Part shown: positions 1 to 64,000 of the stretch, one piece after another
Layout: the number at the start of each line of letters is the position of its first letter
Position numbering within the stretch: the first letter of the stretch is position 1
From: Planctomycetota bacterium
GTDB lineage: Bacteria > Planctomycetota > UBA1135 > GCA-002686595
Length of the DNA stretch: 64,000 bases
Reading direction: 5' to 3'
Assembly (NCBI GenBank): GCA_016795205.1
Contig: JAEUHZ010000045.1
Location: 1 to 64,000, forward strand
Position numbers and translations under genes: made by a program
Notes under the pieces: generated by a model
The model's database searches: none
The model's input: the letters and a program-made list of their open reading frames with translations, nothing else
Told to the model about the DNA's origin: nothing

Positions 1-78
1 TGGTGACCCCAAGGGGATTTGAACCCCTGTCGCCAGGATGAAAACCTGGTGTCCTAGGCCGGGCTAGACGATGGGGCC
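1..78 (-). tRNA. tRNA-Glu (anticodon UUC), encoded CCA
   Basis: Reverse complement GGCCCCATCGTCTAGCCCGGCCTAGGACACCAGGTTTTCATCCTGGCGACAGGGGTTCAAATCCCCTTGGGGTCACCA folds as a cloverleaf. 7-bp acceptor stem. Anticodon loop TTTTCAT gives UUC. T-loop GGTTCAAATCC. Confidence 0.85.
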
Positions 79-146
79 GACCGGGTCGAACCCGGCCCGG
101 GGGCCGCGTTCGAGGGCGGGGAAAGTACGGCCAGCTCTCCCTGCTG

Positions 147-1460
147 TCAACGCCCCGCGAGGTCCGGCGCGCGCCAGCCCTGACGCTCCAGGACGGCGAG
201 CACGCGGCGCAGCTCGCGCTCGATGCCCTCGACGAGCGGGTCCGTGCCGCGCACCCAGCCGGGCAGCGCTTCCCAGGTGTAGGTCTCGATCTCGACGTGG
301 AGCTCGGGGGTCGACCAGCCGGCGGGCTCGCGGGCCAGGGCTGCGAGCAGCGCCTCGGCCTCGTCGCGCGTGGTCTCGAGCGCGGCGCCGGCTGCTGCCA
401 GGTCGACGGGCACGTGGAAGTGGCAGCTCCAGCTCGCGGCGCGCAGCCAGGCGGCCCGGCGCGGACCTGCGAGCTCGCGCGCGAGGTCGGGCAGGTCGTC
501 GACCGCCAGGAGCTCGCCCGCGCCGTGGCCGCGGACCTGGTGCAGAAAGCGTGGCTCGGCCAGCGCCAACAGCGCCTCGAGCGCGTGCGGGTTGGCGGCC
601 GGCGACGGAACGCGCAGCGCGCTCGAGTGCTGGTACTTCGCCGGGCCGGCGCGCCGGCCGGCGCTGAGGTCTGCCGCGACCTCGGCGGCCTCGCCCTCCA
701 CGGCCGCGTGGCAGGCGTCGAGACAGGCACCGAGGTGGCGCTCGACGAGCGCGGCGGCGCGCTCGGGGGCGCGGTTGCGCTCCGCTTCCAGGAGCGAGCG
801 CGCGCGCGGCCGCACGAACGCGAGGAGCTGGTCCAGCGCGCGCTGGGTGGCGGCGTTGGCGCCCGGCTCGGGCTCGAGCGCCAGGACCACGCGCACACCA
901 GTCGCCTCCTCGAGCGAAGCCAAGCCGTCGACGCAGCGTGCGAGCTGGAACGCGGCGACCTCGAGCTCGCGCGCCCCGGAGAGCGCCGGGCCGAACCCGC
1001 CGGTGTGCGTGCTCAGCGAGACGTGCCGCCCGCGAGCACCCGCGGCCCCGTCGAGGCTCACGGCGAGCGCGGTCGCGACGCGCGCGACATCGAGCGTGAA
1101 TGCCAAGCGCTCGCCCGCGGACCAGTCCGGCTCGAAGACGCGCGCCTTGAGGCCCGCGGCGCCGAAACCGCCGAAGGGGAACGCGTTCCAGGTGAACGGG
1201 TCGAGGCCCAAGGCCTCGATCTCGCGCGCCAGCCGTTCGAGCTCGTCCGCGCCCGCGGGGTCGGCCAGCCGCCGCGCCAGCGCGGCCGGGGCGTAGAGTC
1301 CCACGCCGAGCGAGCCCGGGAGGCCCAGGCGCTGGCGCACCGGCGCTGCGACGTCGGACAGGAGTTCGAGCAGCTCGTCGACGCTGGCGCACTCGCGCAG
1401 GTTCAAGCCGTAACCCAGGCGGATGCGCCGGCCAGCGTGCTCAGGGTGCGTCAGGATCAC
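147..1460 (-). CDS. Xylose-isomerase-like TIM-barrel protein (sugar phosphate isomerase/epimerase family, possibly EboE-like). GTG start.
   Basis: 436-aa ORF, codon-biased frame. Motifs LGYGLNL and VVLALEPEPG are typical of AP-endonuclease-2/xylose isomerase-like barrels. Identity not certain. Confidence 0.45.
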   Translation of the reverse strand: MILTHPEHAGRRIRLGYGLNLRECASVDELLELLSDVAAPVRQRLGLPGSLGVGLYAPAALARRLADPAGADELERLAREIEALGLDPFTWNAFPFGGFGAAGLKARVFEPDWSAGERLAFTLDVARVATALAVSLDGAAGARGRHVSLSTHTGGFGPALSGARELEVAAFQLARCVDGLASLEEATGVRVVLALEPEPGANAATQRALDQLLAFVRPRARSLLEAERNRAPERAAALVERHLGACLDACHAAVEGEAAEVAADLSAGRRAGPAKYQHSSALRVPSPAANPHALEALLALAEPRFLHQVRGHGAGELLAVDDLPDLARELAGPRRAAWLRAASWSCHFHVPVDLAAAGAALETTRDEAEALLAALAREPAGWSTPELHVEIETYTWEALPGWVRGTDPLVEGIERELRRVLAVLERQGWRAPDLAGR

Positions 1461-1521
1461 GGGGCCCGCTCCCGGCGACGCGGTGCGCGCGCGCGGAGCC
1501 CGCCGGGCTCACGGCGCCCGC

Positions 1522-1794
1522 TCAGGTGGGGATCCCCTCGTCGACGAGCAGGACCGGAATGCCCTCGCGGATCGGATACACGATCTGGCCGTCCTGACGC
1601 ACGAGGCCGGCTTCGAGCTCGGCCTCGACGAGCTTCCCGCCGACGTTCTTGACCGCGCCGGCCCGCACGCGCGCGTTGAGGCGCTCGAGGACGTCGGCGC
1701 CGGCCTCGGACAGCCGCTGGCGCGTGTCGGGGCAGGCCAGCATCTCGAGCAGGTCGCGGTCGATCGTGCGCCGGTTCTTCGCGGGGGAGGCCAT
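1522..1794 (-). CDS. Trm112/YcaR-family (UPF0434) small zinc-ribbon-like protein
   Basis: 90 aa. LLEMLACPDTRQRL ... DGQIVYPIREGIPVLLVDEGIP matches the Trm112p-like (DUF343) signature. Lies in the lower-left end of an artefactual 1797-aa ORF. Confidence 0.7.
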   Translation of the reverse strand: MASPAKNRRTIDRDLLEMLACPDTRQRLSEAGADVLERLNARVRAGAVKNVGGKLVEAELEAGLVRQDGQIVYPIREGIPVLLVDEGIPT

Positions 1795-1896
1795 GGGCCG
1801 CGAAGTGTAGCGCGCGGGCGCGCCGCGCGCCGTCGGGCCCCGCGGCCGGCCCGGAGGCTTGACAGGCGGGCGGCGCCGGCCGAGCCTCCGCGCTCC

Positions 1897-2934
1897 GTGT
1901 TCCTGGCCACAGTCTTCGCCCTCGGCGCGACGATCCAGACGGCTGCGACCGCGGCCGAGCCGCGCTTCGAGTTCGAGCCCCAGGGGGCCCCGGCCTGGAT
2001 CGCGCGCCTGGAGCCCGGCGTGCGGCCTGCGGCGCTCGAGCGCGCCGATCGGGCCGCGGACTGGGCTGACCCGGCGACGCTCGAGCGCTGGCGCGCGGCG
2101 CTCGCAGCGGCGGCTGCTGGCGCCAACCCGACGGCCCGCGCCCGGCTCTCCGTGCTGGCCCTGCGCGCCGGGCGCGCGGACGACGGCTGGCGTCACCTCG
2201 CGGCGGCGGCCGCCGAGCCGGCGCTCGCGGCCGCGCTCCTGCCGCTGTTCCTGCCGGGGATCGGCCCCGACGAAGCCGCCGGACAGGGCGGGCTGGCTGG
2301 CCCGCTCGCGGACGGCGTGATCCTCGCGCCCGCGACCCCGCCGCGCGCGCGGCCCGCGGAGCGCGGCCGGGTCGAGCGGCGCGCGATGCGGGTCAGCGGG
2401 CTGCGCGTGGGCGAGGCGCTGCTCGCATTGCGCGTGGCCGTGGAGCCCGAGGGCGTCCAGATCGACGTGGCGCACCTCGCGGGCGGCCCGGCGCGGCTGC
2501 GCGTGCGGCTGCCGAGCGAGCCGGGCTTCCGGCTCGCGAACGAGTACGTGAACTGGTACCGGGTCGAGCGCCCCGGCGAGGCGCACGCGATCGAAGTGCG
2601 ACCGGGCGACGAGCCCCACACGCTCTACGGGCGCTTCGAGCCCGACCGGGAGGCGCCCCGCTTCGCCCTGCCGGTGCAGCGGCCGGCGCTGCTCGACTCG
2701 GGTGGCCTCGCGATCCGTCCCGGACCGCGCGACGGTGACCTCGCGCGCGCCGAGGCCCTGGCGCGGGCCCTCGCCGGCCCGCCGCTCGCGCTCGAGGCGC
2801 GCGTGGCGCCGCGCGGAGCACCGGCCGCTCCGGACGGACGCTCCGCGATCGAGGTCGACCTCTCCGACCCCCAGACGGCCGATGCCAAGCTCGCGGCGTT
2901 GCTGGGCGCGATCGAGCAGTTCGTCCTGCGTTGA
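1897..2934 (+). CDS. Hypothetical secreted protein (putative GTG start, signal-peptide-like N-terminus)
   Basis: 345 aa after trimming the part that overlaps Trm112 antisense. N-terminus (V)FLATVFALGATIQTAATAAEP is hydrophobic. No recognisable domain. Confidence 0.4.
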   Translation: MFLATVFALGATIQTAATAAEPRFEFEPQGAPAWIARLEPGVRPAALERADRAADWADPATLERWRAALAAAAAGANPTARARLSVLALRAGRADDGWRHLAAAAAEPALAAALLPLFLPGIGPDEAAGQGGLAGPLADGVILAPATPPRARPAERGRVERRAMRVSGLRVGEALLALRVAVEPEGVQIDVAHLAGGPARLRVRLPSEPGFRLANEYVNWYRVERPGEAHAIEVRPGDEPHTLYGRFEPDREAPRFALPVQRPALLDSGGLAIRPGPRDGDLARAEALARALAGPPLALEARVAPRGAPAAPDGRSAIEVDLSDPQTADAKLAALLGAIEQFVLR

Positions 2935-3033
2935 AGAGCGCGCGCGCGGGCGAGTAGTCTCTCGCGGCGGAGGGAGGCTCCTCCCGCCCGCTCGCAGTCC
3001 CCCGCGGCCCCCCTCCCCGAGCGTCCCCTCTCG

Positions 3034-3597
3034 ATGGCCGGTTCGATCCAGACCGTCTACCTCGTGTGCGCCGCCGCGGGCGGGACCGTGCTCCTGGCGC
3101 AGACGGCGCTCTTGCTCTTCGGGCACGGCGACGACGCCGAGGCCGGAGCGCACGACGCCGATCACGCCGATGCGACCCATGCCGACGCCGGCATGTCGCT
3201 GCTCTCCGTGCGCACGATCTCGGCCTTCCTGGCCTTCTTCGGACTGGCCGGCTGGGCGGGCACGCGCGCCGGCTGGGGCACGCTGCCGACGCTGGCGGCC
3301 GCTCTGGGCGCCGGATCCGTGATGCTCGTCGGCGTGGCCTGGCTCTTCAGCCTCCAGCGCAAGCTCACCGCGGTCGGCAACCTCGACCCGGCGGGTGCCG
3401 TGGGCAAGGTCGCACGCGTCTACCTGCGCATCCCGGGCGCGAACGGCGGCAAGGGCAAGATCCACGTCGTCGTCCAGGGCCGCACGGCCGAGTTGGCGGC
3501 CTTCACGCGGGGCGCGAGCGCGATCGACACCGGGGCCGAGGTGCGCGTCGTGCGCCAGGTCACGCCGGACACCTTCGAAGTCGAAGCGGTCGACTGA
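3034..3597 (+). CDS. NfeD-like membrane protein (short form, OB-fold C-terminus)
   Basis: 187 aa with N-terminal TM helices and a C-terminal beta-rich region (KIHVVVQGRTAELAAF...EVRVVRQV). Immediately upstream of flotillin, the classic nfeD-SPFH arrangement. Confidence 0.7.
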   Translation: MAGSIQTVYLVCAAAGGTVLLAQTALLLFGHGDDAEAGAHDADHADATHADAGMSLLSVRTISAFLAFFGLAGWAGTRAGWGTLPTLAAALGAGSVMLVGVAWLFSLQRKLTAVGNLDPAGAVGKVARVYLRIPGANGGKGKIHVVVQGRTAELAAFTRGASAIDTGAEVRVVRQVTPDTFEVEAVD

Positions 3598-3654
3598 CCC
3601 CGCCGCACGCCGGCCATCAGCCCCTCCCCCCCCATTGCTGCCGCGAGTCCCCGC

Positions 3655-5406
3655 ATGAAGCCTCTCTTCGCCCTGCTCCAGTCCGACGGCCTGGCCGAGC
3701 TGCCGCTGATCCTGATGGTGGTGCTCGGGATCATCGTGCTCCTGAGCTTCCTGCTCGTGATCGCGCGCCGCTACAAGCGCTGCCCGAGCAACCGGATCCT
3801 GGTCGTGTACGGCAAGACCGGCACCGGGCGGTCCTCCAAGTGCATCCACGGCGGTGGCATCTTCGTCTGGCCGCTGATCCAGAACTACGAGTACCTGGCC
3901 CTCGATCCCTTGCAGATCGAGATCCCGCTGCAAGGCGCGCTGTCGATCGAGAACATCCGCGTCAACGTGCCGTCGGTCTTCACCGTGGCGATCGGCACCG
4001 ACGAGGAGACGATGAACAACGCCTCGGTGCGCCTGCTGGGCCTCAAGACGCCCGACATCGTCAAGCAGGCCGAGGACATCATCTTCGGCCAACTGCGCCA
4101 GGTCATCGCGTCGATGCGCATCGACGAGATCAACCGCGACCGTGAGACGTTCCTGGAGAAGATCCAGAAGAACCTGGAGCCGGAGCTCAAGAAGATCGGC
4201 CTCGTGCTGATCAACGTGAACATCAAGGACATCACGGACGAGTCCGGCTACATCGAGGCCATCGGCCGCAAGGCCGCCTCCGAGGCCATCCAGCAGGCCG
4301 AGATCGACGTGGCGCAGCAGGTGCGCAAGGGCGCGATCGGCGTCGCCGAGGCCGACCGCGTCAAGGCCATCGAGGTCGCCAACAACGAGAAGCTGCGCGA
4401 CATGGGGGTCAAGGAGGCCGAGCGCGAGCGCGCCGTGCGCGTCGCCGACCTCGACAAGGACCGCAAGATCGGCGAGCAGACCGCGCTGTTCCAGGAGGAG
4501 GCGCAGGTGCGCGAGGCGGAGCGGCAGATGCGCATCGCCGTCGCCGAGGCCAACGCCAAGGCCGTGGCCGGCGAGAACACCAGCAAGGCCGCGGTGGCGG
4601 CCGCGAACGCCGAGCTGTCGGTGCGCGAGGCCGAGGCCCAGGCGCTCGCGATCCAGGGCGGGAACAAGGCGCGCGGGGCCATGGCGGCCGCCAACGCCGA
4701 GCTCAAGGTGCGCGAGGCCGAGGCCTATCAGTTGGGCGAGACGCGCACGCGGGAGGCGCAGGCCAAGGTGCTCGAGGCGCAGTACCTGGCCCAGGCCAAG
4801 GCTGCCGAGGCGCAAGGCAAGAAGGTCGAGGCCGAGAAGCGCGCCGAGCTCGAGTCGCTGGCGCGCGCCGTGAAGAGCCAGGTCATCGTCGAGGCCGAGG
4901 CCGAGGCCGAGAAGCGTCGCATCGAAGCCGAGGGTGAGGCGCGCGCCAACTTCGCGCGGCTCGAAGCCGAGGCGCGCGGCCAGTACGAGATCCTGGCCAA
5001 GAAGGGCGAGGGCCTCAAGAAGATCATCGAGAGCTGCGGCGGCGCGGACCACGCCTTCCGTCTGCTCATGCTGGAGCACATCGAGGAGCTCTCGAAGACC
5101 GCTGCTTCGGCGATCGCGAACATCAAGTTCGACAAGGTCGTCGTGTGGGACTCCGGGAGCGCCGCGGGCGGCGCCGGCGCCACGCAGAACTTCATCAAGG
5201 GCGTGGCGGGAGCGCTGCCGCCGATGATGCACATGATGAGCGAGATCGGCGGGGTCAAGATGCCCGAGTACTTCGGGACCCTGAGGAGCGACGAAGCACC
5301 GGCCGCCGAGCGCCCCGCGGCGTCCAGGACCCCCGAGCAGCCCGCGGCCCTGGGGGACGCGGCCGCCGCTGCCGGCCCGCGCCGCGCGCCGCCCGAGACG
5401 GACTGA
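3655..5406 (+). CDS. Flotillin-like SPFH/band-7 protein (FloT/YqiK family)
   Basis: 583 aa. N-terminal TM helix, SPFH domain, then a long Ala/Glu-rich coiled coil (AEAQ.. repeats) typical of flotillins. Confidence 0.85.
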   Translation: MKPLFALLQSDGLAELPLILMVVLGIIVLLSFLLVIARRYKRCPSNRILVVYGKTGTGRSSKCIHGGGIFVWPLIQNYEYLALDPLQIEIPLQGALSIENIRVNVPSVFTVAIGTDEETMNNASVRLLGLKTPDIVKQAEDIIFGQLRQVIASMRIDEINRDRETFLEKIQKNLEPELKKIGLVLINVNIKDITDESGYIEAIGRKAASEAIQQAEIDVAQQVRKGAIGVAEADRVKAIEVANNEKLRDMGVKEAERERAVRVADLDKDRKIGEQTALFQEEAQVREAERQMRIAVAEANAKAVAGENTSKAAVAAANAELSVREAEAQALAIQGGNKARGAMAAANAELKVREAEAYQLGETRTREAQAKVLEAQYLAQAKAAEAQGKKVEAEKRAELESLARAVKSQVIVEAEAEAEKRRIEAEGEARANFARLEAEARGQYEILAKKGEGLKKIIESCGGADHAFRLLMLEHIEELSKTAASAIANIKFDKVVVWDSGSAAGGAGATQNFIKGVAGALPPMMHMMSEIGGVKMPEYFGTLRSDEAPAAERPAASRTPEQPAALGDAAAAAGPRRAPPETD

Positions 5407-5414
5407 GGGCTCGC

Positions 5415-5550
5415 GCCCCGGAAAGTGCCGCGCCCCGGAAAGTGCCGCGCCCCGGACAGTGCCGCGCCCCGGACAGTGCCGCACGCCGGACAGTGCCGCA
5501 CGCCGGACAGTGCCGCACGCCGGACAGTGCCGCGACCCGGCCGCCTGCCG
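5415..5550. repeat. Tandem direct repeat: 7 copies of a 17-bp unit GCCCCGGA(A/C)AGTGCCGC plus one degenerate copy
   Basis: Read directly: gccccggaaagtgccgc x2, gccccggacagtgccgc x2, acgccggacagtgccgc x3, then gacccggccgcctgccgc. Starts 9 nt after the flotillin stop. Intergenic before pepP. Confidence 0.9.
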
Positions 5551-5664
5551 CGACCGCCGCCACACGCAGCGGGCCACAGGCCCGTCGAGCGCCGGCTCCC
5601 AGCGCGGTTCGCGGGTTCCGCCCCGTTCCGGTTCGGGCTCCGCGATCCTACCCTGCGCTCCACG

Positions 5665-7002
5665 ATGATCGACTTCGCCGCGCACCGACGCCGCTTCCTC
5701 GACGTGCTCTCGGCCCAACGCGCCGCGGCCGTGGTGGCCACGTCTCCCGCCCGGCTCCGCAATGCCGACACGGAGCACCGCTTCCGGCCCGACAGCGACT
5801 TCTGGTGGCTCACCGGCTTCGCCGAGCCCGAGAGCGTGCTGGTCCTGCTGCCAGCGCTCGAGCCGGAATCGCGAGCGCGCAGCGTGCTGTTCCTGCGGGA
5901 GCGCGACCGCGAGCGCGAGACCTGGAACGGGCGCCGACTCGGAGTCGAGTCCGCCGCCGGGGCGCTCCTGGTCGACGAGGCCCGAGCGATCGGGAAGCTC
6001 TGGACGGACCTCCCCGCGCTCCTGCGCGGCTACGAGCGCATCGTCTACCGCACGGGCGTCGACGAGGCGCGCGATCGCGAGTTGCTGGCGGTCCTCGCTC
6101 GCCTGCGGGCGACGGTCAAGGTCGCGGCCCCGCCTCCGGCGGCGATCCTCGACCCCCAGACCTCGTTGCACGAGCTGCGCCTGGTGAAGGACGACGGCGA
6201 GTTGGAGGCCATGCGTCGCGCGGCGCGCATCACGCGTGAGGCGCACGTGGCCGCCATGCGCGCCGCGCGGCCGGGCGTGAACGAGCGCGAGATCGACGCG
6301 CTCCTGGACGGCACGTTCAGGCGCCTGGGCGGCACGGGCGCGGCGTACACGAACATCGTGGCCGGCGGCGCCAACGCCACGATCCTCCACTACATCGAGA
6401 ATCGCGAGCCGCTGCGCGACGGCGAACTGCTGCTCGTCGACGCCGGCTGCGAGTACGACTGGTACGCCTCGGACGTCACGCGCACGTTCCCGGTCAACGG
6501 CCGCTTCTCGGCCGACCAACGCGCGGTCTACGAAATCGTGCTGGAGGCGCAGCTCGCCGCGATCGAGGCCGTGAAGCCCGGCCTGCCCTTCGACGCGCCG
6601 CACCGCGCGGCCGTCGCCAAGCTCGCCGCCGGGCTCGCGCGCCTGGGGGTGCTGGAAGGCCCGCCCGAGGAGGCCGCCACCCAGCAAGCCCTCCAGCGCT
6701 TCACGCTGCATCGCACCAGCCACTGGCTCGGACTCGACGTCCACGACTGCGGCGCGTACCTCGTGGATGGAGCGCCGCGCCCCCTGGCGCCCGGCATGGT
6801 GTTGACCGTCGAGCCCGGACTGTACTTCGCGGCGGACGACGAGACCGTCGACCCGCGCTGGCGCGGGATCGGCGTGCGCATCGAGGACGACGTGCTCGTC
6901 ACGCCCGACGGCCACGAGGTGCTCACCCGCGGGATCCCGAAGCTGGTGGCCGAGATCGAGGAAGCCTGCGGCGCGGCGCGCCTCCTGGGTGCCAGCCCGT
7001 GA
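5665..7002 (+). CDS. pepP: Xaa-Pro aminopeptidase (M24B, PepP)
   Basis: 445 aa. N-terminal creatinase/prolidase domain and C-terminal pita-bread fold. Metal-ligand motifs LLLVDAGCEYDWYASDVTRTFPV, HxxGLDVHD and GMVLTVEPGLY...RIEDDVLVT. Confidence 0.85.
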   Translation: MIDFAAHRRRFLDVLSAQRAAAVVATSPARLRNADTEHRFRPDSDFWWLTGFAEPESVLVLLPALEPESRARSVLFLRERDRERETWNGRRLGVESAAGALLVDEARAIGKLWTDLPALLRGYERIVYRTGVDEARDRELLAVLARLRATVKVAAPPPAAILDPQTSLHELRLVKDDGELEAMRRAARITREAHVAAMRAARPGVNEREIDALLDGTFRRLGGTGAAYTNIVAGGANATILHYIENREPLRDGELLLVDAGCEYDWYASDVTRTFPVNGRFSADQRAVYEIVLEAQLAAIEAVKPGLPFDAPHRAAVAKLAAGLARLGVLEGPPEEAATQQALQRFTLHRTSHWLGLDVHDCGAYLVDGAPRPLAPGMVLTVEPGLYFAADDETVDPRWRGIGVRIEDDVLVTPDGHEVLTRGIPKLVAEIEEACGAARLLGASP

Positions 7003-7057
7003 GCGCCGCGCGCGGCAGGGGCGGGAATCACCGGGAAGGGAGCCCGTAGCACGGCCG

Positions 7058-8023
7058 ATGTCGCTCTGGCTCGGAAATCCCGGCGAGCGCTTCGTGCTCG
7101 CACGCGCTGTCGACGCGCTGGCCGAGGCCGCGCGGCAGGCCGGGAGGCCGGGGCTCGTGTGGCTCGCAGGGCTCTTCTACCCAGCGGTCGGCATCGGCCC
7201 CTCCGGCCCTTGGAGCGACCCGCTGCACGTGCGCTTCGGGCCCGGCGATGGCGGCGCCGCGCTCTCCGAGCTCGGCACGGGCCCACAGCTCGGCTCGGTC
7301 TTCGACTTCGTGATGCGGGCCTACACGCCGCTCTTCCTGGCGCCGTTCGTCGCGATCCTGTTCCTGCCCCTGTTCCGCCTCGTCGCGGGGCTGGCGCGGG
7401 TTGGCGCGGGCGAGGCGTGGCGCAGCGCCACCGCCGGGCGGCGCAGCCCGCGGCTCAGGACGCTGTGGGCGCTCGGGAGTGGGCTGACGCTCTCGACCTA
7501 CGGGCTCTGGCTCCAGCTCGTGCTCATGCAGATCCTGGCTTTCGTGGTGCTGCTCGTGCCGATCGTATGGGCCACGCAGACGCTCCCGCTGGCGTCCGAG
7601 GGCGATCGCATCGCGGTCCTGGTGGGGCTCGGTGCGGTCGTGGGGCCCGTGTTCCTGGTCTTCGGCCTGTACGTCCTGGCGCTGTCCGTGCTCGGGCAGT
7701 TGGGCCTCCAGAGCCTCGTCCAGAACCGCCGCGGCGTGTCCTCTGCGCTGCTCCACGCCTGGCGGATCATGCGCCAGGATCCCACCGCGACGGCCCGCGC
7801 CGTGCTCGCCGAGCTGTTGCTGTTCGCCGTGACGTTCCTGGCCGTGCGCGCGCTGGCCGGGGTGCTCGTCGGCGTACCGGGCGCAACCGCGATCACGGTC
7901 GTGTTCCAGTTCGGGCTCCTGGGCTTCGCCGGCGTGGTGCGCGCCGGGTACTGGGCCCGGGCCTACCGCGAGCTGGGCGGCCTCACGCCGGCCGACGGCG
8001 TGCCCGGTCTGGCGCGGGCCTGA
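7058..8023 (+). CDS. Hypothetical polytopic membrane protein
   Basis: 321 aa with several long hydrophobic segments and codon-biased frame. No recognisable domain. Start chosen at MSLWLG. Confidence 0.4.
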   Translation: MSLWLGNPGERFVLARAVDALAEAARQAGRPGLVWLAGLFYPAVGIGPSGPWSDPLHVRFGPGDGGAALSELGTGPQLGSVFDFVMRAYTPLFLAPFVAILFLPLFRLVAGLARVGAGEAWRSATAGRRSPRLRTLWALGSGLTLSTYGLWLQLVLMQILAFVVLLVPIVWATQTLPLASEGDRIAVLVGLGAVVGPVFLVFGLYVLALSVLGQLGLQSLVQNRRGVSSALLHAWRIMRQDPTATARAVLAELLLFAVTFLAVRALAGVLVGVPGATAITVVFQFGLLGFAGVVRAGYWARAYRELGGLTPADGVPGLARA

Positions 8024-8083
8024 CCGGGGCCGCGAGCAGAGCGGCCCGTGCGCCGCAGGTGCGACGCACGGGCCGTCTTGGGT

Positions 8084-8159
8084 TGGTGACCGCGGTAGGG
8101 CTCGAACCTACGACCTGATGATTAAGAGTCACCTGCTCTACCGACTGAGCTACGCGGCC
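8084..8159 (-). tRNA. tRNA-Lys (anticodon CUU), encoded CCA
   Basis: Revcomp GGCCGCGTAGCTCAGTCGGTAGAGCAGGTGACTCTTAATCATCAGGTCGTAGGTTCGAGCCCTACCGCGGTCACCA. Anticodon loop CTCTTAA. Confidence 0.85.
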
Positions 8160-8224
8160 GAATCAGGGGCGGAGAGGATGGACCCGACCGCCGCGCCTGT
8201 CAAGGGTCCACGACCGCGGCGGGG

Positions 8225-8300
<76 letters not shown>

Positions 8301-8464
8301 CGCTGCAATGATCGCGACCGAGGATAGCAGCTCCCGCGCCGCTCGTCCGTCGGGATCCAGGCGCACTCCTCGACTGCGATGCGGCGACTGAGCCAGGGTC
8401 CCCGTCGTCGCGCGGCGGTGCGGCCGGCGCCCGGGGGGCGCGGCTCTCGGAGCGCCGGGAGGCC

Positions 8465-9025
8465 TCAGACCTCCATGACCTCGGCCGTCTTCTTGTCCTG
8501 GTGCTGTTGGACCTTGTCCTCGTGCTCCTTGAGGAGCTTCTGGATGTCCTCGTGCAGCTTCTTGTTCTCGTCCTCGGTGAGATCGCCGTCCTTCCAGAGC
8601 TGGTCGGCGTGCTTGTTCTGGTCGCGGCGCACGTTGCGCAGTGCGATCTTGGCCTCCTCGCACAGCTCCTTGACGCGCGCCGCGTACTTCTTGCGCTGGT
8701 CACCCGACAGCGGCGGCATGGTCAGGCGCAGGACCTTGCCGTCGCTCTGCGGCTGGATGCCGAGGTCGCTCTTCTGGATGGCTTTCGAGATCTCCTGGAG
8801 CGCCGACCCGTCGAACGGCTTGATCATGATCTGCCGCGGCTCGGGGATCGAGATCTGCGCCATCTGGGAGATCGGCGTCATCTGGCCGTAGTAATCGACG
8901 CGGATGTTGTCGACGAGCGCCGGCGAGGCGCGCGACGTCCGGATCGTCTTGAGCTGGTCCGCCACGTGGTGGACCGCCTTCTCCATCTTGTCCTTCGTTT
9001 CCTTGACGATCGCTTGGCTGGTCAT
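8465..9025 (-). CDS. frr: Ribosome recycling factor
   Basis: 186 aa MTSQAIVKETKDKMEKAVHH...GDQRKKYAARVKELCEEAKIALRNVRRD. Canonical RRF. Start overlaps the pyrH stop (ATGA). Confidence 0.9.
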   Translation of the reverse strand: MTSQAIVKETKDKMEKAVHHVADQLKTIRTSRASPALVDNIRVDYYGQMTPISQMAQISIPEPRQIMIKPFDGSALQEISKAIQKSDLGIQPQSDGKVLRLTMPPLSGDQRKKYAARVKELCEEAKIALRNVRRDQNKHADQLWKDGDLTEDENKKLHEDIQKLLKEHEDKVQQHQDKKTAEVMEV

Positions 9026-9744
9026 CCAGAACTCCGGATCCGGGTCCCGAGGTTCTCGCCGCGCACGACGCGTTCGAGGTTGCCCTCTTCGAACATGTTG
9101 AAGACGACGACGGGCAGGCCGTTCTCCATGGCGAGGGTGATCGCCGTGCCGTCCATGACCTTCAGGCCGCGCGCCAGCACGTCCATGTAGGTGAGCTCCT
9201 CGAAGCGCTGGGCGCCGGCGACCCGCTTCGGGTCCGCGTCGTAGACGCCGTCGACCTTCGTGGCCTTGAGCAGCGCGTCGCACGACAGTTCGGTCGCGCG
9301 CAGCGCCGCCGCGGTGTCCGTGGTGAAGAACGGGTTGCCCGTGCCCGCGGCCAGGACCACGACGCGGCCCTTCTCGAGGTGACTCTCCGCGCGACGCCGC
9401 ACGAAGGGCTCGGCGACCTGCTGGATGCCGATGGCGGTCATGACCCGCGTCTCGAGGCCCTGCTGCTCGATGGCGTCGGACAAGGCCAAGCCGTTGATCA
9501 CGGTGCCCAGCATCCCCATGTAGTCGGCGCTGGCGCGATGGCCGCCGAGGCGGCTGAACTCGGCGCCGCGCAGGATGTTGCCTCCGCCGACGACGATGGC
9601 GACCTCGACCCCCAGCCGCGCGACCCGCGCGATCTGCGCCGCCACGCTCTGTACGGAGGCGGGGTCGAGCCCGTGTCCGCTCTCGCGCTCGCCCAGGGCC
9701 TCGCCGGACAGCTTGAGCAGGATGCGCTGGTACGGGGGAGCCAT
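9022..9744 (-). CDS. pyrH: UMP kinase
   Basis: 240 aa. YQRILLKLSGEAL, VVGGGNILRG, VLAAGTGNPFFTTDTAAALRA are canonical amino-acid-kinase/UMPK motifs. Confidence 0.9.
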   Translation of the reverse strand: MAPPYQRILLKLSGEALGERESGHGLDPASVQSVAAQIARVARLGVEVAIVVGGGNILRGAEFSRLGGHRASADYMGMLGTVINGLALSDAIEQQGLETRVMTAIGIQQVAEPFVRRRAESHLEKGRVVVLAAGTGNPFFTTDTAAALRATELSCDALLKATKVDGVYDADPKRVAGAQRFEELTYMDVLARGLKVMDGTAITLAMENGLPVVVFNMFEEGNLERVVRGENLGTRIRSSG

Positions 9745-9839
9745 CGCGGCCGCTCAGGCTAGGAAACACGACGGGCCGCCGGCAAGCGCCAGCGGCCCGC
9801 GGTTCGCGCTCCAGCGTGCTCGAAGTGCTGCTCGCCGCC

Positions 9840-10694
9840 TCACTTGCCGATGCGGACGTGCGTGAAGCCGGCGATCTTCGAGCCAGCGCCCAGACGCTCC
9901 TCGACGACCTTGGCCACGGTCTTCGAATCGTCGAAGACCCACTTCTGCTCGGGGAGCACCACGTCGGCGAAGAACTTGTCCAGCTTGCCCTTGACGATCT
10001 TCTCGACCATCTCGGCCGGCTTGCCCTTGACCTCCTCGACGTAGATCGCGCGCTCGCGCTCGACCTCGGCGGCCGGGATCTCCTCGCGCGAGATCGAGAG
10101 CGGGGCCGGGACCTTGGAGACGATGTGCATGCACAGCTCCTTGAGGAACGGCGCAGCCACGTCCTCGTCGGCGCCGGTCGTCACGGAGACCAGCGCGGCC
10201 TTCTTCTTGTCGTGGTGCACGTACGTGCCGACGCGGCCCTGCATGTTCTCGTAGCGCTGCATGCGCGCCACCTGGGTGTTCTCGCCCAGCTTGCCGACGA
10301 ACAGCTTGATCGACTCGCCGAGCGACACCCCGGTCTGGGGATGCTGCAGGTCGAGCAGCGCCTCCGTGCTGGCCGGGTTGCGATCGGCGACGGAGTGGAC
10401 CAGGGCGCCCAAGAGGTCGTTGAAGTCGGCCGTGTTCGCCACGAAGTCCGTCTCGCAGGTCAGCGCCACGAGCGCTCCGATGCGCGACTTGGGGGCGATC
10501 CAGGTGGCGATCCGGCCCTCGCCCATCTCGCGCGCGGACTTCTTCTCGGCGGTCTTGAGGCCCTGCTTGCGCAGCCAGTCGATCGCGGCCTCCTCGTCGC
10601 CGGCCGCCTCGGCCAGCGCCTTCTTGCATTCCATGAGGCCGGCGCCGGTGCGCTCGCGCAGCCGGCGGACCATGTCGGACGTGATCTCGGGCAT
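9840..10694 (-). CDS. tsf: Elongation factor Ts
   Basis: 284 aa. N-terminal UBA-like ITSDMVRRLRERTGAGLMECKKAL and EF-Ts dimerisation domains. Confidence 0.9.
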   Translation of the reverse strand: MPEITSDMVRRLRERTGAGLMECKKALAEAAGDEEAAIDWLRKQGLKTAEKKSAREMGEGRIATWIAPKSRIGALVALTCETDFVANTADFNDLLGALVHSVADRNPASTEALLDLQHPQTGVSLGESIKLFVGKLGENTQVARMQRYENMQGRVGTYVHHDKKKAALVSVTTGADEDVAAPFLKELCMHIVSKVPAPLSISREEIPAAEVERERAIYVEEVKGKPAEMVEKIVKGKLDKFFADVVLPEQKWVFDDSKTVAKVVEERLGAGSKIAGFTHVRIGK

Positions 10695-10715
10695 GGGAGT
10701 CCTTCCTTCCTCGGC

Positions 10716-11567
10716 TCAGGCGCTCTCGCCTTCGGTCTCGCCGCCGCGCCCGCGGCCGCCGCGACCGCCGCGGCCTTCGGGCAGGCGGTTGCCGCGCGTG
10801 GGGCGCGGCTCGTCGCCCGGCACGCCGGCCAGCACGCCGTCCTCGCGCTTCTCGGCGACGCCCATCGAGGCCATGCGTTCGCGGTGGTTGGCACTACCCT
10901 CCTCGACGGAGCGCACGAGCATGTCGACCAGGAGACGCACCGACTTCAGCGCGTCGTCGTTGCCCGGGATCACGATGTCGACCGTCGTCGGGTCGCAGTC
11001 CGTGTCGAGCAGGCCGATGATGACCAGGCCCATCTTGCGCGCCTCCTTGACCGCGTTGATCTCACGGCTCGGGTCGACGACGACCATGGCGCCCGGCATG
11101 CCGGTCATCTCGCGGATGCCGCCCAGGTTGCGCACGATCTTGCGACGCTCGCGGCGCAGGCTCGAGAGCATCTTCTTCGAGTACTGCGAGTCGTTGCCCT
11201 GCTCCTCGATCTTCTCCAGCTCCTCCAGGCGCTTGAGGCGCGAGCGGATGACGGAGAAGTTCGTGAGCGTGCCGCCGATCCAGCGCTCGGTGCAGATCGG
11301 CATGCCGGTGCGCTGCCCGGCATCCTGGATCACGCCCTTCACCTGGCGCTTCGTGCCGACCCACAGGATCGTGCTGCCCTCGGCGGCCATGTGGTAGAGC
11401 ACGTTCTGCGCGCGCAGGATGCCCCGCAGGGTCTCGCGCAGGTCGATGATGTGGATGAGGTTGCGGCGTCCGTGGATGTACGGAGCCATCTTCGGATTCC
11501 ACCGCGACACGCGGCATCCGAAGTGCACACCTGCATCGATGAGCTGTTGGACGTTGACGGTTTCCAT
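10716..11567 (-). CDS. rpsB: 30S ribosomal protein S2, with a Gly/Arg-rich C-terminal tail
   Basis: 283 aa from METVNVQQLIDAGVHFG. Tail ...RGGRGGRGRGGETEGESA. Start chosen at the conserved METV rather than the upstream MSPRHSTAHP. Confidence 0.9.
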   Translation of the reverse strand: METVNVQQLIDAGVHFGCRVSRWNPKMAPYIHGRRNLIHIIDLRETLRGILRAQNVLYHMAAEGSTILWVGTKRQVKGVIQDAGQRTGMPICTERWIGGTLTNFSVIRSRLKRLEELEKIEEQGNDSQYSKKMLSSLRRERRKIVRNLGGIREMTGMPGAMVVVDPSREINAVKEARKMGLVIIGLLDTDCDPTTVDIVIPGNDDALKSVRLLVDMLVRSVEEGSANHRERMASMGVAEKREDGVLAGVPGDEPRPTRGNRLPEGRGGRGGRGRGGETEGESA

Positions 11568-11860
11568 GGGATGAGCGGTGCTGTGCCGCGGGGACACCGC
11601 GGCCGGCGATCACGCGGCCGGGGCTCCGGCTCGGGCGACCTGGCCGGGGAACGAGCGCCCGGCCGCGCTTCCCCTCCTCCCGCGGGCGGCGCGCGGGACG
11701 CGTCGCCCGTCTCCGGCGCGGTCCGAGCCGCGTCCGGGCGGAAAATGGGGCCAGGAGTGTAGCGGCGCGGCCCGGGCGGTCAACGCGCGCCGCCGGGCGA
11801 CCCTCTGCGGCCGGAGTAGACTTGCGGGGATGGGCCCCGCTCGCCCGCCCCACCGGACCC

Positions 11861-12784
11861 ATGCGATCGCCGACCACCGTCCTGCTCCTCGACCATCGCG
11901 GGACGGGTCTGGCCCAGCGCCTGGCGGCCCTGGGGCGCGACGGCTGGCGCCTCGAGAGCTGCGAGACCGTGCGCCGTAGCCTGGAGCGGCTGGCCGGCCC
12001 GCCGCCGTCCGCGATCGTCCTCGACCCGCTCGTCGAGGGTGGCGCGCAGGAGCTCGAGGCGCTGGATCGCGCCGGCGCGTCGGCGGTGCCGCTGCTGCTC
12101 CTGTCGGACCCTGCGCGCGTCGGGCTGGCGCTCGACGTCCTGGGGCGCGAGCCGGCGCGCGTCGCCGACCTGGCGCACCGCGACGCCGAGCCCGAGGAGA
12201 TCCGCGCGCGCCTCGAGCGGCTGCTCTCCGAGGCCGCGGCCCGCGCCGAGCTGCTCGAGCTGCGCCACCGCGCGCTGTACGACGACCGCACCGAGCTGCT
12301 GCGGCCCGAAGCCTTCGAGCGCCGCCTGGCGGAGCACTGGTCCGCGGCCGAGCGCCACGGGCACGAGCTGGCGCTGGTGGTCCTCGACCTCGACCGCTTC
12401 GGCCAGTTCAACAAGCGCTACGACCACACGGTCGGCGACCGCGTGCTGTCGCGCGTCAGCGCCGCCATCCGCTCCGCGCTGCGCACCGAGGACGTGGCCG
12501 GGAGGCTGGGCGGGGACGAGTTCGGTTGCGTGCTGCCCTACACGAAGAAGGCCGATGCCGCCCGCGTCGTGCAGCGCCTGCGCGAGCGGATCCGGGCCGT
12601 CTCCGGCCGCGTGGACGGCCTGGACCTCGACATCAGCGCCAGCCTCGGCTTCGAGACCTTCGACGGGCGCGACCTGGAGAGCGTCGACGTGCTGCGCCGC
12701 CACGCCGAGAGCGCGCTGCGCGAGGCCAAGCGCCGCGGAGGCGACCGCGCGCTGTACTACCGGCTGCTGCCGCCGGCCGGCTGA
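11861..12784 (+). CDS. GGDEF diguanylate cyclase with an N-terminal receiver-like region
   Basis: [11 protein letters not shown] matches the GGDEF active-site motif. An upstream DxD-type Mg site ([15 protein letters not shown]) is present. The N-terminal ~120 aa is REC-like (TVLLLDHRG...). Divergent from rpsB. Confidence 0.75.
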
Positions 12785-12852
12785 GGCGCGCGCCCGCTCC
12801 TGCGGTGTCGCGCGCCGACGCCTCGCGCCTCGCGTTCGCGGCGGAGGGCGCG

Positions 12853-14055
12853 TCAGCGCGACTGCGCGCGGAGCAGCACGAGGCCCAGCCAGTTGGCCCG
12901 ATCCCCAGCGAAGCCGTCCGAGGTCGGGTCGGCCACCAAGGCCAGCTCGCGGGCGCCCAGGACATCGAGCGTGAACGGCACGGGCGCGTCGCCCGCGCGC
13001 AGCACCGGGCTGACGAAGGCCTCCCGCCCGTCGAGCAGCACGCGGAACACGCACGAGCCGCGCGTCGCGAGCCTCTGCACCTCGTCGTCCACCGCGACCG
13101 CGCCGGAGAGCCGGGCCTGCGACCCGTCGAGCTTCCAAGCGACCCGGCTCGGCGCGTGCACGCCGAGCCCGCGCGGGTGGCGCACGCCGCCAGCGCGCAG
13201 CGGCCCGCCGTCCACGCTGCGATCGGTGCGTGCGCGCCAGACCATGCCCAGGTCGTCCCCGAACGGGCGCGACGAGCCATCCTCCACCGGGGGCAGGCTG
13301 GCCAGGAAGGCCAGGCTGCCGTCGTCGCGCGCGATCTGGAGCACGGCCTGCAGCGGGATGCGCAGCACGGCGCCCTGACGCTCGAAGTCCACGGCGCGCC
13401 CGCGCACGCCGCGCAGCGCGCCGCGCACGCGGCTGCCGTCGGCCAGGTCGAGCACGACCGGCACGGTCCCCGCGGCCGGAGCATCGGGCGCGGCGCCGAG
13501 CGGCTCGATGAACAGCGCGGCCACGCTGCGCCAGGGGATCGCGATCGTGCCGACCAGCTCGCCGTGGAAGCGCACGCCGGCCTCGCTGAAGCCCTCGACC
13601 GCGCCATCGATCCGCTCGACGCCTCCGGCTTGCGCGCGGTAGATGCGGTCGCCCTCCGCCGCCGGCTCGACGCCCACCGCACCCACGAGCCGCGACTCGA
13701 AGCGCAGGGCCTGCAGCCGCTCGAGGTCGACGGGCAGCACGAGCCCCTCGGCCAGCCGCAGCTCGAAGCGCTCGCCGCCGCCGCCGGTCAGCGCGCCCAG
13801 GAAGCGCTCGCCGCCGGCGAGTTCGACCGTCGCGGCGTCGGCCGCCGGGGCCGCCGGCGCGGGGCCGCCTTCGAAGCGCACGAGCGCCGCCCGGAACGAG
13901 GCGGGGTCCGGGACCTCGAACTCCCCGAGGGGCACGCGGGTCTCGGCTCCGTCCGCGGCCATGACCACTGCGCGCGCCGTCGGCAGGCTGGCAGGGGTGG
14001 ACGCAGGGGCCTGGAGGACGAGGGCCAGGACGGCGCAGGCCGAGAGCGGACTCAT
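12853..14055 (-). CDS. Hypothetical secreted protein with a C-terminal NPCBM-like (putative carbohydrate-binding) domain
   Basis: 400 aa. Signal peptide [20 protein letters not shown]-terminal ~150 aa ([16 protein letters not shown]...AVAVDDEV...CVFRVLLDG) resembles the NPCBM/NEW2 beta-sandwich. Lies in the lower end of an artefactual 1407-aa ORF that is antisense to groEL. Confidence 0.45.
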
Positions 14056-14178
14056 GGGGCGGATCCTAGTGCGTCGCTGGCGCGCGCGCAGGGAGGAGTC
14101 GCGCCAACTTGGCAGGACCCCGGGGCCGAGGATTGCCGACCTGCCACACAGGCAGCCGGGATGCACGCCGAGCCTGAC

Positions 14179-14208
14179 CCTAAGCTCTTGCTGGCAAAGG
14201 GGCTTAGG
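14179..14208 (+). promoter_or_regulatory. Nested palindrome CCTAAGCTCTTGCTGGCAAAGGGGCTTAGG in the groEL1 leader (putative operator, not CIRCE)
   Basis: Outer 7-bp inverted repeat CCTAAGC/GCTTAGG encloses an inner TTGC..GCAA repeat, ~130 nt upstream of the groEL1 ATG. The canonical CIRCE TTAGCACTC-N9-GAGTGCTAA is absent. Confidence 0.25.
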
Positions 14209-14337
14209 TGTGCAGCCCCCGACGGCATCGAACTTGCTGTCGGGCGCGCACACGGCGTTCCACCGCTCCCCGCCGCCGGCGGCGGGTCCGACGAGCGAGC
14301 GCCGCCCCCAGTCGTCCCAGGCTTCGAAGAGATTCTC

Positions 14338-16008
14338 ATGGCCAAGCAGATGGTGTTCGAGACCGACGCGCGCGACGCAGTCCGGCGCGGCGTCGAGAAG
14401 CTCGCCAAGGCGGTCGTCACGACCCTCGGTCCCCGCGGTCGCAACGCAATCCTCGACAAGGGTTGGGGCGCACCCACGATCACGAAGGACGGCGTCACCG
14501 TCGCCGAGGAGATCCAGCTCCAGGATCCCTACGAGCACCTCGGGGCACAGCTCGTCAAGGAGGTCGCGAGCAAGACCAGCGACGTCGCTGGGGACGGCAC
14601 GACCACCGCGACGCTCCTGACCGAGGCCATCTTCACGCAGGGCCTGCGCGCCGTGACGGCCGGCGCCCATCCGGCGCGCCTGACCCAGGCGATCAAGGAC
14701 GGGGCCGCCGCCGTGTGCCAGAAGCTCGACGCTGCGGCCAAGAAGGTCGGCAAGAACGAGGAGATCCGCCAAGTCGCGACGATCTCGGCCAACAACGATC
14801 CCGAGGTCGGCCGACTCATCGCCGACGCGATGGAGAAGGTCGGCAAGGACGGCGTCATCACCGTCGAGGACGGCAAGACGCTGACGACCGAGGTCACGGT
14901 CGTGGAAGGCATGCAGTTCGACCGTGGCTTCCTCTCGCCGCACTTCGTCAACAGCCCCGAGACGATGGAGTGCGTGTACGACAAGCCCCTCATCCTGGTC
15001 TACGAGTCGAAGATCTCGTCGCTCGCCAAGCTCCTCCCGCTGCTGGAGAAGGTCAAGGCCGCCGGCCGGCCGCTGGTCATCATCGCCGAGGACATCGAGA
15101 GCGAGGCGCTCGCCACGCTGGTCGTGAACAAGCTGCGCGGCGTGATCCAGACGGTCGCCGTGAAGGCCCCCGGCTACGGCGATCGCCGCAAGGCGATGCT
15201 CGAGGACATCGCCGCGCTCACGGGCGCCAAGGCGGTCATGAAGGATCTCGGGATCGACCTCGACAACCTGACGATCCGTGACTTGGGCACCGCCAAGAAG
15301 GTCACCGTCGACGGCGACAACACCACGATCGTGGGCGGCGCAGGCGACAAGCAGGACGTGCAAGCGCGCGTCGAGCAAATCCGCGCGCAGGTCCAGGAGA
15401 CGACCTCGGACTACGACCGTGAGAAGCTCCAGGAGCGCCTGGCCAAGCTCACCGGCGGCATCGCCCAGATCAACGTCGGCGGCGCGACGGACACCGAGGT
15501 CAAGGAGCGCAAGGCCCTGATCGAGGATGCGCTGCACGCCACGCGTGCAGCGATCGAGGGCGGCGTCCTGCCGGGCGGCGGCACCGCGCTGCTGCGCGCG
15601 CGCTCGGTCCTCGCGGGCCTCCGGACGGAGCAGGACGAGGACTACGACATGGGCCTCGACATCCTGCACGAGGCGCTGGCCCGTCCGATCCAGCAGATCG
15701 CCCAGAACGCAGGGAAGGACGGCGCCGTCGTGGCGCACCGCGTCTTGCGCGAGAAGAAGGAGACCTGGGGCTACGACGCCTTGCGCGGCGAGTTCGGCGA
15801 CATGCTGGCGCTGGGCATCGTCGACCCGGCCAAGGTCACCAAGGCCGCGCTGAACAACGCGGTCAGCGTCGCGACGCTGCTGCTCACGACCGACGCGCTC
15901 ATCGTCTCCAAGCCCGAGCCCAAGAAGGCCGCCAAGGGCGGTCCGGGCGGGGAAGACATGGACGGCATGGGCGGCATGGGCGGCATGGGCGGTGGCATGG
16001 ACTTCTGA
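14338..16008 (+). CDS. groEL: Chaperonin GroEL (paralogue 1, with C-terminal GGM repeat tail)
   Basis: 556 aa [15 protein letters not shown]...[11 protein letters not shown]...ends [23 protein letters not shown]. No groES ORF in the 280 nt upstream. Confidence 0.95.
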
Positions 16009-16065
16009 TCCCCAGCCGCACCCCACCTCCAGCCCACACACCACCGACACGAGAACTCCCCCACC

Positions 16066-17670
16066 ATGGCCAAGCAAATCCTGTTCGACGACAACGCGCG
16101 CCAGAAGATGCGCGCCGGCATCGAGAAGCTCGCCAAGACCGTGCGCGTCACGCTCGGTCCCGCGGGCCGCAACGTGATCCTCCAGAAGTCCTTCGGCGCC
16201 CCGTCCGTCACGAAGGACGGCGTCAGCGTGGCCAAGGAGATCGAGTTGGAGGACCCCTTCGAGAACATGGGCGCGAAGCTCGTGCTCGAGGTCGCCAACA
16301 AGACGAACGACGTGGCCGGCGACGGCACGACGACGGCCACGGTCCTGGCCTCGGCGATCTTCAACGAGGGTCTCAAGCACCTCGCCACGGGTGTCAACAC
16401 GATCGCCCTGCGAAACGGCATCGACGCCGCGGTCGAGACCGCGGTCGAGTCCATCAAGGGCCAGGCCAAGAAGGTCAGGTCGCGCGACGAGAAGGCGGCC
16501 GTCGCCGCCATCTCCGCCAACAACGACCGCGCGATCGGCGAGATGCTGGCCAGCGCCTTCGAGAAGGTCGGTGACGAGGGCGTGATCACGATCGAGGAGA
16601 ACACCGGCCTGGAGACCACGGTCGAGGTCGTCGAGGGCATGGAGTTCGACAAGGGCTACCTGTCGCCCTACTTCGCGACGGACCTCACGAAGCTGACCTG
16701 CGAGTTCGAGGATCCCTACATCCTGATCTTCGACAAGAAGATCTCGTCGGTGCGCGAGTTCCTGCCCGTGCTGGATGCCGCCGTGCGCACCGGCCGCCCG
16801 CTGCTCGTGATCGCCGAGGACCTCGAGGGCGAGGCGCTCGCGACGCTGGTCATCAACCGGCTCAAGGGCGTCCTCAACGTGTGCGCGGTGAAGGCCCCCG
16901 GCTTCGGCGACCGTCGCAAGGCCTACCTGGGCGACATCGCGGTCCTGACCGGCGGTACGGCCATCACCGAGGAGCTGGGCCTGCCGCTCGAGAAGGTGAC
17001 GGCCGAGCACTTCGGCTCGGCCAAGCGCGTGCGCATCACGAAGGACGCCACGACGATCGTCGGCGGCAAGGGCCACAAGAAGACCATCGAGGAGCGGATC
17101 GCGCAGATCGACGTCCAGATCAAGGCCACGAAGAGCGACTACGACAAGGAGAAGCTCGAGGAGCGCAAGGCCAAGCTCAAGGGCGGCGTGGCGGTCATCA
17201 AGGTCGGCGGCAAGACCGAGGCCGAGATGAAGGCCAAGAAGGACCTGCTGGAGGACGCGCTGAACGCGACGCGCGCCGCGATCCAGGAGGGCATCGTGGC
17301 TGGCGGCGGCGTGGCGCTCCTGCGCGCGGCCGACGCCGTGCGTGCGCTGAAGCTCCCGGGTGAGGAACGCTTCGGAGCCGACATCGTCGAGAAGGCCCTG
17401 GAGGCGCCCTTGCGTCAGATCGCCGCGAACGCCGGCGAGAACGGCGCGGTCGTGGTCGAGAACGTGCGCGAGGCGGGCAAGTCGAGCGGCTACAACGCCC
17501 TCACCGGCGAGTACGTCGACATGTTCAAGGCGGGCATCATCGATCCGGCCAAGGTCGTGCGTTGCGCGCTGCAGAACGCGGCCTCGATCTCGGGCCTCCT
17601 GCTCACGACCGACTCGATGGTCACGGAGATCAAGGACGAGAAGCCGCGCGTCGAAGGCTCGATGGCCTGA
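16066..17670 (+). CDS. groEL: Chaperonin GroEL (paralogue 2, lacks GGM tail)
   Basis: 534 aa [15 protein letters not shown]...[11 protein letters not shown]...ends KPRVEGSMA. Separated from groEL1 by a 57-nt CA-rich spacer. Confidence 0.95.
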
Positions 17671-17749
17671 GACGGCCGGTGGCGACGAACAAGGGCGGCG
17701 GCGGGTGCAACGCCGCCGCCCTGCGCGCTTCCCGACCAGGGCGGACAGG

Positions 17750-18856
17750 ATGAGCGAAGAGCGCGACTACTACGAGGTCCTCGAGGTCGACCGCAAGGCC
17801 AACGAGGACGAGATCAAGAAGGCCTACCGCAAGGCCGCGATGAAGTACCACCCGGACCGCAACCCGGGGGACAAGCTCGCGGAGGAGCGCTTCAAGGACG
17901 CGGCCGAGGCCTACTCGGTGCTCTCGGACCCCGAGAAGCGCGCGCGCTACGATCGCTTCGGCCGCCAAGCCTTCGGCTCGGGCGGCGGCGCCGGACCGAC
18001 GTTCACGAACGTCGAGGACATCTTCGAGGCCTTCGGCGGCTCGATCTTCGGCGACCTGTTCGGCGGTGGCCGCCGCCGCGCCGGTCCCCAGTCCGGTCGC
18101 GACTTGCGGATCGAGCTGGCGCTGTCGCTCGAGGAGATCGACACGGGGGTCGAGAAGCGCGTGGATCTCAAGCGGCGCGAGCTGTGCGCGCCGTGCAAGG
18201 GCAGCGGCGCGCAGCCGGGCACCGAGCCCCTACCCTGCAAGCAGTGCGGCGGCCGCGGGCAGGTCTACCGCAACCAGGGCTTCTTCACGATGGGCCTGGT
18301 GTGTCCCGCTTGTCGCGGCGCGGGCAGCACGATCGCCAGCCCTTGCGGCGCCTGCAAGGGCGCGGGACGCACCGAGGCCAAGGTCGAGATCAAGATCGAC
18401 GTGCCCGCCGGGGTCGAGGACGGCATGCAACTGCGCGTGACCGGCGAGGGCGACGCCGGCGATCCGGGCGCGCCGCGCGGCAGCCTGTATTGCATCGTGC
18501 GCGAGAAGGAGCACCGCATGTTCCAGCGCGACGGCGCCGACGTCATGTGCAAGCTGCCGTTCTCCTTCACGCAGCTCGCGCTGGGCGACGAGGTCGAGGT
18601 CCCGACCTTGCGCGGGCGCGCTCGGATGACGATCCCGCCCGGGACTGCCAGCGGCAAGGTGTTCCGCTTGCGGGGACAGGGAGTGCCGCAGATCGACGGG
18701 CGCGGGCGCGGCGACCAGCTCGTGCACGTCCAGGTCGAGGTCCCGACCAAGCTCGACGCGCGCCAGAAGGAGCTCCTGCGGGAGTTCGCCGAGCTGGAGA
18801 GCAAGCACTCGGGGGACAAGTCCTTCTTCGAGAAGATCGCCAGCTACTTCTCCTGA
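17750..18856 (+). CDS. dnaJ: Chaperone DnaJ
   Basis: J-domain with HPD (KYHPDRNPGD), G/F-rich linker, four CxxCxGxG zinc-finger repeats (CAPCKGSG, CKQCGGRG, CPACRGAG, CGACKGAG) and a C-terminal domain. Confidence 0.95.
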   Translation: MSEERDYYEVLEVDRKANEDEIKKAYRKAAMKYHPDRNPGDKLAEERFKDAAEAYSVLSDPEKRARYDRFGRQAFGSGGGAGPTFTNVEDIFEAFGGSIFGDLFGGGRRRAGPQSGRDLRIELALSLEEIDTGVEKRVDLKRRELCAPCKGSGAQPGTEPLPCKQCGGRGQVYRNQGFFTMGLVCPACRGAGSTIASPCGACKGAGRTEAKVEIKIDVPAGVEDGMQLRVTGEGDAGDPGAPRGSLYCIVREKEHRMFQRDGADVMCKLPFSFTQLALGDEVEVPTLRGRARMTIPPGTASGKVFRLRGQGVPQIDGRGRGDQLVHVQVEVPTKLDARQKELLREFAELESKHSGDKSFFEKIASYFS

Positions 18857-18860
18857 AGCC

Positions 18861-19388
18861 ATGACCGAGCACCACGACATCAGCACCGTCCCCGACGAGC
18901 GCCCCATCGAGGAGCGCCTCGCGTCGGCCCTCGCGGAGCGGGACGAGGTCCACCGCAACTGGCAGCGCGCGCTGGCGGACTACCAGAACTTGCGCCGGCG
19001 CCTGGCGAGCGACGTCGAGGACGCCGTGAGACGCGGCAAGCGGGCGCTCGTGACGGATCTGCTCCTGGTGCTCGACTACCTCGACATGGCACTGGCCGCG
19101 CCGGCCTCGAACCCCGAGACGGCCGCGCTGCGGGCCGGGGTCGAGCTGACGCGCGGCCAGTTGTGGTCCGCGTTGGAGAAAGAGGGCGTGTCCGTCGTGC
19201 GCGAGAGCGGGGCGTTCGATGCCGCCTGGCATGAATGCGCCGAGCGCGTCGCGACGGCCGAGGCGGCCGCGGGCACGATCCTGCGTGTCCTGCGGCGGGG
19301 TTACGCCTGGCAGGGCACCGTCCTGCGACCGGCGCAGGTGCGGGTGGCAGCCGCGCCCGCCGGCGAGTCCATCGGCCAGGAGTCCTGA
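18861..19388 (+). CDS. grpE: Nucleotide exchange factor GrpE
   Basis: 175 aa with GrpE coiled coil (NWQRALADYQNLRRR) and C-terminal beta domain. Located 4 nt after dnaJ. Confidence 0.85.
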   Translation: MTEHHDISTVPDERPIEERLASALAERDEVHRNWQRALADYQNLRRRLASDVEDAVRRGKRALVTDLLLVLDYLDMALAAPASNPETAALRAGVELTRGQLWSALEKEGVSVVRESGAFDAAWHECAERVATAEAAAGTILRVLRRGYAWQGTVLRPAQVRVAAAPAGESIGQES

Positions 19389-19392
19389 GACC

Positions 19393-19767
19393 GTGCCCAC
19401 CTACGACTACGTGTGCGGCGCGTGCGGTCACGCCCTCGAGATCTTCCAGTCGATGACCGAGGCGCCCAAGCGCAAGTGCCCGGCCTGCGGCAAGTCGAAG
19501 CTCGAGCGGCGCATCGGCGCCGGCGCCGGCTTCCTGTTCAAGGGCGCGGGCTTCTACCTGACCGATTACCGCTCCAAGTCGTACGCGGAGGGCGCCAAGC
19601 AAGAGAGCGCCGCGAGCGGCGAGCCCAAGCCGTCCGAGGCGCAGTCGAGCGCAGCGCAGGCGCCGGGGTCGAAATCGTCGGAGTCGAAGGCCGACGCCAA
19701 GCCACCCGCGAAGGGCGAGGCGCGAGCGAAGCCGCGCCGCGCGGGCGGCCAGCCACCGCGGGAGTGA
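19393..19767 (+). CDS. FmdB-family zinc-ribbon protein (GTG start)
   Basis: (V)PTYDYVCGACGHALEIFQSMTEAPKRKCPACG is the CxxC...CxxC FmdB signature. Ser/Ala/Lys-rich disordered tail. Confidence 0.8.
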   Translation: MPTYDYVCGACGHALEIFQSMTEAPKRKCPACGKSKLERRIGAGAGFLFKGAGFYLTDYRSKSYAEGAKQESAASGEPKPSEAQSSAAQAPGSKSSESKADAKPPAKGEARAKPRRAGGQPPRE

Positions 19768-19770
19768 GGC

Positions 19771-20637
19771 TCAGGCCGGGAACAGCTCGGCCACCAGCTC
19801 GGCGATCGCAGTGCCCTCGTTGTGCGGCAGCAGCCGGTGCGCGGCCGCGATCGCCTCGGGCATGCCCGTCGCCATCGCGACCGACAGGCCCGCGGCGGCG
19901 AACATGGGCAGGTCGTTCGTCGCGTCCCCCACTGCCACGGTCTCCGCAGCGGCGATGCCGTAGGCCTCGCCGAGCGCGCGCACGCCTTCGCCCTTGCCGC
20001 GACAGGGCGGGTGCACGTCGAGCACGGACAGCGGGTTCGCGCGGTGGGTCGGCAGCGCGGAGAGCGGGAAATGCGTCAGGTACACAGGGTGCCGCAGCCA
20101 GGCCTGGGCCTCGTCGTGCAGCACGGCCGAGGTGGCGTGGCCGCGGCTGAAGAGGGTCACGCGCACGACGAACTCGACCCTGGAGAGCTCGTCGCGGGAA
20201 CGGACCGCGAGGCCCACGAGCCCCTGGAGCGACGAGCGCTCCAGCTCGTCGCGCGGCGGGCTCGCGTACTTCGCGTCGTTCGTCATGACGACCGTCAGGA
20301 GGTCTTCGCGCTCCGCGAACTCGAGAGCGCGCGCGACCGTGCGCGCCGAGAGCACGCGCTCCTCGAGCATGCGGCGTTGCACCGGACACCACAGACCGGC
20401 TCCGTTGAACGTCACGGCCGGGGTCTGCAAGCCGATCTCGTCGACGATCGGGATCGTGGAGGCCGTGGAGCGCCCCGTGGCGATCATCACGCGGCCCCCG
20501 CGCGCCTCCAGGTCGCGCAGCGCGCGCGCGTTCTCGGGATGCACGCGGCCCGCCTCGTCGAGCAGGGTGCCGTCGAGGTCGAGCAGGATGGCGCGGTAGC
20601 GCGCGGGCCTCGCGGAGGAGAGCGGAGCGTGGATCAC
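19771..20637 (-). CDS. HAD-superfamily hydrolase, Cof-like (HAD-IIB). Putative GTG start.
   Basis: AILLDLDGTLLD (motif I), MIATGRS (motif II), GKGEGV and AVGDATNDLPMF (motif IV). Confidence 0.8.
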   Translation of the reverse strand: MIHAPLSSARPARYRAILLDLDGTLLDEAGRVHPENARALRDLEARGGRVMIATGRSTASTIPIVDEIGLQTPAVTFNGAGLWCPVQRRMLEERVLSARTVARALEFAEREDLLTVVMTNDAKYASPPRDELERSSLQGLVGLAVRSRDELSRVEFVVRVTLFSRGHATSAVLHDEAQAWLRHPVYLTHFPLSALPTHRANPLSVLDVHPPCRGKGEGVRALGEAYGIAAAETVAVGDATNDLPMFAAAGLSVAMATGMPEAIAAAHRLLPHNEGTAIAELVAELFPA

Positions 20638-20647
20638 GATCCAGGCA

Positions 20648-23620
20648 TCATGGCACCTGGAGCACGGCGCGAGCCAGCTTCGCGACCTCGACCTCGACCT
20701 CGACCTCGCCCAGAGGCGTGGAGAGCCCCTGGCGGTCCCGCCGCGAGAGACGCAGCGCGTGCCGGCCCGGCACGATCGAGGCGACGGTCTCGGCGGGGTC
20801 CCACTTCGAGAGCCACACGCGGCGCAGGACGCGCTCGCCCTCCTGCTCACGCGCCACGATCTCGACCTGGTAGCCGTGGTCCTCGAGCAGCGCGCCTTGC
20901 AGCGTGAGCTCGACACGCCCCGCGCGGCGCAGCACGAAGTCTGCGCCGCCGCGTACCTCGCCCGGGGCCAGCGTGATCGGCTCCAGGCTGCGGCCCTCGA
21001 CGTCTTCCCCACGGGCCGAGACGGAGAGAGGCTGGCTGTCCACCAGGCCGCGCAGCAGGTAGTTCCCGCGGGCGTCCGTGCGCGCCGCGCGAGCTCCGCC
21101 CCCCGCGCGCCGCTCGAGCCTGGGCTGGCCGCGGTCGTCGACGCCCAGGACGAGCGGCTGGGGGGGCTCCATTTCGATCGCGGCACCCAGGCGCTCGACC
21201 TGGATGCGCACGCCGGCGATCGGCAGGCCCTCGGGGTCGGTCACGCGTCCGCGGATCTCGTTCGCGTCGAGCGTGAAGTCCGCGAGCTGCTCGCCCGCGC
21301 CCAGCACGAGGCGCTGCTCGAGCGGCATGCGGCGATCGGGGTGGTGCACGAGCGCGAGGTAGGTCCCGGTGCGACGGTTCTCGATCCGGTACTCGCCGCG
21401 GTGGTTGGTCCGCGCAGCGAACGGGTCCTGGCCGTCGCCCGCCCAAGTCCAGCCGGACTCGCGGCCCTCGACCCAGGGCACGAGCTTCACGACCGCGCCC
21501 TCCAGCACCCGCCCGCCCTCGCGCACGACGCCCGCGAGGGTGCCGCGTGGCGGGGCGACGAAGTCGATGCGCAGGTCGGAGGACTCGGCCAGCGAGACTT
21601 CGCGCCAGGGCTCCTCGCGGACGGCGCGGTCCGCGTCCGCCTCGAACCAGGCGGACTCGCCGTCCTCGAGCTCGAGGCGGAAGGCGTGGACGCCGCCCTC
21701 GAGCGCTTCGAAACGCGCTTCGCCGCGCCCGTCGGAGAGCACGCGAGCAAAGCGCTCCTGGCCGCGGTCGACCGGCAGCCGGGCCGGACGGTGACCGACC
21801 GGCGCGCCAGCCACGGCGCGACCCGCGCCGTCGTGCACGACGACGGTGACGCGCGCGCCGCGGCGCAGGACCAGGCGCGCGGCGTGGTCCGCGTCGCGCG
21901 GCTGCCGCGCTTCGACGGCCACGGCCGGTGCGAAGCCGGGAGCCGTGGCCGTGAGGCGCGCGAGCCGACCGGGGTAGCCGGCCAGCACGGCGCGGCCGTC
22001 CTCGTCCGTGCGCGCGGTGCGCACCTGCACCTCGCCCGAGAGATCCTGGCGGTCGGGGGTTCGGGCCCACTGCTCGAGCCGCTCGGGGCCCTCCGCCGTG
22101 ACCAGCACGCGCGCGCCCTCGACGGCCAGGTCCTGCTCGTCGACCACCGTGATCACCAGCCGGCGCTCGGCGACGACCCGGATCTCGCCCAGGTCGATCT
22201 CTGTCCCGTCGACCAACACCAGGTCCTTGCGCTCGAAGTCCACGCGCCCCGGAGCCGAGATGCGCAACCAGGCCGGGCGCCCCGGCGGCGGCGCGCGCGG
22301 TTCCGCGCAGCGCAGCTCGCCTCCCGGCCAGGCGCGTTGGACCTCGTTGCGCTCGTCGCGCAGCACCCGGAAGCGCCCGACGCCCCACCACACGACGAAC
22401 TCCTCGAGGGGCTCGCCGGTCGCGTCGTCGACGACCCGCGCCTTGAGGCCCGCGTCGGCGTCGACGACGAACTCCATCGAGGACGAGGGCGCACTGACAT
22501 TGCGCGCGCCGGCCACGTGCCAGACCTCCCCGCGCTTCACCGCAAGCGTCAGCCGGTAGGCCTCTCCGGCGAGGAGCCCCTCGACGCGGAAGGTCCCGTC
22601 GGGTCCCACGACCGCCGTGCGTGGCCGCGCCTCGATCACGGCGTCCCCGTCCTCAGGCTGTGGCTCCTCGGTCGAGGCCTGGGTCGCATCCGCTGCCGGC
22701 GCAAGGCGGCGCGCCACGACACGCATCGCGCCGGCCAGGACGCCGGGCTTCAGGCGCACGCGACCCGAGATCGCGGCCCCGGGCTCGAGCCGGACGACGA
22801 AGCCCGCGAGCTCCTCGCCCGCTCGCTGCGTGCGGCCGGCGACGCGCGCCAGCGCCGAGCCCTCGCGCACGAACAGCAGCTCGAAGGGCCCCGGCGCGAG
22901 CTCGTCGACGCGGAATCGTCCGGCCGCGTCCGTCTCGGCCACCGGCACGCCGTGGCCGGGGATCGAGAGCGCGCCGCCCGACGCCAGCGCGTCGGCCGCC
23001 ACGAGCACGCGCACGCCCGGGGCCGGCGCGCCGCCGGCCTGCAGCACGACGCCCGCGACGGCCGCCCCGGGATCGAGCGCGATGTCGCCCAAGTCCAAGT
23101 CGTCCTGGCGCAGCTCGCCCAGCGCTTCACGGTACGTCGGCGCGCGGCCCGCGGCGCGTGCCACGAGCCGCACGCGCCCGGGGAGCAGCGCGTCGAACGC
23201 GAAGCGCCCCTCGGCGTCCGTCTCGGCGCGCGCGACGTCGAGCCAGCGGCCGGCGAAGGCCTCCCGCTCCAGGTCGAGCGGCACGCGTGCCCATTGCGAG
23301 CTCGTCGTGGCCCACACGCGCGCCCCGCCCAGCGGGCGGCCCGCCGCGTCGACGACGCGCCCGGTGACGCGCGGGCGGGGCTTCGGTCGGCGCCGCGGGA
23401 CGAGGGCGGGCTCGGGCACAGGCTCGATCGCCGTGCGTGTCGGGCGCGCGGCGCCTGCGCCGGGCTCCGGATCGAGCGCCGCGCCGGTCGACTCCGGACC
23501 GACGCCCACGCGGCCCGCAGCCAGGCTCGCGCGCGAGCCGGCACCAGGGTCGAGCAGGGCCAGTGCAGCGATGAGGCCGGCGGCCAGCAGCGCCAGGAGG
23601 ACGAGAGGGCGTGAGCGCAC
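20648..23620 (-). CDS. Large secreted protein built of ~10 tandem carboxypeptidase-regulatory-like (CarboxypepD_reg/Ig-like beta-sandwich) domains. Putative GTG start.
   Basis: 990 aa. Recurring ~85-aa units of type GRVVDxxGxPxxGArVxv...TDAxGRFxxxxLxPGxxxL (for example VTGRVVDAAGRPLGGARVWA...TDAEGRFAFDALLPGRVRLVA). Signal-like N-terminus (V)RSRPLVLLALLAAGLIAALALL chosen over the Arg-rich upstream ATG. Confidence 0.7.
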   Translation of the reverse strand: MRSRPLVLLALLAAGLIAALALLDPGAGSRASLAAGRVGVGPESTGAALDPEPGAGAARPTRTAIEPVPEPALVPRRRPKPRPRVTGRVVDAAGRPLGGARVWATTSSQWARVPLDLEREAFAGRWLDVARAETDAEGRFAFDALLPGRVRLVARAAGRAPTYREALGELRQDDLDLGDIALDPGAAVAGVVLQAGGAPAPGVRVLVAADALASGGALSIPGHGVPVAETDAAGRFRVDELAPGPFELLFVREGSALARVAGRTQRAGEELAGFVVRLEPGAAISGRVRLKPGVLAGAMRVVARRLAPAADATQASTEEPQPEDGDAVIEARPRTAVVGPDGTFRVEGLLAGEAYRLTLAVKRGEVWHVAGARNVSAPSSSMEFVVDADAGLKARVVDDATGEPLEEFVVWWGVGRFRVLRDERNEVQRAWPGGELRCAEPRAPPPGRPAWLRISAPGRVDFERKDLVLVDGTEIDLGEIRVVAERRLVITVVDEQDLAVEGARVLVTAEGPERLEQWARTPDRQDLSGEVQVRTARTDEDGRAVLAGYPGRLARLTATAPGFAPAVAVEARQPRDADHAARLVLRRGARVTVVVHDGAGRAVAGAPVGHRPARLPVDRGQERFARVLSDGRGEARFEALEGGVHAFRLELEDGESAWFEADADRAVREEPWREVSLAESSDLRIDFVAPPRGTLAGVVREGGRVLEGAVVKLVPWVEGRESGWTWAGDGQDPFAARTNHRGEYRIENRRTGTYLALVHHPDRRMPLEQRLVLGAGEQLADFTLDANEIRGRVTDPEGLPIAGVRIQVERLGAAIEMEPPQPLVLGVDDRGQPRLERRAGGGARAARTDARGNYLLRGLVDSQPLSVSARGEDVEGRSLEPITLAPGEVRGGADFVLRRAGRVELTLQGALLEDHGYQVEIVAREQEGERVLRRVWLSKWDPAETVASIVPGRHALRLSRRDRQGLSTPLGEVEVEVEVAKLARAVLQVP

Positions 23621-23684
23621 GGTCGGGAGGTCCGGCCTCGAAGCTACACCTCCGGTCCGTGTCCGGGTATCCCGCCCCGTGCGC

Positions 23685-26600
23685 TCACGCGCCGCGCACG
23701 TCCAGCGTGATCTGCCCCGGCGTCCCGACCGAGAGCTCGACGGTCTGCTCCACCGGCGTGGCCGTGCTGTCGCCCGGACCCGTGCCGAGCGGACGCGCCG
23801 TGACACGCCAGCGGCCGGGCTTCAGTCCCTGGAAGCGGACGCGGCCGTCGCCCCGCGTGATCTCGAACTTCGTGTCGCGATCGGTCTCGTCGACGAGCTC
23901 CGCGCGCACCTCGCACGGCGTGGCCGGCGAGCCGTCCGGTCGGCGGCACAGGACCTCCAGGCTGGCGCCCTGCCGCGCCACGAGGTCGACGCCCGCGCGC
24001 GTCCCGTCGACCGGGACGCGCACGACCTCGCTCTCCACGCGCTGCACGCCCTGTCCGGAGGCCGTGACGACCAGGTCCGTATCGGGGCTCACGCCGCGCA
24101 GGCGGTAGCGACCCTCGGCGTCCGTGGTCACCGTGCCACCGCCGCCGCCGCCGAACGAGACCGGCCCGTCGCCCGCGTCGACCGCGAACACGAACTCGCG
24201 CCGCGACACTCCGCCGCCGCCACGGCGCTCCGCGCGCACGCGCAAGCCCGCGACGCCTTGCCCCTGCTCGTCGACCACGCGTCCTTCGAGGATCGAGAGC
24301 GGGAGCTCGACGTTCTCGCGCGTCTCCCCCGTCCGCACGCGCAGCTCGAGCTCGTGCGCCATCGCGCGACCGGGGTGCGCGACGGACAGCACGTACTCGC
24401 CGACCGCCACGTTCTCCAGCGCGTACTCGCCCTGCCCGTCCGTGTCGGCCCGCGGGCCCTCGCCGAGGAAGTCGAGGTCGTCGCCGCCCTTCGCGCGCAG
24501 CCGGACCGTGGCTCCGGCCAGCGGACGCCCGCCCTCGCGCACGCGGCCGGTGACGCGCGCACGCTCGGGCGCGGTGAGCACGGTCTCGTGCTGTCCACCC
24601 TCCTGGACCACGACCTCGGTCCAGGGTTCCTCGGGCGGCGCTTCACTGCTCCCGCTGCGCGCCAGCGCCACGCGCATCGCGCCGCCGCCGGCGCCGAAGA
24701 TGCGCGGCGCGTCGCTCGCGGCGAGCCGCACCGCGTGTGTGCCCGGGCTCAGCCGGGACAGCGTCACCCGCCCCTCGGCGTCGGTGACGGGCGCGCCCCC
24801 CGGTCCCAGGAAGGCGGGCTCGTCCCCGGCACCAGGCGCCTGATGCTCGATGGCCTGACCGACGACCGGCGCGCCGCGCGGATCGACGACCCGCACCACG
24901 AGCGTGCCGCCGGCCGACAGCGCCAGCGCGCGTTCGACGTCCGCGCCGCGCGGCAGGTCGATCGGCTCCGTCACGAGCTCGGCGTGCTCCGCGTGGGTGA
25001 CACGGATCCGGGCCCGCGAGCCCGGCAGGCTCGAGACGCGCGCGAGGCCCTGCGCGTCCGTGCGCGCGCGTTGGGCCGCGCCCCCACCGAACTCGAGCCC
25101 GTCGTCGTCGTCGCCGCCGAGTCCAGCGCGGAACGTGAAGCTCCGTGCGCCGCCTGGGCCGCCCGCCTCGTCGCGCACTGCCTCGAGCGTCACGCGCGCG
25201 CCGACGACGGGCGCGCCGGAGGCCGCCGACGTGACGCGCACGGTGACGACCGAGGTGCGCTCCAGGCGCACGACGCCCAGATCGTTGTCCTGCCCCTCGA
25301 CGACGCGCACGTCCGTGCGCTCCCAAGGTGCGTAGCCCGCCGCCTCGACCCGCACCGTGACCTGCGGGGCCCCGCTGCTCGCGGCGCCGCGCCCGCCGAA
25401 GCCCATCCCGGACACGCGCAGGCCGCCGTAGCGCACCCGGCCCTCGGGGAAGTTGCGCACCGCCCGGTTGCGCTCGTCGGTGAGCGGCGCGGCGAAGCGC
25501 GCCCCCGCCGCCACGCTCATGTCCGTGATCGGCGCGCCGCTCGTGGCGTCGACGACCTGGAACACGAGCGCGGTCTCGGCCCGGTACGCGAGCTCGACGC
25601 CGCGCTCCCCAGCGACCGCCTCGACGGTGTTCGAGCGCGTCGGGCTGCGCAGCATCGCCCCGAAGCCCTGCGTCGCGAGCCGCGCCGAGAGGCGCACCCG
25701 GGCCTCCTTGCGCAGTCCCCTCACGACGAAGCTGCCGTCGGCCGCGACCGGCGCCAGGCGCTGGCCGAGCCCGGGCCCGAAGTCGCCTCCGAAGCCAGGC
25801 CCGCCGGGGATCGCCGCGACGCGCAGCAGCGTGGCCTCGGCCGGCGGCGCACCCGAGAGACGCCCGGAGATCTCGAAGCCCTCCTCGAGCTGGATCACGA
25901 GCCCGCGCACGATCTCGCCGGGGCGGGTCGTCTCGCCGCTCTCGTCCTTGTCGGGCGCCGCCTCCGAGGTGACGCGCAGGCTCCACGGGCCGGCGGCCAG
26001 CACGTCGACGCGGAACGCGCCCTGGGCGTCGGTGCGCGCCGCGACGGCGCCGCCGCGGCCGGCGAACAACGCCATGGGGCCCGACGCGGCGCGGCGGCGG
26101 CGCAGCTCGGCGCCCTCCACGGGCCGGCCGAGGTGGTCCACGACGCGCCCCTCGACGACGACGCCGCGCTGGACCACGAGATCGCCCAACTCCGGCTTCG
26201 ACTCGGACAGCGGGCGCTCGACGTCGAGCGGCGCGAAGCCTGCGGCGCGCACCGCGAGCCGGACGCGCGCCTCGGCACGCGGCTCCAGCGCGAAGCGACC
26301 CTCGGCATCCGTGCGCGTCTCGACGCGGCGCATCCAGGGCATCTCGAGCGGGTCGACCTCGTCGAGCGCGAGCTCGTCGAACCCGCTCGTGCCCGCGGCC
26401 AGGACCAGCGCCCCGGGCACCGGCCGACCGGACTCGTCGAGCACGCGGCCCGTGACCCGGCGCGCGCGTCCCGGCGCGTCCGCGGTGGTCGCGGCCGCCT
26501 GAGCCCCCTCGCTCGCGCTGCCGCTCTGGACAGCGCGCGCAGCGCCGACCTGCGCGACGTCGGCGATCTCCGCCGGCGTGCGCAGAGGCTCGGCCGTGAG

Positions 26601-26723
26601 CGGCGCACCGCCGCTCTCCGCGACCAGAGTCGGCGCGCTGCCGGATCCGGTGAAGAACAGCAAGGCGCCGAGGAGGGCGAGGACGAGCGCGGCGAGCGCG
26701 AAGAGGACGGGGATCGGGCGCAT
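23685..26723 (-). CDS. Large secreted protein built of tandem carboxypeptidase-regulatory-like domains (paralogue of the preceding gene)
   Basis: 1012 aa. Signal peptide MRPIPVLFALAALVLALLGALLFF. Repeats such as VTGRVLDESGRPVPGALVLAAG...TDAEGRFALEPRAEARVRLAV and ITGRVREGGRPLAGATVRLRA...TDGQGEYALENVAVGEYVLSV. Confidence 0.7.
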   Translation of the reverse strand: MRPIPVLFALAALVLALLGALLFFTGSGSAPTLVAESGGAPLTAEPLRTPAEIADVAQVGAARAVQSGSASEGAQAAATTADAPGRARRVTGRVLDESGRPVPGALVLAAGTSGFDELALDEVDPLEMPWMRRVETRTDAEGRFALEPRAEARVRLAVRAAGFAPLDVERPLSESKPELGDLVVQRGVVVEGRVVDHLGRPVEGAELRRRRAASGPMALFAGRGGAVAARTDAQGAFRVDVLAAGPWSLRVTSEAAPDKDESGETTRPGEIVRGLVIQLEEGFEISGRLSGAPPAEATLLRVAAIPGGPGFGGDFGPGLGQRLAPVAADGSFVVRGLRKEARVRLSARLATQGFGAMLRSPTRSNTVEAVAGERGVELAYRAETALVFQVVDATSGAPITDMSVAAGARFAAPLTDERNRAVRNFPEGRVRYGGLRVSGMGFGGRGAASSGAPQVTVRVEAAGYAPWERTDVRVVEGQDNDLGVVRLERTSVVTVRVTSAASGAPVVGARVTLEAVRDEAGGPGGARSFTFRAGLGGDDDDGLEFGGGAAQRARTDAQGLARVSSLPGSRARIRVTHAEHAELVTEPIDLPRGADVERALALSAGGTLVVRVVDPRGAPVVGQAIEHQAPGAGDEPAFLGPGGAPVTDAEGRVTLSRLSPGTHAVRLAASDAPRIFGAGGGAMRVALARSGSSEAPPEEPWTEVVVQEGGQHETVLTAPERARVTGRVREGGRPLAGATVRLRAKGGDDLDFLGEGPRADTDGQGEYALENVAVGEYVLSVAHPGRAMAHELELRVRTGETRENVELPLSILEGRVVDEQGQGVAGLRVRAERRGGGGVSRREFVFAVDAGDGPVSFGGGGGGTVTTDAEGRYRLRGVSPDTDLVVTASGQGVQRVESEVVRVPVDGTRAGVDLVARQGASLEVLCRRPDGSPATPCEVRAELVDETDRDTKFEITRGDGRVRFQGLKPGRWRVTARPLGTGPGDSTATPVEQTVELSVGTPGQITLDVRGA

Positions 26724-26955
26724 GGGGCGGGCCGCGCACGGGCGCGGAAATGGGGGCTGTCCCCTGGCCGCGCCTCGCAGGGAGAGGGCGGCGCTGCCCG
26801 GGACGGAGAGCGTACGGGATCGAACCGGCGACAGTTTGTAAGGGCTCGCGTCCCGGGGGAACGGGGCCGGTCGCGTCCCTTGCAGGTGCGGTGGAAGAGC
26901 GGTGAGATGCAGGGGTCGCGACCGGCTCCCGCGCGACCTCCAAGGACGCTGAATC

Positions 26956-28554
26956 ATGCTGCTCGTCCCCTCGATCCACCGCGCCCTGGCTCCCGCCGCC
27001 GTGCTGCTCCTGGGTGGGCTGGCCCTGGCCCAGGTGCCCAAGGTCGGACGGCACTACGAACGCCCGGACCTGGGCTTCCGCGTCAAGACGCCCGCCGACT
27101 GGGACCTGGTGCCGCCCCAGCCCGGCGACCCGCACATGCTGGTCAAGTTCGATCCGCCGAACACGAAGTACGTGGAGACCGGGCCGGGCTACGGGGACCG
27201 GGTGTTCCTCTCGTGCTGGCTGGTCCAGTTCGACCGGCGCCCGAAGGACGAATCCGAGAAGTCGCGCTTCACGCGCAAGCCGCTCAAGGACGTGGTGGAG
27301 TGGGTCCAGAAGGCGGGCGAGGTCGAGGAAGGCTCCAAGCACAAGCTCGACGGGAAGAAGGAGCTCAACGTCGGCGGCAAGGTGCCGGCCATCGAGTACG
27401 TCCTCACCACGCCCGGCGAGGAGAAGACCTCGAAGCGGGTCTACGCCATGCAGTACGCGCTGGCGCCCGACCTCGACGTGGCGATCGTGTTCACGGCGCC
27501 CGGCGCCAAGTCGAAGTGGCCCAAGTACGAGAACGTCTTCGAGCAGATGGCGAAGTCGCTCTTGCGCCTGGAGCTCTCGGCCGCCGGCGCAGGACCGGGC
27601 GCGGACGCGCCGCTGCGCGAGCGCGAGCGCGAGAAGCTCCAGAAGAGCCTCGCGGCGCTCGGCGGGGGCTGGAAGCTGCACGAGACGCCGAACTACTTCG
27701 TCGTGACGCCGCACACCGATCGCGCCTTCGTGACCGAGCTCTGCGACCGGCTCGAGGCGATCCGCGCCGTGTACGAGGTCGACTACCCCTACGAGAAGGC
27801 CAAGGAGCTGCGCGAGGCCGGGGCGGCCGCGCAAACCGGGCTCTCGGAGGCCGAGAAGAAGAAGAAAGAGCTCGAGAAGAAGGCCATGGACGAGCTGTTC
27901 GGCGGCGCGGACAGCCGCGAGCTGTCGCGTTGCTCCGTGGTCCGCGTCTTCACCGACCGCGAGAACTACCACAGCTACGGCGGCCCCCCGGGCTCGGCCG
28001 GCTATTGGAGCGCGTTCCACCGCGAGCTCGTCCTCTACGACGACCAGGCCGGCGGCGGACGCAACGACACGTGGATCGTCCTGAACCACGAGGCGTTCCA
28101 CCAGTACATCTTCTACCTGTACGGGAACATCAGCCCCCACAGCTGGTACAACGAGGGCACCGGCGACTTCTACAGCGGCCTCGAATACAAGAACAAGCGC
28201 TTCACCCTGAAGCCCAACCTGTGGCGGCGGGACACGATCAAGGCCGCAGTCCAGCAGGGCAAGCACGTTCCGCTCGCCGACTTCGTGCGCTGGTCGCAGG
28301 CCGAGTACTACGGCAACAACAAGCTGGGTGTCGACGGCGGCCAGAACTATGCCCAGGGCTGGTCGTTCATCTACTTCCTGCGCACGGGCAAGAAGAACTT
28401 CCCGAAGGGCTGGGACGCGTCCTGGGATGGCATCCTGGACACCTATTTCCGCGTCCTGGCGATGTCGAGCGACCTCGATCAGGCCGTGAGCGAGGCCTTC
28501 CAGGGGATCGACATGGAGAAGCTCCAGAAGGCCTGGGAAGCCTCGACGAAGTGA
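26956..28554 (+). CDS. DUF1570-type secreted protein with an M1-like gluzincin signature (putative metallopeptidase)
   Basis: 532 aa. Signal peptide MLLVPSIHRALAPAAVLLLGGLALAQ. VLNHEAFHQY...SWYNEGTGDFY gives HExxH-x18-E, as in M1 HELAHQW...LWLNEGFA. KE-rich coiled segment in the middle. Confidence 0.65.
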   Translation: MLLVPSIHRALAPAAVLLLGGLALAQVPKVGRHYERPDLGFRVKTPADWDLVPPQPGDPHMLVKFDPPNTKYVETGPGYGDRVFLSCWLVQFDRRPKDESEKSRFTRKPLKDVVEWVQKAGEVEEGSKHKLDGKKELNVGGKVPAIEYVLTTPGEEKTSKRVYAMQYALAPDLDVAIVFTAPGAKSKWPKYENVFEQMAKSLLRLELSAAGAGPGADAPLREREREKLQKSLAALGGGWKLHETPNYFVVTPHTDRAFVTELCDRLEAIRAVYEVDYPYEKAKELREAGAAAQTGLSEAEKKKKELEKKAMDELFGGADSRELSRCSVVRVFTDRENYHSYGGPPGSAGYWSAFHRELVLYDDQAGGGRNDTWIVLNHEAFHQYIFYLYGNISPHSWYNEGTGDFYSGLEYKNKRFTLKPNLWRRDTIKAAVQQGKHVPLADFVRWSQAEYYGNNKLGVDGGQNYAQGWSFIYFLRTGKKNFPKGWDASWDGILDTYFRVLAMSSDLDQAVSEAFQGIDMEKLQKAWEASTK

Positions 28555-30287
28555 GGCGCTCCGCCCCGGCCGTCGCGCACAGCCCGCGCTGGCCGCGCCT
28601 TGCTCGCGCCGCGCTGGCGTTGCTGCTCCTGGCCCCGGTCGCGGCGGCGGATCGCGTCCTGACCGTCGACGGCCGCGTGCTGACGCCCAAGAAAGCCCGC
28701 GCCGAGGGCGCTGGCTACCGCCTCGAGTTCGAGCACGGGACGATCCTGCTTCCCGACAAGTCGCTGATCGCCTCGGCCGAGATCGAGGGCGACATGTCGG
28801 ACTACGTCCCCGCCAACGACGACGAGCGCGAGAAGCTGGCCCAGGGGTTCGTGAAGTACCGCGGGCGCTGGATGTCGCGCGCCGGCTACCAGGAGGAGCT
28901 GCGCAAGCAGTCCGAGGAGAGCCGCAGGCGCACCGAAGAGCTGGCCCAGCACTCGGACTGGGCCAGCGCCTGGGAGAAGGAGACCCAGCACTTCCGCCTG
29001 CGCTCGAACACGAGCCCCGAGATCCTGGCGTACTACGCCGAGCTGCTCGAGACGTTCTACGCGCTCATGGACGAGAAGATCGGCATCAATCCGACGCCCT
29101 CGCTGCGGCGCACGAAGATGCAGGTCAACATCTTCAAGAGCCACGAGGAGTTCCTGTCCGTGACCAGCCCGGGCAGCGGCGCGGTCCTGGGCTTCTTCTC
29201 CCCGATGGCGAAGTCGTTGAACTTCTTCCACGACTACGCCGAGCCGGCACGCTCCGAATGGGTCGCGCTGCACGAGTGCACGCACCTCCTGACCTTCCTC
29301 ATCGACCCCCAGTACCTCCCGCAGATCTGGCTCAACGAGGCGGTCGCCGACTACTTCGGCAGCTCGAAGGTCTATCGGGACAAGAAGGGCAAGCTGCGCA
29401 TCGAGCCGGGCGAGGTCCAGCTCGACCGCACGTTGACGGTCCAGCAGGCCATCAAGAACCTGGGCTCCGCGACCGGCGAGGTGCGGGCCCAGCCCAAGGG
29501 CGCGCGCGACGATCCGGCCTCGCGGCCCTTCACGAAGCTCGAAGCCCTGTTCCTCCTGACGCGCGACCAGTTCGACGGCTTCCAGTACGCGCACGCTTGG
29601 TCGTTCGTCTACTTCCTCCAGAACGGCGCCGGCGGCAAGTACAGGAAGCCCTTCGACCGCTTCTTCAAGGGCTTGTACACGCTGGAGAAGGGCCTCCCCT
29701 ACTCGGTCGAGAACGTCGGCGGCGCGGTGCCCGAGATGGGCGGCGTCGGGAAGCTGGTCGCGGCCAAGGACATCCGCGCCTACTTGCTCAAGCAGCTCAA
29801 GGTCAAGGACGTCGAGACCCTGGAGCGCGAGTGGCGCGAGTTCATCGCCGCCATCCCGGTGCAGGGCCCCGAGGCCGTGCTCAAGCGCGGCATGCTCGCC
29901 GTGCGCCAGATGGAGTACGAGGACGCGCTCCCCGACCTCGACGCCGCGATCGACGGCGGCACGCAGGACCCACGCGCCTGGGCCTTCCGCGCCCGTGCGC
30001 ACGCGGGCACGGGTGCCACGGACAAGGCGCTCGCTGACTACCGGACCGCGATCGAGAAGGATCCGCTCGCGGCCGCGGTGCGCTACGAGTACTCGCGCCT
30101 GCTCGTGGGCCGCCCGGTCGTGCGCCCGCCGCGCTCGGCGGGTGGGAGCGGCGCCTCGCTCGAGATCGGAGAGGCTCCCGACGCTCCCAAGCTGGCCCAT
30201 GCCGAGGCCCGCGCCCAGGCCGGCTTGGCCTCCGAGCTCGATCCCGACAACGACCGCTTCCGCTCCTGGCTCCAACGCTTCGAATGA
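28551..30287 (+). CDS. DUF1570-type secreted protein, paralogue 2, with gluzincin signature and C-terminal TPR-like helical region
   Basis: 578 aa. GTG start overlaps the upstream stop (GTGA). ALHECTHLL...IWLNEAVADYF gives HExxH-x18-E. C-terminal helical repeats (AVRQMEYEDALPDLDAAI..., ADYRTAIEKDPLAAAVRYEYSRLL). Confidence 0.6.
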   Translation: MRRSAPAVAHSPRWPRLARAALALLLLAPVAAADRVLTVDGRVLTPKKARAEGAGYRLEFEHGTILLPDKSLIASAEIEGDMSDYVPANDDEREKLAQGFVKYRGRWMSRAGYQEELRKQSEESRRRTEELAQHSDWASAWEKETQHFRLRSNTSPEILAYYAELLETFYALMDEKIGINPTPSLRRTKMQVNIFKSHEEFLSVTSPGSGAVLGFFSPMAKSLNFFHDYAEPARSEWVALHECTHLLTFLIDPQYLPQIWLNEAVADYFGSSKVYRDKKGKLRIEPGEVQLDRTLTVQQAIKNLGSATGEVRAQPKGARDDPASRPFTKLEALFLLTRDQFDGFQYAHAWSFVYFLQNGAGGKYRKPFDRFFKGLYTLEKGLPYSVENVGGAVPEMGGVGKLVAAKDIRAYLLKQLKVKDVETLEREWREFIAAIPVQGPEAVLKRGMLAVRQMEYEDALPDLDAAIDGGTQDPRAWAFRARAHAGTGATDKALADYRTAIEKDPLAAAVRYEYSRLLVGRPVVRPPRSAGGSGASLEIGEAPDAPKLAHAEARAQAGLASELDPDNDRFRSWLQRFE

Positions 30288-30955
30288 CCCACCCGCGCCG
30301 CTTCCGCGCCCTGATCCTGGGCGTCCTGCTTCCCCTCGTGGCTGCCGGCTGCAGCGGCCTGCGGACGCTGTCGGATCCCACGCTGGTCGTCGAGACGAAC
30401 GGCGGCCGCGAGTTGGGCGTCGCGACGGATTGGGGGGTCGTGTTCCTGGGCCGCACCGCGCGCTCGGGCCCGGCGCGGGTCACGGCCTGGTTCGGTGACG
30501 GTCCCAGCCTGGAGAGGACGGTCATCGAGCCGATCGGCCCCGAGCTGTGCACCGTCGAGGCGCCCATCCGCCTGCCCGACGTGCCGATCGACTTTCGCGA
30601 CCCGCGGCCGGGCGAGACGCTGCTCGTGTTCGGGCGCGACGCGCGCGGCCCTTGGTCGGAGAGCGTGACCGTCGTCGAGGACCCGCGCGTCCTGGGGCTC
30701 TTGACCACGCTCCCGGCGCGGCTCGCGCAGGGGGCCGACCAGGTCGGCGCGGGCGTCTACTCGATCCCGGTCGGGGGCGACACCCGCACGAAGCGGCTCG
30801 TGGGCTTGGCGGCGGGCACGATCCGCCTGCGCACCACTGCCGGCGAGCGCGAGTACCTGGCGGTGGTCGGTCCTCAAGAGCTGTGGCGGCTCGTCACCGC
30901 CCGCCGCGACGCAGGCGCTCGCCGGCCCTGGATCTACCGCGACGACGTGCTCTGA
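30284..30955 (+). CDS. Hypothetical lipoprotein
   Basis: 223 aa. Lipobox LPLVAAGCSG. ATG overlaps the upstream stop (ATGA). No known domain. Confidence 0.55.
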   Translation: MTHPRRFRALILGVLLPLVAAGCSGLRTLSDPTLVVETNGGRELGVATDWGVVFLGRTARSGPARVTAWFGDGPSLERTVIEPIGPELCTVEAPIRLPDVPIDFRDPRPGETLLVFGRDARGPWSESVTVVEDPRVLGLLTTLPARLAQGADQVGAGVYSIPVGGDTRTKRLVGLAAGTIRLRTTAGEREYLAVVGPQELWRLVTARRDAGARRPWIYRDDVL

Positions 30956-31674
30956 GGGCGCGGGCCGCTGGGCGGCGTCCACGCCGGCCAGGGCCCCTGC
31001 GGGCTGCGCTGCGCGTCGCCCCCGTCGCGCGTCCCGAGCACGCCGCGGGTCAGCGCGACGTAGACCGGCTTCCCGACGCGCCTCCAGGCTCGCGCCAGGG
31101 GCGAGCGACGGATCCCGGCCCCCGCGCCGACGAGCTCGACCCCGCCAGGGCCGCGGCCGTGGCGCGTGTAGCGTCGCCGGTGCTTCTCGACGTGGCGCAG
31201 GTCCTCGCGCGCGCGGACCTCGAAGGCCCGCCCGCCACGCGGGTGGCGGCTCGCGAGCTGGAAGTCGATGAGCCACGGGTAGCCGTCCGCGCCGACGAGC
31301 ACGTTCGATTCCTTGTGCAGGTCGTTGTGGCACACGCCGCGCGCGTGCACGGCCTGCACCAACGTGTCGAGGTGGTCGAAGAAGTCCGCGGGCAGCTCGC
31401 CGGCGCGCGAGAGCGGCACGCCGCTCACCCAGTCGCGCAGGAGCACGTCGAGCGCCTCGTCACCAGCCGCGCGGGAGAGCAGGCGTGGCACGCCTGCCAA
31501 CCCCGCGAGTGCGCGCAGGGCCCGGCGCTCGCGCGCCAGCAGGCGCCGCGCGAGCCAGCCGCTCCCGGGCAGGCGGTTCCCGGACGCCACGCGCCGGGCG
31601 CAGGCGGACCCATCGATCTCGACCCGCTCGACGCGGCCGAGGGCGTCCTGCTTGTGGATCTCGGGCGCTTGCAC
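30934..31674 (-). CDS. Atypical protein-kinase-like protein (RIO/Kdo-kinase-like fold). Putative GTG start.
   Basis: Catalytic-loop-like VCHNDLHKESNVLV and DFG-like WLIDFQLA. Only ~246 aa. Start uncertain. Confidence 0.45.
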   Translation of the reverse strand: MQAPEIHKQDALGRVERVEIDGSACARRVASGNRLPGSGWLARRLLARERRALRALAGLAGVPRLLSRAAGDEALDVLLRDWVSGVPLSRAGELPADFFDHLDTLVQAVHARGVCHNDLHKESNVLVGADGYPWLIDFQLASRHPRGGRAFEVRAREDLRHVEKHRRRYTRHGRGPGGVELVGAGAGIRRSPLARAWRRVGKPVYVALTRGVLGTRDGGDAQRSPQGPWPAWTPPSGPRPQSTSSR

Positions 31675-31717
31675 GGCGCGCTGATTGTGCGCACGCTCGC
31701 GTGCAGGTCCAAGCCGC

Positions 31718-32650
31718 GTGCCCCCCCACCCGAGCGAACCCACGATCGTGGCCCGCGGCCTGGCACGTGCCTTCGGCGCGCGGACCGCCTTGCACCCCAC
31801 CGACCTGGCGCTCGGGCCGGGCGGGGTCATCGGGCTGCTCGGTCCCAACGGCAGCGGCAAGAGCACGCTGCTCAGGATGCTCGTGGGGCTGGTGCGGCCC
31901 GACGCCGGCAGCGCGGTCGTGGCGGGCGTGCCGCTCGCGGGCGACGGCACCGCGATCCGCCGGCGGGCGACGTACGCGCCCGGCGAGTTGGCGCTCTACG
32001 GCGAGCTCAGCGGGCGCGACCACCTGGGATGGCTGCTGCGCGGTCGCGAGCGCGCCGCGCGCTCGCGTGCGATCGCGCTGGCGGAGACCCTCGGCTTGCC
32101 GCTGTCCGCCCGCGTGCGCAGCTACAGCCACGGGATGAAGCGCCAGCTCCTGTTCTCGGCCGCGCTCGCGCCCGCCGTCCCCGTGCGCATCCTGGACGAG
32201 CCCACCGAAGGGCTGGACCCGACCAAGCGCGGGGAGGTCCTCGACCTGGTCGCCGACGACGCGCGGGCCGGCCGCACGATCCTGCTCTCCTCGCACCACC
32301 TGGGCGAGGTCGACCGCGCCTGCGACCGGCTGGTGTTCCTGGCGGCGGGCCGCAAGATCGCGGACGAGACGGCGGCCAGCGTGGCGCGGCGCGCGCGACG
32401 CCTCGTGCGCGTCGCGTACGCGACCGAGGCCGACCTGCTGCTCGCCGAGCGCGAGGTCGGGCGCCTTGCGGGCGCCAGCCCGAGACGCGAGGCCGGTCGG
32501 CTCTCCGTCCTGCTCGAGGACGACGATCCCCGCGCCTTCCTCGCTGCGCTCTCCGACCTGCGCGTGCTGCCCGCACCCCAGAGCGTCGAGTACGGCCAGA
32601 TCTCGCTCCAGGAGCTGTACCGCGAGCTCTACGGCGTGGAGGGCTGCTGA
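31718..32650 (+). CDS. ABC transporter ATP-binding protein (GTG start, ATG at 31685 also possible)
   Basis: Walker A GPNGSGKST, Q-loop, signature SHGMKRQLLFSAAL, Walker B ILDEPTEGLD, H-loop SSHHL. Confidence 0.85.
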   Translation: MPPHPSEPTIVARGLARAFGARTALHPTDLALGPGGVIGLLGPNGSGKSTLLRMLVGLVRPDAGSAVVAGVPLAGDGTAIRRRATYAPGELALYGELSGRDHLGWLLRGRERAARSRAIALAETLGLPLSARVRSYSHGMKRQLLFSAALAPAVPVRILDEPTEGLDPTKRGEVLDLVADDARAGRTILLSSHHLGEVDRACDRLVFLAAGRKIADETAASVARRARRLVRVAYATEADLLLAEREVGRLAGASPRREAGRLSVLLEDDDPRAFLAALSDLRVLPAPQSVEYGQISLQELYRELYGVEGC

Positions 32651-33411
32651 TGGGACGCGAAGCGCGCTTCTACGCGTTCGGCTCCCTGGCCTACTTCGTG
32701 GTCCTCGAGGCGCTGCTGATCGGGGCCGTGCTCTTCTGGCCGGACTTCGAGGACAACCTCGAGGCCCTGCGCGACATGGCGCCGCTCCAGGCGCTCAAGG
32801 GCATGCTCGACCAGATCGGGGCCGGGGGGGTCGCGGCCTACGTGAATGGGCAGCACTTCTTCAAGGGCTGCAACACGGTGGGCACGCTGGCCGCGGTGAT
32901 CTTCGCCATGAACGCGGTCGCCGGCGAGGCGCACCGCGGGACCCTGGAGTTGTGGCTCTCACGGCCGGTCTCACGCCGACGCCTGCTGCTCGAGCGCTGG
33001 GTGGGAGGCGCGCTGGCCGTCGTGGTGCCGGTGTTCGCGTCGACGTTGTCGATCCCCTGGCTCCTGGGCTTCGTCGAGGCCGAGATGCAGCTCGGCCCGC
33101 TGCTGCTTGGCGCGGCTCACCAGTCGCTCCTGCTGCTCGCGATCTACGCGGCGGCGTTCCTGTGGTCCTGCCTGACCGCGCGGCCGATCCTGATCGCCTT
33201 CGGCATGCTGCTCTTCACCGTGCTGCAGTTCAGCGTCTACCTGATCCAGGTCGCGACGCACTGGAGCCTGTTCCGCCTGACCGACATCGACGTGTTCGTG
33301 CGCATCGGCGCCACGCACGCGCTGGACGGGCGGATCTGCTGGCCGCTCGCCGGGGTGAGCGCGGCGCTCCTCGCCACGGCGCTCTTCGTGTTCGAGCGCC
33401 GAACGCCCTGA
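32650..33411 (+). CDS. ABC-2 type transporter permease
   Basis: 253 aa with 6 predicted TM segments. ATGA overlap with the ATPase gene. Confidence 0.65.
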   Translation: MGREARFYAFGSLAYFVVLEALLIGAVLFWPDFEDNLEALRDMAPLQALKGMLDQIGAGGVAAYVNGQHFFKGCNTVGTLAAVIFAMNAVAGEAHRGTLELWLSRPVSRRRLLLERWVGGALAVVVPVFASTLSIPWLLGFVEAEMQLGPLLLGAAHQSLLLLAIYAAAFLWSCLTARPILIAFGMLLFTVLQFSVYLIQVATHWSLFRLTDIDVFVRIGATHALDGRICWPLAGVSAALLATALFVFERRTP

Positions 33412-33457
33412 GGCGGTCGCGACGAGCGCGAGCGCGGGCCCGCCAGCCGCGCGCGAG

Positions 33458-33802
33458 CTACTGGACGGGCTGGCCGGTCAGCGCGTCGTGCCAGTGACCA
33501 CAAGTCGGCGACCAGACCCGACCCGGCGGTGCCTCGCCGGGCGGCTGCGGGATGTAGGTCGTCTTGACCGCCGGGGTCCCGCTGATCACGGGCACCGGCA
33601 GCGGGTTGGTCGTGCGCACCGGCGTCTTTGGGCGCTCGTCACGCGCGAACTCCAGCGCGACCGCGCCGCCGATGGCGGCCCCGCCGAGGAGCACGATCGC
33701 CGCGCCCCACAGCGGCGAGCGGCGCGGCGGAGCGGCGGGAACCGAGGGCTGCGAGCGTTCCTGCGGGCGTTGCGTACGGCGATCAGCGCGCGATTTCGAC
33801 AT
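33458..33802 (-). CDS. Hypothetical small membrane-anchored Pro-rich protein
   Basis: 114 aa. Single TM helix LWGAAIVLLGGAAIGGAVAL followed by a Pro-rich tail. Confidence 0.35.
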   Translation of the reverse strand: MSKSRADRRTQRPQERSQPSVPAAPPRRSPLWGAAIVLLGGAAIGGAVALEFARDERPKTPVRTTNPLPVPVISGTPAVKTTYIPQPPGEAPPGRVWSPTCGHWHDALTGQPVQ

Positions 33803-33842
33803 GCGTGCAGCCTACCCGACCCGACCCGATCCCGCGCGCCGG

Positions 33843-34535
33843 CTAGAGGCGCGCGCGAAACCAGGCCTTGAGCCCCCACCAGGCGCCGGCGCGGCGCCCG
33901 GCGCGGCCCAGAGTCCGCGCCAGGCCGGGCACGGCTGCGAACGCCGCGCGCGCCTCCGTCTGGCGACCCAGCGCGCGGAGCGCGAGCCCGCGGCGGTAGG
34001 CGCTCTCCGCGCTGGGCCCGTGACGCGTCTCGAAGGCCTCGGCCGCGGCCAGCGAACCCGCGGCCTCGCCCGCGGCGAGCCGCGCCTCGGCCAGGCGCAA
34101 CCGCGGGACACCGAACGCGTGGTCGGGGTCCGCGGCCAACGCGCGCTCGAGCGCCAGCGTGGCCGCCCGCGGATCGCCGACCGCGAGTCGCGCGGCACCC
34201 AAGCGATGGTGCCACTCGGCGCGCTCGGGCTCACCCTGCGCGGCGCGCTCCAGGTGCGGGATCGCCCGGCGCGCGCGTCCCGAAGCCAGCAGCAGGGCGC
34301 CGAGCTTGCCCTGGTTGTGCGGGGTGTCGACGGCGCCGAACTCGCGCTCCAGTCGGCGCAGGCGGCGGGTCTCGACCGCGCGCGAGGTCCACCAGCCGAC
34401 CACCGCGGACAGGATCGCCGCCGCCAGCAGGAAGTTCAGGAACGGGATTCCGAACAGCCAGCCGAGCCCGGGCACGTGGCGCAGCACGAAGATCAGCGCG
34501 AAGACGGCGAGCACGTAGCCGAGGAGCCGCAGCAC
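33843..34535 (-). CDS. TPR-repeat membrane protein (putative GTG start)
   Basis: N-terminal TM helices (LRLLGYVLAVFALIFVL, GIPFLNFLLAAAILSAVVGWW) then TPR-like repeats (AWHHRLGAARLAVGDPRAATLALERALAADPDH...AYRRGLALRALGRQTEARAAF). Confidence 0.55.
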   Translation of the reverse strand: MLRLLGYVLAVFALIFVLRHVPGLGWLFGIPFLNFLLAAAILSAVVGWWTSRAVETRRLRRLEREFGAVDTPHNQGKLGALLLASGRARRAIPHLERAAQGEPERAEWHHRLGAARLAVGDPRAATLALERALAADPDHAFGVPRLRLAEARLAAGEAAGSLAAAEAFETRHGPSAESAYRRGLALRALGRQTEARAAFAAVPGLARTLGRAGRRAGAWWGLKAWFRARL

Positions 34536-34649
34536 GGCGGGAGAGTATCCTGCCGGCCCGTGTCGAAGGCCACGACCGAGACCGCCGGCGCGATCCCCGC
34601 CGCGTCGGGCGCGAGCGGAGCGGCCGCCGGGCCGCTCGCGCGGCGTCTC

Positions 34650-35972
34650 GTGCGGCGCGAGCTCGCGCGCGCGGCGCTGGACCTCGCGCGCCTCCCGGGC
34701 CGCACGGGGAGCTACCTCCTGGAGCGCGACGCCGCGCGCGCCGAGCTGGCGCGCGCGCTGGCCAGCCACGCCGATCCAACGCCCGCGCCGACGTTCGAGC
34801 CTCCGCGCGGCCGGGCGCTCTCGCTGTTCGTCTCGTGCGCCGAGGCCAGCGGCGAGATCCACGCCGCGAACGCCGTGCGGGCTCTGCGCGAGCTGCTGGG
34901 CGCGCGCGGCGCGCCCGCCCCACGCCTGGCCGGCCTGGGCGGCGCGCGCCTGGAGTCCGCGGGCGTCGAGCTCGTCGCGGATGTCGTGCACGACGCGCGC
35001 ATGGGGTTCGGGGCCGTGCTCTCCGCCCTGCCGCGCTACCTGCGGGTGCTCGAGCACGCGGCGACCCGCCTGGAGCGCGAGCGGCCCGACGTGCTGCTCG
35101 CCGTGGACTCCCCGGCGCTGCACGTCCCGCTCGGACGCATCGCGCGCGCGCTGGGCGTCCCGGTCGTGCACTTCGTCGCGCCGCAGTACTGGGGCTGGGC
35201 GCCGTGGCGCGCCGCGCACTACGCGCAAGCGGTCGACCTGGCCCTCACGATCCTGCCGTTCGAGCCGGCCTGGTTCGCCGCGCGCGGCGTGCACGTGGCG
35301 CACGTCGGCCACCCGCTGCTCGACGAATTGGCCGGGGTCGAGCGCGGCGACCCCGAGCGCGGGACCGAGCTCGTCCTGCTGCCCGGCAGCCGCCCGGGCG
35401 TCGTGCGGCGCAATCTGCCCTGGATGCTGCGCGCCGTCGCGCCGCTGGCGCGCAGCGGTGCGATCCCGCGCGTGGTCGTGCCGGCCGCCCGGCCCGAGAC
35501 GACCGCGCTGGTGCGGGCGGAGGTCGCGCGCGCCGGCGCGGCGGACTTCGCGCGGGTCGCCCCGGGCGAGTTGCACGAGAGCCTGCGGCGTGCGCGCGCC
35601 GCGTTCAGCGTCTCGGGCACCGTGCTCCTCGACCTGCTCCACCACGAGCTGCCCACGGTCGTCGTCTACCGGCTCGGCTCGCGCTTCGCGGCCGAGGGCC
35701 AGGGGCACCTCCTGACCGCCCCTTGGTTCGCCTCCGTGAACCTGCTCGCGAACCGCGAGGTCCTGCCCGAGTTCTCGTTCGCGGGCGAGGGGCCGATCGA
35801 GCGCGTCCGCGCGGCGCTCCAGGCTCAGTGGTCGGACGCGCGCGTCCGGGCCCGCTGCCGGTCCGGACTGGTCGAGGCCCGCGCTCGACTCGGACCGGCC
35901 GGAGCCGTCGGACGCGCGGCGTCGCACGCGCTCGCGACCGCCTGCGCCCGCGCGCGCGGAGGCCGGGCGTGA
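34650..35972 (+). CDS. lpxB: Lipid-A-disaccharide synthase (GT19). Start uncertain: GTG at 34650 is the nearest canonical start.
   Basis: LFVSCAEASGEIHAANAVRAL aligns to E. coli LpxB [21 protein letters not shown]. Downstream HFVAPQYWGWAPWRA and LLPGSR motifs are conserved. No ATG/GTG/TTG between 34650 and the conserved N-terminal motif. Confidence 0.75.
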   Translation: MRRELARAALDLARLPGRTGSYLLERDAARAELARALASHADPTPAPTFEPPRGRALSLFVSCAEASGEIHAANAVRALRELLGARGAPAPRLAGLGGARLESAGVELVADVVHDARMGFGAVLSALPRYLRVLEHAATRLERERPDVLLAVDSPALHVPLGRIARALGVPVVHFVAPQYWGWAPWRAAHYAQAVDLALTILPFEPAWFAARGVHVAHVGHPLLDELAGVERGDPERGTELVLLPGSRPGVVRRNLPWMLRAVAPLARSGAIPRVVVPAARPETTALVRAEVARAGAADFARVAPGELHESLRRARAAFSVSGTVLLDLLHHELPTVVVYRLGSRFAAEGQGHLLTAPWFASVNLLANREVLPEFSFAGEGPIERVRAALQAQWSDARVRARCRSGLVEARARLGPAGAVGRAASHALATACARARGGRA

Positions 35973-36073
35973 GCCGAGCGGCGCCCGACGCGGCCGGCGC
36001 AGCGGGCTTCCCGCCCGATTTCCCGCCCGGCGCGCTGAAGGACTTCCCGGATCCGGAGTACCGGTCCGAACCC

Positions 36074-36670
36074 ATGGGTCTCGAAGCCACGCGGTTGATG
36101 TTGCAGGTCCAGCGTGGCGACGATCGCGCCTTCGACACCTTGGTCGAGGGGCTGCGCTCGCGCGCCTACCACGTGGCGCGCTCGATGGTCGGCTCGCCCG
36201 ACGACGCCCTGGAGCTCACGCAGGAGGCCTTCCTCAAGGTCTACAAGGCGCGCGCGACCTTTCGCGAGGGCGAGCGCTTCCTGCCCTGGTTCCATCGCAT
36301 CCTGCGCAACACCTGCTTCTCGTTCCTGCGCGGGACGAAGCGCGCGCGCTCCCTCTCCGCCCACGCCCCTGGAGCCGACGACGACGCTCCCGACTTCGAG
36401 ATCGAGGACGGGACCGACCATCCGGCGGAAGACCTGCTCCAGAACGAGCGCTCGCAGGCGTTCTGGACCGCGTTCAAGAGCCTCTCGGCGCGCGATCGGG
36501 AGATGCTCGCGCTGCGCCACTTCAAGGAGCTGTCGTACCTCGAGATCGCGAGCCACCTCGGGATCCCCGAGGGCACCGTGATGTCCCGCCTGTTCCACGC
36601 GCGCAAGCGCCTGCGCGAGAAGCTCTCGCCGGAGCTCTTCGAGGGATTCCTGGGGGAGATCGGGCGGTGA
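36074..36670 (+). CDS. ECF (sigma-70 family) RNA polymerase sigma factor
   Basis: Region 2 (DALELTQEAFLKVYKA...FLPWFHRILRNTCFSFLR) and region 4 HTH (LSYLEIASHLGIPEGTVMSRLFHARKRLRE). Confidence 0.85.
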   Translation: MGLEATRLMLQVQRGDDRAFDTLVEGLRSRAYHVARSMVGSPDDALELTQEAFLKVYKARATFREGERFLPWFHRILRNTCFSFLRGTKRARSLSAHAPGADDDAPDFEIEDGTDHPAEDLLQNERSQAFWTAFKSLSARDREMLALRHFKELSYLEIASHLGIPEGTVMSRLFHARKRLREKLSPELFEGFLGEIGR

Positions 36671-37125
36671 GCACGCCGGCGCGCCCCGCACCCGCGGCAC
36701 CCACCGCCGACGAGTTGCTGGCCATGGCGTACGCCGACGGTGAGCTCGCGCCCACCGCGCGCGCCGAGTTCGAGGCCCGTCTGGCGCGCGAGGCGCCGCT
36801 GCGCGTGCTGGTCGCCGAGCAGCAGCGAATCGCGGTCATCGCGCGCGAGGCCGCGCCGGCCGAGCCGCTCGAGCTGGCGGAGCTGCGCGTCGCGCGCGCC
36901 GCCTCGCAAGTCGGGCTGTGGCTCGCGGGCCTCGGTCTCCTGGTCCTGGCCCTGCTGTGGGTGTTGGCGTGGCTGGTCCTGGCCGGCGTCGAGGGCGCTC
37001 CGCGGCCGCCGCTGGTGGTCGCGGCCATCGCGGGCCCACTCGGTTTCGGACTGCTCGTCGCGCGCGCGCTGCTCGCGCGGCGCGCCACGCTCCACCTCGA
37101 CCCCTACCGGGACTTGCGCCGATGA
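36667..37125 (+). CDS. Putative anti-sigma factor (single-pass membrane protein)
   Basis: GTGA overlap with the sigma gene. N-terminal anti-sigma-like ELLAMAYADGELAP. TM segments LWLAGLGLLVLALLWVLAWLVLAG. Confidence 0.55.
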   Translation: MSTPARPAPAAPTADELLAMAYADGELAPTARAEFEARLAREAPLRVLVAEQQRIAVIAREAAPAEPLELAELRVARAASQVGLWLAGLGLLVLALLWVLAWLVLAGVEGAPRPPLVVAAIAGPLGFGLLVARALLARRATLHLDPYRDLRR

Positions 37126-37457
37126 TCGTGACGACCACCGACCTCGTGCCAGGCCGCGCGATCCGCGACGTGCTCGGGCTCGTGCGCGGCAACACCGTGC
37201 GCGCGGCCGACGCGCACAGCGACCTGTCGGCCTGGATGAAGAACCTCGTGGGCGGCGAGCTCGCCGAGTACACGAAGCTCCTGGCCGAGAGCCGCGAGCA
37301 GGCCTTGGACCGGATGCGGGAGCAGGCCCGCGCGCTGGGGGCCGACGCGATCGTGGGTGTGCGCATCGCCACGAGCGAGATCTGCTCCGGGGCGGCCGAG
37401 CTCCTGGCCTACGGCACCGCCGTGCGCTTGGAGCCGCTCCAGGACCGCCAGCCGTAG
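37122..37457 (+). CDS. YbjQ/UPF0145 (DUF74) family protein
   Basis: MIVTTTDLVPGRAIRDVLGLVRGNTVRA...ADAIVGVRIATSEICSGAAELLAYGTAVRL is the YbjQ fold signature. ATGA overlap with the anti-sigma gene. Confidence 0.7.
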   Translation: MIVTTTDLVPGRAIRDVLGLVRGNTVRAADAHSDLSAWMKNLVGGELAEYTKLLAESREQALDRMREQARALGADAIVGVRIATSEICSGAAELLAYGTAVRLEPLQDRQP

Positions 37458-37579
37458 AGCGCCGGCGCCGCAGCGCGCGCCAAGGGTTTCCCGCGCCAGG
37501 CCGCCGCGCCCCGGGGTGGCGCGAAGTCGGGGTTCGAGGAGGGTTTCCGCGACGCCTTGAGGCACTAGGATCCGGCGCC

Positions 37580-39370
37580 ATGAACGTGCTCCTGCAGGTC
37601 CTGCTCCCCTTCCCGGTCCTCGCCACCCTCCACGCCGCGCCGGCCATGACGCCAGCGGCCAAGCCGGCGGTGTCACAGGCGTCGGGGCAGCCCCCGGCGT
37701 CTCCGGCTCAAGCGCCCGACCTGGGACGCGAGATCGATACGTCCCTGCGCTGGCTGCGCCATGCGCAGGACCCCGGAACCGGCGCCTACGGCGCGAGCGT
37801 CGAGGCCACGGCCTGGACCCTGCGCGCGATGATCCTCTCGCCGCGGCGCTACCAGCGCATCGACGGGCCCTTCGTGGAGCGCGCGCTGCAGTTCCTCGCG
37901 CAACGGCAGCGCGCCGACGGCGCCATCGCCGACGAGGGCGCCGCAGAGGCGGACGTCGTGCGACAGACGCGCGCGGCGGCCGGCGCGCTGGCGCTGCACG
38001 CCGACGACACGACCAAGGACGCGCTCCAGAAGGCGCTGGCCTTCGTGGCACGACACGGCGGTGACGCGCCGGCCTTCGACGATCCCGCGCTGCCGACGGA
38101 CCCACAGGCCCTGGTCGCGCGCGTCACGGAGCTGCTCGCCAAGCGTGGTCGCGAGGGCGCCTGGGACGGCGCGCTCGGCAAGGTCGGCGAGACCGCGCGC
38201 AACGTGAACGTGCTCGTGCGCGCCTGGCCCGCCTTGAAGCCGGCCGACTCTGCCCCGCCGCGCTTCCAACCGCTGCCGGCATCCGAGCCGGCCGACCCGG
38301 CCAAGGTCACGGCTGCCGTCGAGCGCGGCGGGCGCTGGCTCGCCGCGCAGGCCGACGGCGGGAAGTTCGGCGCTCCCGGGCGTCCGGATGCGGGCCTCAC
38401 CGCCATGGCGGTCGGCGCGCTGCTCGCCGTGCCGAAGCCGCGCCCGACCGAGGTCCAGGCCACGATCGACGCCGGCATCGCCTGGCTCGTGTCCCTGCAG
38501 AAGCCGGACGGCTCGATCCACGACGGCAAGTACGCCAACTACGCCACCTCCGCCGCCATCCTGGCGCTGGTGCGCCACGGCGACCCGGCGCACGCGCCGG
38601 TGATCGGCAAGGCGCGCGATTGGCTGGTCGCGCTGCAGGTCGGGCCGGAGGAGGGCTACTCGCCGGACCACCCCTACTACGGCGGCATCGGGTACGGCTC
38701 GAGCGAGCGGCCCGACCTCTCGAATTTGCAGTTCGCGCTCGAGGCGCTGGCCGCGTCGGGGCTGCCCAAGGAAGACGCCGCCTTCCAGCGCGCCCTGAAG
38801 TTCCTGCAGCGCTGCCAGAACCGTTCCGAGTCGAACGACATCGCGATCCCCGACGGCGGGAAGGTCGTCGTCTCGGGCGACGACGGCGGTGCGGCCTACC
38901 TGCCGGGGCAGTCGTTCGCCGGGACGATCGAGCTGGAGGACGGCCGCAAGATCGCGCGCTCGTACGGATCGATGACCTACGCGCTCCTGAAGGGCTACAT
39001 CTTCGCCGGCCTGCCGCGGGAGGACCCGCGGATGAAGGCCGCCTGGAGCTGGATCTCGAAGAACTGGACGCTCGACGTGAACCCCGGCTTCCAGGCCGGC
39101 GCCGATCCGACGGCGGCCTACCAGGGTCTCTACTACTACTTCCACACGATGGCCAAGGCACTCGACCTCTACGGCAGCGAAGTCGTCGTCGACGCCCAGG
39201 GCAAGGAGCACCGCTGGCGCGAAGAGCTGGCCGGGCGCGTGCTGGGGCTCGCGCGCAAGGTCGACGGCGCGTGGACCAACGAGAACTCCCCGCGCTGGCA
39301 GGAGGGCAACCCGGTGCTCGGGACCGCCTACGCGCTGCTCACGCTGGAGCTGACGCGGAATCGGCCGTAG
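37580..39370 (+). CDS. Secreted prenyltransferase/squalene-oxidase-repeat (alpha-alpha toroid, QW-like repeat) protein
   Basis: 596 aa. Signal peptide MNVLLQVLLPFPVLATLHAAPA. Recurring QxxDG motifs (LRHAQDPGTGAYGAS, LAQRQRADGAIADEG, LQKPDGSIHDGKY, LQRCQNRSESNDIAIPDGG). No CxEQ thioester motif. Confidence 0.6.
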   Translation: MNVLLQVLLPFPVLATLHAAPAMTPAAKPAVSQASGQPPASPAQAPDLGREIDTSLRWLRHAQDPGTGAYGASVEATAWTLRAMILSPRRYQRIDGPFVERALQFLAQRQRADGAIADEGAAEADVVRQTRAAAGALALHADDTTKDALQKALAFVARHGGDAPAFDDPALPTDPQALVARVTELLAKRGREGAWDGALGKVGETARNVNVLVRAWPALKPADSAPPRFQPLPASEPADPAKVTAAVERGGRWLAAQADGGKFGAPGRPDAGLTAMAVGALLAVPKPRPTEVQATIDAGIAWLVSLQKPDGSIHDGKYANYATSAAILALVRHGDPAHAPVIGKARDWLVALQVGPEEGYSPDHPYYGGIGYGSSERPDLSNLQFALEALAASGLPKEDAAFQRALKFLQRCQNRSESNDIAIPDGGKVVVSGDDGGAAYLPGQSFAGTIELEDGRKIARSYGSMTYALLKGYIFAGLPREDPRMKAAWSWISKNWTLDVNPGFQAGADPTAAYQGLYYYFHTMAKALDLYGSEVVVDAQGKEHRWREELAGRVLGLARKVDGAWTNENSPRWQEGNPVLGTAYALLTLELTRNRP

Positions 39371-39434
39371 CGGAACGCAGCGCGGCGCGCCGCGCGCGGT
39401 GCCCGTGCGCGGCGCGGCGCCGCGCCCGCCGCCC

Positions 39435-40502
39435 TCACTTCAGCTTCTCCCAGTACTCGGCCGGCATGTCGTGCGCGATCTTGAGCGCGCCGTTGGCCCC
39501 GCCGTAGACGGGCTCGTCGATGCGCAGGACCTTGCCCGAGCCCAGACGCTGCTTCATCTCGGCCTCGATGGCCAGATCGAGCCCCTTGATCAGGCTGCCG
39601 CCGCCGGCGAGCAGCACCCGGTTCTTCAGACGCTGCTGGAACTCCGGGTCGAACGTGGCGATCAACTGGGAGAGGCCTTGCACGATCGGGGGCACGATCG
39701 AGCGACAGGCGGTGCGCATTTCCTCGGTGATGTCGAACGCGGTGGGCTTCCCGTCGACGGGCAGATCGACGACGACGGGCGGCATGGCCTCGGACACGCT
39801 CGCGTGGCGTTCCTTGAGCTCCTTGATCATGCGCGTCGTGAACTGCGCCTGCGGGTGCTTGCGGCGTACGAGCTCGGCCAGCGCCTCGTCGACGTAGTCC
39901 CCGGCGAACGTGTTCGTGAGCTGGTCCGACTCCTCGGGCATCGTGCCGTGCATGCGGCACAGGTCCGTGGTGCCGGCGCCGATGTCGATCACCAGCACGT
40001 CCTCGAGCATGTCCAGCCCATAGGCCACCGCGAACGGCTCGGAGCACAGCATCACGGAGTCGAGCGACTCGCGCGCAGCCTTGAGGATGGCCTCCTTGTG
40101 GTGGATCGCGGCCTGCGCGGGGACGCCGATGACTCCGTACACCAGCTCGTCCGACTTGGGCTTGCCGAGGCGGATGATCTCACGGATGAGGTCCGCCGCG
40201 GCCTGCATGTTGCCTGCGACGTCGTCCGTCGTGCGCTGGCTGTGCTTCAGCACGCCTGCGGCCAGCGGGCGGTAGAACCGCAGCGAGAGCCGGTGCTCGA
40301 CGGCCTCGTCGCCGTACAGCACCTCCTTGCCGAGCAGCTTGCGCGCCACGACGTCCTTGGGGTAGCCGACGTGGGAGCTGAGCGTCGTGCGGACGCCGTT
40401 GCTCGCCGCGACCGAGGTCCGTGACGTGCCCAGGTCGATACCCATGTAGAGCACGCCCTGGTCTTTCTTGACCGCCTCGCCGACCTTGCCGTCCGCGCTC
40501 AT
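39435..40502 (-). CDS. Actin-like ATPase of the MreB/MamK/EutJ fold
   Basis: Phosphate-1 MGIDLGTSRTSVA, connect-1/phosphate-2 VLVIDIGAGTTDLC, adenosine motif VLLAGGGSLIKGLDLAIE. Start chosen at MSADGK 19 aa before GIDLGT. Not clearly orthologous to MreB itself. Confidence 0.7.
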   Translation of the reverse strand: MSADGKVGEAVKKDQGVLYMGIDLGTSRTSVAASNGVRTTLSSHVGYPKDVVARKLLGKEVLYGDEAVEHRLSLRFYRPLAAGVLKHSQRTTDDVAGNMQAAADLIREIIRLGKPKSDELVYGVIGVPAQAAIHHKEAILKAARESLDSVMLCSEPFAVAYGLDMLEDVLVIDIGAGTTDLCRMHGTMPEESDQLTNTFAGDYVDEALAELVRRKHPQAQFTTRMIKELKERHASVSEAMPPVVVDLPVDGKPTAFDITEEMRTACRSIVPPIVQGLSQLIATFDPEFQQRLKNRVLLAGGGSLIKGLDLAIEAEMKQRLGSGKVLRIDEPVYGGANGALKIAHDMPAEYWEKLK

Positions 40503-40540
40503 GTCGAACTCCGTCGCGGCCGCGCGAGGCGGCCCTCCGA

Positions 40541-41614
40541 TCACCTCTCGAGCTCGCGCTTCAAGGCCAGGTTGGCCTCGAGGATCGTGAGCATCATGAC
40601 CTTCTTGCGCTCGAACTCCGGCTCGGCGCCGCTGAGGCCCTGCACGGTCTTGTAGATGGACGGCAGGCCGAAGTCGACGCCCTTCAGGGATGCGACGCGG
40701 CGCAGCTCCTCCTCGGTCAGCCCCAGCGCCTGGGTCAGCTTGGCGATGCGGCGCTCGAGGATCTCGATCTGCCGCTGCTTCTCGCGCAGCTCCTCGGGCG
40801 TCGCGGGCTCGTGGTGCGGGACAGCCGGGACGAGCTTGGCCTCGTTGGCCCGTCGGATCGCGGTGGCCACGGCTTCCGGGTCCACCCCCACGAAGTTCCC
40901 GCCCTCGAACCCCTGCTGCGCGAGCAGCTCGAGCAGCGCCTGCCCGATCGGGTCGTCGGGGGTGAGTCGCGGAGCAGCGCCCGGCTGGCTCTCGGGCGGC
41001 GGAACGAAGGCCACGATGCGCGCCGGCTCCTCGGGCGCGAGCCCCGCGCCCTCGCGCGCGCGCTGCTTGGCGCGACGCTTCTTCTCGTAGAGCTGGTAGA
41101 GCTCGGTCTCGACGAAGCGGTCTCCGCCGGCGCCGTCGGCCACGGTCAGCCCGTCCTCGGCCACCGCCACCAGCGTCTCGAAGGACAAGTCCAGGCCTGC
41201 ACGGTTGTTCGCGACGCCGATCGAGAGCGAGATCCGCAGCGTCCGTCCGTCGCGGTCGAAACGCAGCTTGCGGGCCCCGGCCAACATGCGGCGCGCCAGC
41301 AGGCCGGCCGATTCGGGCGTCGTGTGCGGGAACACGAGCAGGATGCGATCGTCCTGCGTCAGGCCCAGGAGATCGCTGTCGCGCAGCGAGCCGCGCAGCA
41401 TGGACACGACGGCCTTGAGGATCTCGTCCTTGGACTCCCAGCCGTACAGGTCGTGGAGCTGCCCCAGCCGGTCGACGCCCACGAGCATGACGACGAGCGA
41501 GAACTTGTGCCGCACCGCGCGGTCGAACTCGGCGCGCATGAGCCGCTCGACGTCCTCGGCCGAGAAGAGCCCCTGGGCGGCCTCGGAGAGCTTCACGACC
41601 TGGAACTCGGGCAT
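40541..41614 (-). CDS. Degenerate GGDEF-like domain protein with C-terminal coiled coil
   Basis: GGDEF-fold region FSLVVMLVGVDRLGQLHDLYGWESKDEILKAV...RILLVFPHTTPESAGLLARRM...RISLSIGVAN has HTTPE in place of GGDEF. C-terminal LREKQRQIEILERRIAKLTQALGLTEEELRRV. Confidence 0.55.
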   Translation of the reverse strand: MPEFQVVKLSEAAQGLFSAEDVERLMRAEFDRAVRHKFSLVVMLVGVDRLGQLHDLYGWESKDEILKAVVSMLRGSLRDSDLLGLTQDDRILLVFPHTTPESAGLLARRMLAGARKLRFDRDGRTLRISLSIGVANNRAGLDLSFETLVAVAEDGLTVADGAGGDRFVETELYQLYEKKRRAKQRAREGAGLAPEEPARIVAFVPPPESQPGAAPRLTPDDPIGQALLELLAQQGFEGGNFVGVDPEAVATAIRRANEAKLVPAVPHHEPATPEELREKQRQIEILERRIAKLTQALGLTEEELRRVASLKGVDFGLPSIYKTVQGLSGAEPEFERKKVMMLTILEANLALKRELER

Positions 41615-41885
41615 CGGTGGCTGGGGCGGCTCGGACGGCGCGCGGACCCCGCTTCCGGGGCCGACACGGAACCCGCCGCGCCGACCGGAGTCAACCGTCC
41701 GGGGGGACGGAGGGACCAAGTCGGTCGCCGCGGGGGGCCCCCGGCGCTCGCTCCGGAGCCGGATCGGCAGCCGAGCGGGCCGCTCTTGAGGGGCTGCGGC
41801 TTGTCGGATCCGCGGTGGCCGCTTCCAATCGATCCTGGTCCGGGGCGCTCGGCAGGCGCGCGACCCGGCCCTCCCGGCGAGCCCC

Positions 41886-42818
41886 ATGAGCCCCACCCGC
41901 GTCCTCCTCGTGCCCATCCTCGCCCTCCTCGGGATCGCTCCGGCCTACGCGGGCGGGACGGAGCCCGGGAGCTTCCTGCTCTTCCCCGAGTTCGACAACC
42001 GGCCGGGCCAGGCGACGTACCTGACGGTCACGAACGTGAACGGCTCGACGACCTCGGGATCCGTCCGGCTCCACCTGAACTACGTCGACGCGGCGAACTG
42101 CCAGGTCGTGAACCGCTTCGCGGTCCTCACCCCGCGGGACACGCTGACGGTCGTGGCCGCCGCGCATGCCGTCGGCGTCGAGCGCGGCTACATGTGGTGC
42201 TACGCGCAGTCCATGACCGGCGTGCCGATCGACTTCGACCACCTGATCGGGGCCTGCCTGAGGATCGACGGCGTCACGGGGACCGAGTACTCGCTGCCGC
42301 CGCTCGTGCTGCAGGGCGTGCCGGGCGCCGGGCTGCCGACCGACGTGAACGGAAACGGCAAGCGCGATCTCGACGGGGTCGAGTACGAGCGCGCGCCGCG
42401 GACGATCTACGTGCCGCGCTTCACCGGACAGTCCGCCGAGCCGTTGCCGCGCGGCACGGCCTCGAGCGACATCGTGCTGCTCCACCCCCTGGCCGGTCCC
42501 GGGGTCACGACGAGCACGGCCTGGCTCGTGTGGAACGACAACGAGGAGGTCTTCTCGCTCGACACGTCCTTCTCCTGCTGGACGCGCCGCTCGCTGCTCT
42601 CGGTCTCGGGCGTCTTCGGCGCGGCCTTCCTGGCCGCCACGAACGACGACCCGCTCGAGGTCGTGGGCGCGCCGACGATCGAGACCGGCTGGTTCCAGGT
42701 GCGTGCCACCTCGGCGACGGGACCGGGCGGATCGACCGTCACGCCGCAGGTGTTCGGCTTCCTGGCCGAGCGCCGGCCGTACGGCGCCGCGGACCTGCCG
42801 TTCGTCGAGGATCTCTGA
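41886..42818 (+). CDS. Hypothetical secreted protein
   Basis: 310 aa. Signal peptide MSPTRVLLVPILALLGIAPAYAG. Cys-containing, beta-rich, no recognisable domain. Confidence 0.4.
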   Translation: MSPTRVLLVPILALLGIAPAYAGGTEPGSFLLFPEFDNRPGQATYLTVTNVNGSTTSGSVRLHLNYVDAANCQVVNRFAVLTPRDTLTVVAAAHAVGVERGYMWCYAQSMTGVPIDFDHLIGACLRIDGVTGTEYSLPPLVLQGVPGAGLPTDVNGNGKRDLDGVEYERAPRTIYVPRFTGQSAEPLPRGTASSDIVLLHPLAGPGVTTSTAWLVWNDNEEVFSLDTSFSCWTRRSLLSVSGVFGAAFLAATNDDPLEVVGAPTIETGWFQVRATSATGPGGSTVTPQVFGFLAERRPYGAADLPFVEDL

Positions 42819-42833
42819 GTGCTGCTCTCGGCG

Positions 42834-43589
42834 TCAGAGTAGCCAGCCACCGGCGACGGGCAGGTCGACGCCGGTCACGTGCCGCGCGTCGTCGGAAAGC
42901 AAGAACTCGGCCGCGGCCGCCACGTCCTCGGGCGTGCCGGCGAAGCCCAGCGGGATGCGGGCGGCGCGGGCCTCGTCGTGCGTCTGTGCGGCAGCCCCTT
43001 CATGGGGGATGACGCCGGGGGACACGAGGTTCACGCGCACGCCGTGCGCGGCCTCCTCGAGCGCCCAGGAGCGCACGAGGACCAGCAACGCGCTCTTCGC
43101 GGCGGCGTAGGCCGCGGCCTCGCGCCGGCCGCGCAGGCCTTCCAGGCCGGCGACGCCGAAGAACAGTGCCGCACCGCGCGCAGCGCGCAGCGGTTCGCGC
43201 GCGGCGTCGAAGGCGTGCACGGCGGAGAGCACGTTGTTCTCGAGCAGGCGTCGGACCTCGGCTGCCCGGGTGGTCGCCAGCGGCCCGGCGCTGAATTCGC
43301 CGACAGCGTGCACGAACGCGTCGAGCCGCCCGTCGCGGGCCAGCACGGCCTCGATCAGCGCACGCGTCTCGTCCTCGTCCTCGAGGTCGGCGCGGTGCAC
43401 GCGCCCCTCGAACTCGGCCGACAGCGCGTCGGCGCGCGCGGCCGAGGAGCGCCACGTCACGTGGACGCGGGCACCGGATCGCGCCAGTCGCCGGGCCACG
43501 GCCAGGCCGATGCCGCGCACCGAGCCCGAAACGAGCGCCACGCGCTGGCTGCGAGCTCCTGCTTCGGCGTGCTGGTCTGCGCCGGCCAC
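42834..43589 (-). CDS. Short-chain dehydrogenase/reductase (SDR)
   Basis: Cofactor motif VSGSVRGIGLAVARRLA, catalytic YAAAKSALLVL, PG motif NLVSPGVI. Confidence 0.8.
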   Translation of the reverse strand: MAGADQHAEAGARSQRVALVSGSVRGIGLAVARRLARSGARVHVTWRSSAARADALSAEFEGRVHRADLEDEDETRALIEAVLARDGRLDAFVHAVGEFSAGPLATTRAAEVRRLLENNVLSAVHAFDAAREPLRAARGAALFFGVAGLEGLRGRREAAAYAAAKSALLVLVRSWALEEAAHGVRVNLVSPGVIPHEGAAAQTHDEARAARIPLGFAGTPEDVAAAAEFLLSDDARHVTGVDLPVAGGWLL

Positions 43590-43616
43590 GGGGCGACGGT
43601 ACGCGGCGCCCGCGGA

Positions 43617-44195
43617 TCAGTAAAGGAGTCCCGCCCGCTGCGGGGGCCAGACGCGCAGGTCGACCTTGCCGACCAGGTTCGAGCGCGGGACGAGCCCGAA
43701 GTCGCGGCTGTCCGAGCTGTGACGACGGTTGTCGCCCAGCACGAAGTACGTGCCGGGCTGCACGTCGAGGACCAGGCTCGTGCGCGGATCCGGCGCGACC
43801 ACGTAGGGCTCGTCGAGCACGCGTCCATTCACCTGCACGCGGCCGTCCGCGACGCGCACACGGTCGCCGGGGACGCCGATCACGCGCTTGATGTAATCGA
43901 CGCTCGGATCGAGCGGATACTGGAGCACGACGATGTCGCCGCGCTGGACGTCGCCGAGCACGAGGCTCAGGTGGTCGATCACGATGCGGTCGCCGTCGTG
44001 GATGCCTGGCGACATCGAGCTGCCACGCACGACCGAGAAGTTGAAGACCAGGCCGTAGGCGGTGAGCAGCAGCAGCCCCATCTGCAGGCCAGTCAGGAGT
44101 GCCAGGCGTAGCCGGCTGCGGCGCGAGCGCGCCCGCCGCCCGGCGCGAGCCGCCGCGGCGTCCGGCGCTTCGACCGCCGGAGACGTCCAGCGCAT
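43617..44195 (-). CDS. lepB: Signal peptidase I
   Basis: TM helix then GSSMSPGIHDGDRIVI (Ser box), DYIKRVIGVPGDRV (Lys box), YFVLGDNRRHSSDSRDFGLV. Confidence 0.85.
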   Translation of the reverse strand: MRWTSPAVEAPDAAAARAGRRARSRRSRLRLALLTGLQMGLLLLTAYGLVFNFSVVRGSSMSPGIHDGDRIVIDHLSLVLGDVQRGDIVVLQYPLDPSVDYIKRVIGVPGDRVRVADGRVQVNGRVLDEPYVVAPDPRTSLVLDVQPGTYFVLGDNRRHSSDSRDFGLVPRSNLVGKVDLRVWPPQRAGLLY

Positions 44196-44410
44196 GACGA
44201 CCGGACGCGCCGCGCGGAGGTCAGCCGGGACTGGGGGCAGGCGTGAGCTCACGCCTCCCGCATCGGCCCGCAGGGCACACGGGGTTGAGCCCGACGCGGC
44301 CCGGGTGCGCGCCGACTCGCGCCTTCCGGCCCCGCACGCAGCGCGCTACCCTCGCGGCTCGCGCGCCGCCCGCGGCACCCCGCCGCGGAACGCGCCTGGA
44401 GCGGACCGCG

Positions 44411-45769
44411 ATGCACGCACCCGACCGCCGGCGATTCCTCCACGGGCTGGCAGCCACAGCGGCGGGTGTGCCGCTGGCCGCCTGCGCGGCGCGCGGCGCG
44501 GGACCCTCGCCCGGCAGCGTTCCGGCGAGCACACCGGTCTCGACGGAGGACGGAGCGGCTGGCGGCGCGCGCGCGGCGGACCAGGCCGCGGCGCGGGTCG
44601 AGCGCTTCGCGCACCTCGCCGACCAGCGTGGGAGCGTGGCGCCGATCGCTCCGTCCGAGCGCATCGCGCGGCGTGCACGGCTCTCGCGGACGCTCGCCGC
44701 CGCCGGGCTCGACGCCATCCTGGTCGAGCCGGGCGCGACGCTGACCTGGCTCACCGGCGTGACGTGGGGTCGCTCGGAGCGGCTGTTCGCGTACCTCGGC
44801 ACGGCCGACGGCGAGCATCGCTGGCTCGTGCCGGCCTTCGAGGAGGGCCGGGCGCGCCGGCAGATCGACGCCCAGGGCGGCCCGGGCGGCGCCCTGATCA
44901 CCTGGCAGGAGCACGAACGCGCCGAGCGCGTGCTGGCGGCGTACCTCGCCGAGCGCCGCATCGAGCGCGTGGCCATGGAGCCCCAGCTGCGCTTCGTGTT
45001 CGCAGACCGTCTCGGGGCGGCGCACGGGCGCGAGCGGATCGTCGCGGGGCACACCATCGTGTTCGCGCTGCGCGCCCAGAAGGACGCGCACGAGCTCGCG
45101 ATCCTGCGGCGCGCCAGCGAGCTGACCCAGCTCGCGATCCGGGAGGTGGCCGCCACGCTCGCGCCGGGCGACTCGGGCGCGGAGGTCGCGGCGCGCCTGG
45201 CTGCGGCGCACGAGCGGCTCGGGATGCGGAGTCCCTGGACCCTGGCGCTCGTCGACGCGGCCGCCGCGCTGCCGCACGGCGACGACCACCACCTCACGCT
45301 CGAGCGCGGGTCCGCGCTGCTGGTCGACACGGGCGCCAGCCTCCACGGCTACCAGAGCGACACGACGCGCACGTGGTTTCCCTTTGCCGCACCGCGCGCC
45401 GACGTCGAGCGCGCCTGGCAGGCCGTGCGCGCTGCGCAGGCACGCGCTTTCGAGACGATCGCGCCGGGCGTGCTGGCGCGCGCGGTGGACGCGCGGGCGC
45501 GGGCGGCGCTCGTCGAGAGCGGCTACCCGGGTGGCTACGCCGCTCTCACGCACCGGCTCGGACACGGGATCGGGCTGGAGGGCCACGAGGATCCCTACTT
45601 CGACGGGGGCAGTGAGGTCGTGCTCGCGCCGGGCATGACGCTCAGCGACGAGCCCGGCATCTACGTGGTCGGCAGCTTCGGCGTCCGCATCGAGGACATC
45701 GTCACGGTCACCGAGACGGGCGCGGATCACTTCGGGGAATGGCAGACCTCAGTGCGCTCACCGGCCTGA
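44411..45769 (+). CDS. M24-family Xaa-Pro peptidase with twin-arginine (Tat) signal
   Basis: MHAPDRRRFLHGLAATAAGVPLAACA. M24 metal sites LLVDTGASLHGYQSDTTRTW, HRLGHGIGLEGHE, GMTLSDEPGIY...RIEDIVTVT. Confidence 0.8.
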   Translation: MHAPDRRRFLHGLAATAAGVPLAACAARGAGPSPGSVPASTPVSTEDGAAGGARAADQAAARVERFAHLADQRGSVAPIAPSERIARRARLSRTLAAAGLDAILVEPGATLTWLTGVTWGRSERLFAYLGTADGEHRWLVPAFEEGRARRQIDAQGGPGGALITWQEHERAERVLAAYLAERRIERVAMEPQLRFVFADRLGAAHGRERIVAGHTIVFALRAQKDAHELAILRRASELTQLAIREVAATLAPGDSGAEVAARLAAAHERLGMRSPWTLALVDAAAALPHGDDHHLTLERGSALLVDTGASLHGYQSDTTRTWFPFAAPRADVERAWQAVRAAQARAFETIAPGVLARAVDARARAALVESGYPGGYAALTHRLGHGIGLEGHEDPYFDGGSEVVLAPGMTLSDEPGIYVVGSFGVRIEDIVTVTETGADHFGEWQTSVRSPA

Positions 45770-45938
45770 TCCGAGCCCCGTGCCAGATGCGGGACAACCA
45801 TCAAGTCCCTTGATCTCAGCACCTTAGAGCTACGCCAAGGGTCCTGACCCGACTTGCGAGGCCCGCGGCGTTGCGGCCCGGCGGAGTCCAGGGCAGCGGT
45901 CGCCCGCCCACTGGGAACGGCCGCCGAGGAGAAACCCC

Positions 45939-46067
45939 ATGGCTCACCCGCCCCCGGACACGTTCTGCCGCTTCTTCGGATTGGCCTTCTTCTGGACGAC
46001 CTTCGCCGCCTCGGCGGTCCTGGTCCTGGCCGTCTCGGGACTGCCCCGGCTGGTCTTCGGCAGCTGA
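45939..46067 (+). CDS. Small hydrophobic ORF (43 aa), not in the supplied track
   Basis: GGAGA Shine-Dalgarno 8 nt upstream of ATG. MAHPPPDTFCRFFGLAFFWTTFAASAVLVLAVSGLPRLVFGS has one TM helix. Sits in an otherwise empty 300-nt gap. Confidence 0.35.
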   Translation: MAHPPPDTFCRFFGLAFFWTTFAASAVLVLAVSGLPRLVFGS

Positions 46068-46076
46068 CCGGCTCGC

Positions 46077-47012
46077 TCAGCGGGCCGCGACGACCGCCGC
46101 GACGCCCGCGATTCCGAGCAGCGCGCCCAGCACGGCCCGTGCGCCGTGGCGTTCCCCGAGCGCGAGGCCCAGCGGCAAGGTGAAGAGCGGCGTCGTCGCG
46201 AACAAGACCGCGGCGACGCCGCTCGGCAGCCCGCGCAGCGCGAGGTGGAAGAGCGGAAGCCCGATCACCGAGCCGAACAGCGCGGCGAGGAACAGTCCGC
46301 GGCGCGCGCCGCGCTCGCGCCACGGTCGCGCGAGGGCCACGACCTCCCCGAGGACGCTCGCTCCGCGCGCCGCGCTCCCCAGCACGGCGGCGACGACGAA
46401 GGCGCCGGCGATGCCGCCGCTCATGCGCGCCAGGGTGCCACCCAGGACGTCGACACCCTGCATCGCCGCGTGGCCGGTCACGACGCCGGCCGCCTGGGCC
46501 ACCGCGCCCAACGCCGCGAAGGCCACACCGACGCGGCGCGCGCGTGGATCGCGTCCAGCCGCGCGCGGTCCCTCGCCGACGACGCAGGCCACGCCCAGCA
46601 CGACGAGCGCGCCGCCCAAGAGCGCGCTCCACGGCAGGCGCTCCCCGTGGAGGATCCAGCCCAGGAGGACCGCGGCGGGGACGTGGACCAGGGCCACCAT
46701 GGCCGCGAGCTGCACACCGCAGCGGGGCAAGGCCGCGAAGTACAGCGTGTCCCCCAGCGCGAACCCGAAGAAGCCGGAAAGCAAGAGCGCCGGCCACCGC
46801 GCGCTCTCAGGCAGCCCGGAGCTCGAGGCCGCGACGACCGCCGCGAAGACCGCGAACGCCAGCGCGTTCTTGAACAGGTTCGCCGCAGCGGCGCTGGGGG
46901 GTGCCGCACCGGCGCCGTGCGCCAGTGCGCGGCGAAAGAGGTGGCTGCCGAGGGCCCAGGTCGCGGCCGAGCCCAGCGCGCACAGCGCCGGCAGGAGTTC
47001 GATGCCGGCCAA
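46077..47012 (-). CDS. EamA-family (DMT superfamily) transporter
   Basis: 311 aa with ~10 hydrophobic segments and two EamA-like halves. Confidence 0.7.
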   Translation of the reverse strand: MAGIELLPALCALGSAATWALGSHLFRRALAHGAGAAPPSAAAANLFKNALAFAVFAAVVAASSSGLPESARWPALLLSGFFGFALGDTLYFAALPRCGVQLAAMVALVHVPAAVLLGWILHGERLPWSALLGGALVVLGVACVVGEGPRAAGRDPRARRVGVAFAALGAVAQAAGVVTGHAAMQGVDVLGGTLARMSGGIAGAFVVAAVLGSAARGASVLGEVVALARPWRERGARRGLFLAALFGSVIGLPLFHLALRGLPSGVAAVLFATTPLFTLPLGLALGERHGARAVLGALLGIAGVAAVVAAR

Positions 47013-47036
47013 GCTCGCGCGCCCCGCCAGCGGCGG

Positions 47037-47153
47037 TCAGGGCTTGCGCTTCGTGTTGACCTGCTTGCGCGACTTGCCCGAGCCCATCCCCATCTTGCGG
47101 GGCTTCGCGCGGCCGCGGGTCGGTCCCATGTTCTTCGTGCGTGCCTTGGCCAT
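47037..47153 (-). CDS. Small highly basic peptide (38 aa) with strong SD
   Basis: AGGGGAA 7 nt upstream of ATG. MAKARTKNMGPTRGRAKPRKMGMGSGKSRKQVNTKRKP has ~37% Lys/Arg (14/38). Longer track ORF trimmed to the SD-associated ATG. Confidence 0.45.
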   Translation of the reverse strand: MAKARTKNMGPTRGRAKPRKMGMGSGKSRKQVNTKRKP

Positions 47154-47163
47154 CGTCGTTCCC

Positions 47164-47433
47164 CTAGCTGCGTGAGGCGGGATCGCCGGGCGTCCCGGCG
47201 CGTTGCGAGGGCGAAGGTTGTAGCCGCGACCCCCCGGAAGCGGCAAGACGCGCGGCGCGCAGGCGGCGGATCTCGCGCCCGCAAGCGATCGCCAGGCCCG
47301 TCGCCGCGGCCTCGTCGAGGTTTCCGACCACGGGCAGGGCGTCCGGCAGGAGCTCGAACAGGCCCAGCCCGGGATTCAGCACGTAGGCGATCGACGCTGC
47401 GAGGCCGATCCAGCACAGGAGAAGACGGCTCAT
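47164..47433 (-). CDS. DUF1232/YkvA-family small membrane protein
   Basis: MSRLLLCWIGLAASIAYVLNPGLGLFELLPDALPVVGNLDEAAATGLAIA matches the Y..P.DLIPD.IPVIG.LDD signature of DUF1232. Confidence 0.6.
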   Translation of the reverse strand: MSRLLLCWIGLAASIAYVLNPGLGLFELLPDALPVVGNLDEAAATGLAIACGREIRRLRAARLAASGGSRLQPSPSQRAGTPGDPASRS

Positions 47434-47505
47434 GGCCGATCCAGTCTGGCCCGCGCCCGGGCCGCCTCCAAGCGGGAGCCCGGCTCCGCTACGCTCCTCG
47501 ATCCC

Positions 47506-48261
47506 GTGGCCCCCGCCCCCCACGATCCCGGTCCTCGCCGCCCGGGCCGCACGATCTTCCTCGGCGACGTGCAGGGTTGCCGCGAGGAGCTCGAGCGCCT
47601 GCTCGAGCGCCTGCGCTTCGACCCCAGCGCGGACCGGCTCGAGCCGTGCGGCGACCTCGTGAACCGCGGACCGGACTCGGCCGGGGTCGTGCGCCTGCTG
47701 CGCAGCCTGGACGCAGGGGGCGTCCTCGGGAACCACGACGTGGCCCTGCTGCGCACGGCGCGCGGGCTGCGGCGCTCGAAGCCCTCGGACACATTCGGCG
47801 ACGTGCTGCGCGCCGAGGATCGCGCCGAGCTGCTCGGCTGGCTGCTGCGCAAGCCCTTCGTGCTGGAGCGCGCCGGCGCGATCCTGGTCCACGCCGGCCT
47901 GAACCCGCGCTGGGCCGACCCGCTCGTGCGCCTGGCCGGCCTCGACCCCTTCGTCGAGAACCAGGACCTGGGCTTCGCGATCGCCGTGCGCTACTGCGAC
48001 GAGTTCGGCGCCCGGCCGGAGCGGGACTGGCCGCCGCCCGCGCCGCCCTTCCGGCCCTGGTACCACTTCTGGCCACGCGATCCGGGCGAGCGGCGCACGG
48101 TCGTGTTCGGCCACTGGGCCCGGCAGGGGCTGGTCGAGCGGCCGCAGGTGCGTGGTCTCGACACCGGCTGCGTGTGGGGCAACCAGCTCACGGCCTGGAT
48201 CGCGGAGGAGGATCGCTGCGTGCAGGTCGACGCGCGGCGGGCCTACGCCACGGGAGACTGA
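47506..48261 (+). CDS. apaH: Bis(5'-nucleosyl)-tetraphosphatase (symmetrical), ApaH-type metallophosphoesterase
   Basis: IFLGDVQGC, GDLVNRGPDS, GNHD, ILVHAG, GHW motifs of the calcineurin-like/ApaH family. Confidence 0.75.
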   Translation: MAPAPHDPGPRRPGRTIFLGDVQGCREELERLLERLRFDPSADRLEPCGDLVNRGPDSAGVVRLLRSLDAGGVLGNHDVALLRTARGLRRSKPSDTFGDVLRAEDRAELLGWLLRKPFVLERAGAILVHAGLNPRWADPLVRLAGLDPFVENQDLGFAIAVRYCDEFGARPERDWPPPAPPFRPWYHFWPRDPGERRTVVFGHWARQGLVERPQVRGLDTGCVWGNQLTAWIAEEDRCVQVDARRAYATGD

Positions 48262-48283
48262 AGCCCGCGCGGGCCGCCCCGCG

Positions 48284-49735
48284 TCAGGCCGAGAGATCGA
48301 GGATGCGCCGCGAGAGGTCGGTCGCCAGCAAGCCCTCGGGATCCACGCGGCGCTTGAGCGCCAGGAAACGCTCCAAGGCCTGCGCGGGCCACATGCGTCG
48401 CGCGTCCTCGCGGCCGATGACCAGGTCCTTCGCGGGGTAGAAGCGTCCCCCCGCCGCGAGCGTGAGACGCGTGATGCGGTCGGCGAGCCGCCACAGGTCC
48501 GCGCGCGTGTCGGGATGCACCTTGTAGTCGAGCGCCAGGCTCCAGCCGTCGAGGCCGTGCGTGAGCAGGAACGGGTCCGGCCGGTGGCGCTTCAGGACGG
48601 CGAGGTAGGGCACGTGGCCCGCCGCGCGGCTCTCGGCGAGGATCGCCTGGAACGTGTCGTGCGCGCGGGCGGCGGGCACGAACGGCTGGACCTGGATCAG
48701 CCCGCGCTTCTCCGTGCGACCGTAAGCCCATTTCCAGTTCGGGACGTAGTCGAGCAGGAAGGCGAAGGCCGCGTGCGACTGGCGGTAGGGCCCCTGCGCT
48801 TCCTCGTGCATCCCGAGCGTCCACTTGGCGGCGTTCAACAGGCGCATGCCGGGCGCATGGTTCAGCAGCCGCAGCGCGCGCCACACCTCGCCTTTCGACA
48901 CGCCCAGGATGGCGCGCGGCAGCTCCTGGTGCGCGACGGCCAACGTGCGCTCGGGCGCCGCGTCCTCGCCCGGCGCGAGGTGTCGCGCGGCGTGCACGAG
49001 CCCGCGGCCCGAGGCCGCGCCGCCCGCGAAGGCGTCGATCCAGGCCACCAGGTAGTCGTAGCGCGCGCGCCGCGACTCCATCCACTCCAGGGCCTCGCGC
49101 AAGTCGCGCGTGCTCTTCGCGGTGACCTCGACGTCGCCCGAGTGGACGCGCTTCGTCTCGATCACGACGCGCGTCACGACGCCCAGCATGCCGAAGCCGC
49201 CGATGGCGGCGTGGAACAGCTCGCTCTCGTGCCCGCGCGAGGCCGTGACCAGCTCGCCCGAGGGCAGCACCAGGTCGAGCTCGCGCACGTGCTCGCCGAT
49301 CGTGCCCACGGCGTACTGGTTCTTGCCGTGGATGTTCATCGCCAACGCTCCGCCCAGCGTCGGGTACATCGTCCCGCTCACGACCTTGGGCCAGAAGCCG
49401 CGCGGCAGCGCGTGCTTCCACAAGGCCTCGATCGTGACCCCGCCCTGGCACTCGGCGGCCCCGCTGTGCGCGTCGAAGGAGAGGATGCGGTCCAAGCGCG
49501 TCGGCTCGAGCACGTAGCCGCGGTCGGCGGAGCTGGCGTCGCCGTAGCTGTTGCCGCCGCCGCGCAGGGCCAGCGTGGTCCGCTCGCGGCGCGCCAGCGC
49601 GAGGGCCTCGCGCACGGCCTCGACGTCGCGCGGCCGCAGGACGCGCGCGTGCGCGCCGTGGGCCATGCCCCAGCCCTCGACGTACTCGTAGCCGCGCGCG
49701 AGCCGCGGGAAGGTCAGCGGCGTCCTGGCCTTCAC
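48284..49735 (-). CDS. FAD-linked oxidase of the DprE1 (decaprenylphosphoribose 2'-oxidase)-like family. GTG start overlaps the upstream stop.
   Basis: N-terminal YVEGWGMAHGAHARVLRPRDVEAVREAL aligns to Mtb DprE1 [28 protein letters not shown]. FAD-binding PCMH domain LRGGGNSYGD. C-terminal substrate-binding domain. Confidence 0.65.
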   Translation of the reverse strand: MKARTPLTFPRLARGYEYVEGWGMAHGAHARVLRPRDVEAVREALALARRERTTLALRGGGNSYGDASSADRGYVLEPTRLDRILSFDAHSGAAECQGGVTIEALWKHALPRGFWPKVVSGTMYPTLGGALAMNIHGKNQYAVGTIGEHVRELDLVLPSGELVTASRGHESELFHAAIGGFGMLGVVTRVVIETKRVHSGDVEVTAKSTRDLREALEWMESRRARYDYLVAWIDAFAGGAASGRGLVHAARHLAPGEDAAPERTLAVAHQELPRAILGVSKGEVWRALRLLNHAPGMRLLNAAKWTLGMHEEAQGPYRQSHAAFAFLLDYVPNWKWAYGRTEKRGLIQVQPFVPAARAHDTFQAILAESRAAGHVPYLAVLKRHRPDPFLLTHGLDGWSLALDYKVHPDTRADLWRLADRITRLTLAAGGRFYPAKDLVIGREDARRMWPAQALERFLALKRRVDPEGLLATDLSRRILDLSA

Positions 49736-50505
49736 ACGTTCATCTTCTTGAACAGGAACGACGGGATGCAGCGGATGACGCTGCCCACGAGCCACCAGCG
49801 GCGTGGCACGTAGCGCACGTTGGCTCGTCCGCGCGCGGCACGCAGCACGAGCTCCGCCGCGCGATCCGCGCTGATCAGCCAGAACAGCCCCGGCAGTCCC
49901 TTGGTCATGTCCGTGTCGACGAAGCCGGGCTTGATCGTGGTCACGTGGACGCCGTGCTCCGCGAGGCGGTTGCGCAGCGCCTCGAGGTAGGTGTTCATCG
50001 CGGCCTTGGTCGTGCAGTAGACCGGGTTGCCCTTCCGCCCGCGGTCGCCGGCGATCGACGAGATCCCGACGATCGTGCCCGAGCGCTGCGTCTGGAACAG
50101 CCGCGCGGCGGCGTTGCACCAGGCGATGCAGCCCCCCACGTTCACCGCCAGTTGATCCAGGTCCTTCTCCGTGTCGTACTCGGCCGGACCGACCTTGGGC
50201 ATGATCCCGGCCGCGTACACCAGGAGGTCGAGGCCGCCGAGCTCGCCGACGAGCGCCGCGAAGAGCTCGGGGACCTCGTGCGCGCGCGCCGCGTCGTGCG
50301 CGCGCACCAGGATCCGGCCGCCGGAGAGCGTCGCGGCGTCGGAGAGGTCGCGCGCCAGGTCGTCGAGCAGCTCGCGGCGGCGCGCGACGGCGGCGACGGA
50401 GTAGCCCTCGGCGACCAGGCGCCTCACGAGCGCGGCGCCGATGCCCGAGCTCGCGCCGACGACGAGCGCGCGCCCCGCACCCCGGACCGGTGTGTTCGCA
50501 GTCAT
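49732..50505 (-). CDS. SDR-family reductase, DprE2-like partner
   Basis: ALVVGASSGIGAALVRRL (TGxxxGIG), catalytic YCTTKAAMNTY. 257 aa. Immediately upstream of and coupled to the DprE1-like gene. Confidence 0.65.
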   Translation of the reverse strand: MTANTPVRGAGRALVVGASSGIGAALVRRLVAEGYSVAAVARRRELLDDLARDLSDAATLSGGRILVRAHDAARAHEVPELFAALVGELGGLDLLVYAAGIMPKVGPAEYDTEKDLDQLAVNVGGCIAWCNAAARLFQTQRSGTIVGISSIAGDRGRKGNPVYCTTKAAMNTYLEALRNRLAEHGVHVTTIKPGFVDTDMTKGLPGLFWLISADRAAELVLRAARGRANVRYVPRRWWLVGSVIRCIPSFLFKKMNV

Positions 50506-50612
50506 GGATCCGGACAGTATCGGACGCGCGCGGCTCCCGGCCAGCGTCCGGTGCGTGCGCCTTGCATCGCGGGGCTCGTCCCCGTACCTCATGGACCCGC
50601 GCGAGGACAGCG

Positions 50613-53600
50613 ATGCGTACCCCGAACCCTCGACCGGCCTGGGCCTTCTTGCTGTGCATCCTGGCCTCCGCCTGCGGCGGCGACAGCCCCTCCGAGCCGG
50701 CTGCGGGCGGGAGCGGGCAGGCCGCCCGCGCCGGCGACGACCTCGTGCGCGAGCGCGTGGCCGCCCATGTCGGCGAGGCGGAGTTCAGCCGCGCGCGCGA
50801 GCTGCTCCGTCCGCTCGTCGAGCGCTCCGGCGCGACGCTCACGGACTTGCTCGCCGGCGCGGCGATCGAGCTCGCGGCCGATGACGCCGCAGCCGCGCAG
50901 CGCTTCCTGGACCGCGCGCAGAAGCTCGCACCCGAGAGCCCAGCCGCGCACTACCTGCGCGGGCAACTGGCGCGCAACGCCGGCGAGATGCGCGCCGCGC
51001 GCGACGCCTTCCGCCGTGCGCTGGCCGGCGCGCCGGACGACCTCGCCTCGAAGCTCTCCCTGGCCGAGGCCGAGGACGAGCTCGAGGCGCCCGCCGCAGC
51101 CGAGCGCCTGTACCGCGAGATCGTCGCCGTGGGCCCCGCGGCCGGCGGGACCTGGTACGTCGCCGGGCTCTACCGCCTGCGGAACTTCCTGACGCGCGCC
51201 GGGCGCGAGGAGGACGCCGCGCGCCTCGATCCCGTGATCCGCACGCTCGAAGCGCGCGGTCTCCAGGCGCCGGGGCCCGTCACGGTGCTCTTCGGCGAGC
51301 TCGGACAAGTCCGACCGCCCGCGCCCGCCGGCTCCCGGACGGAACCCGCGGCGGCGCCGCTCGCCTTCCTCGCGCGACCGGCGCTCGACCTGCCGGCCGG
51401 CGCGAACTGGATCGCGGCGCGCGACCTCGACGGCGATCTCGCGCCGGACCTCGTCGTGCGCGGCACGGGCGGGATCAGCGTCGTGCGCAACGCCGCCGGG
51501 ACCTTCGAGGAGGCGCGCCTGGCGTTCCCCGCGCTGAGCACCCCGCCGGTGCTCTTCGATGCCGACAACGACGGCGACCTGGACCTCGCCGTGTTCACGC
51601 CGGAGGGGCCAGTGCTCGTCGTGCGCGTTCCGGACGGCTACCGGCGGCCCGAGCAGGAATGGCCCGAGCCACCGGCCGGGATCGCCGCCGTGATCGCCTC
51701 CGACTACGACCACGAGGGCGACCTCGACCTGCTCCTCGTGGGCTCGTTCGGCGTGCGGGTGTGGCGCAACGACAGCGTCCTGGAAAGGTCCAAGGACGGC
51801 AGCGTGACGCTCGTGCGCGCACGCTTCACGGACGCGTCGGAGGGCTCGGGGCTACCCGCGACCGGCCAGCACGACTGGATCCTGGCCGAGGACTTCGACG
51901 GCGACAACGACGTCGACTACCTGGTCAAGGGGCCCACGGGCGTGCTCGTGCTCGACTCCTTGCGCGACGGCCGGTTCGGCCCGAAGCGCGGCGTCTTCGA
52001 CCTGCCACCGACGCTCACGGTCGAGCCGCTGGCCGCCGACTTCGACGGGGACGCGCGCACCGACCTGTGGTTTCCGGGCGAGCCCTCGACGCTCGTGCTC
52101 CAGGGGGCGAAGCCCAGCGCGCGCGCCGCGGCTCGCGTGCGGCCCGGCTCGCTCGCGGCGCTCGACCTCGACCTCGACGGCGCGCTCGACGTCGTGTGGC
52201 TCGACGCCGGGACCGGCCGGCTCTCCGGGATCCTGGCCCTGGGCCAGCCGGGCGAGCGCGCGTTGGCCGTGGCCGGCGCACCGCTCGCGGGCGACCGGCT
52301 GGTGCTGGCCGACTTCGACGGGGATTGCCGCAACGACCTGGCGATCGAGTCGGGCGGGCGCCTCGTCGTGCACGCCAGCAGCGGACCGCTCGGGAACGGC
52401 GCGCGGCTCGCCTGGACCGGCAACCGGGACAACCGCCGAGCGGTCGGAGCGATCCTCGAGCTGCGCGCCGGGACGGCCTACCGGCGGGTCTACTGGCGCG
52501 GCGAGCCCGAGGTCCTGGGAATCGGGAAGGCGGCTGCGATCGACGTCCTGCGGCTGACCTGGCCCAACGGCGTGCGCACCACGCGTCTCGACGTGGGCGT
52601 CGACGGCTGCGCGCTGGCCGTCGACCCGGCCGAGGCGCTCGAGATCCTGACGCAGGGCAGCGGCCAGGTGGGCTCGTGCCCGTTCCTGTACGCCTGGAAC
52701 GGGAGCACGTACGGGTTCATCTCGGACGTCCTGGGGATCACGCCGCTGGGCCTGCGCGTGGCGCCCGGCGTGTTCGTGCCCCCCGACCACGACGAATACG
52801 TCCTCGTGCGCGGCGAGCAGCTCGCGCCGCTGGACGGCGAGTACGTGTTCCAGTTCACCGAAGAGCTGCGCGAGGTGACCTACCTCGACCACGCGCGACT
52901 GGTCGTCGTCGACTCGCCCGCGGGCACGGAGGTCTTCCCCAACGAGCTGTTCCGTTTCCCGCCCTTCCCCGAGGCCCGCATCCACGCGCTGCGCGGGGCG
53001 ATCCCGCCGCGGCGCGCGCTGGGCAGCGACGGGCGCGACTGGACGGCCCAGCTCCTGCACGCGGACGACACGTTTCCACAGCCCATGGTGCTGCACCCGG
53101 CGCAATTCGCCGGGCTTGCACAGCCCTGGTTCCTGGAGCTCGAGTTCGATGCGGAGCGCCTGCCGGCCGAGGGCGAGCTGCGGCTGGCGCTCTCCGGTTG
53201 GTTCTATTGGAGCGACGCCAGCGCGAACATGGCCGCCGCGCGCTCGCAGGGCGTCGACTTCGTGCCACCCCTCTTCCAGGTCCCCGACGGCGCGGGAGGC
53301 TGGCGCGACGCCACGCCGCCGATCGGCTTCCCGGCCGGCAAGACCAAGACCATGGTCGTCGACGTGACGCCCTTCCTCGACCGCCGGGACCCGCGCCTGC
53401 GCGTGGTGACGACGCTGCGCCTGTACTGGGACCGCATCGCGTTGTTCGCCGGCGCCGACGCGCCGATCTCCACGCGCGAGATCGCGGTCGGCCACGTCGA
53501 GTCGTGGCGACGCGGGTTCAGCGCTCCGCTCGACGCCGTGCCGCCCGGCGAGGCGCACCCTGCCAACCGCCCCGAGCGCTTCGACTGGCAGGTGCTCGCC

Positions 53601-54011
53601 GAACGGCCGCGCTGGGATCAGCACCCGGGTCTCTACACGCGCCACGGCGACGTCACGGAGCTGGTGCGAGCCGTCGACGACCGATTCGTGATCCTGGGCG
53701 CCGGGGACGCGGCCACGCTGCGCTTCCCGGCCGCGGGGATCGCGCCGCCCGCCCCAGGACAGCGACGCGACTTCCTGCTCTACCTCGACGGGTGGGCCAA
53801 GGACCGCGACCCGAACACGATCGAGGCGCTCGAGGTCGAGCCCCTGCCGTTCCACGGCATGAGCGGCTACCCCTACCGAGCCGACGAGCGCTTCCCCGAC
53901 ACCGAGGTCCACCGCGCCTGGCGCCGGGAATGGCTGCAGCGCCCGGCCTACCGCTGGATCGAGCCCGTGAGCCCGCGGCGCGAGGTCGAGTGGGTGCTCG
54001 AGGGGAGCTGA
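50613..54011 (+). CDS. CRTAC1-like lipoprotein: TPR-like N-terminus, FG-GAP/VCBS beta-propeller repeats, ASPIC/UnbV domain and a ~600-aa uncharacterised C-terminal region
   Basis: Lipobox LCILASACGG. Seven DxDGD-type repeats (DLDGDLAPDLVV, DADNDGDLDLAV, DYDHEGDLDLLLVG, DFDGDNDVDYLV, DFDGDARTDLWF, DLDLDGALDVVWL, DFDGDCRNDLAI). ASPIC-like NRDNRRAVGAILELRAG...AAIDVLRLTWPNG. Confidence 0.7.
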   Translation: MRTPNPRPAWAFLLCILASACGGDSPSEPAAGGSGQAARAGDDLVRERVAAHVGEAEFSRARELLRPLVERSGATLTDLLAGAAIELAADDAAAAQRFLDRAQKLAPESPAAHYLRGQLARNAGEMRAARDAFRRALAGAPDDLASKLSLAEAEDELEAPAAAERLYREIVAVGPAAGGTWYVAGLYRLRNFLTRAGREEDAARLDPVIRTLEARGLQAPGPVTVLFGELGQVRPPAPAGSRTEPAAAPLAFLARPALDLPAGANWIAARDLDGDLAPDLVVRGTGGISVVRNAAGTFEEARLAFPALSTPPVLFDADNDGDLDLAVFTPEGPVLVVRVPDGYRRPEQEWPEPPAGIAAVIASDYDHEGDLDLLLVGSFGVRVWRNDSVLERSKDGSVTLVRARFTDASEGSGLPATGQHDWILAEDFDGDNDVDYLVKGPTGVLVLDSLRDGRFGPKRGVFDLPPTLTVEPLAADFDGDARTDLWFPGEPSTLVLQGAKPSARAAARVRPGSLAALDLDLDGALDVVWLDAGTGRLSGILALGQPGERALAVAGAPLAGDRLVLADFDGDCRNDLAIESGGRLVVHASSGPLGNGARLAWTGNRDNRRAVGAILELRAGTAYRRVYWRGEPEVLGIGKAAAIDVLRLTWPNGVRTTRLDVGVDGCALAVDPAEALEILTQGSGQVGSCPFLYAWNGSTYGFISDVLGITPLGLRVAPGVFVPPDHDEYVLVRGEQLAPLDGEYVFQFTEELREVTYLDHARLVVVDSPAGTEVFPNELFRFPPFPEARIHALRGAIPPRRALGSDGRDWTAQLLHADDTFPQPMVLHPAQFAGLAQPWFLELEFDAERLPAEGELRLALSGWFYWSDASANMAAARSQGVDFVPPLFQVPDGAGGWRDATPPIGFPAGKTKTMVVDVTPFLDRRDPRLRVVTTLRLYWDRIALFAGADAPISTREIAVGHVESWRRGFSAPLDAVPPGEAHPANRPERFDWQVLAERPRWDQHPGLYTRHGDVTELVRAVDDRFVILGAGDAATLRFPAAGIAPPAPGQRRDFLLYLDGWAKDRDPNTIEALEVEPLPFHGMSGYPYRADERFPDTEVHRAWRREWLQRPAYRWIEPVSPRREVEWVLEGS

Positions 54012-54054
54012 AGTCCGCTCGACGGCACAGCGCGCTGCGACGGCGCAGCCGGGC

Positions 54055-54474
54055 TCAGCGGCGCAGCGCGGCGCGGAACGCGTCCGTCCACGGCGCCTTC
54101 GCGCGCCGGGTGCCGTCCCAGCCGACGAGCAGCGCCTCCGCCTCGCACCACACGCGGCCCGAATCGGCCTCGAGCACGCGGTAGGCCTGCACGAGCGAGG
54201 TCGTGCCGACGTGCGTCGTCGAGAGTTCCACGTCGACCTCGACACCGCCGCGGCCGGGGGCCACGAAGCGCACATTGCACTGCGCCAGGAGGAACGGGAA
54301 CTCGCCGCGCTCGATCAGCCCGAGCCCACCGAAGAAGCGGTGCCGGGCCTCCTCGAAGAGCGTCAGGTACACGGCGTTGTTCACGACGCCCTGCACGTCC
54401 TCGTCGCTCCAGCGCGTGACGAGGCGCACCCGAAAGTGCATGGATTCCGAGTCAGGGACGCGCGGGGCTTCCAT
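54055..54474 (-). CDS. Hotdog-fold acyl-CoA thioesterase (4HBT/YbgC-like)
   Basis: MHFRVRLVTRWSDEDVQGVVNNAVYLTLFEEAR is the 4HBT N-terminal signature (D..GHVNNA.Y). Start chosen at the ATG with an AGAGGAG SD. Confidence 0.7.
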   Translation of the reverse strand: MEAPRVPDSESMHFRVRLVTRWSDEDVQGVVNNAVYLTLFEEARHRFFGGLGLIERGEFPFLLAQCNVRFVAPGRGGVEVDVELSTTHVGTTSLVQAYRVLEADSGRVWCEAEALLVGWDGTRRAKAPWTDAFRAALRR

Positions 54475-55393
54475 CGATCTTGCGCTCCTCTCGTGCGCGT
54501 CCAGGGCGCGCGACCAGCCAGATGCCAAGGAACACGAGCGCGCCGGCCGTGAACACGCCGCGGGTCGGCGCCTCGCCGAGCACCAGCGCGGAGGCCAGGA
54601 CGGTCAGGATCGGCTGCGCGTAGATGAACACCGCGGTCGTCGTGGCCGGCACGCGGGAGAGCGCGTAGACGTTGAGCAGGTAGGCCAGCGCCGTCGGGAA
54701 CACGAGCACGAAGGCCAGCGACCACCAGGCGCCCAGGCCGGCCGACGCGGGCACGAGGTCCTCGCGCGCGGCGATCCAGGCCGCGGCTGGCAGCGAGAGC
54801 AGGAAGACCCACGCGATGACGACCAGCGGCGGGTGGCGCGCGGCGAGCGGGCGCGTCCACACGAAGAAGGCCGCATACGACAGCGCGTTGCCGGCCATGA
54901 GCAGGTTGCCGGCCAGGTGCTCGCGCGCCACGGAACGCTCCTGCGCCCAGAACAGCGCCGAGGCCCCCAGCAGTGCCGTGATCACGCCGGCCGCGCGACG
55001 GGCCGACCAGCGCTCCTGCCGCGTCGCGGCCGCGATCCCGAAGGTGAACACGGGGATCAGGCACATGACGAGCGTGGCCTCGTTCGCCGACGAGCGCGCC
55101 AAGCCCTCGAGGTAGAGCAGCATGTTCGCCGTGACGCCCAGCACGCTCGCCACGGCCAGCGGCAGGAGGTCGCGCGCGGCGGCGCGGAAGCGCGCACCGT
55201 GGAGCGCCCAGGCCAGCCCGGCGAGGACCACGGCGCCGAAGGCCATGCGCCAGGCGCCGAGCGCCGCCGGGCTGAAGCCGCCCGGCCGCAACGCGACCTT
55301 GCTGAACACCGGGAACAGGCCGAAGGAGACCTGGACGCCCACCAGCGCCCAGTAGGCGGAGCGCACGGCGCGCGCGGAGGCGTCGGCGGACAT
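54452..55393 (-). CDS. EamA-family (DMT) transporter
   Basis: 313 aa, 10 TM segments, two EamA repeats. Lies in the lower part of a 633-aa artefactual ORF. Confidence 0.7.
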   Translation of the reverse strand: MSADASARAVRSAYWALVGVQVSFGLFPVFSKVALRPGGFSPAALGAWRMAFGAVVLAGLAWALHGARFRAAARDLLPLAVASVLGVTANMLLYLEGLARSSANEATLVMCLIPVFTFGIAAATRQERWSARRAAGVITALLGASALFWAQERSVAREHLAGNLLMAGNALSYAAFFVWTRPLAARHPPLVVIAWVFLLSLPAAAWIAAREDLVPASAGLGAWWSLAFVLVFPTALAYLLNVYALSRVPATTTAVFIYAQPILTVLASALVLGEAPTRGVFTAGALVFLGIWLVARPGRAREERKIDGSPARP

Positions 55394-55567
55394 CCCGGCC
55401 ACGCTAGCACGCGCGGGGGAAGCACTCACGAGCTCGCCGGGGGCCAGGGCCGACGCGGGCCTGGGGATCGGCCCGCCGTCGCACCTGGGCCTGGGCGCAC
55501 CCGACACGCGGGGAGCGCGCCGCGCTTTGCGCCCCGCCCGCGCGCCCGGCAGGATGCCCCGATCGCC

Positions 55568-56188
55568 ATGACGCACGCTCCCCACGGCCCGGACCCCGAC
55601 ACCGCCCACTTCGACGCCGAGGGCCGCCCGCGGCCATGGCCGCGCCGCGGCTCGCGCCACGGCGAGCCGCTGGTGCTGTTCCGTCCGCGCTGGGACCTGC
55701 TGCAGAACCCCCGCAATGGGCGCGAGTTCGAGCGGCTCGTGCTCGAGACGCCCGATTGGGTCAACGTCGTCGCGCTGACTCCGCGGCGCGAGCTGGTGCT
55801 CGTCGAGCAGTACCGCTTCGGCACCGGCACCGTGACGCTCGAGATCCCCGGTGGCGTGATCGACCTCGGCGAGCCACACGAGCACGCGGCGCGACGCGAG
55901 CTCGCCGAGGAGACCGGCCACACGGGGGGCACCTGGACCTACCTCGGCGCGGTCGAGCCGAACCCTGCCTTCCAGACGAACGTCTGCCACCACTGGCTCG
56001 CGGAGGGCGTCGAGCGCACGGGTCGACAGGGGCTCGACGCAGGCGAGGACATCGCGATCCGGACGCTGCCGCTCGAGGCGGCCCTGCGCGCCGTGCGCGA
56101 GGGCCTCATCCGCCACGCCCTGGTCGTGACGGCCCTCGCGCGGGTCGCGGACCTGCGCGTGGCGCACCTGGCGCCCGGAGGCGGCTGA
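55568..56188 (+). CDS. NUDIX hydrolase
   Basis: Nudix box GGVIDLGEPHEHAARRELAEETG (GX5EX7REUXEEXGU). Confidence 0.8.
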   Translation: MTHAPHGPDPDTAHFDAEGRPRPWPRRGSRHGEPLVLFRPRWDLLQNPRNGREFERLVLETPDWVNVVALTPRRELVLVEQYRFGTGTVTLEIPGGVIDLGEPHEHAARRELAEETGHTGGTWTYLGAVEPNPAFQTNVCHHWLAEGVERTGRQGLDAGEDIAIRTLPLEAALRAVREGLIRHALVVTALARVADLRVAHLAPGGG

Positions 56189-56284
56189 GCGAGGGCGCGG
56201 CGGCGCGCGGGGCAGCGCGAAAATCCGGGCCCGGCACCCGTGTGGCCGTCGACGGCTGGGCGCGTGCGCGCTACACATGGCATC

Positions 56285-57274
56285 ATGCTCGCCGCATGGG
56301 GACTCGGCCTCTTGGCCGCGTCCGGCCTCTTCCAGTTCGAGGCGCCCGCGCACCGCGCTGTTCCCGGTCGCGTCGTCCTCGCCGCAGAGCCCCTTCCCAC
56401 GCGGGGGGGGGCCGCGGCTCGCGTGCCGGGGCGAGTAGCGCTCTCGTTCGCCTCGGGCGGCGTGGACCTCCCTGGCCCGCGCGAGGCCGCAGGCTCACCG
56501 GCCGCGGACCGCTCGCTGGCGCGGGCGATCGAGGACTCTGCGCGGATCGAGCTCTCCGGCGGCACCTGGTTGGAGTGGTACCACGCCGCGAACGACCACC
56601 GCCGTGAGCGCTCCTGGACGCGCGCACTGCGCCGCGCTCACGCCGCGGGAGCCACGGTCCACGCCAGCGGCGGAGCCGCAGCCTGGGTGGCGTCCTTCGC
56701 GCCCGTGCCACGCGCCGTGCTCGACAAGCCGGCCCAGGTGCCGCACGACCGCTCCCTCGACCTGCCGGTGGGCGGCTTGGGGCTCTGCGAGGGTCCGCTC
56801 GTCGGAGTGCTCGAGGCGGCGAGCCCCAGCGCGGACCGTGTCGTCGAGCGCGCGGTCACGTTCGGCTTCCGGAGCGTGCTGCTGCTCACCGGTCCGGTGG
56901 AGGTCGAGCTGGATCCGGCGGCGCGCACGGCCGAGATCCGCGCCGCGCCGGGCGGGTTCGCCTGCTGGATCGACCTGGGCGCCGGCACGCGCTCGCGGGG
57001 CGCGATTCGAGGCGCGCGCGTCGCGCTGCCGCAGGACGGCGACCTGCTCGAGCTCCGGACCGGCAGGCTGCGCGGCGCCGTCCCCCTCGCAGCGGGCGAC
57101 GTGCTCGGACCGCCGACGCAGCGGCTCTTGGCGCTCCTGAGCGCGCCACAGGGGGAGCCGGCACCGCCGCCCTGGCTGCGCGCCCCCCGCGCGTCCGGCG
57201 ACGAGCGCAGCGCACGCTCCCCGCTCGGGGGCCTCTCCGGCGTGAGGCTCGACTTCGAGTTGGCGGCCCCATGA
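56285..57274 (+). CDS. Hypothetical secreted protein (weak resemblance to S51/class-I glutamine-amidotransferase-like fold)
   Basis: Signal-like MLAAWGLGLLAASGLFQF. Segment GATVHASGGAAAWVASF could be a nucleophile elbow. Stop overlaps the downstream ECF sigma start (ATGA). Confidence 0.35.
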   Translation: MLAAWGLGLLAASGLFQFEAPAHRAVPGRVVLAAEPLPTRGGAAARVPGRVALSFASGGVDLPGPREAAGSPAADRSLARAIEDSARIELSGGTWLEWYHAANDHRRERSWTRALRRAHAAGATVHASGGAAAWVASFAPVPRAVLDKPAQVPHDRSLDLPVGGLGLCEGPLVGVLEAASPSADRVVERAVTFGFRSVLLLTGPVEVELDPAARTAEIRAAPGGFACWIDLGAGTRSRGAIRGARVALPQDGDLLELRTGRLRGAVPLAAGDVLGPPTQRLLALLSAPQGEPAPPPWLRAPRASGDERSARSPLGGLSGVRLDFELAAP

Positions 57275-57870
57275 GCCCCGGCCTCGAGGAGCTCCCGGAC
57301 GACGAGCAGACGCTGGTCGACCTCCAGCGCGCGCGCGCCGCGGACCAGGACGCCTGGCAGCGCCTTTACAGCGCCCACGAGTCGTTCATGCGCCGCGTGC
57401 TGCGCAATCGGATCCCGCGCAAGCTGCGCAGCCACTTCGACACGGAGGACCTGATGCAGTCGGCGTTCCTGACGCTGACGCAGCGCAGCGCCGAGCTCGA
57501 GGTCGGCGATGCGCGCAGCTTCCGCGGCTGGCTGGCGCGCGTGCTCGTGAACAAGCTCGTCGATCGGATCCGCGCCGCGGCGCGGCGCGAGCGCCAGGGC
57601 TTCGTCGAGACCAGGCCGCCCACGTCGGTCGTCGAGGCCCAGACCGACGACGGTCCGTCGCTCGAGGAGCTGGCCGAGCAGGCCGAGATCCTGGCCCGCA
57701 TGGTCGAGCGCATCCTGGCGCTGCCGCTCGACGACCGCGAGCTCGTCCTGGGACGCTTCGTCGACGGGCTGACGTGGGTGGAGCTCGCACGGCGCACGGG
57801 CTTGGCGCCCGCCACGGTCTCACGCCGCTATCAGGAACTCCTCGAGGGCGTGGTGCGCGGGTTCTTCTGA
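57271..57870 (+). CDS. ECF (sigma-70 family) RNA polymerase sigma factor
   Basis: Region 2 DLMQSAFLTLTQR...FRGWLARVLVNKLVDRIR and region 4 LTWVELARRTGLAPATVSRRYQELLE. Confidence 0.8.
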   Translation: MSPGLEELPDDEQTLVDLQRARAADQDAWQRLYSAHESFMRRVLRNRIPRKLRSHFDTEDLMQSAFLTLTQRSAELEVGDARSFRGWLARVLVNKLVDRIRAAARRERQGFVETRPPTSVVEAQTDDGPSLEELAEQAEILARMVERILALPLDDRELVLGRFVDGLTWVELARRTGLAPATVSRRYQELLEGVVRGFF

Positions 57871-57903
57871 ACGCACCGGCGGGGAGCAGACAGCACGAGC
57901 GGG

Positions 57904-60291
57904 ATGGACGTCGAAGACCACAGCGCAGGCCGCGGAGAGGACGCGACGAAGCTGTTCGCCGAGTACCTCGCGGCGCGCGAGCTCGGCGCCGCGCCCGAGG
58001 TCGACGACCTGTGCCGGCGCGCCGGAGCACAGGGCCCGGACCTGCGCGGCCGGATCCGCGCGCTGCACGTGCTCGACGACCTGGGCGACCTGCTGCGCGG
58101 CGCGGAAAGCTCGAGCGAAGAGGACGCGCAGGCAGAAGTGGAGTCCCTCCTCGGCGGCCTGGGCCGCTACCGCGACCTGCGCCTGCTCGGGCGCGGCGGC
58201 CTGTCGCGCGTCTACGTCGCGCGGGACCCCGAGCTCGAGCGGCACGTCGCGATCAAGGTCGTGTCCAACGCGCACGTGTCGCGCGAGGCGGCGCGCGGCT
58301 GGGTGCTCCAGGAGGGGCGCACGTTGGCGCGGCTCGAGCACCCCGGCATCGTGAGCGTGTTCGACCTGGGCGACGACGAGGGACGCACCTGGGTCGCGAT
58401 GGAGCTCGTGGACGGCCCGAGCCTGGCCGACGTCCTGGCCGAGCTGCGCGCGCAGCGGGCCGACGGCGCGAGCGCGAGCACGGACCCGCGGGTGCGAACG
58501 GCGGCGCAGAACCTGGCCAGCCTGGGCGCGCGCACCCAGGTCGGTCTGGGCATCGCGCGGGCGCTGGCTGCCTGCCACGAGGCCGGCGTCCTCCACCGCG
58601 ACGTGAAGCCCGGCAACGTGCTCCTCGAAGACGGCACGACGCCCAAGCTGATCGACTTCGGATTGGCGCACCTGGAGTCCGCCGAGGGCTCGCTGAACCA
58701 AGTCACCCAGCGGCTGGTCGCGACGCCGGCCTACGTGGCTCCCGAGCAGATCGAGCGCGGCGCGACCGGTGCCGATCCGCGCAGCGACCAGTTCTCGTTC
58801 GGCGTCCTGCTCTACGAGCTCCTGACGCTCCAGACGCCGTTCCAGCGCGCCACGCGCACCCAGACCCTGGACGCGGTGGCGCGCGCCGCGCCTCCGCCGC
58901 CGCGGCGTCTCGAAGCCGCGATCCCGCCCGACCTCGAGACGATCTGTCTGCGCGCGCTCGAGCGCGAGCCGGCCGAGCGCTATCCCTCGATGCGGGCCCT
59001 GGCCGACGACCTCGAGGCCTTCCTGGACCACCGCGCGATCGCGGCGCGACCGCCGGGGCTCGCGCGCCGCGCGCAACTCTTCGTGCGACGCCGCCGACGC
59101 GACCTGCTGCTGGTGGGCGTGCCGGCGATCGTGCTGCTCCTGGCGTGGGCCGCGCTGTGGACGCTGCGCGCACGCGCGGCGTGGATCGACTTCGAGGCGC
59201 GCTCGGCGGCCTTCGCCGCAGCGCTGCCGGGGCTGCGCAAGCCCGCGGAGGTGCAGACCGCGTTTCTCGCGGCACGCGAGCTCGAGCAGGACGCCCGCAC
59301 GCTGCCCGGCGCCTGGCTCGCGCCCGCGCTTGGGCTCCCGCAGGGCGCGTCGAGCGACTTCGCCCTGCAGCTCATCTCGCAACGGCTCTCGGCGCTCTTG
59401 GCCGCGGCGCGCGCTGATCTCCCCGACCTGAGCGCGCTCGAGCGCGAGGCCGAGGAGGACGCGGTCTTCCTCGAATGGGAGGCGGCCTTGGCCCTCGATC
59501 TCGCGCTGTGCCCCGCCTGCACCGCGAACGCGCTCGACCGACAGCGCGGCCGCGTCGACGTGCCGCCCGCACCGAACGGCACCAGCCTCGAGATCCTGCG
59601 CGCCGTGGCGGTCCCGACACCCTTCCTGCGCGGGCACGAGGCGGCGGGTGTGCTCGAACTGCTGACCTGGGGCGAGTATCGCGCGCTGTGGCGCGACGGG
59701 TCGGGCGGGGTGCTCGCGGAGCTGGACATCGAGGTGCACCGCAGCACTCCACGCACGACCCTGCACCTGCGCCCGATCCCGGCCGAGCTGCGCGCACGCT
59801 TGATCCGCGTCCCGGCGCAGGTCCGGCCACGGGACGAGTTCGGGCCGGCATTCTCCGTCGACGAGTTCTGGGCCACCGGGGGCTGGTTCGGACTCGAGGA
59901 CGTTCGGCGCGCGAGCGCGGAGCAGGAGCTGTCCGCTGACGGGCGCTCCGGAGACCGGGCTCCCCCGCTCAGGACGGCCATCGCGCCCGCGCACGCGGCC
60001 TGGTTCGCGCGCACCTGTGCACTGCGCCTACCCAGCGTGAACGAGGCGCGCTGCCTGCACGCGCTCGCTGCGGAGGCGGGGGCCAGCTTCGAGCCGCTCC
60101 CGCCCGAGTTCTACGGGGAGTACTGCAGCAGCCCGGCCGTGCGCGGTGAACGGAGCCACCTGCGGCACGTTGGACGGTTGGGCTCGCGCCCCGCCATCGT
60201 CAGCTTGCGGGATACCGCGCTGGCCATCGACGCCCCCTACGCCTTCCGACTCGTGCTCTCCACCGCACCCGCGACGGAGCCCACCCGATGA
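57904..60291 (+). CDS. Ser/Thr protein kinase with a long C-terminal extension (one TM segment, then a ~400-aa extracytoplasmic-like region)
   Basis: Hanks motifs [43 protein letters not shown] segment [20 protein letters not shown]-terminal region of unknown function. Confidence 0.85.
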
Positions 60292-60629
60292 GCACCACGA
60301 TCTCCATCTCCCGGAAGTCCGGATTCCACAAGAGTGACGCCCTGCGCGAGGACACGCTCCTGCGTGAGGAGGCCTTGCGCTTCTCCGCCTGGCTCGCGGA
60401 GCGCGAGCTCGAGACCGTGACGATGAATCAGGTCCTGGGGTTCGCGCGCGAGGCGGACGCGAGCGCCGCGTTGGCGCGCGCCGGCGTCGAGTACGAGTGG
60501 GTCTGGGTTCCCGAGGAGCAGAAGTGGATCCTCGTGTGCCGGGACGAGGGTCGCATCACGTACCGGGTCGACGAGGACGGCGACGAGGACCTGGTCGAGA
60601 TCCGGGTGGCGATCTCCGCGCGCTACTGA
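60288..60629 (+). CDS. Hypothetical small acidic protein co-transcribed with the kinase
   Basis: 113 aa. ATGA overlap with the kinase stop. No known domain. Confidence 0.35.
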   Translation: MSTTISISRKSGFHKSDALREDTLLREEALRFSAWLAERELETVTMNQVLGFAREADASAALARAGVEYEWVWVPEEQKWILVCRDEGRITYRVDEDGDEDLVEIRVAISARY

Positions 60630-60670
60630 AGCGGGCGTGCGGCCCCTGGCGCTGGGCTAGACTGGCGGCC

Positions 60671-63505
<2,835 letters not shown>

Positions 63506-63524
63506 GTGAGCCGCAGAGCATACG

Positions 63525-64000
63525 TCAACCGCGGTCGCGTCGGGAGTTGGCGGCGCGTGCGGCCGGACGTCCAACCGCGCGGCGGGCGCGCTCGTGCTCG
63601 ACCAGGCGCCACAGGGTCCAGCTCGCCACGCTGCACAGCGGCGACCACCGCTCGCGGCACGCCTCCAGAGCGCGTGGCCCGGGACGCTCCGCCAAACCTT
63701 CGAGGATCCGCAGCCCCTCCTGCAGCCCCAGGTCGCCCGGGGCCAGCACGTCGAGCCGGCCGAGGCGGAACAGGAGGAACATCTGGGCGCTCCACACGCC
63801 GATGCCGCGCACCTCCACCAGCCGCTCGACGATCTCGTCGTCGCGGAGCCGTCCGATGCCCCCGAGCCGCAGGCGCCCGCTCTCGACGCGGGCGGCGAGG
63901 TCGCGCACGGCGGCGACCTTGGCCGCGGAGAGTCCCGCGGCGCGCAGGGCGGCGTCGTCGAGCGTCGCGATCTCTCCCGGCTGTGGGAAGCGCGCGCCCG
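63525..64000 (-). CDS. HhH-GPD DNA glycosylase (AlkA/3-methyladenine glycosylase II-like), partial: N-terminus beyond window end
   Basis: LSAAKVAAVRDLAARVESGRL...EIVERLVEVRGIGVWSAQMFLLFRLGRLDVLAPGDLGLQEG is the helix-hairpin-helix GPD signature. The reading frame continues open upstream to position 64000. Confidence 0.65.
   Translation of the reverse strand, partial: GARFPQPGEIATLDDAALRAAGLSAAKVAAVRDLAARVESGRLRLGGIGRLRDDEIVERLVEVRGIGVWSAQMFLLFRLGRLDVLAPGDLGLQEGLRILEGLAERPGPRALEACRERWSPLCSVASWTLWRLVEHERARRAVGRPAARAANSRRDRG

Follow-up and report, generated by a model that had tools for sequence, protein, structure and literature searches.

The flotillin-pepP locus

The window, the whole 64-kb stretch of DNA that we analysed, carries a gene for an SPFH/flotillin family protein of 583 aa (3655..5406, + strand; Pfam Band_7/SPFH, 1e-27). 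It is followed on the same strand by pepP, encoding an Xaa-Pro aminopeptidase of 445 aa (5665..7002; Pfam Peptidase_M24, 1e-64, and AMP_N, 2e-29). A 187-aa ORF (3034-3597) lies 5' of flotillin. Its counterpart in related contigs has a weak NfeD_TM match, and we take the two adjacent genes to be the usual nfeD-flotillin pairing. The neighbourhood consists of the nfeD-like gene, flotillin, pepP, tRNAs, frr, pyrH and tsf, and its order is that of relatives that lack the repeat array described below. Flotillin homologues place the organism in Planctomycetota. Three tRNA genes, all on the - strand, are located at 4-78, 8087-8159 and 8228-8300 of the window; those at ~8.1-8.3 kb lie between the pepP-side block and frr/pyrH/tsf and are conserved in the lineages L013 and L024. 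Further along, at 63405-63510 on the - strand, there is a TPP riboswitch (Rfam RF00059), whose 54.9 bits narrowly exceed the gathering score of 54.3.

The C-terminal tail of flotillin (DNA 5283-5403) is of low complexity and rich in Ala, Pro and Arg, and its DNA cannot be aligned between lineages. The last five codons of the gene, PPETD-stop, are nearly invariant across lineages. Flotillin and pepP share a reading frame, with 86 intervening codons free of stops. The spacer is open in all three frames, and a stop-free pepP frame also arises in 44% of spacer shuffles.

At the pepP end of the spacer, positional conservation reveals a promoter-like motif (5626..5654, + strand), composed of a -35-like TTCCG at 5626-5630 and a -10-like TACCCT at 5649-5654. 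In the window, the motif is intact and located downstream of the array, and TACCCT ends 10 nt 5' of the pepP ATG. The general pattern, TTCC[CG]-N18-TA[CG]NCT, ends 7-10 nt 5' of the pepP ATG in six of ten lineages (the window, L012, L013, L014, L024 and L037). Elsewhere, a scan of both strands of 285 kb gave one match (window 44324). These same sequences served to derive the pattern, and its support is the fixed position that it keeps in otherwise unalignable DNA. This conservation suggests that TTCCG-N18-TACCCT could be a dedicated pepP promoter, from which transcription would give a very short or absent leader and a nearly leaderless mRNA. By eye, pepP has no obvious Shine-Dalgarno-like sequence. 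A search of 5000-6000 for sigma-70-like promoters and for terminators made of a hairpin and a T-tract found neither.

A GC hairpin, CGGGCC-ACA-GGCCCG (5568..5585, + strand), is present in both the MFE and the centroid structures of the spacer and stands directly 3' of the last decayed repeat copy. The hairpin, which lacks a U-tract and is not conserved, may be the end of the flotillin transcript.

A tandem array of seven 17-nt units

Seven contiguous 17-nt units in exact register fill 5415-5533 of the flotillin-pepP gap. This minisatellite core (5415..5533, neither strand assigned) is evident in the sequence and detected by TRF. Three variants make it up: unit A, GCCCCGGAAAGTGCCGC, in two copies; unit B, GCCCCGGACAGTGCCGC, in two copies; and unit C, ACGCCGGACAGTGCCGC, in three copies. 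They are ordered AA-BB-CCC, and copies within a block are 100% identical. The differences between the units are additive (A-B 1, B-C 2, A-C 3), and this series parallels the order of the units along the DNA. Unit positions 4-8 and 10-17 are invariant in all seven copies.

TRF reports the array at 5412-5540 with a period of 17, 7.6 copies, 94% matches, 0% indels and a score of 195. This is the highest of the 117 rows that the program returned for the 64-kb window, the runner-up scoring 70. When the window was shuffled 100 times with its dinucleotide composition preserved, the best TRF score had a median of 64 and a maximum of 110. The 72-80% G+C composition therefore does not explain the array.

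At its 3' end, the array continues into two decayed copies (5534..5567, neither strand assigned), which were aligned by eye. The first, D, is GACCCGGCCGCCTGCCGC, 18 nt long (5534-5551). In the by-eye alignment, its 5' half is nearer to unit B (6/7) than to unit C (4/7). The second, E, is GACCGCCGCCACACGC, 16 nt long (5552-5567), and its assignment, also made by eye, is tentative. The array lies wholly 5' of the promoter-like block, where the spacer is not conserved.

These results agree with much of the initial annotation, which had described a 17-bp array of seven and a half copies at 5415-5550 between flotillin and pepP. Its existence, coordinates and copy count were all correct, as judged from the sequence and from the TRF score of 195 against the shuffle maximum of 110, and Pfam agrees with the flanking genes. 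The array starts at the 9th nt past the flotillin stop codon (5404-5406), and the pepP ATG (5665) lies 115 nt beyond 5550. The three subtypes in 2+2+3 blocks are exact, and the stepwise duplication proposed for them predicts the block pattern that is seen. We also agree that the array is not a CRISPR, its units being contiguous and without spacers, and that it is non-coding. The length of the unit is not divisible by 3, and the gene ends on either side are fixed by the termini of the orthologues, PPETD* and MI...

Translation of the array through the ORF at 5425-7002, which is in frame with pepP, was considered and rejected. The orthologues set the start of pepP (MI..) at 5665, and the 17-nt unit shifts the frame with each copy. 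Long ORFs that cross the array, this one on the + strand and several on the - strand, are artefacts of high GC content. Two other near-perfect repeats in the window, CATGGGCGG x4.0 at 15957-15992 and CGACCT x4.3 at 20683-20708, have units that are multiples of 3, and they are probably coding amino-acid repeats.

The spacer in related lineages

Eleven related lineages were picked by their flotillin homologues, which share 75-97% amino-acid identity. Searches for exact copies of the flotillin and pepP proteins found none; the best flotillin relative aligns over 87% of the length at 97% amino-acid identity and has 86% nucleotide identity. The closest relative available is L012 (Logan SRR24928197_56474), with a flotillin gene of 86% nucleotide identity. 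The succession of flotillin and pepP is retained in nine of the related lineages, and synteny is broken in L040. The remaining neighbours (tRNAs, frr, pyrH and tsf) are collinear with those of the relatives. Between flotillin and pepP, blastn homology to the relatives ends in the flotillin tail (about 5283-5315) and restarts exactly at the pepP ATG (5664/5665). This break indicates that the spacer is fast-evolving.

The length of the gap varies widely. It is 4 nt in L042, 39 nt in L041, 61 nt in L039, 114 nt in L037, 123 nt in L013 and 150 nt in L024, and it is 143 nt in L014-L023, identical in ten contigs from different samples. The gap is 220 nt in L038, which has an unrelated 36-nt array, and 1847 nt in L012, which has a 1.85-kb insert, compared with 258 nt in the window. 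The 17-nt array was found in none of the nine syntenic related spacers. A progenitor of the unit was sought in the orthologous spacers, and the best ungapped matches, 11-12/17, were no better than those in control segments of the same locus. With nine relatives free of the 17-nt array, the comparison of spacer lengths shows that the array accounts for nearly all of the extra spacer length and is a lineage-specific gain. The 4- and 39-nt gaps of the distant relatives L042 and L041 point to ancestral co-transcription of flotillin and pepP. The two genes were probably an operon in the ancestor, and the gap has since been enlarged in the clade of the window.

Two relatives have other inserts at the same position. 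The array in L038 (L038:4691-4868; GCA_031400875.1, JANNQS010000033.1) has a period of 36, 4.9 copies, 97% matches and a TRF score of 335. The flotillin of L038, an independent NCBI assembly, shares 84% identity with that of the window. The L038 array occupies the orthologous position and begins within the stop codon of flotillin. The unit, GATGCGCTTGCGCATCAGTCCACCAGCTCTTCTCCC, is unrelated to the 17-nt unit. A shared GGGCTCGC...CTGCCGC between the window and L038 was considered and set aside; by our estimate it is within chance for such GC-rich sequence. The L038 array is strongly structured (RNA fold z = -8.4), with five hairpins (GATGCGC-TT-GCGCATC), each followed by a pyrimidine tract. In the predicted fold, it looks like five repeated terminator-like units. 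In L012, the insert (L012:2524-4370, 1.85 kb) contains two minus-strand ORFs of 158 and 231 aa. A mobile-element origin for this insert gained no support; neither ORF has a Pfam match.

Searches for other copies and for RNA structure

Further copies of the unit were sought in the 64-kb window with a 14-nt core, CCGGAMAGTGCCGC, allowing ≤2 mismatches. Nine matches were found: seven are the array itself, and the two outside it compare with 4.05 expected by chance. A 10-nt core of the unit is likewise not enriched elsewhere in the window. Beyond the window, a pattern of 1.3 units that spans the unit junction was run over genome, metagenome and viral contigs. It matched 11 loci in 596 Gb of species-representative genomes and 12 loci in 241 M metagenome records, with no tandem copy in either collection, and it had no match in the viral contigs. 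Each of the 11 + 12 loci has a single match and no second core motif, lies in coding-looking sequence and belongs to an unrelated taxon; these are chance matches only. A blastn search with the array region gave no match to plasmids and phages, a result to be read with the caveat of the BLAST low-complexity filter. A dispersed repeat family was rejected on these searches, which covered 64 kb of the source genome together with the collections and gave chance matches alone. The REP-like family that the initial annotation had wanted looked for with the 17-mer was thus found neither in the window nor in the genome, metagenome, viral, plasmid and phage collections.

It had also been suggested that the array forms a structure at a transcript 3' end. 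Our data do not bear this out. The folding energies show no stability beyond that of shuffled sequences, with z = +0.05 for the whole spacer, -0.72 for the + strand of the array and +2.66 for its - strand. An inverted-repeat scan found no inverted repeats inside the array, and there is no terminator-like site. Rfam has nothing at the array, whether the whole window is searched at the gathering threshold or 5300-5750 at E ≤ 10. A G-quadruplex or i-motif was judged unlikely: the four GGGG/CCCC tracts, in the A and B units, are spaced by 17 nt and would need 13-nt loops. A sigma-54 promoter on the minus strand (GGCAC-N..-GC) was rejected as well. By eye, its GG-to-GC spacing is one base over the -24/-12 consensus, and such a promoter would also point antisense into flotillin.

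Origin of the array

We consider it likely that the array is a young, non-coding and neutral minisatellite, private to its lineage and probably polymorphic in length. The founder would have been a B-like unit, from which unit C would have arisen by two substitutions and unit A by one. Each variant would then have been copied beside itself in place, as single 17-nt units, by replication slippage or by unequal exchange between sister chromosomes. Identical copies within blocks, together with additive and spatially ordered differences between them, are what adjacent single-unit duplication predicts. The duplications would be recent, with no substitutions accumulated since, and older copies would have been left to decay at the 3' end. 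The process may have taken place in a part of the spacer that is under no constraint on sequence or length.

The array would do nothing that depends on its sequence. Its effect would be to lengthen the spacer from ~110-140 nt to 258 nt, leaving the promoter-like block and the start of pepP intact. The neutrality proposed here is argued from an absence of evidence. The array is probably transcribed, either as the 3' untranslated tail of the flotillin mRNA or as inter-cistronic RNA, and its copy number is expected to vary between strains.

Alternative explanations

The presence of an unrelated array in L038 raises the question of whether this position is special. In the 64-kb window and ~78 kb of non-redundant related loci, only two arrays have a TRF score >100, and both are in the flotillin-pepP spacer. 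At typical densities of bacterial satellites (median 0-3 per Mb, PMC6749651), finding a second array in so short a spacer is somewhat unexpected. How surprising it is depends on the background rate, and the figures are rough estimates. For ~700 nt of orthologous spacers and a uniform 4 arrays/Mb, p is ~0.003. The chance is ~0.03 if arrays are confined to intergenic DNA, and ~0.17 if the rate is taken, with bias, from the window itself (~1 array per 50 spacers). The recurrence is only suggestive of a spacer prone to length change, and an unconstrained spacer explains it about equally well. Together with the 1.85-kb insert of L012 in the same gap, the second array could mean that the position is special for mechanistic or selective reasons, not merely unconstrained.

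If it were, the gap itself might be selected and tunable. Arrays of any sequence would uncouple pepP from the transcription or translation of flotillin, or insulate the pepP promoter from read-through; they would arise and persist here repeatedly, and their copy number would set the degree of uncoupling. This proposal is consistent with the unrelated arrays that the window and L038 (36 nt x 4.9) have at one position. In addition, the 4- and 39-nt gaps imply an ancestral operon, while the closer clade combines gaps of 61-258 nt with the conserved promoter-like motif, and the L038 array is strongly folded (z = -8.4) and looks like a series of terminator-like units. However, the window array has no hairpin or terminator character, and an array is absent from seven of the nine other syntenic lineages. 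Statistically, the recurrence is weak as well (rough p ~0.003-0.17), and an unconstrained spacer accounts for it equally well. We regard a selected gap as unlikely, although it is the main rival to a neutral minisatellite. We give somewhat less credence still to the full form of the proposal, in which the gap after flotillin is a recurrent birthplace of tandem arrays in the clade and copy number tunes the uncoupling of pepP from the nfeD-flotillin operon. That form draws on the window array, the hairpin-containing array of L038 and the 1.85-kb insertion of L012. If true, it would amount to an evolvable, sequence-independent 'spacer rheostat' between the cistrons of an ancestral operon.

The initial annotation had also raised a protein-binding array. 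In such a case, each unit would be bound by a protein, and occupancy would scale with copy number. The units might serve pepP as an operator or as upstream activating sites, or they might form an array of the nucleoid or iteron type. The constancy of unit positions 4-8 and 10-17 would fit a binding site, and iterons and operators are typically 17-22 bp in size. The array would also lie ~110-250 nt 5' of the inferred pepP transcription start, a workable distance for an activator. But recent duplication alone would leave these positions invariant. The unit is non-palindromic, and 17-bp sites placed end to end would face different sides of the helix. No other promoter in the 64 kb has the motif, which is not enriched there. 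No lineage-specific gene adjoins the array, the neighbourhood holds no replication gene or lineage-specific regulator, and its gene order is that of relatives without the array. The array is absent from all nine orthologous spacers, so no conserved regulatory circuit uses it. Taken together, these observations make a binding function improbable.

The array might instead act as RNA, in the 3' UTR of flotillin or between the cistrons. There it could determine RNA stability, be a site of processing, load Rho or serve, through its repeats, as the precursor of an sRNA. The array begins 8 nt past the stop codon and lies upstream of the GC hairpin at 5568-5585, a position from which we infer that it is probably transcribed with flotillin. 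On the + strand, the seven units have more C than G (51 vs 42). Sites of Rho utilisation are typically G-poor, but the G content of the units is 35%, which is not G-poor. Moreover, the fold energies equal those of shuffles, Rfam gives no match at E ≤ 10, and the array is found in no relative. An RNA element is, in our judgement, very improbable.

Finally, short tandem repeats are prone to mis-assembly, but an array or copy number made or distorted by the assembler is hardly credible when the array is only ~130-150 nt long and within reach of single short reads, three ordered variants and decayed copies are not what assemblers invent, and an analogous array is present in the independent assembly of L038.

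Comparison with known repeat systems

The minisatellite that we favour can be set beside several kinds of bacterial repeats, and it belongs to none of the CRISPR, contingency-locus, REP, MIRU, intrinsic-terminator or iteron classes. Like contingency loci, it has head-to-tail copies whose number slippage can alter, and the initial annotation had accordingly proposed a phase-variable element. The repeats of contingency loci, however, have units of 1-9 nt and lie within a reading frame or between or beside the -35 and -10 elements, where one step switches expression. The present array is outside the coding sequences, at least 92 nt 5' of the inferred pepP -35-like element (~58 nt when the decayed copies are included), which is the wrong place for slippage repeats that switch a gene.

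The array shares with REP and BIME elements an intergenic location, 3' of a stop codon and between genes of the same orientation. REPs, however, are palindromes that number tens to hundreds in a genome, whereas the unit of the array is non-palindromic, and neither the window nor the collections searched contain a further copy of it. Iterons are also direct repeats of ~17-22 bp in several copies. In contrast to them, the array is accompanied by no initiator gene, AT-rich region or DnaA boxes; it lies in a housekeeping neighbourhood and is absent from the relatives.

The likeness to MIRU-VNTR loci is closer in its setting. In both cases, a GC-rich genome has tandem repeats that separate genes of the same orientation in probable operons and abut the gene ends, and the L038 array even starts inside a stop codon. 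MIRUs, however, are dispersed and apparently mobile, and their larger units contain a short ORF whose translation is coupled to that of the adjacent gene (PMC12548453). The array is a single locus with a 17-nt unit; it has no signal of a coupled ORF, and it overlaps neither the start nor the stop of flotillin or pepP.

The best counterpart is the unique satellite. For SATFIND, a satellite is a unit of 10-260 nt that is repeated in tandem at least 4 times and has the same length in at least 60% of its copies (PMC6749651). With seven equal 17-nt units, the array is a satellite by this definition. It is also unique, having no other copy in the 64-kb window and no tandem match in the collections searched. 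According to Subirana & Messeguer 2019, most bacteria have 0-3 satellites per Mb (median), and unique sequences, which 'developed spontaneously', make up about 40% of the satellites in bacteria (PMC6749651). The array resembles these unique satellites and VNTR loci (PMC6749651; MLVA typing) in being short (<1.5 kb) and intergenic, with a unit that is not a multiple of 3. As in unique satellites, its sequence is unrelated to other repeats, and its blocks of variants are typical of slippage. The practical hallmark of a VNTR locus is polymorphism in copy number, whereas the array is known from one sequence. To our knowledge, no such loci have been described for an uncultured-type, high-GC planctomycete.

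In this light, the array is one more ordinary unique bacterial minisatellite, and at most a strain-typing marker for its lineage. It is also a small, clean case of the birth of a repeat in situ, in which AA-BB-CCC blocks and decayed copies at one end are preserved together. The possible recurrence of unrelated arrays at this position in related lineages would, if confirmed, help to explain the sites and causes of tandem-repeat formation in compact bacterial genomes.

Follow-up and report, generated by a model that had tools for sequence, protein, structure and literature searches.

Two probable transcription units, a predicted gluzincin protease operon and a tandem-repeat protein unit, adjoin in a Planctomycetota genome

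In a Planctomycetota MAG, two putative zinc metallopeptidases (A and B) and a lipoprotein (C) are encoded divergently from two giant repeat proteins (G1 and G2) and a HAD phosphatase-like protein. Comparison of this locus with its relatives indicates that it probably consists of two transcription units that are neighbors by descent. In contrast, an initial annotation of the 64,000-nucleotide stretch analyzed (the window) had joined the giants and A-B-C into one candidate proteolytic system; this claim is not supported, since flanking genes are equally conserved, some relatives have the HAD gene divergent from A-C with no giants, and distant A-like genes occur without these partners.

Results

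Locus organization

The window has a G+C content of ~74%, and spurious ORFs are plentiful; the 2556-aa ORF at 22617-30287 is one of them, and gene B forms its 3' end. On the plus strand are A (26956-28554, 532 aa), B (28551-30287, 578 aa) and C (30284-30955, 223 aa), which overlap by 4 nt at GTGA (A/B, 28551-28554) and at ATGA (B stop/C start, 30284-30287). G2 (23685-26723, 1012 aa) and G1 (20648-23620, ~990 aa) are on the minus strand, and a 232-bp intergenic region (26724-26955) separates G2 from A. We looked up four of the genes in the NCBI annotation of the MAG and found that the A, B, C and G2 sequences match exactly. The genes described initially are real, and their 4-nt overlaps, the HExxH…NE motifs, the TPR tail, the lipobox and the paralogous repeat-only giants were all found where they had been placed. 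One boundary moved: G1 is a genuine gene, but its earlier start at 23806 is that of the maximal ORF, and the likely start is the GTG at 23620, which leaves a gap of 64 nt behind the G2 stop at 23685. The HAD gene (19771-20622), also on the minus strand, follows G1 after ~25 nt. Both giants as well as A, B and C have N-terminal hydrophobic signals, which the HAD protein lacks.

Domains and catalytic motif of A and B

A and B are paralogous by BLASTP (27% over 192 aa, E 2e-11) and by hhalign (probability 98.5%, E 3.6e-15, 260 columns). A starts with a signal peptide (aa 1-25), continues with a PsbP/Mog1-like domain (~aa 30-200) and ends in a gluzincin metallopeptidase domain (~aa 220-532). In B, the signal peptide is followed by a small beta domain that is highly conserved (aa 35-108), and the gluzincin domain (~aa 140-420) precedes a TPR region (aa 421-518). 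The TPR-like tail that had been proposed for one of the two DUF1570-like copies is thus confirmed, by both a TPR profile match and the fold at the C-terminus of B. An apparent 1021-aa A-B(-C) fusion (P0283) proved to be a frameshifted read-through and was rejected as a Rosetta-stone fusion.

The catalytic motif of A is HEAFH…NEGTGD (28087-28167, plus strand), which translates to H378-E379-x-x-H382…N399-E400-x3-D404, and that of B is HECTH…NEAVAD (29271-29351, plus strand), which translates to H241-E242-x-x-H245…N262-E263-x3-D267. Both proteins therefore carry HExxH and then NE 18 residues on, as first reported, with the Glu as the 18th residue past the second His (17 residues intervene). Across 26 orthologues of A and 25 of B, at identities down to 46-54%, we found no variation in HExxH, N-E or the Asp four residues later. 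Hence, the motif is not a chance occurrence.

Both AlphaFold models (pLDDT 87 for A and 83 for B) contain a gluzincin catalytic domain with a two-subdomain thermolysin-like fold. The A model places HExxH in helix 369-389 and NE…D in the consecutive helix 396-407, and the B model places them in helices 232-251 and 259-270, which are likewise consecutive. E400 of A and E263 of B, each on the next helix and the candidate third zinc ligand, are the sole invariant Glu residues downstream of HExxH.

Family assignment of A and B

Because the motif is invariant, HExxH and NE lie on consecutive helices and the orthologues match DUF1570, the sequences and models argue that both proteins very probably belong to an uncharacterized family of MA-clan (gluzincin) zinc metallopeptidases near DUF1570. 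In fold, the modeled catalytic domain most resembles the peptidase domain of M9 bacterial collagenases. The initial annotation had called both proteins DUF1570, which fits most of the orthologues better than the window proteins themselves. Of 25 B orthologues, 21 match DUF1570 (PF07607) at E<=0.01 (best 1.6e-6), over a region that spans HExxH…NE, and A orthologues match it weakly (20/26 at E<=1). However, window B falls below the Pfam gathering threshold of 22 bits (9.8 bits, E 1.3), and window A had no match in Pfam or NCBIfam even at E<=10. The A-type family comprises 2657 representative clusters at E<=1e-3 (~2,650 at 50% identity), mostly without a Pfam match; A belongs to a separate, larger family than DUF1570.

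Corresponding searches for M9 gave one match of Pfam Peptidase_M9 among the 25 B orthologues (E 6.9e-5) and none to window A or B. When profiles of A, of B and of the joint catalytic core were run against PDB sequences, only TPR matches came back, with no peptidase relative or collagenase. Our literature searches on the DUF1570/PF07607 family yielded a single mention in passing, with no functional work.

The other readings of A and B concern which peptidase family they resemble and whether they are enzymes at all. From the similarity of HExxH…(W/Y)xNE, both had been likened to M1-type aminopeptidases or close M1 relatives. The MA-clan part of that claim is supported by the invariant motif and the modeled gluzincin domain, with HExxH and NE on consecutive helices of a thermolysin-like fold; the M1 details do not stand. 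M1 enzymes have HEXXH-X18-E, which puts the Glu at +19, and in A and B it is at +18, one residue short. There is no G.MEN or MEN string of the GxMEN exopeptidase motif in either protein, and the Peptidase_M1 profile does not match A or B at E<=10. An M1 assignment is contradicted at the family level by these results, and we consider it extremely improbable. A reading in which A, B or both are catalytically dead binding proteins, and the operon is non-proteolytic (e.g. in envelope assembly or chaperone-like), would suit the PsbP and TPR domains, which are protein-binding modules, and the chaperone genes that adjoin the locus in most genomes. Against it, H, E, H, N-E and D are invariant in both paralogues across deep divergence, which is unlike the pattern of pseudoenzymes; hence, we judge loss of catalysis very unlikely, and we favor active gluzincins.

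Lipoprotein C

The claim that the third gene of the operon encodes a lipoprotein was borne out. C has the lipobox VAAGC at 30338-30352 (aa 19-23, VAAG-C), and its Cys, after a hydrophobic stretch, is kept in nearly all of 71 orthologues (54 by the strict pattern). The motif CxGTRxLxDP is also conserved among C orthologues. Searches of window C against Pfam and NCBIfam found nothing even at E<=10, those of 28 C orthologues against Pfam at E<=10 found three single-member chance matches only, and C had no match to PDB sequences. The orthologues have no invariant His or Ser. To our eye, DQxGAGVY…LVGLxxG in the C sequence recalls GDSGGP…vGIvSwG of chymotrypsin-fold proteases.

Giants G1 and G2

The giants are paralogues of each other: G1 and G2 share 32% identity over 880 aa (E 4e-60). 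Pfam CarboxypepD_reg (PF13620, cutoff 32.3 bits) matches four stretches of G1 (E 2.5e-47, 159.6 bits) and five stretches of G2 (E 2.5e-60, 201.2 bits), and NCBI lists the identical G2 protein as MBL8862246.1, 'carboxypeptidase regulatory-like domain-containing protein'. With a repeat HMM built from the giants themselves, we found 10 units that tile aa 84-997 of G2 and 8-9 units over aa 80-891 of G1 (eight clear, with a diverged C-terminus). Hence, there is no space left for a catalytic domain, and the description of the giants as paralogous tandem-repeat proteins without one holds.

Each giant has a single N-terminal hydrophobic segment and no further one. In G1, this membrane anchor or signal sequence is followed by a low-complexity linker and then by tandem CarboxypepD_reg-type beta-sandwich units; G2 begins with an anchor and carries 10 beta-sandwich units in tandem. 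Searching G2 against the PDB gave nothing meaningful. Faint MG3 and MG4 matches were sub-threshold and reflect generic beta-sandwich similarity, so an alpha-2-macroglobulin reading was rejected.

HAD gene and intergenic region

The HAD gene was found by tblastn with the HAD protein of a related locus (L001), with 77% identity over 282 aa. Its product, which resembles a Cof-type HAD-IIB phosphatase, matches NCBIfam HAD-SF-IIB at 79.9 bits (cutoff 41.8) and the Cof subfamily at 129.6, just under the cutoff of 137; it has neither a signal peptide nor an N-terminal hydrophobic segment. The gene is present in 46/52 loci.

In alignments, the divergent intergenic region (26724-26955) has three blocks, GGGAGAGGG, CAGTTTGTAAGG and TCCCTTGC, which are conserved only among relatives with >=70% protein identity and were not found in more distant loci. 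A promoter scan of the region gave no sigma-70-like match, and Rfam and terminator scans gave nothing. A sigma-54 or ECF-type promoter in these blocks was rejected, as they lack the -24 GG, show atypical spacing and are limited to close relatives.

Gene content in relatives

A and C are the conserved core of the locus. Downstream of A in 72 loci, we found B plus C in 51, C alone in 15 and B alone in none; no other partner accompanies A as constantly as C, which is found in 66 of the 72. B is missing from the basal relatives and, on the A tree, from four or more further groups of loci.

In 58 of the 63 loci with enough flank, a giant is encoded upstream of A in divergent orientation, and the number of giants varies, with two in 25 loci and one in 22. 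Conservation of the neighboring housekeeping genes matches that of the giants: among 38 full-flank loci, 33 keep DnaJ and GrpE, 30 a kinase-like gene and 31 an ABC ATPase. Since these flanking genes are retained in the same loci, the entire 20-kb region is syntenic. Chaperone genes (groEL-dnaJ-grpE) adjoin the locus in most genomes.

Three loci (L111, L114 and L115), which are basal in the A tree, have DnaJ-GrpE-HAD divergent from A-C and lack both the giants and B. In these giant-less relatives the HAD gene keeps its position, divergent from A and downstream of dnaJ-grpE; hence, the giants sit between HAD and A. Alongside translocated copies of A and ~35 distant A-like genes, both the giants and C are absent.

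One system or two units

The giants probably adjoin the proteases through inherited gene order, and joint function has so far found no support. The alternative is a single proteolytic system, at the cell surface or in the periplasm, that would combine the giants with A-B-C under a shared divergent promoter and use the rods as substrates, scaffolds or adhesins. Adjacency of giant and A in 58/63 loci speaks for this system, as do the export or anchor signals on all five products and the intergenic blocks that close relatives share. Moreover, in every in-locus lineage examined on the A tree, the giants, once present, are kept at the locus, and B is lost at least four times, a retention that is compatible with a functional tie to the proteases. 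However, the adjacency, which had been proposed as the synteny check, does not discriminate, since dnaJ, grpE and the ABC-transporter genes are kept in the same loci as well. The basal loci keep HAD and A-C without giants, giant copy number is inconstant, no giant is near the translocated or distant copies of A, and the intergenic blocks disappear below 70% protein identity. The flanking housekeeping-gene control and these natural variants thus remove most of the support for a protease-plus-giants module, and we regard one system as unlikely.

A related reading has the rods recruited beside an ancestral protease-lipoprotein pair in one uncultured Planctomycetota lineage, where they would now be part of a dedicated envelope machine: the rods would be processed, trimmed or turned over by two collagenase-fold gluzincins, which PsbP and TPR modules would target and C would tether. 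If so, the rods might, for example, set or remodel the spacing or the surface layer of the periplasm, which is unusually large in planctomycetes. We think this quite improbable and prefer two units side by side. More generally, conserved adjacency in a slowly rearranging clade can mimic a 'system'.

Discussion

In the model we prefer, unit 1 (A-B-C, plus strand) would be an envelope protease operon. A and B would be Sec-exported gluzincin-type zinc endopeptidases, with zinc binding, endopeptidase activity and location all predicted. Both His of HExxH and the Glu of the following NExxxD helix would be the zinc ligands, the Glu of HExxH would be the general base, and the Asp of NExxxD would brace one of the His ligands, an arrangement known from thermolysin and neprilysin. 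The two enzymes would differ in their recognition modules, with an N-terminal PsbP/Mog1-like domain in A and the small conserved beta domain plus C-terminal TPR array in B, and the translationally coupled lipoprotein C may tether or regulate them at the membrane. Unit 2 (G2-G1-HAD, minus strand) would produce two rods, each with an N-terminal anchor and 8-10 beta-sandwich repeats, and then a cytoplasmic Cof-type phosphatase.

These assignments give a predicted structural and catalytic role to the large unannotated A-type family, with its ~2,650 clusters at 50% identity, and extend to the DUF1570 paralogues, which are abundant in Planctomycetota. A collagenase-fold gluzincin joined to a PsbP-like or TPR module is a candidate new peptidase family.

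The likeness of A and B to M9 collagenases (ColG, ColH, ColT and the Grimontia hollisae collagenase) is limited to the fold of the peptidase domain, and the PDB and Peptidase_M9 profile searches gave no significant sequence similarity beyond the one B orthologue. The M9 enzymes have a helical activator domain where A has its N-terminal PsbP-like domain and B its small beta domain, and activator, PKD and collagen-binding domains are not seen in the secondary structure of the A and B models. The third-ligand Glu of ColG is at ~+28, whereas the corresponding Glu of A and B is at +18. With the gluzincins thermolysin (M4) and neprilysin (M13), similarity is confined to the motif, and the N-terminal subdomain and accessory domains differ. 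Relative to DUF1570 (PF07607), which is planctomycete-rich and uncharacterized, A adds the PsbP-like domain. This PsbP/Mog1/DUF1795 fold also occurs in cyanobacterial PsbP, the T6SS Eag chaperones, Tsi3, LpqN and DcrB, and in A it is fused to a metallopeptidase; its candidate roles there are substrate clamp, prodomain or partner binding.

Gene organization of the locus

Two giants of ~1000 aa that consist of CarboxypepD_reg repeats, G1 (20648-23620, − strand) and G2 (23685-26723, −), are divergent from an operon that encodes two putative metallopeptidases, A (26956-28554, +; 532 aa) and its paralogue B (28551-30287, +; 578 aa), and a 223-aa lipoprotein, C (30284-30955, +). A Cof-type HAD-IIB hydrolase gene (HAD; 19771-20622, −), absent from the initial annotation, lies ~25 nt downstream of G1. 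By exact look-up, we found the NCBI annotation of this Planctomycetota MAG is identical in sequence for A, B, C, and G2 (MBL8862246-249); the first three are named 'hypothetical protein' and G2 'carboxypeptidase regulatory-like domain-containing protein'. The 4-nt GTGA and ATGA start/stop overlaps of the operon were confirmed in the sequence, and A and B are translationally coupled to the conserved lipoprotein C.

G1 had been extended to 23806; the gene itself stands, but that end is the one of the maximal ORF, and translation from the GTG at 23620 yields a protein with a normal N-terminus. This start puts 64 nt between the G2 stop and G1, and the giants are non-overlapping in orthologous loci as well. 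Since the G+C content of the window is ~74%, long spurious ORFs occur throughout. Two were rejected as artefacts of this composition: a 2556-aa ORF (22617-30287, +) that runs antisense through the giants and of which only the last 578 codons are a gene (B), and a 1407-aa ORF (12853-17076, −) antisense through groEL.

The divergent intergenic region (26724-26955) contains sharply conserved blocks, GGGAGAGGG, the AT-rich CAGTTTGTAAGG, and TCCCTTGC, within an otherwise variable spacer (compared in loci L001, L007, L008, L010, and L033). The blocks are limited to relatives with at least 70% protein identity, and they could be promoter/operator elements or merely a sign of recent common ancestry.

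The exported paralogues A and B share an invariant gluzincin motif

We found A and B have in common a domain of ~260 residues (BLASTP E 2e-11; hhalign probability 98.5%). Across the aligned orthologues (26 of A and 25 of B), we found no variation in HExxH, in N-E, or in the Asp four positions further on, and the joint signature is G…W…L-HExxH-x11-P-x2-W-x-NE-x3-D … YAxxWSxxYFL. The canonical M1 arrangement, HEXXH-X18-E, places the Glu at +19. The HExxH…NE motif previously described as M1-like is present, but its Glu is the 18th residue past the second His, one residue off the M1 spacing, and the GxMEN motif was not found in A or B. The NExxxD of both proteins resembles the glutamate helix in the style of thermolysin and neprilysin.

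Both proteins had been labelled DUF1570. Our HMM search gave TPR matches for B plus DUF1570 at 9.8 bits, below the cutoff of 22, and zero Pfam or NCBIfam matches for A. Among orthologues, DUF1570 was matched by 21/25 B proteins at E ≤ 0.01 and by 20/26 A proteins only at E ≤ 1; hence, B sits at the margin of DUF1570, and A belongs to a remoter, essentially unannotated sister family. Peptidase_M9 was touched by one of the 25 B orthologues (E 6.9e-5), and PsbP or PsbP_2 by a few of the 26 A orthologues. Searched exhaustively with HMMER, the A profile matched 2657 representative clusters at E ≤ 1e-3; at E ≤ 1e-10 and E ≤ 1e-30, 1248 and 441 remained. A second tier of ~500-aa proteins has the full A architecture at 30-35% identity and mostly lacks Pfam matches. 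The searchable literature gave no functional information on DUF1570.

The most conserved part of B is a small N-terminal beta domain (aa 35-87; 28653-28811), with many invariant residues in DRVxTxDGRVLTPKKAR…EIEGDMSDYVP. This domain has no family assignment and looks like a specific binding module.

A and B are predicted to have a collagenase-like fold

Profile searches of the PDB returned no sequence-related solved structure for A, B, or their joint catalytic core, and the AlphaFold2 models built on the orthologue alignments are confident (A, pLDDT 87.4 and pTM 0.86; B, pLDDT 83.1 and pTM 0.77). In both models, a long helix carries HExxH, and NE follows on the next one past a short loop. The paired values of the fold comparison were highest for the M9 collagenases 7wss (17.2 and 17.9), ColT (4ar8; 16.6 and 17.1), and ColG (2y3u; 16.1 and 16.2), followed by M30 lugdulysin (12.9 and 14.2) and M1 aminopeptidases (10-11.3 and 13.2-13.5); for thermolysin (8.9), M61 (8.9), and M60 (8.5), only the first value of the pair was recorded. 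Independently, Foldseek also returned the ColH, ColT, and ColG peptidase domains. Hence, the models support the peptidase reading of the initial annotation but not its M1 likeness, and A and B are best described as predicted collagenase-fold gluzincins near DUF1570.

Both paralogues are exported and combine the invariant gluzincin motif and, in their models, a collagenase-like gluzincin fold with accessory modules that differ between them. In the inferred metal site, zinc would be held by H, H, and E, with the Glu of HExxH as the probable general base. Since the exopeptidase motif is missing and the domain is M9/M30-like, A and B would act as endopeptidases, presumably in the periplasm or at the cell surface. 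PsbP and TPR may serve as recognition modules, and C as an anchor or regulator. The locus adds candidates from a lineage so far unstudied to a known kind of enzyme, the secreted gluzincin metallopeptidases, and re-labelling A and B as collagenase-fold gluzincins near DUF1570 helps both annotation and peptidase classification.

C has a lipobox, and its Cys and the subsequent CxGTRxLxDP motif are kept across orthologues; no sequence relative was found in Pfam or the PDB. At aa ~150-185, a conserved DQxGAGVY…(15 aa)…LVGLxxG is spaced much like GDSGGP…vGIvSwG in chymotrypsin-fold proteases. The orthologue alignment has no invariant Ser or His, and no profile match in Pfam or the PDB backs a chymotrypsin-like reading; C may be a pseudoprotease-like beta-barrel.

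The giants are repeat proteins linked to A-B-C by inherited synteny

G1 and G2, which are 32% identical over 880 aa, are paralogues with strong matches to CarboxypepD_reg. A self-derived repeat HMM gave 10 units tiling aa 84-997 of G2, and 8 clear units plus a diverged C-terminal remainder in G1, which confirms that the giants are all-repeat proteins with no catalytic domain. Each has one long N-terminal hydrophobic segment and none elsewhere, so we take them to be rods, either anchored at the N-terminus or secreted. The giants evolve fast: at the far end of the clade, their median identity is 31-37% vs 61% for DnaJ and 43-50% for A, B, and C.

The block HAD-G-G<>A-B-C (<>, divergent) is also found in orthologous loci at 76% and 49% identity. 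Across 80 GTDB species loci, all from uncultured Planctomycetota MAGs and counted by tblastn, 58 of the 63 with sufficient flank have a giant upstream of A in divergent orientation. Two giants are present in 25 loci, one in 22, and none in 5, and HAD was found in 46/52. In the 72 loci counted downstream of A, B never occurs without C (0 loci): 51 have both genes, 15 only C, and 6 neither.

These counts bear out conserved synteny of giant and peptidase genes, but the control was decisive: the giant-A adjacency is no better conserved than that of A to chaperone genes. In 38 full-flank loci, DnaJ and GrpE were retained in 33, the kinase-like gene in 30, and the ABC ATPase in 31. Since 5 of the 38 are translocated solo A copies, dnaJ and grpE accompany essentially every in-locus case. 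Hence, the ~20-kb region groEL-dnaJ-grpE-x-HAD-G-G<>A-B-C-…-kinase-ABC is inherited as a unit.

The chaperone cluster that served as control (16066-19388, +) is directly left of HAD; grpE was confirmed in the window, and the presence of groEL and dnaJ is presumed from where their ORFs lie, how long these are, and which genes Pfam annotates in the orthologous locus L001. To the right of C, the kinase-like (APH/RIO-like) and ABC-transporter ATPase genes (30934-31950, −, and 31685-32650, +) are also kept in most related loci, and trkH/trkA is inserted between C and these genes in some relatives.

Natural variants and history of the locus

A second set of 80 metagenomic loci was fetched with a distant A-like profile. 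In three of these (L111, L114, and L115), DnaJ-GrpE-HAD(−) is directly divergent from A-C, and both the giants and B are absent. For ~35 more distant A-like genes, no G, B, C, HAD, or DnaJ neighbour was detectable; the six such loci examined have phosphodiesterase, inositol monophosphatase, MBOAT, or MFS genes nearby. The five solo A copies of the GTDB set also have unrelated neighbours.

We built a rough neighbour-joining tree from 60 A proteins. The loci without giants branch basally in it, every later in-locus lineage has giants, at least 4 separate clusters lack B, and solo A copies are nested inside the clade. The simplest history suggested by this tree is that HAD<>A-C came first and the giant or giants were gained later. 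Universal retention of the giants after their gain, in every in-locus lineage, is compatible with their functional coupling to A-B-C; however, a gain that happened once and was then inherited vertically counts as only one evolutionary event and cannot carry that claim. For the proposal that giants and A-B-C form one secreted protease module, we found no support other than inherited synteny.

In one MAG (L056), A and a B-like DUF1570-TPR gene are divergent rather than tandem (7804-9768, −, and 9791-11656, +) with neither giant nor C nearby; hence, A and B can stay paired through a rearrangement even where G and C are absent. In L038, a translocated A copy is divergent from a different secreted repeat protein of 1188 aa (6522-10088, −) with beta-propeller/NHL/SGL and cadherin-like Ig domains, and this single case hints that A-type genes may tend to adjoin large surface proteins. 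A metagenomic protein (P0283, 1021 aa) looks like the end of A fused to B and C, but its Arg/Ser-rich stretches mark it as frameshifted read-through on a contig fragment, and the fusion was rejected.

Other features in the window

A TPP riboswitch (63405-63510, −) narrowly passed the gathering score of 54.3 with 54.9 bits and overlaps, by ~60 nt, the 5' end of a same-strand, high-GC3 ORF (61795-63465, −) that presumably serves thiamine biosynthesis or transport. Rfam also identified three tRNA genes on the − strand (4-78, 8087-8159, and 8228-8300).
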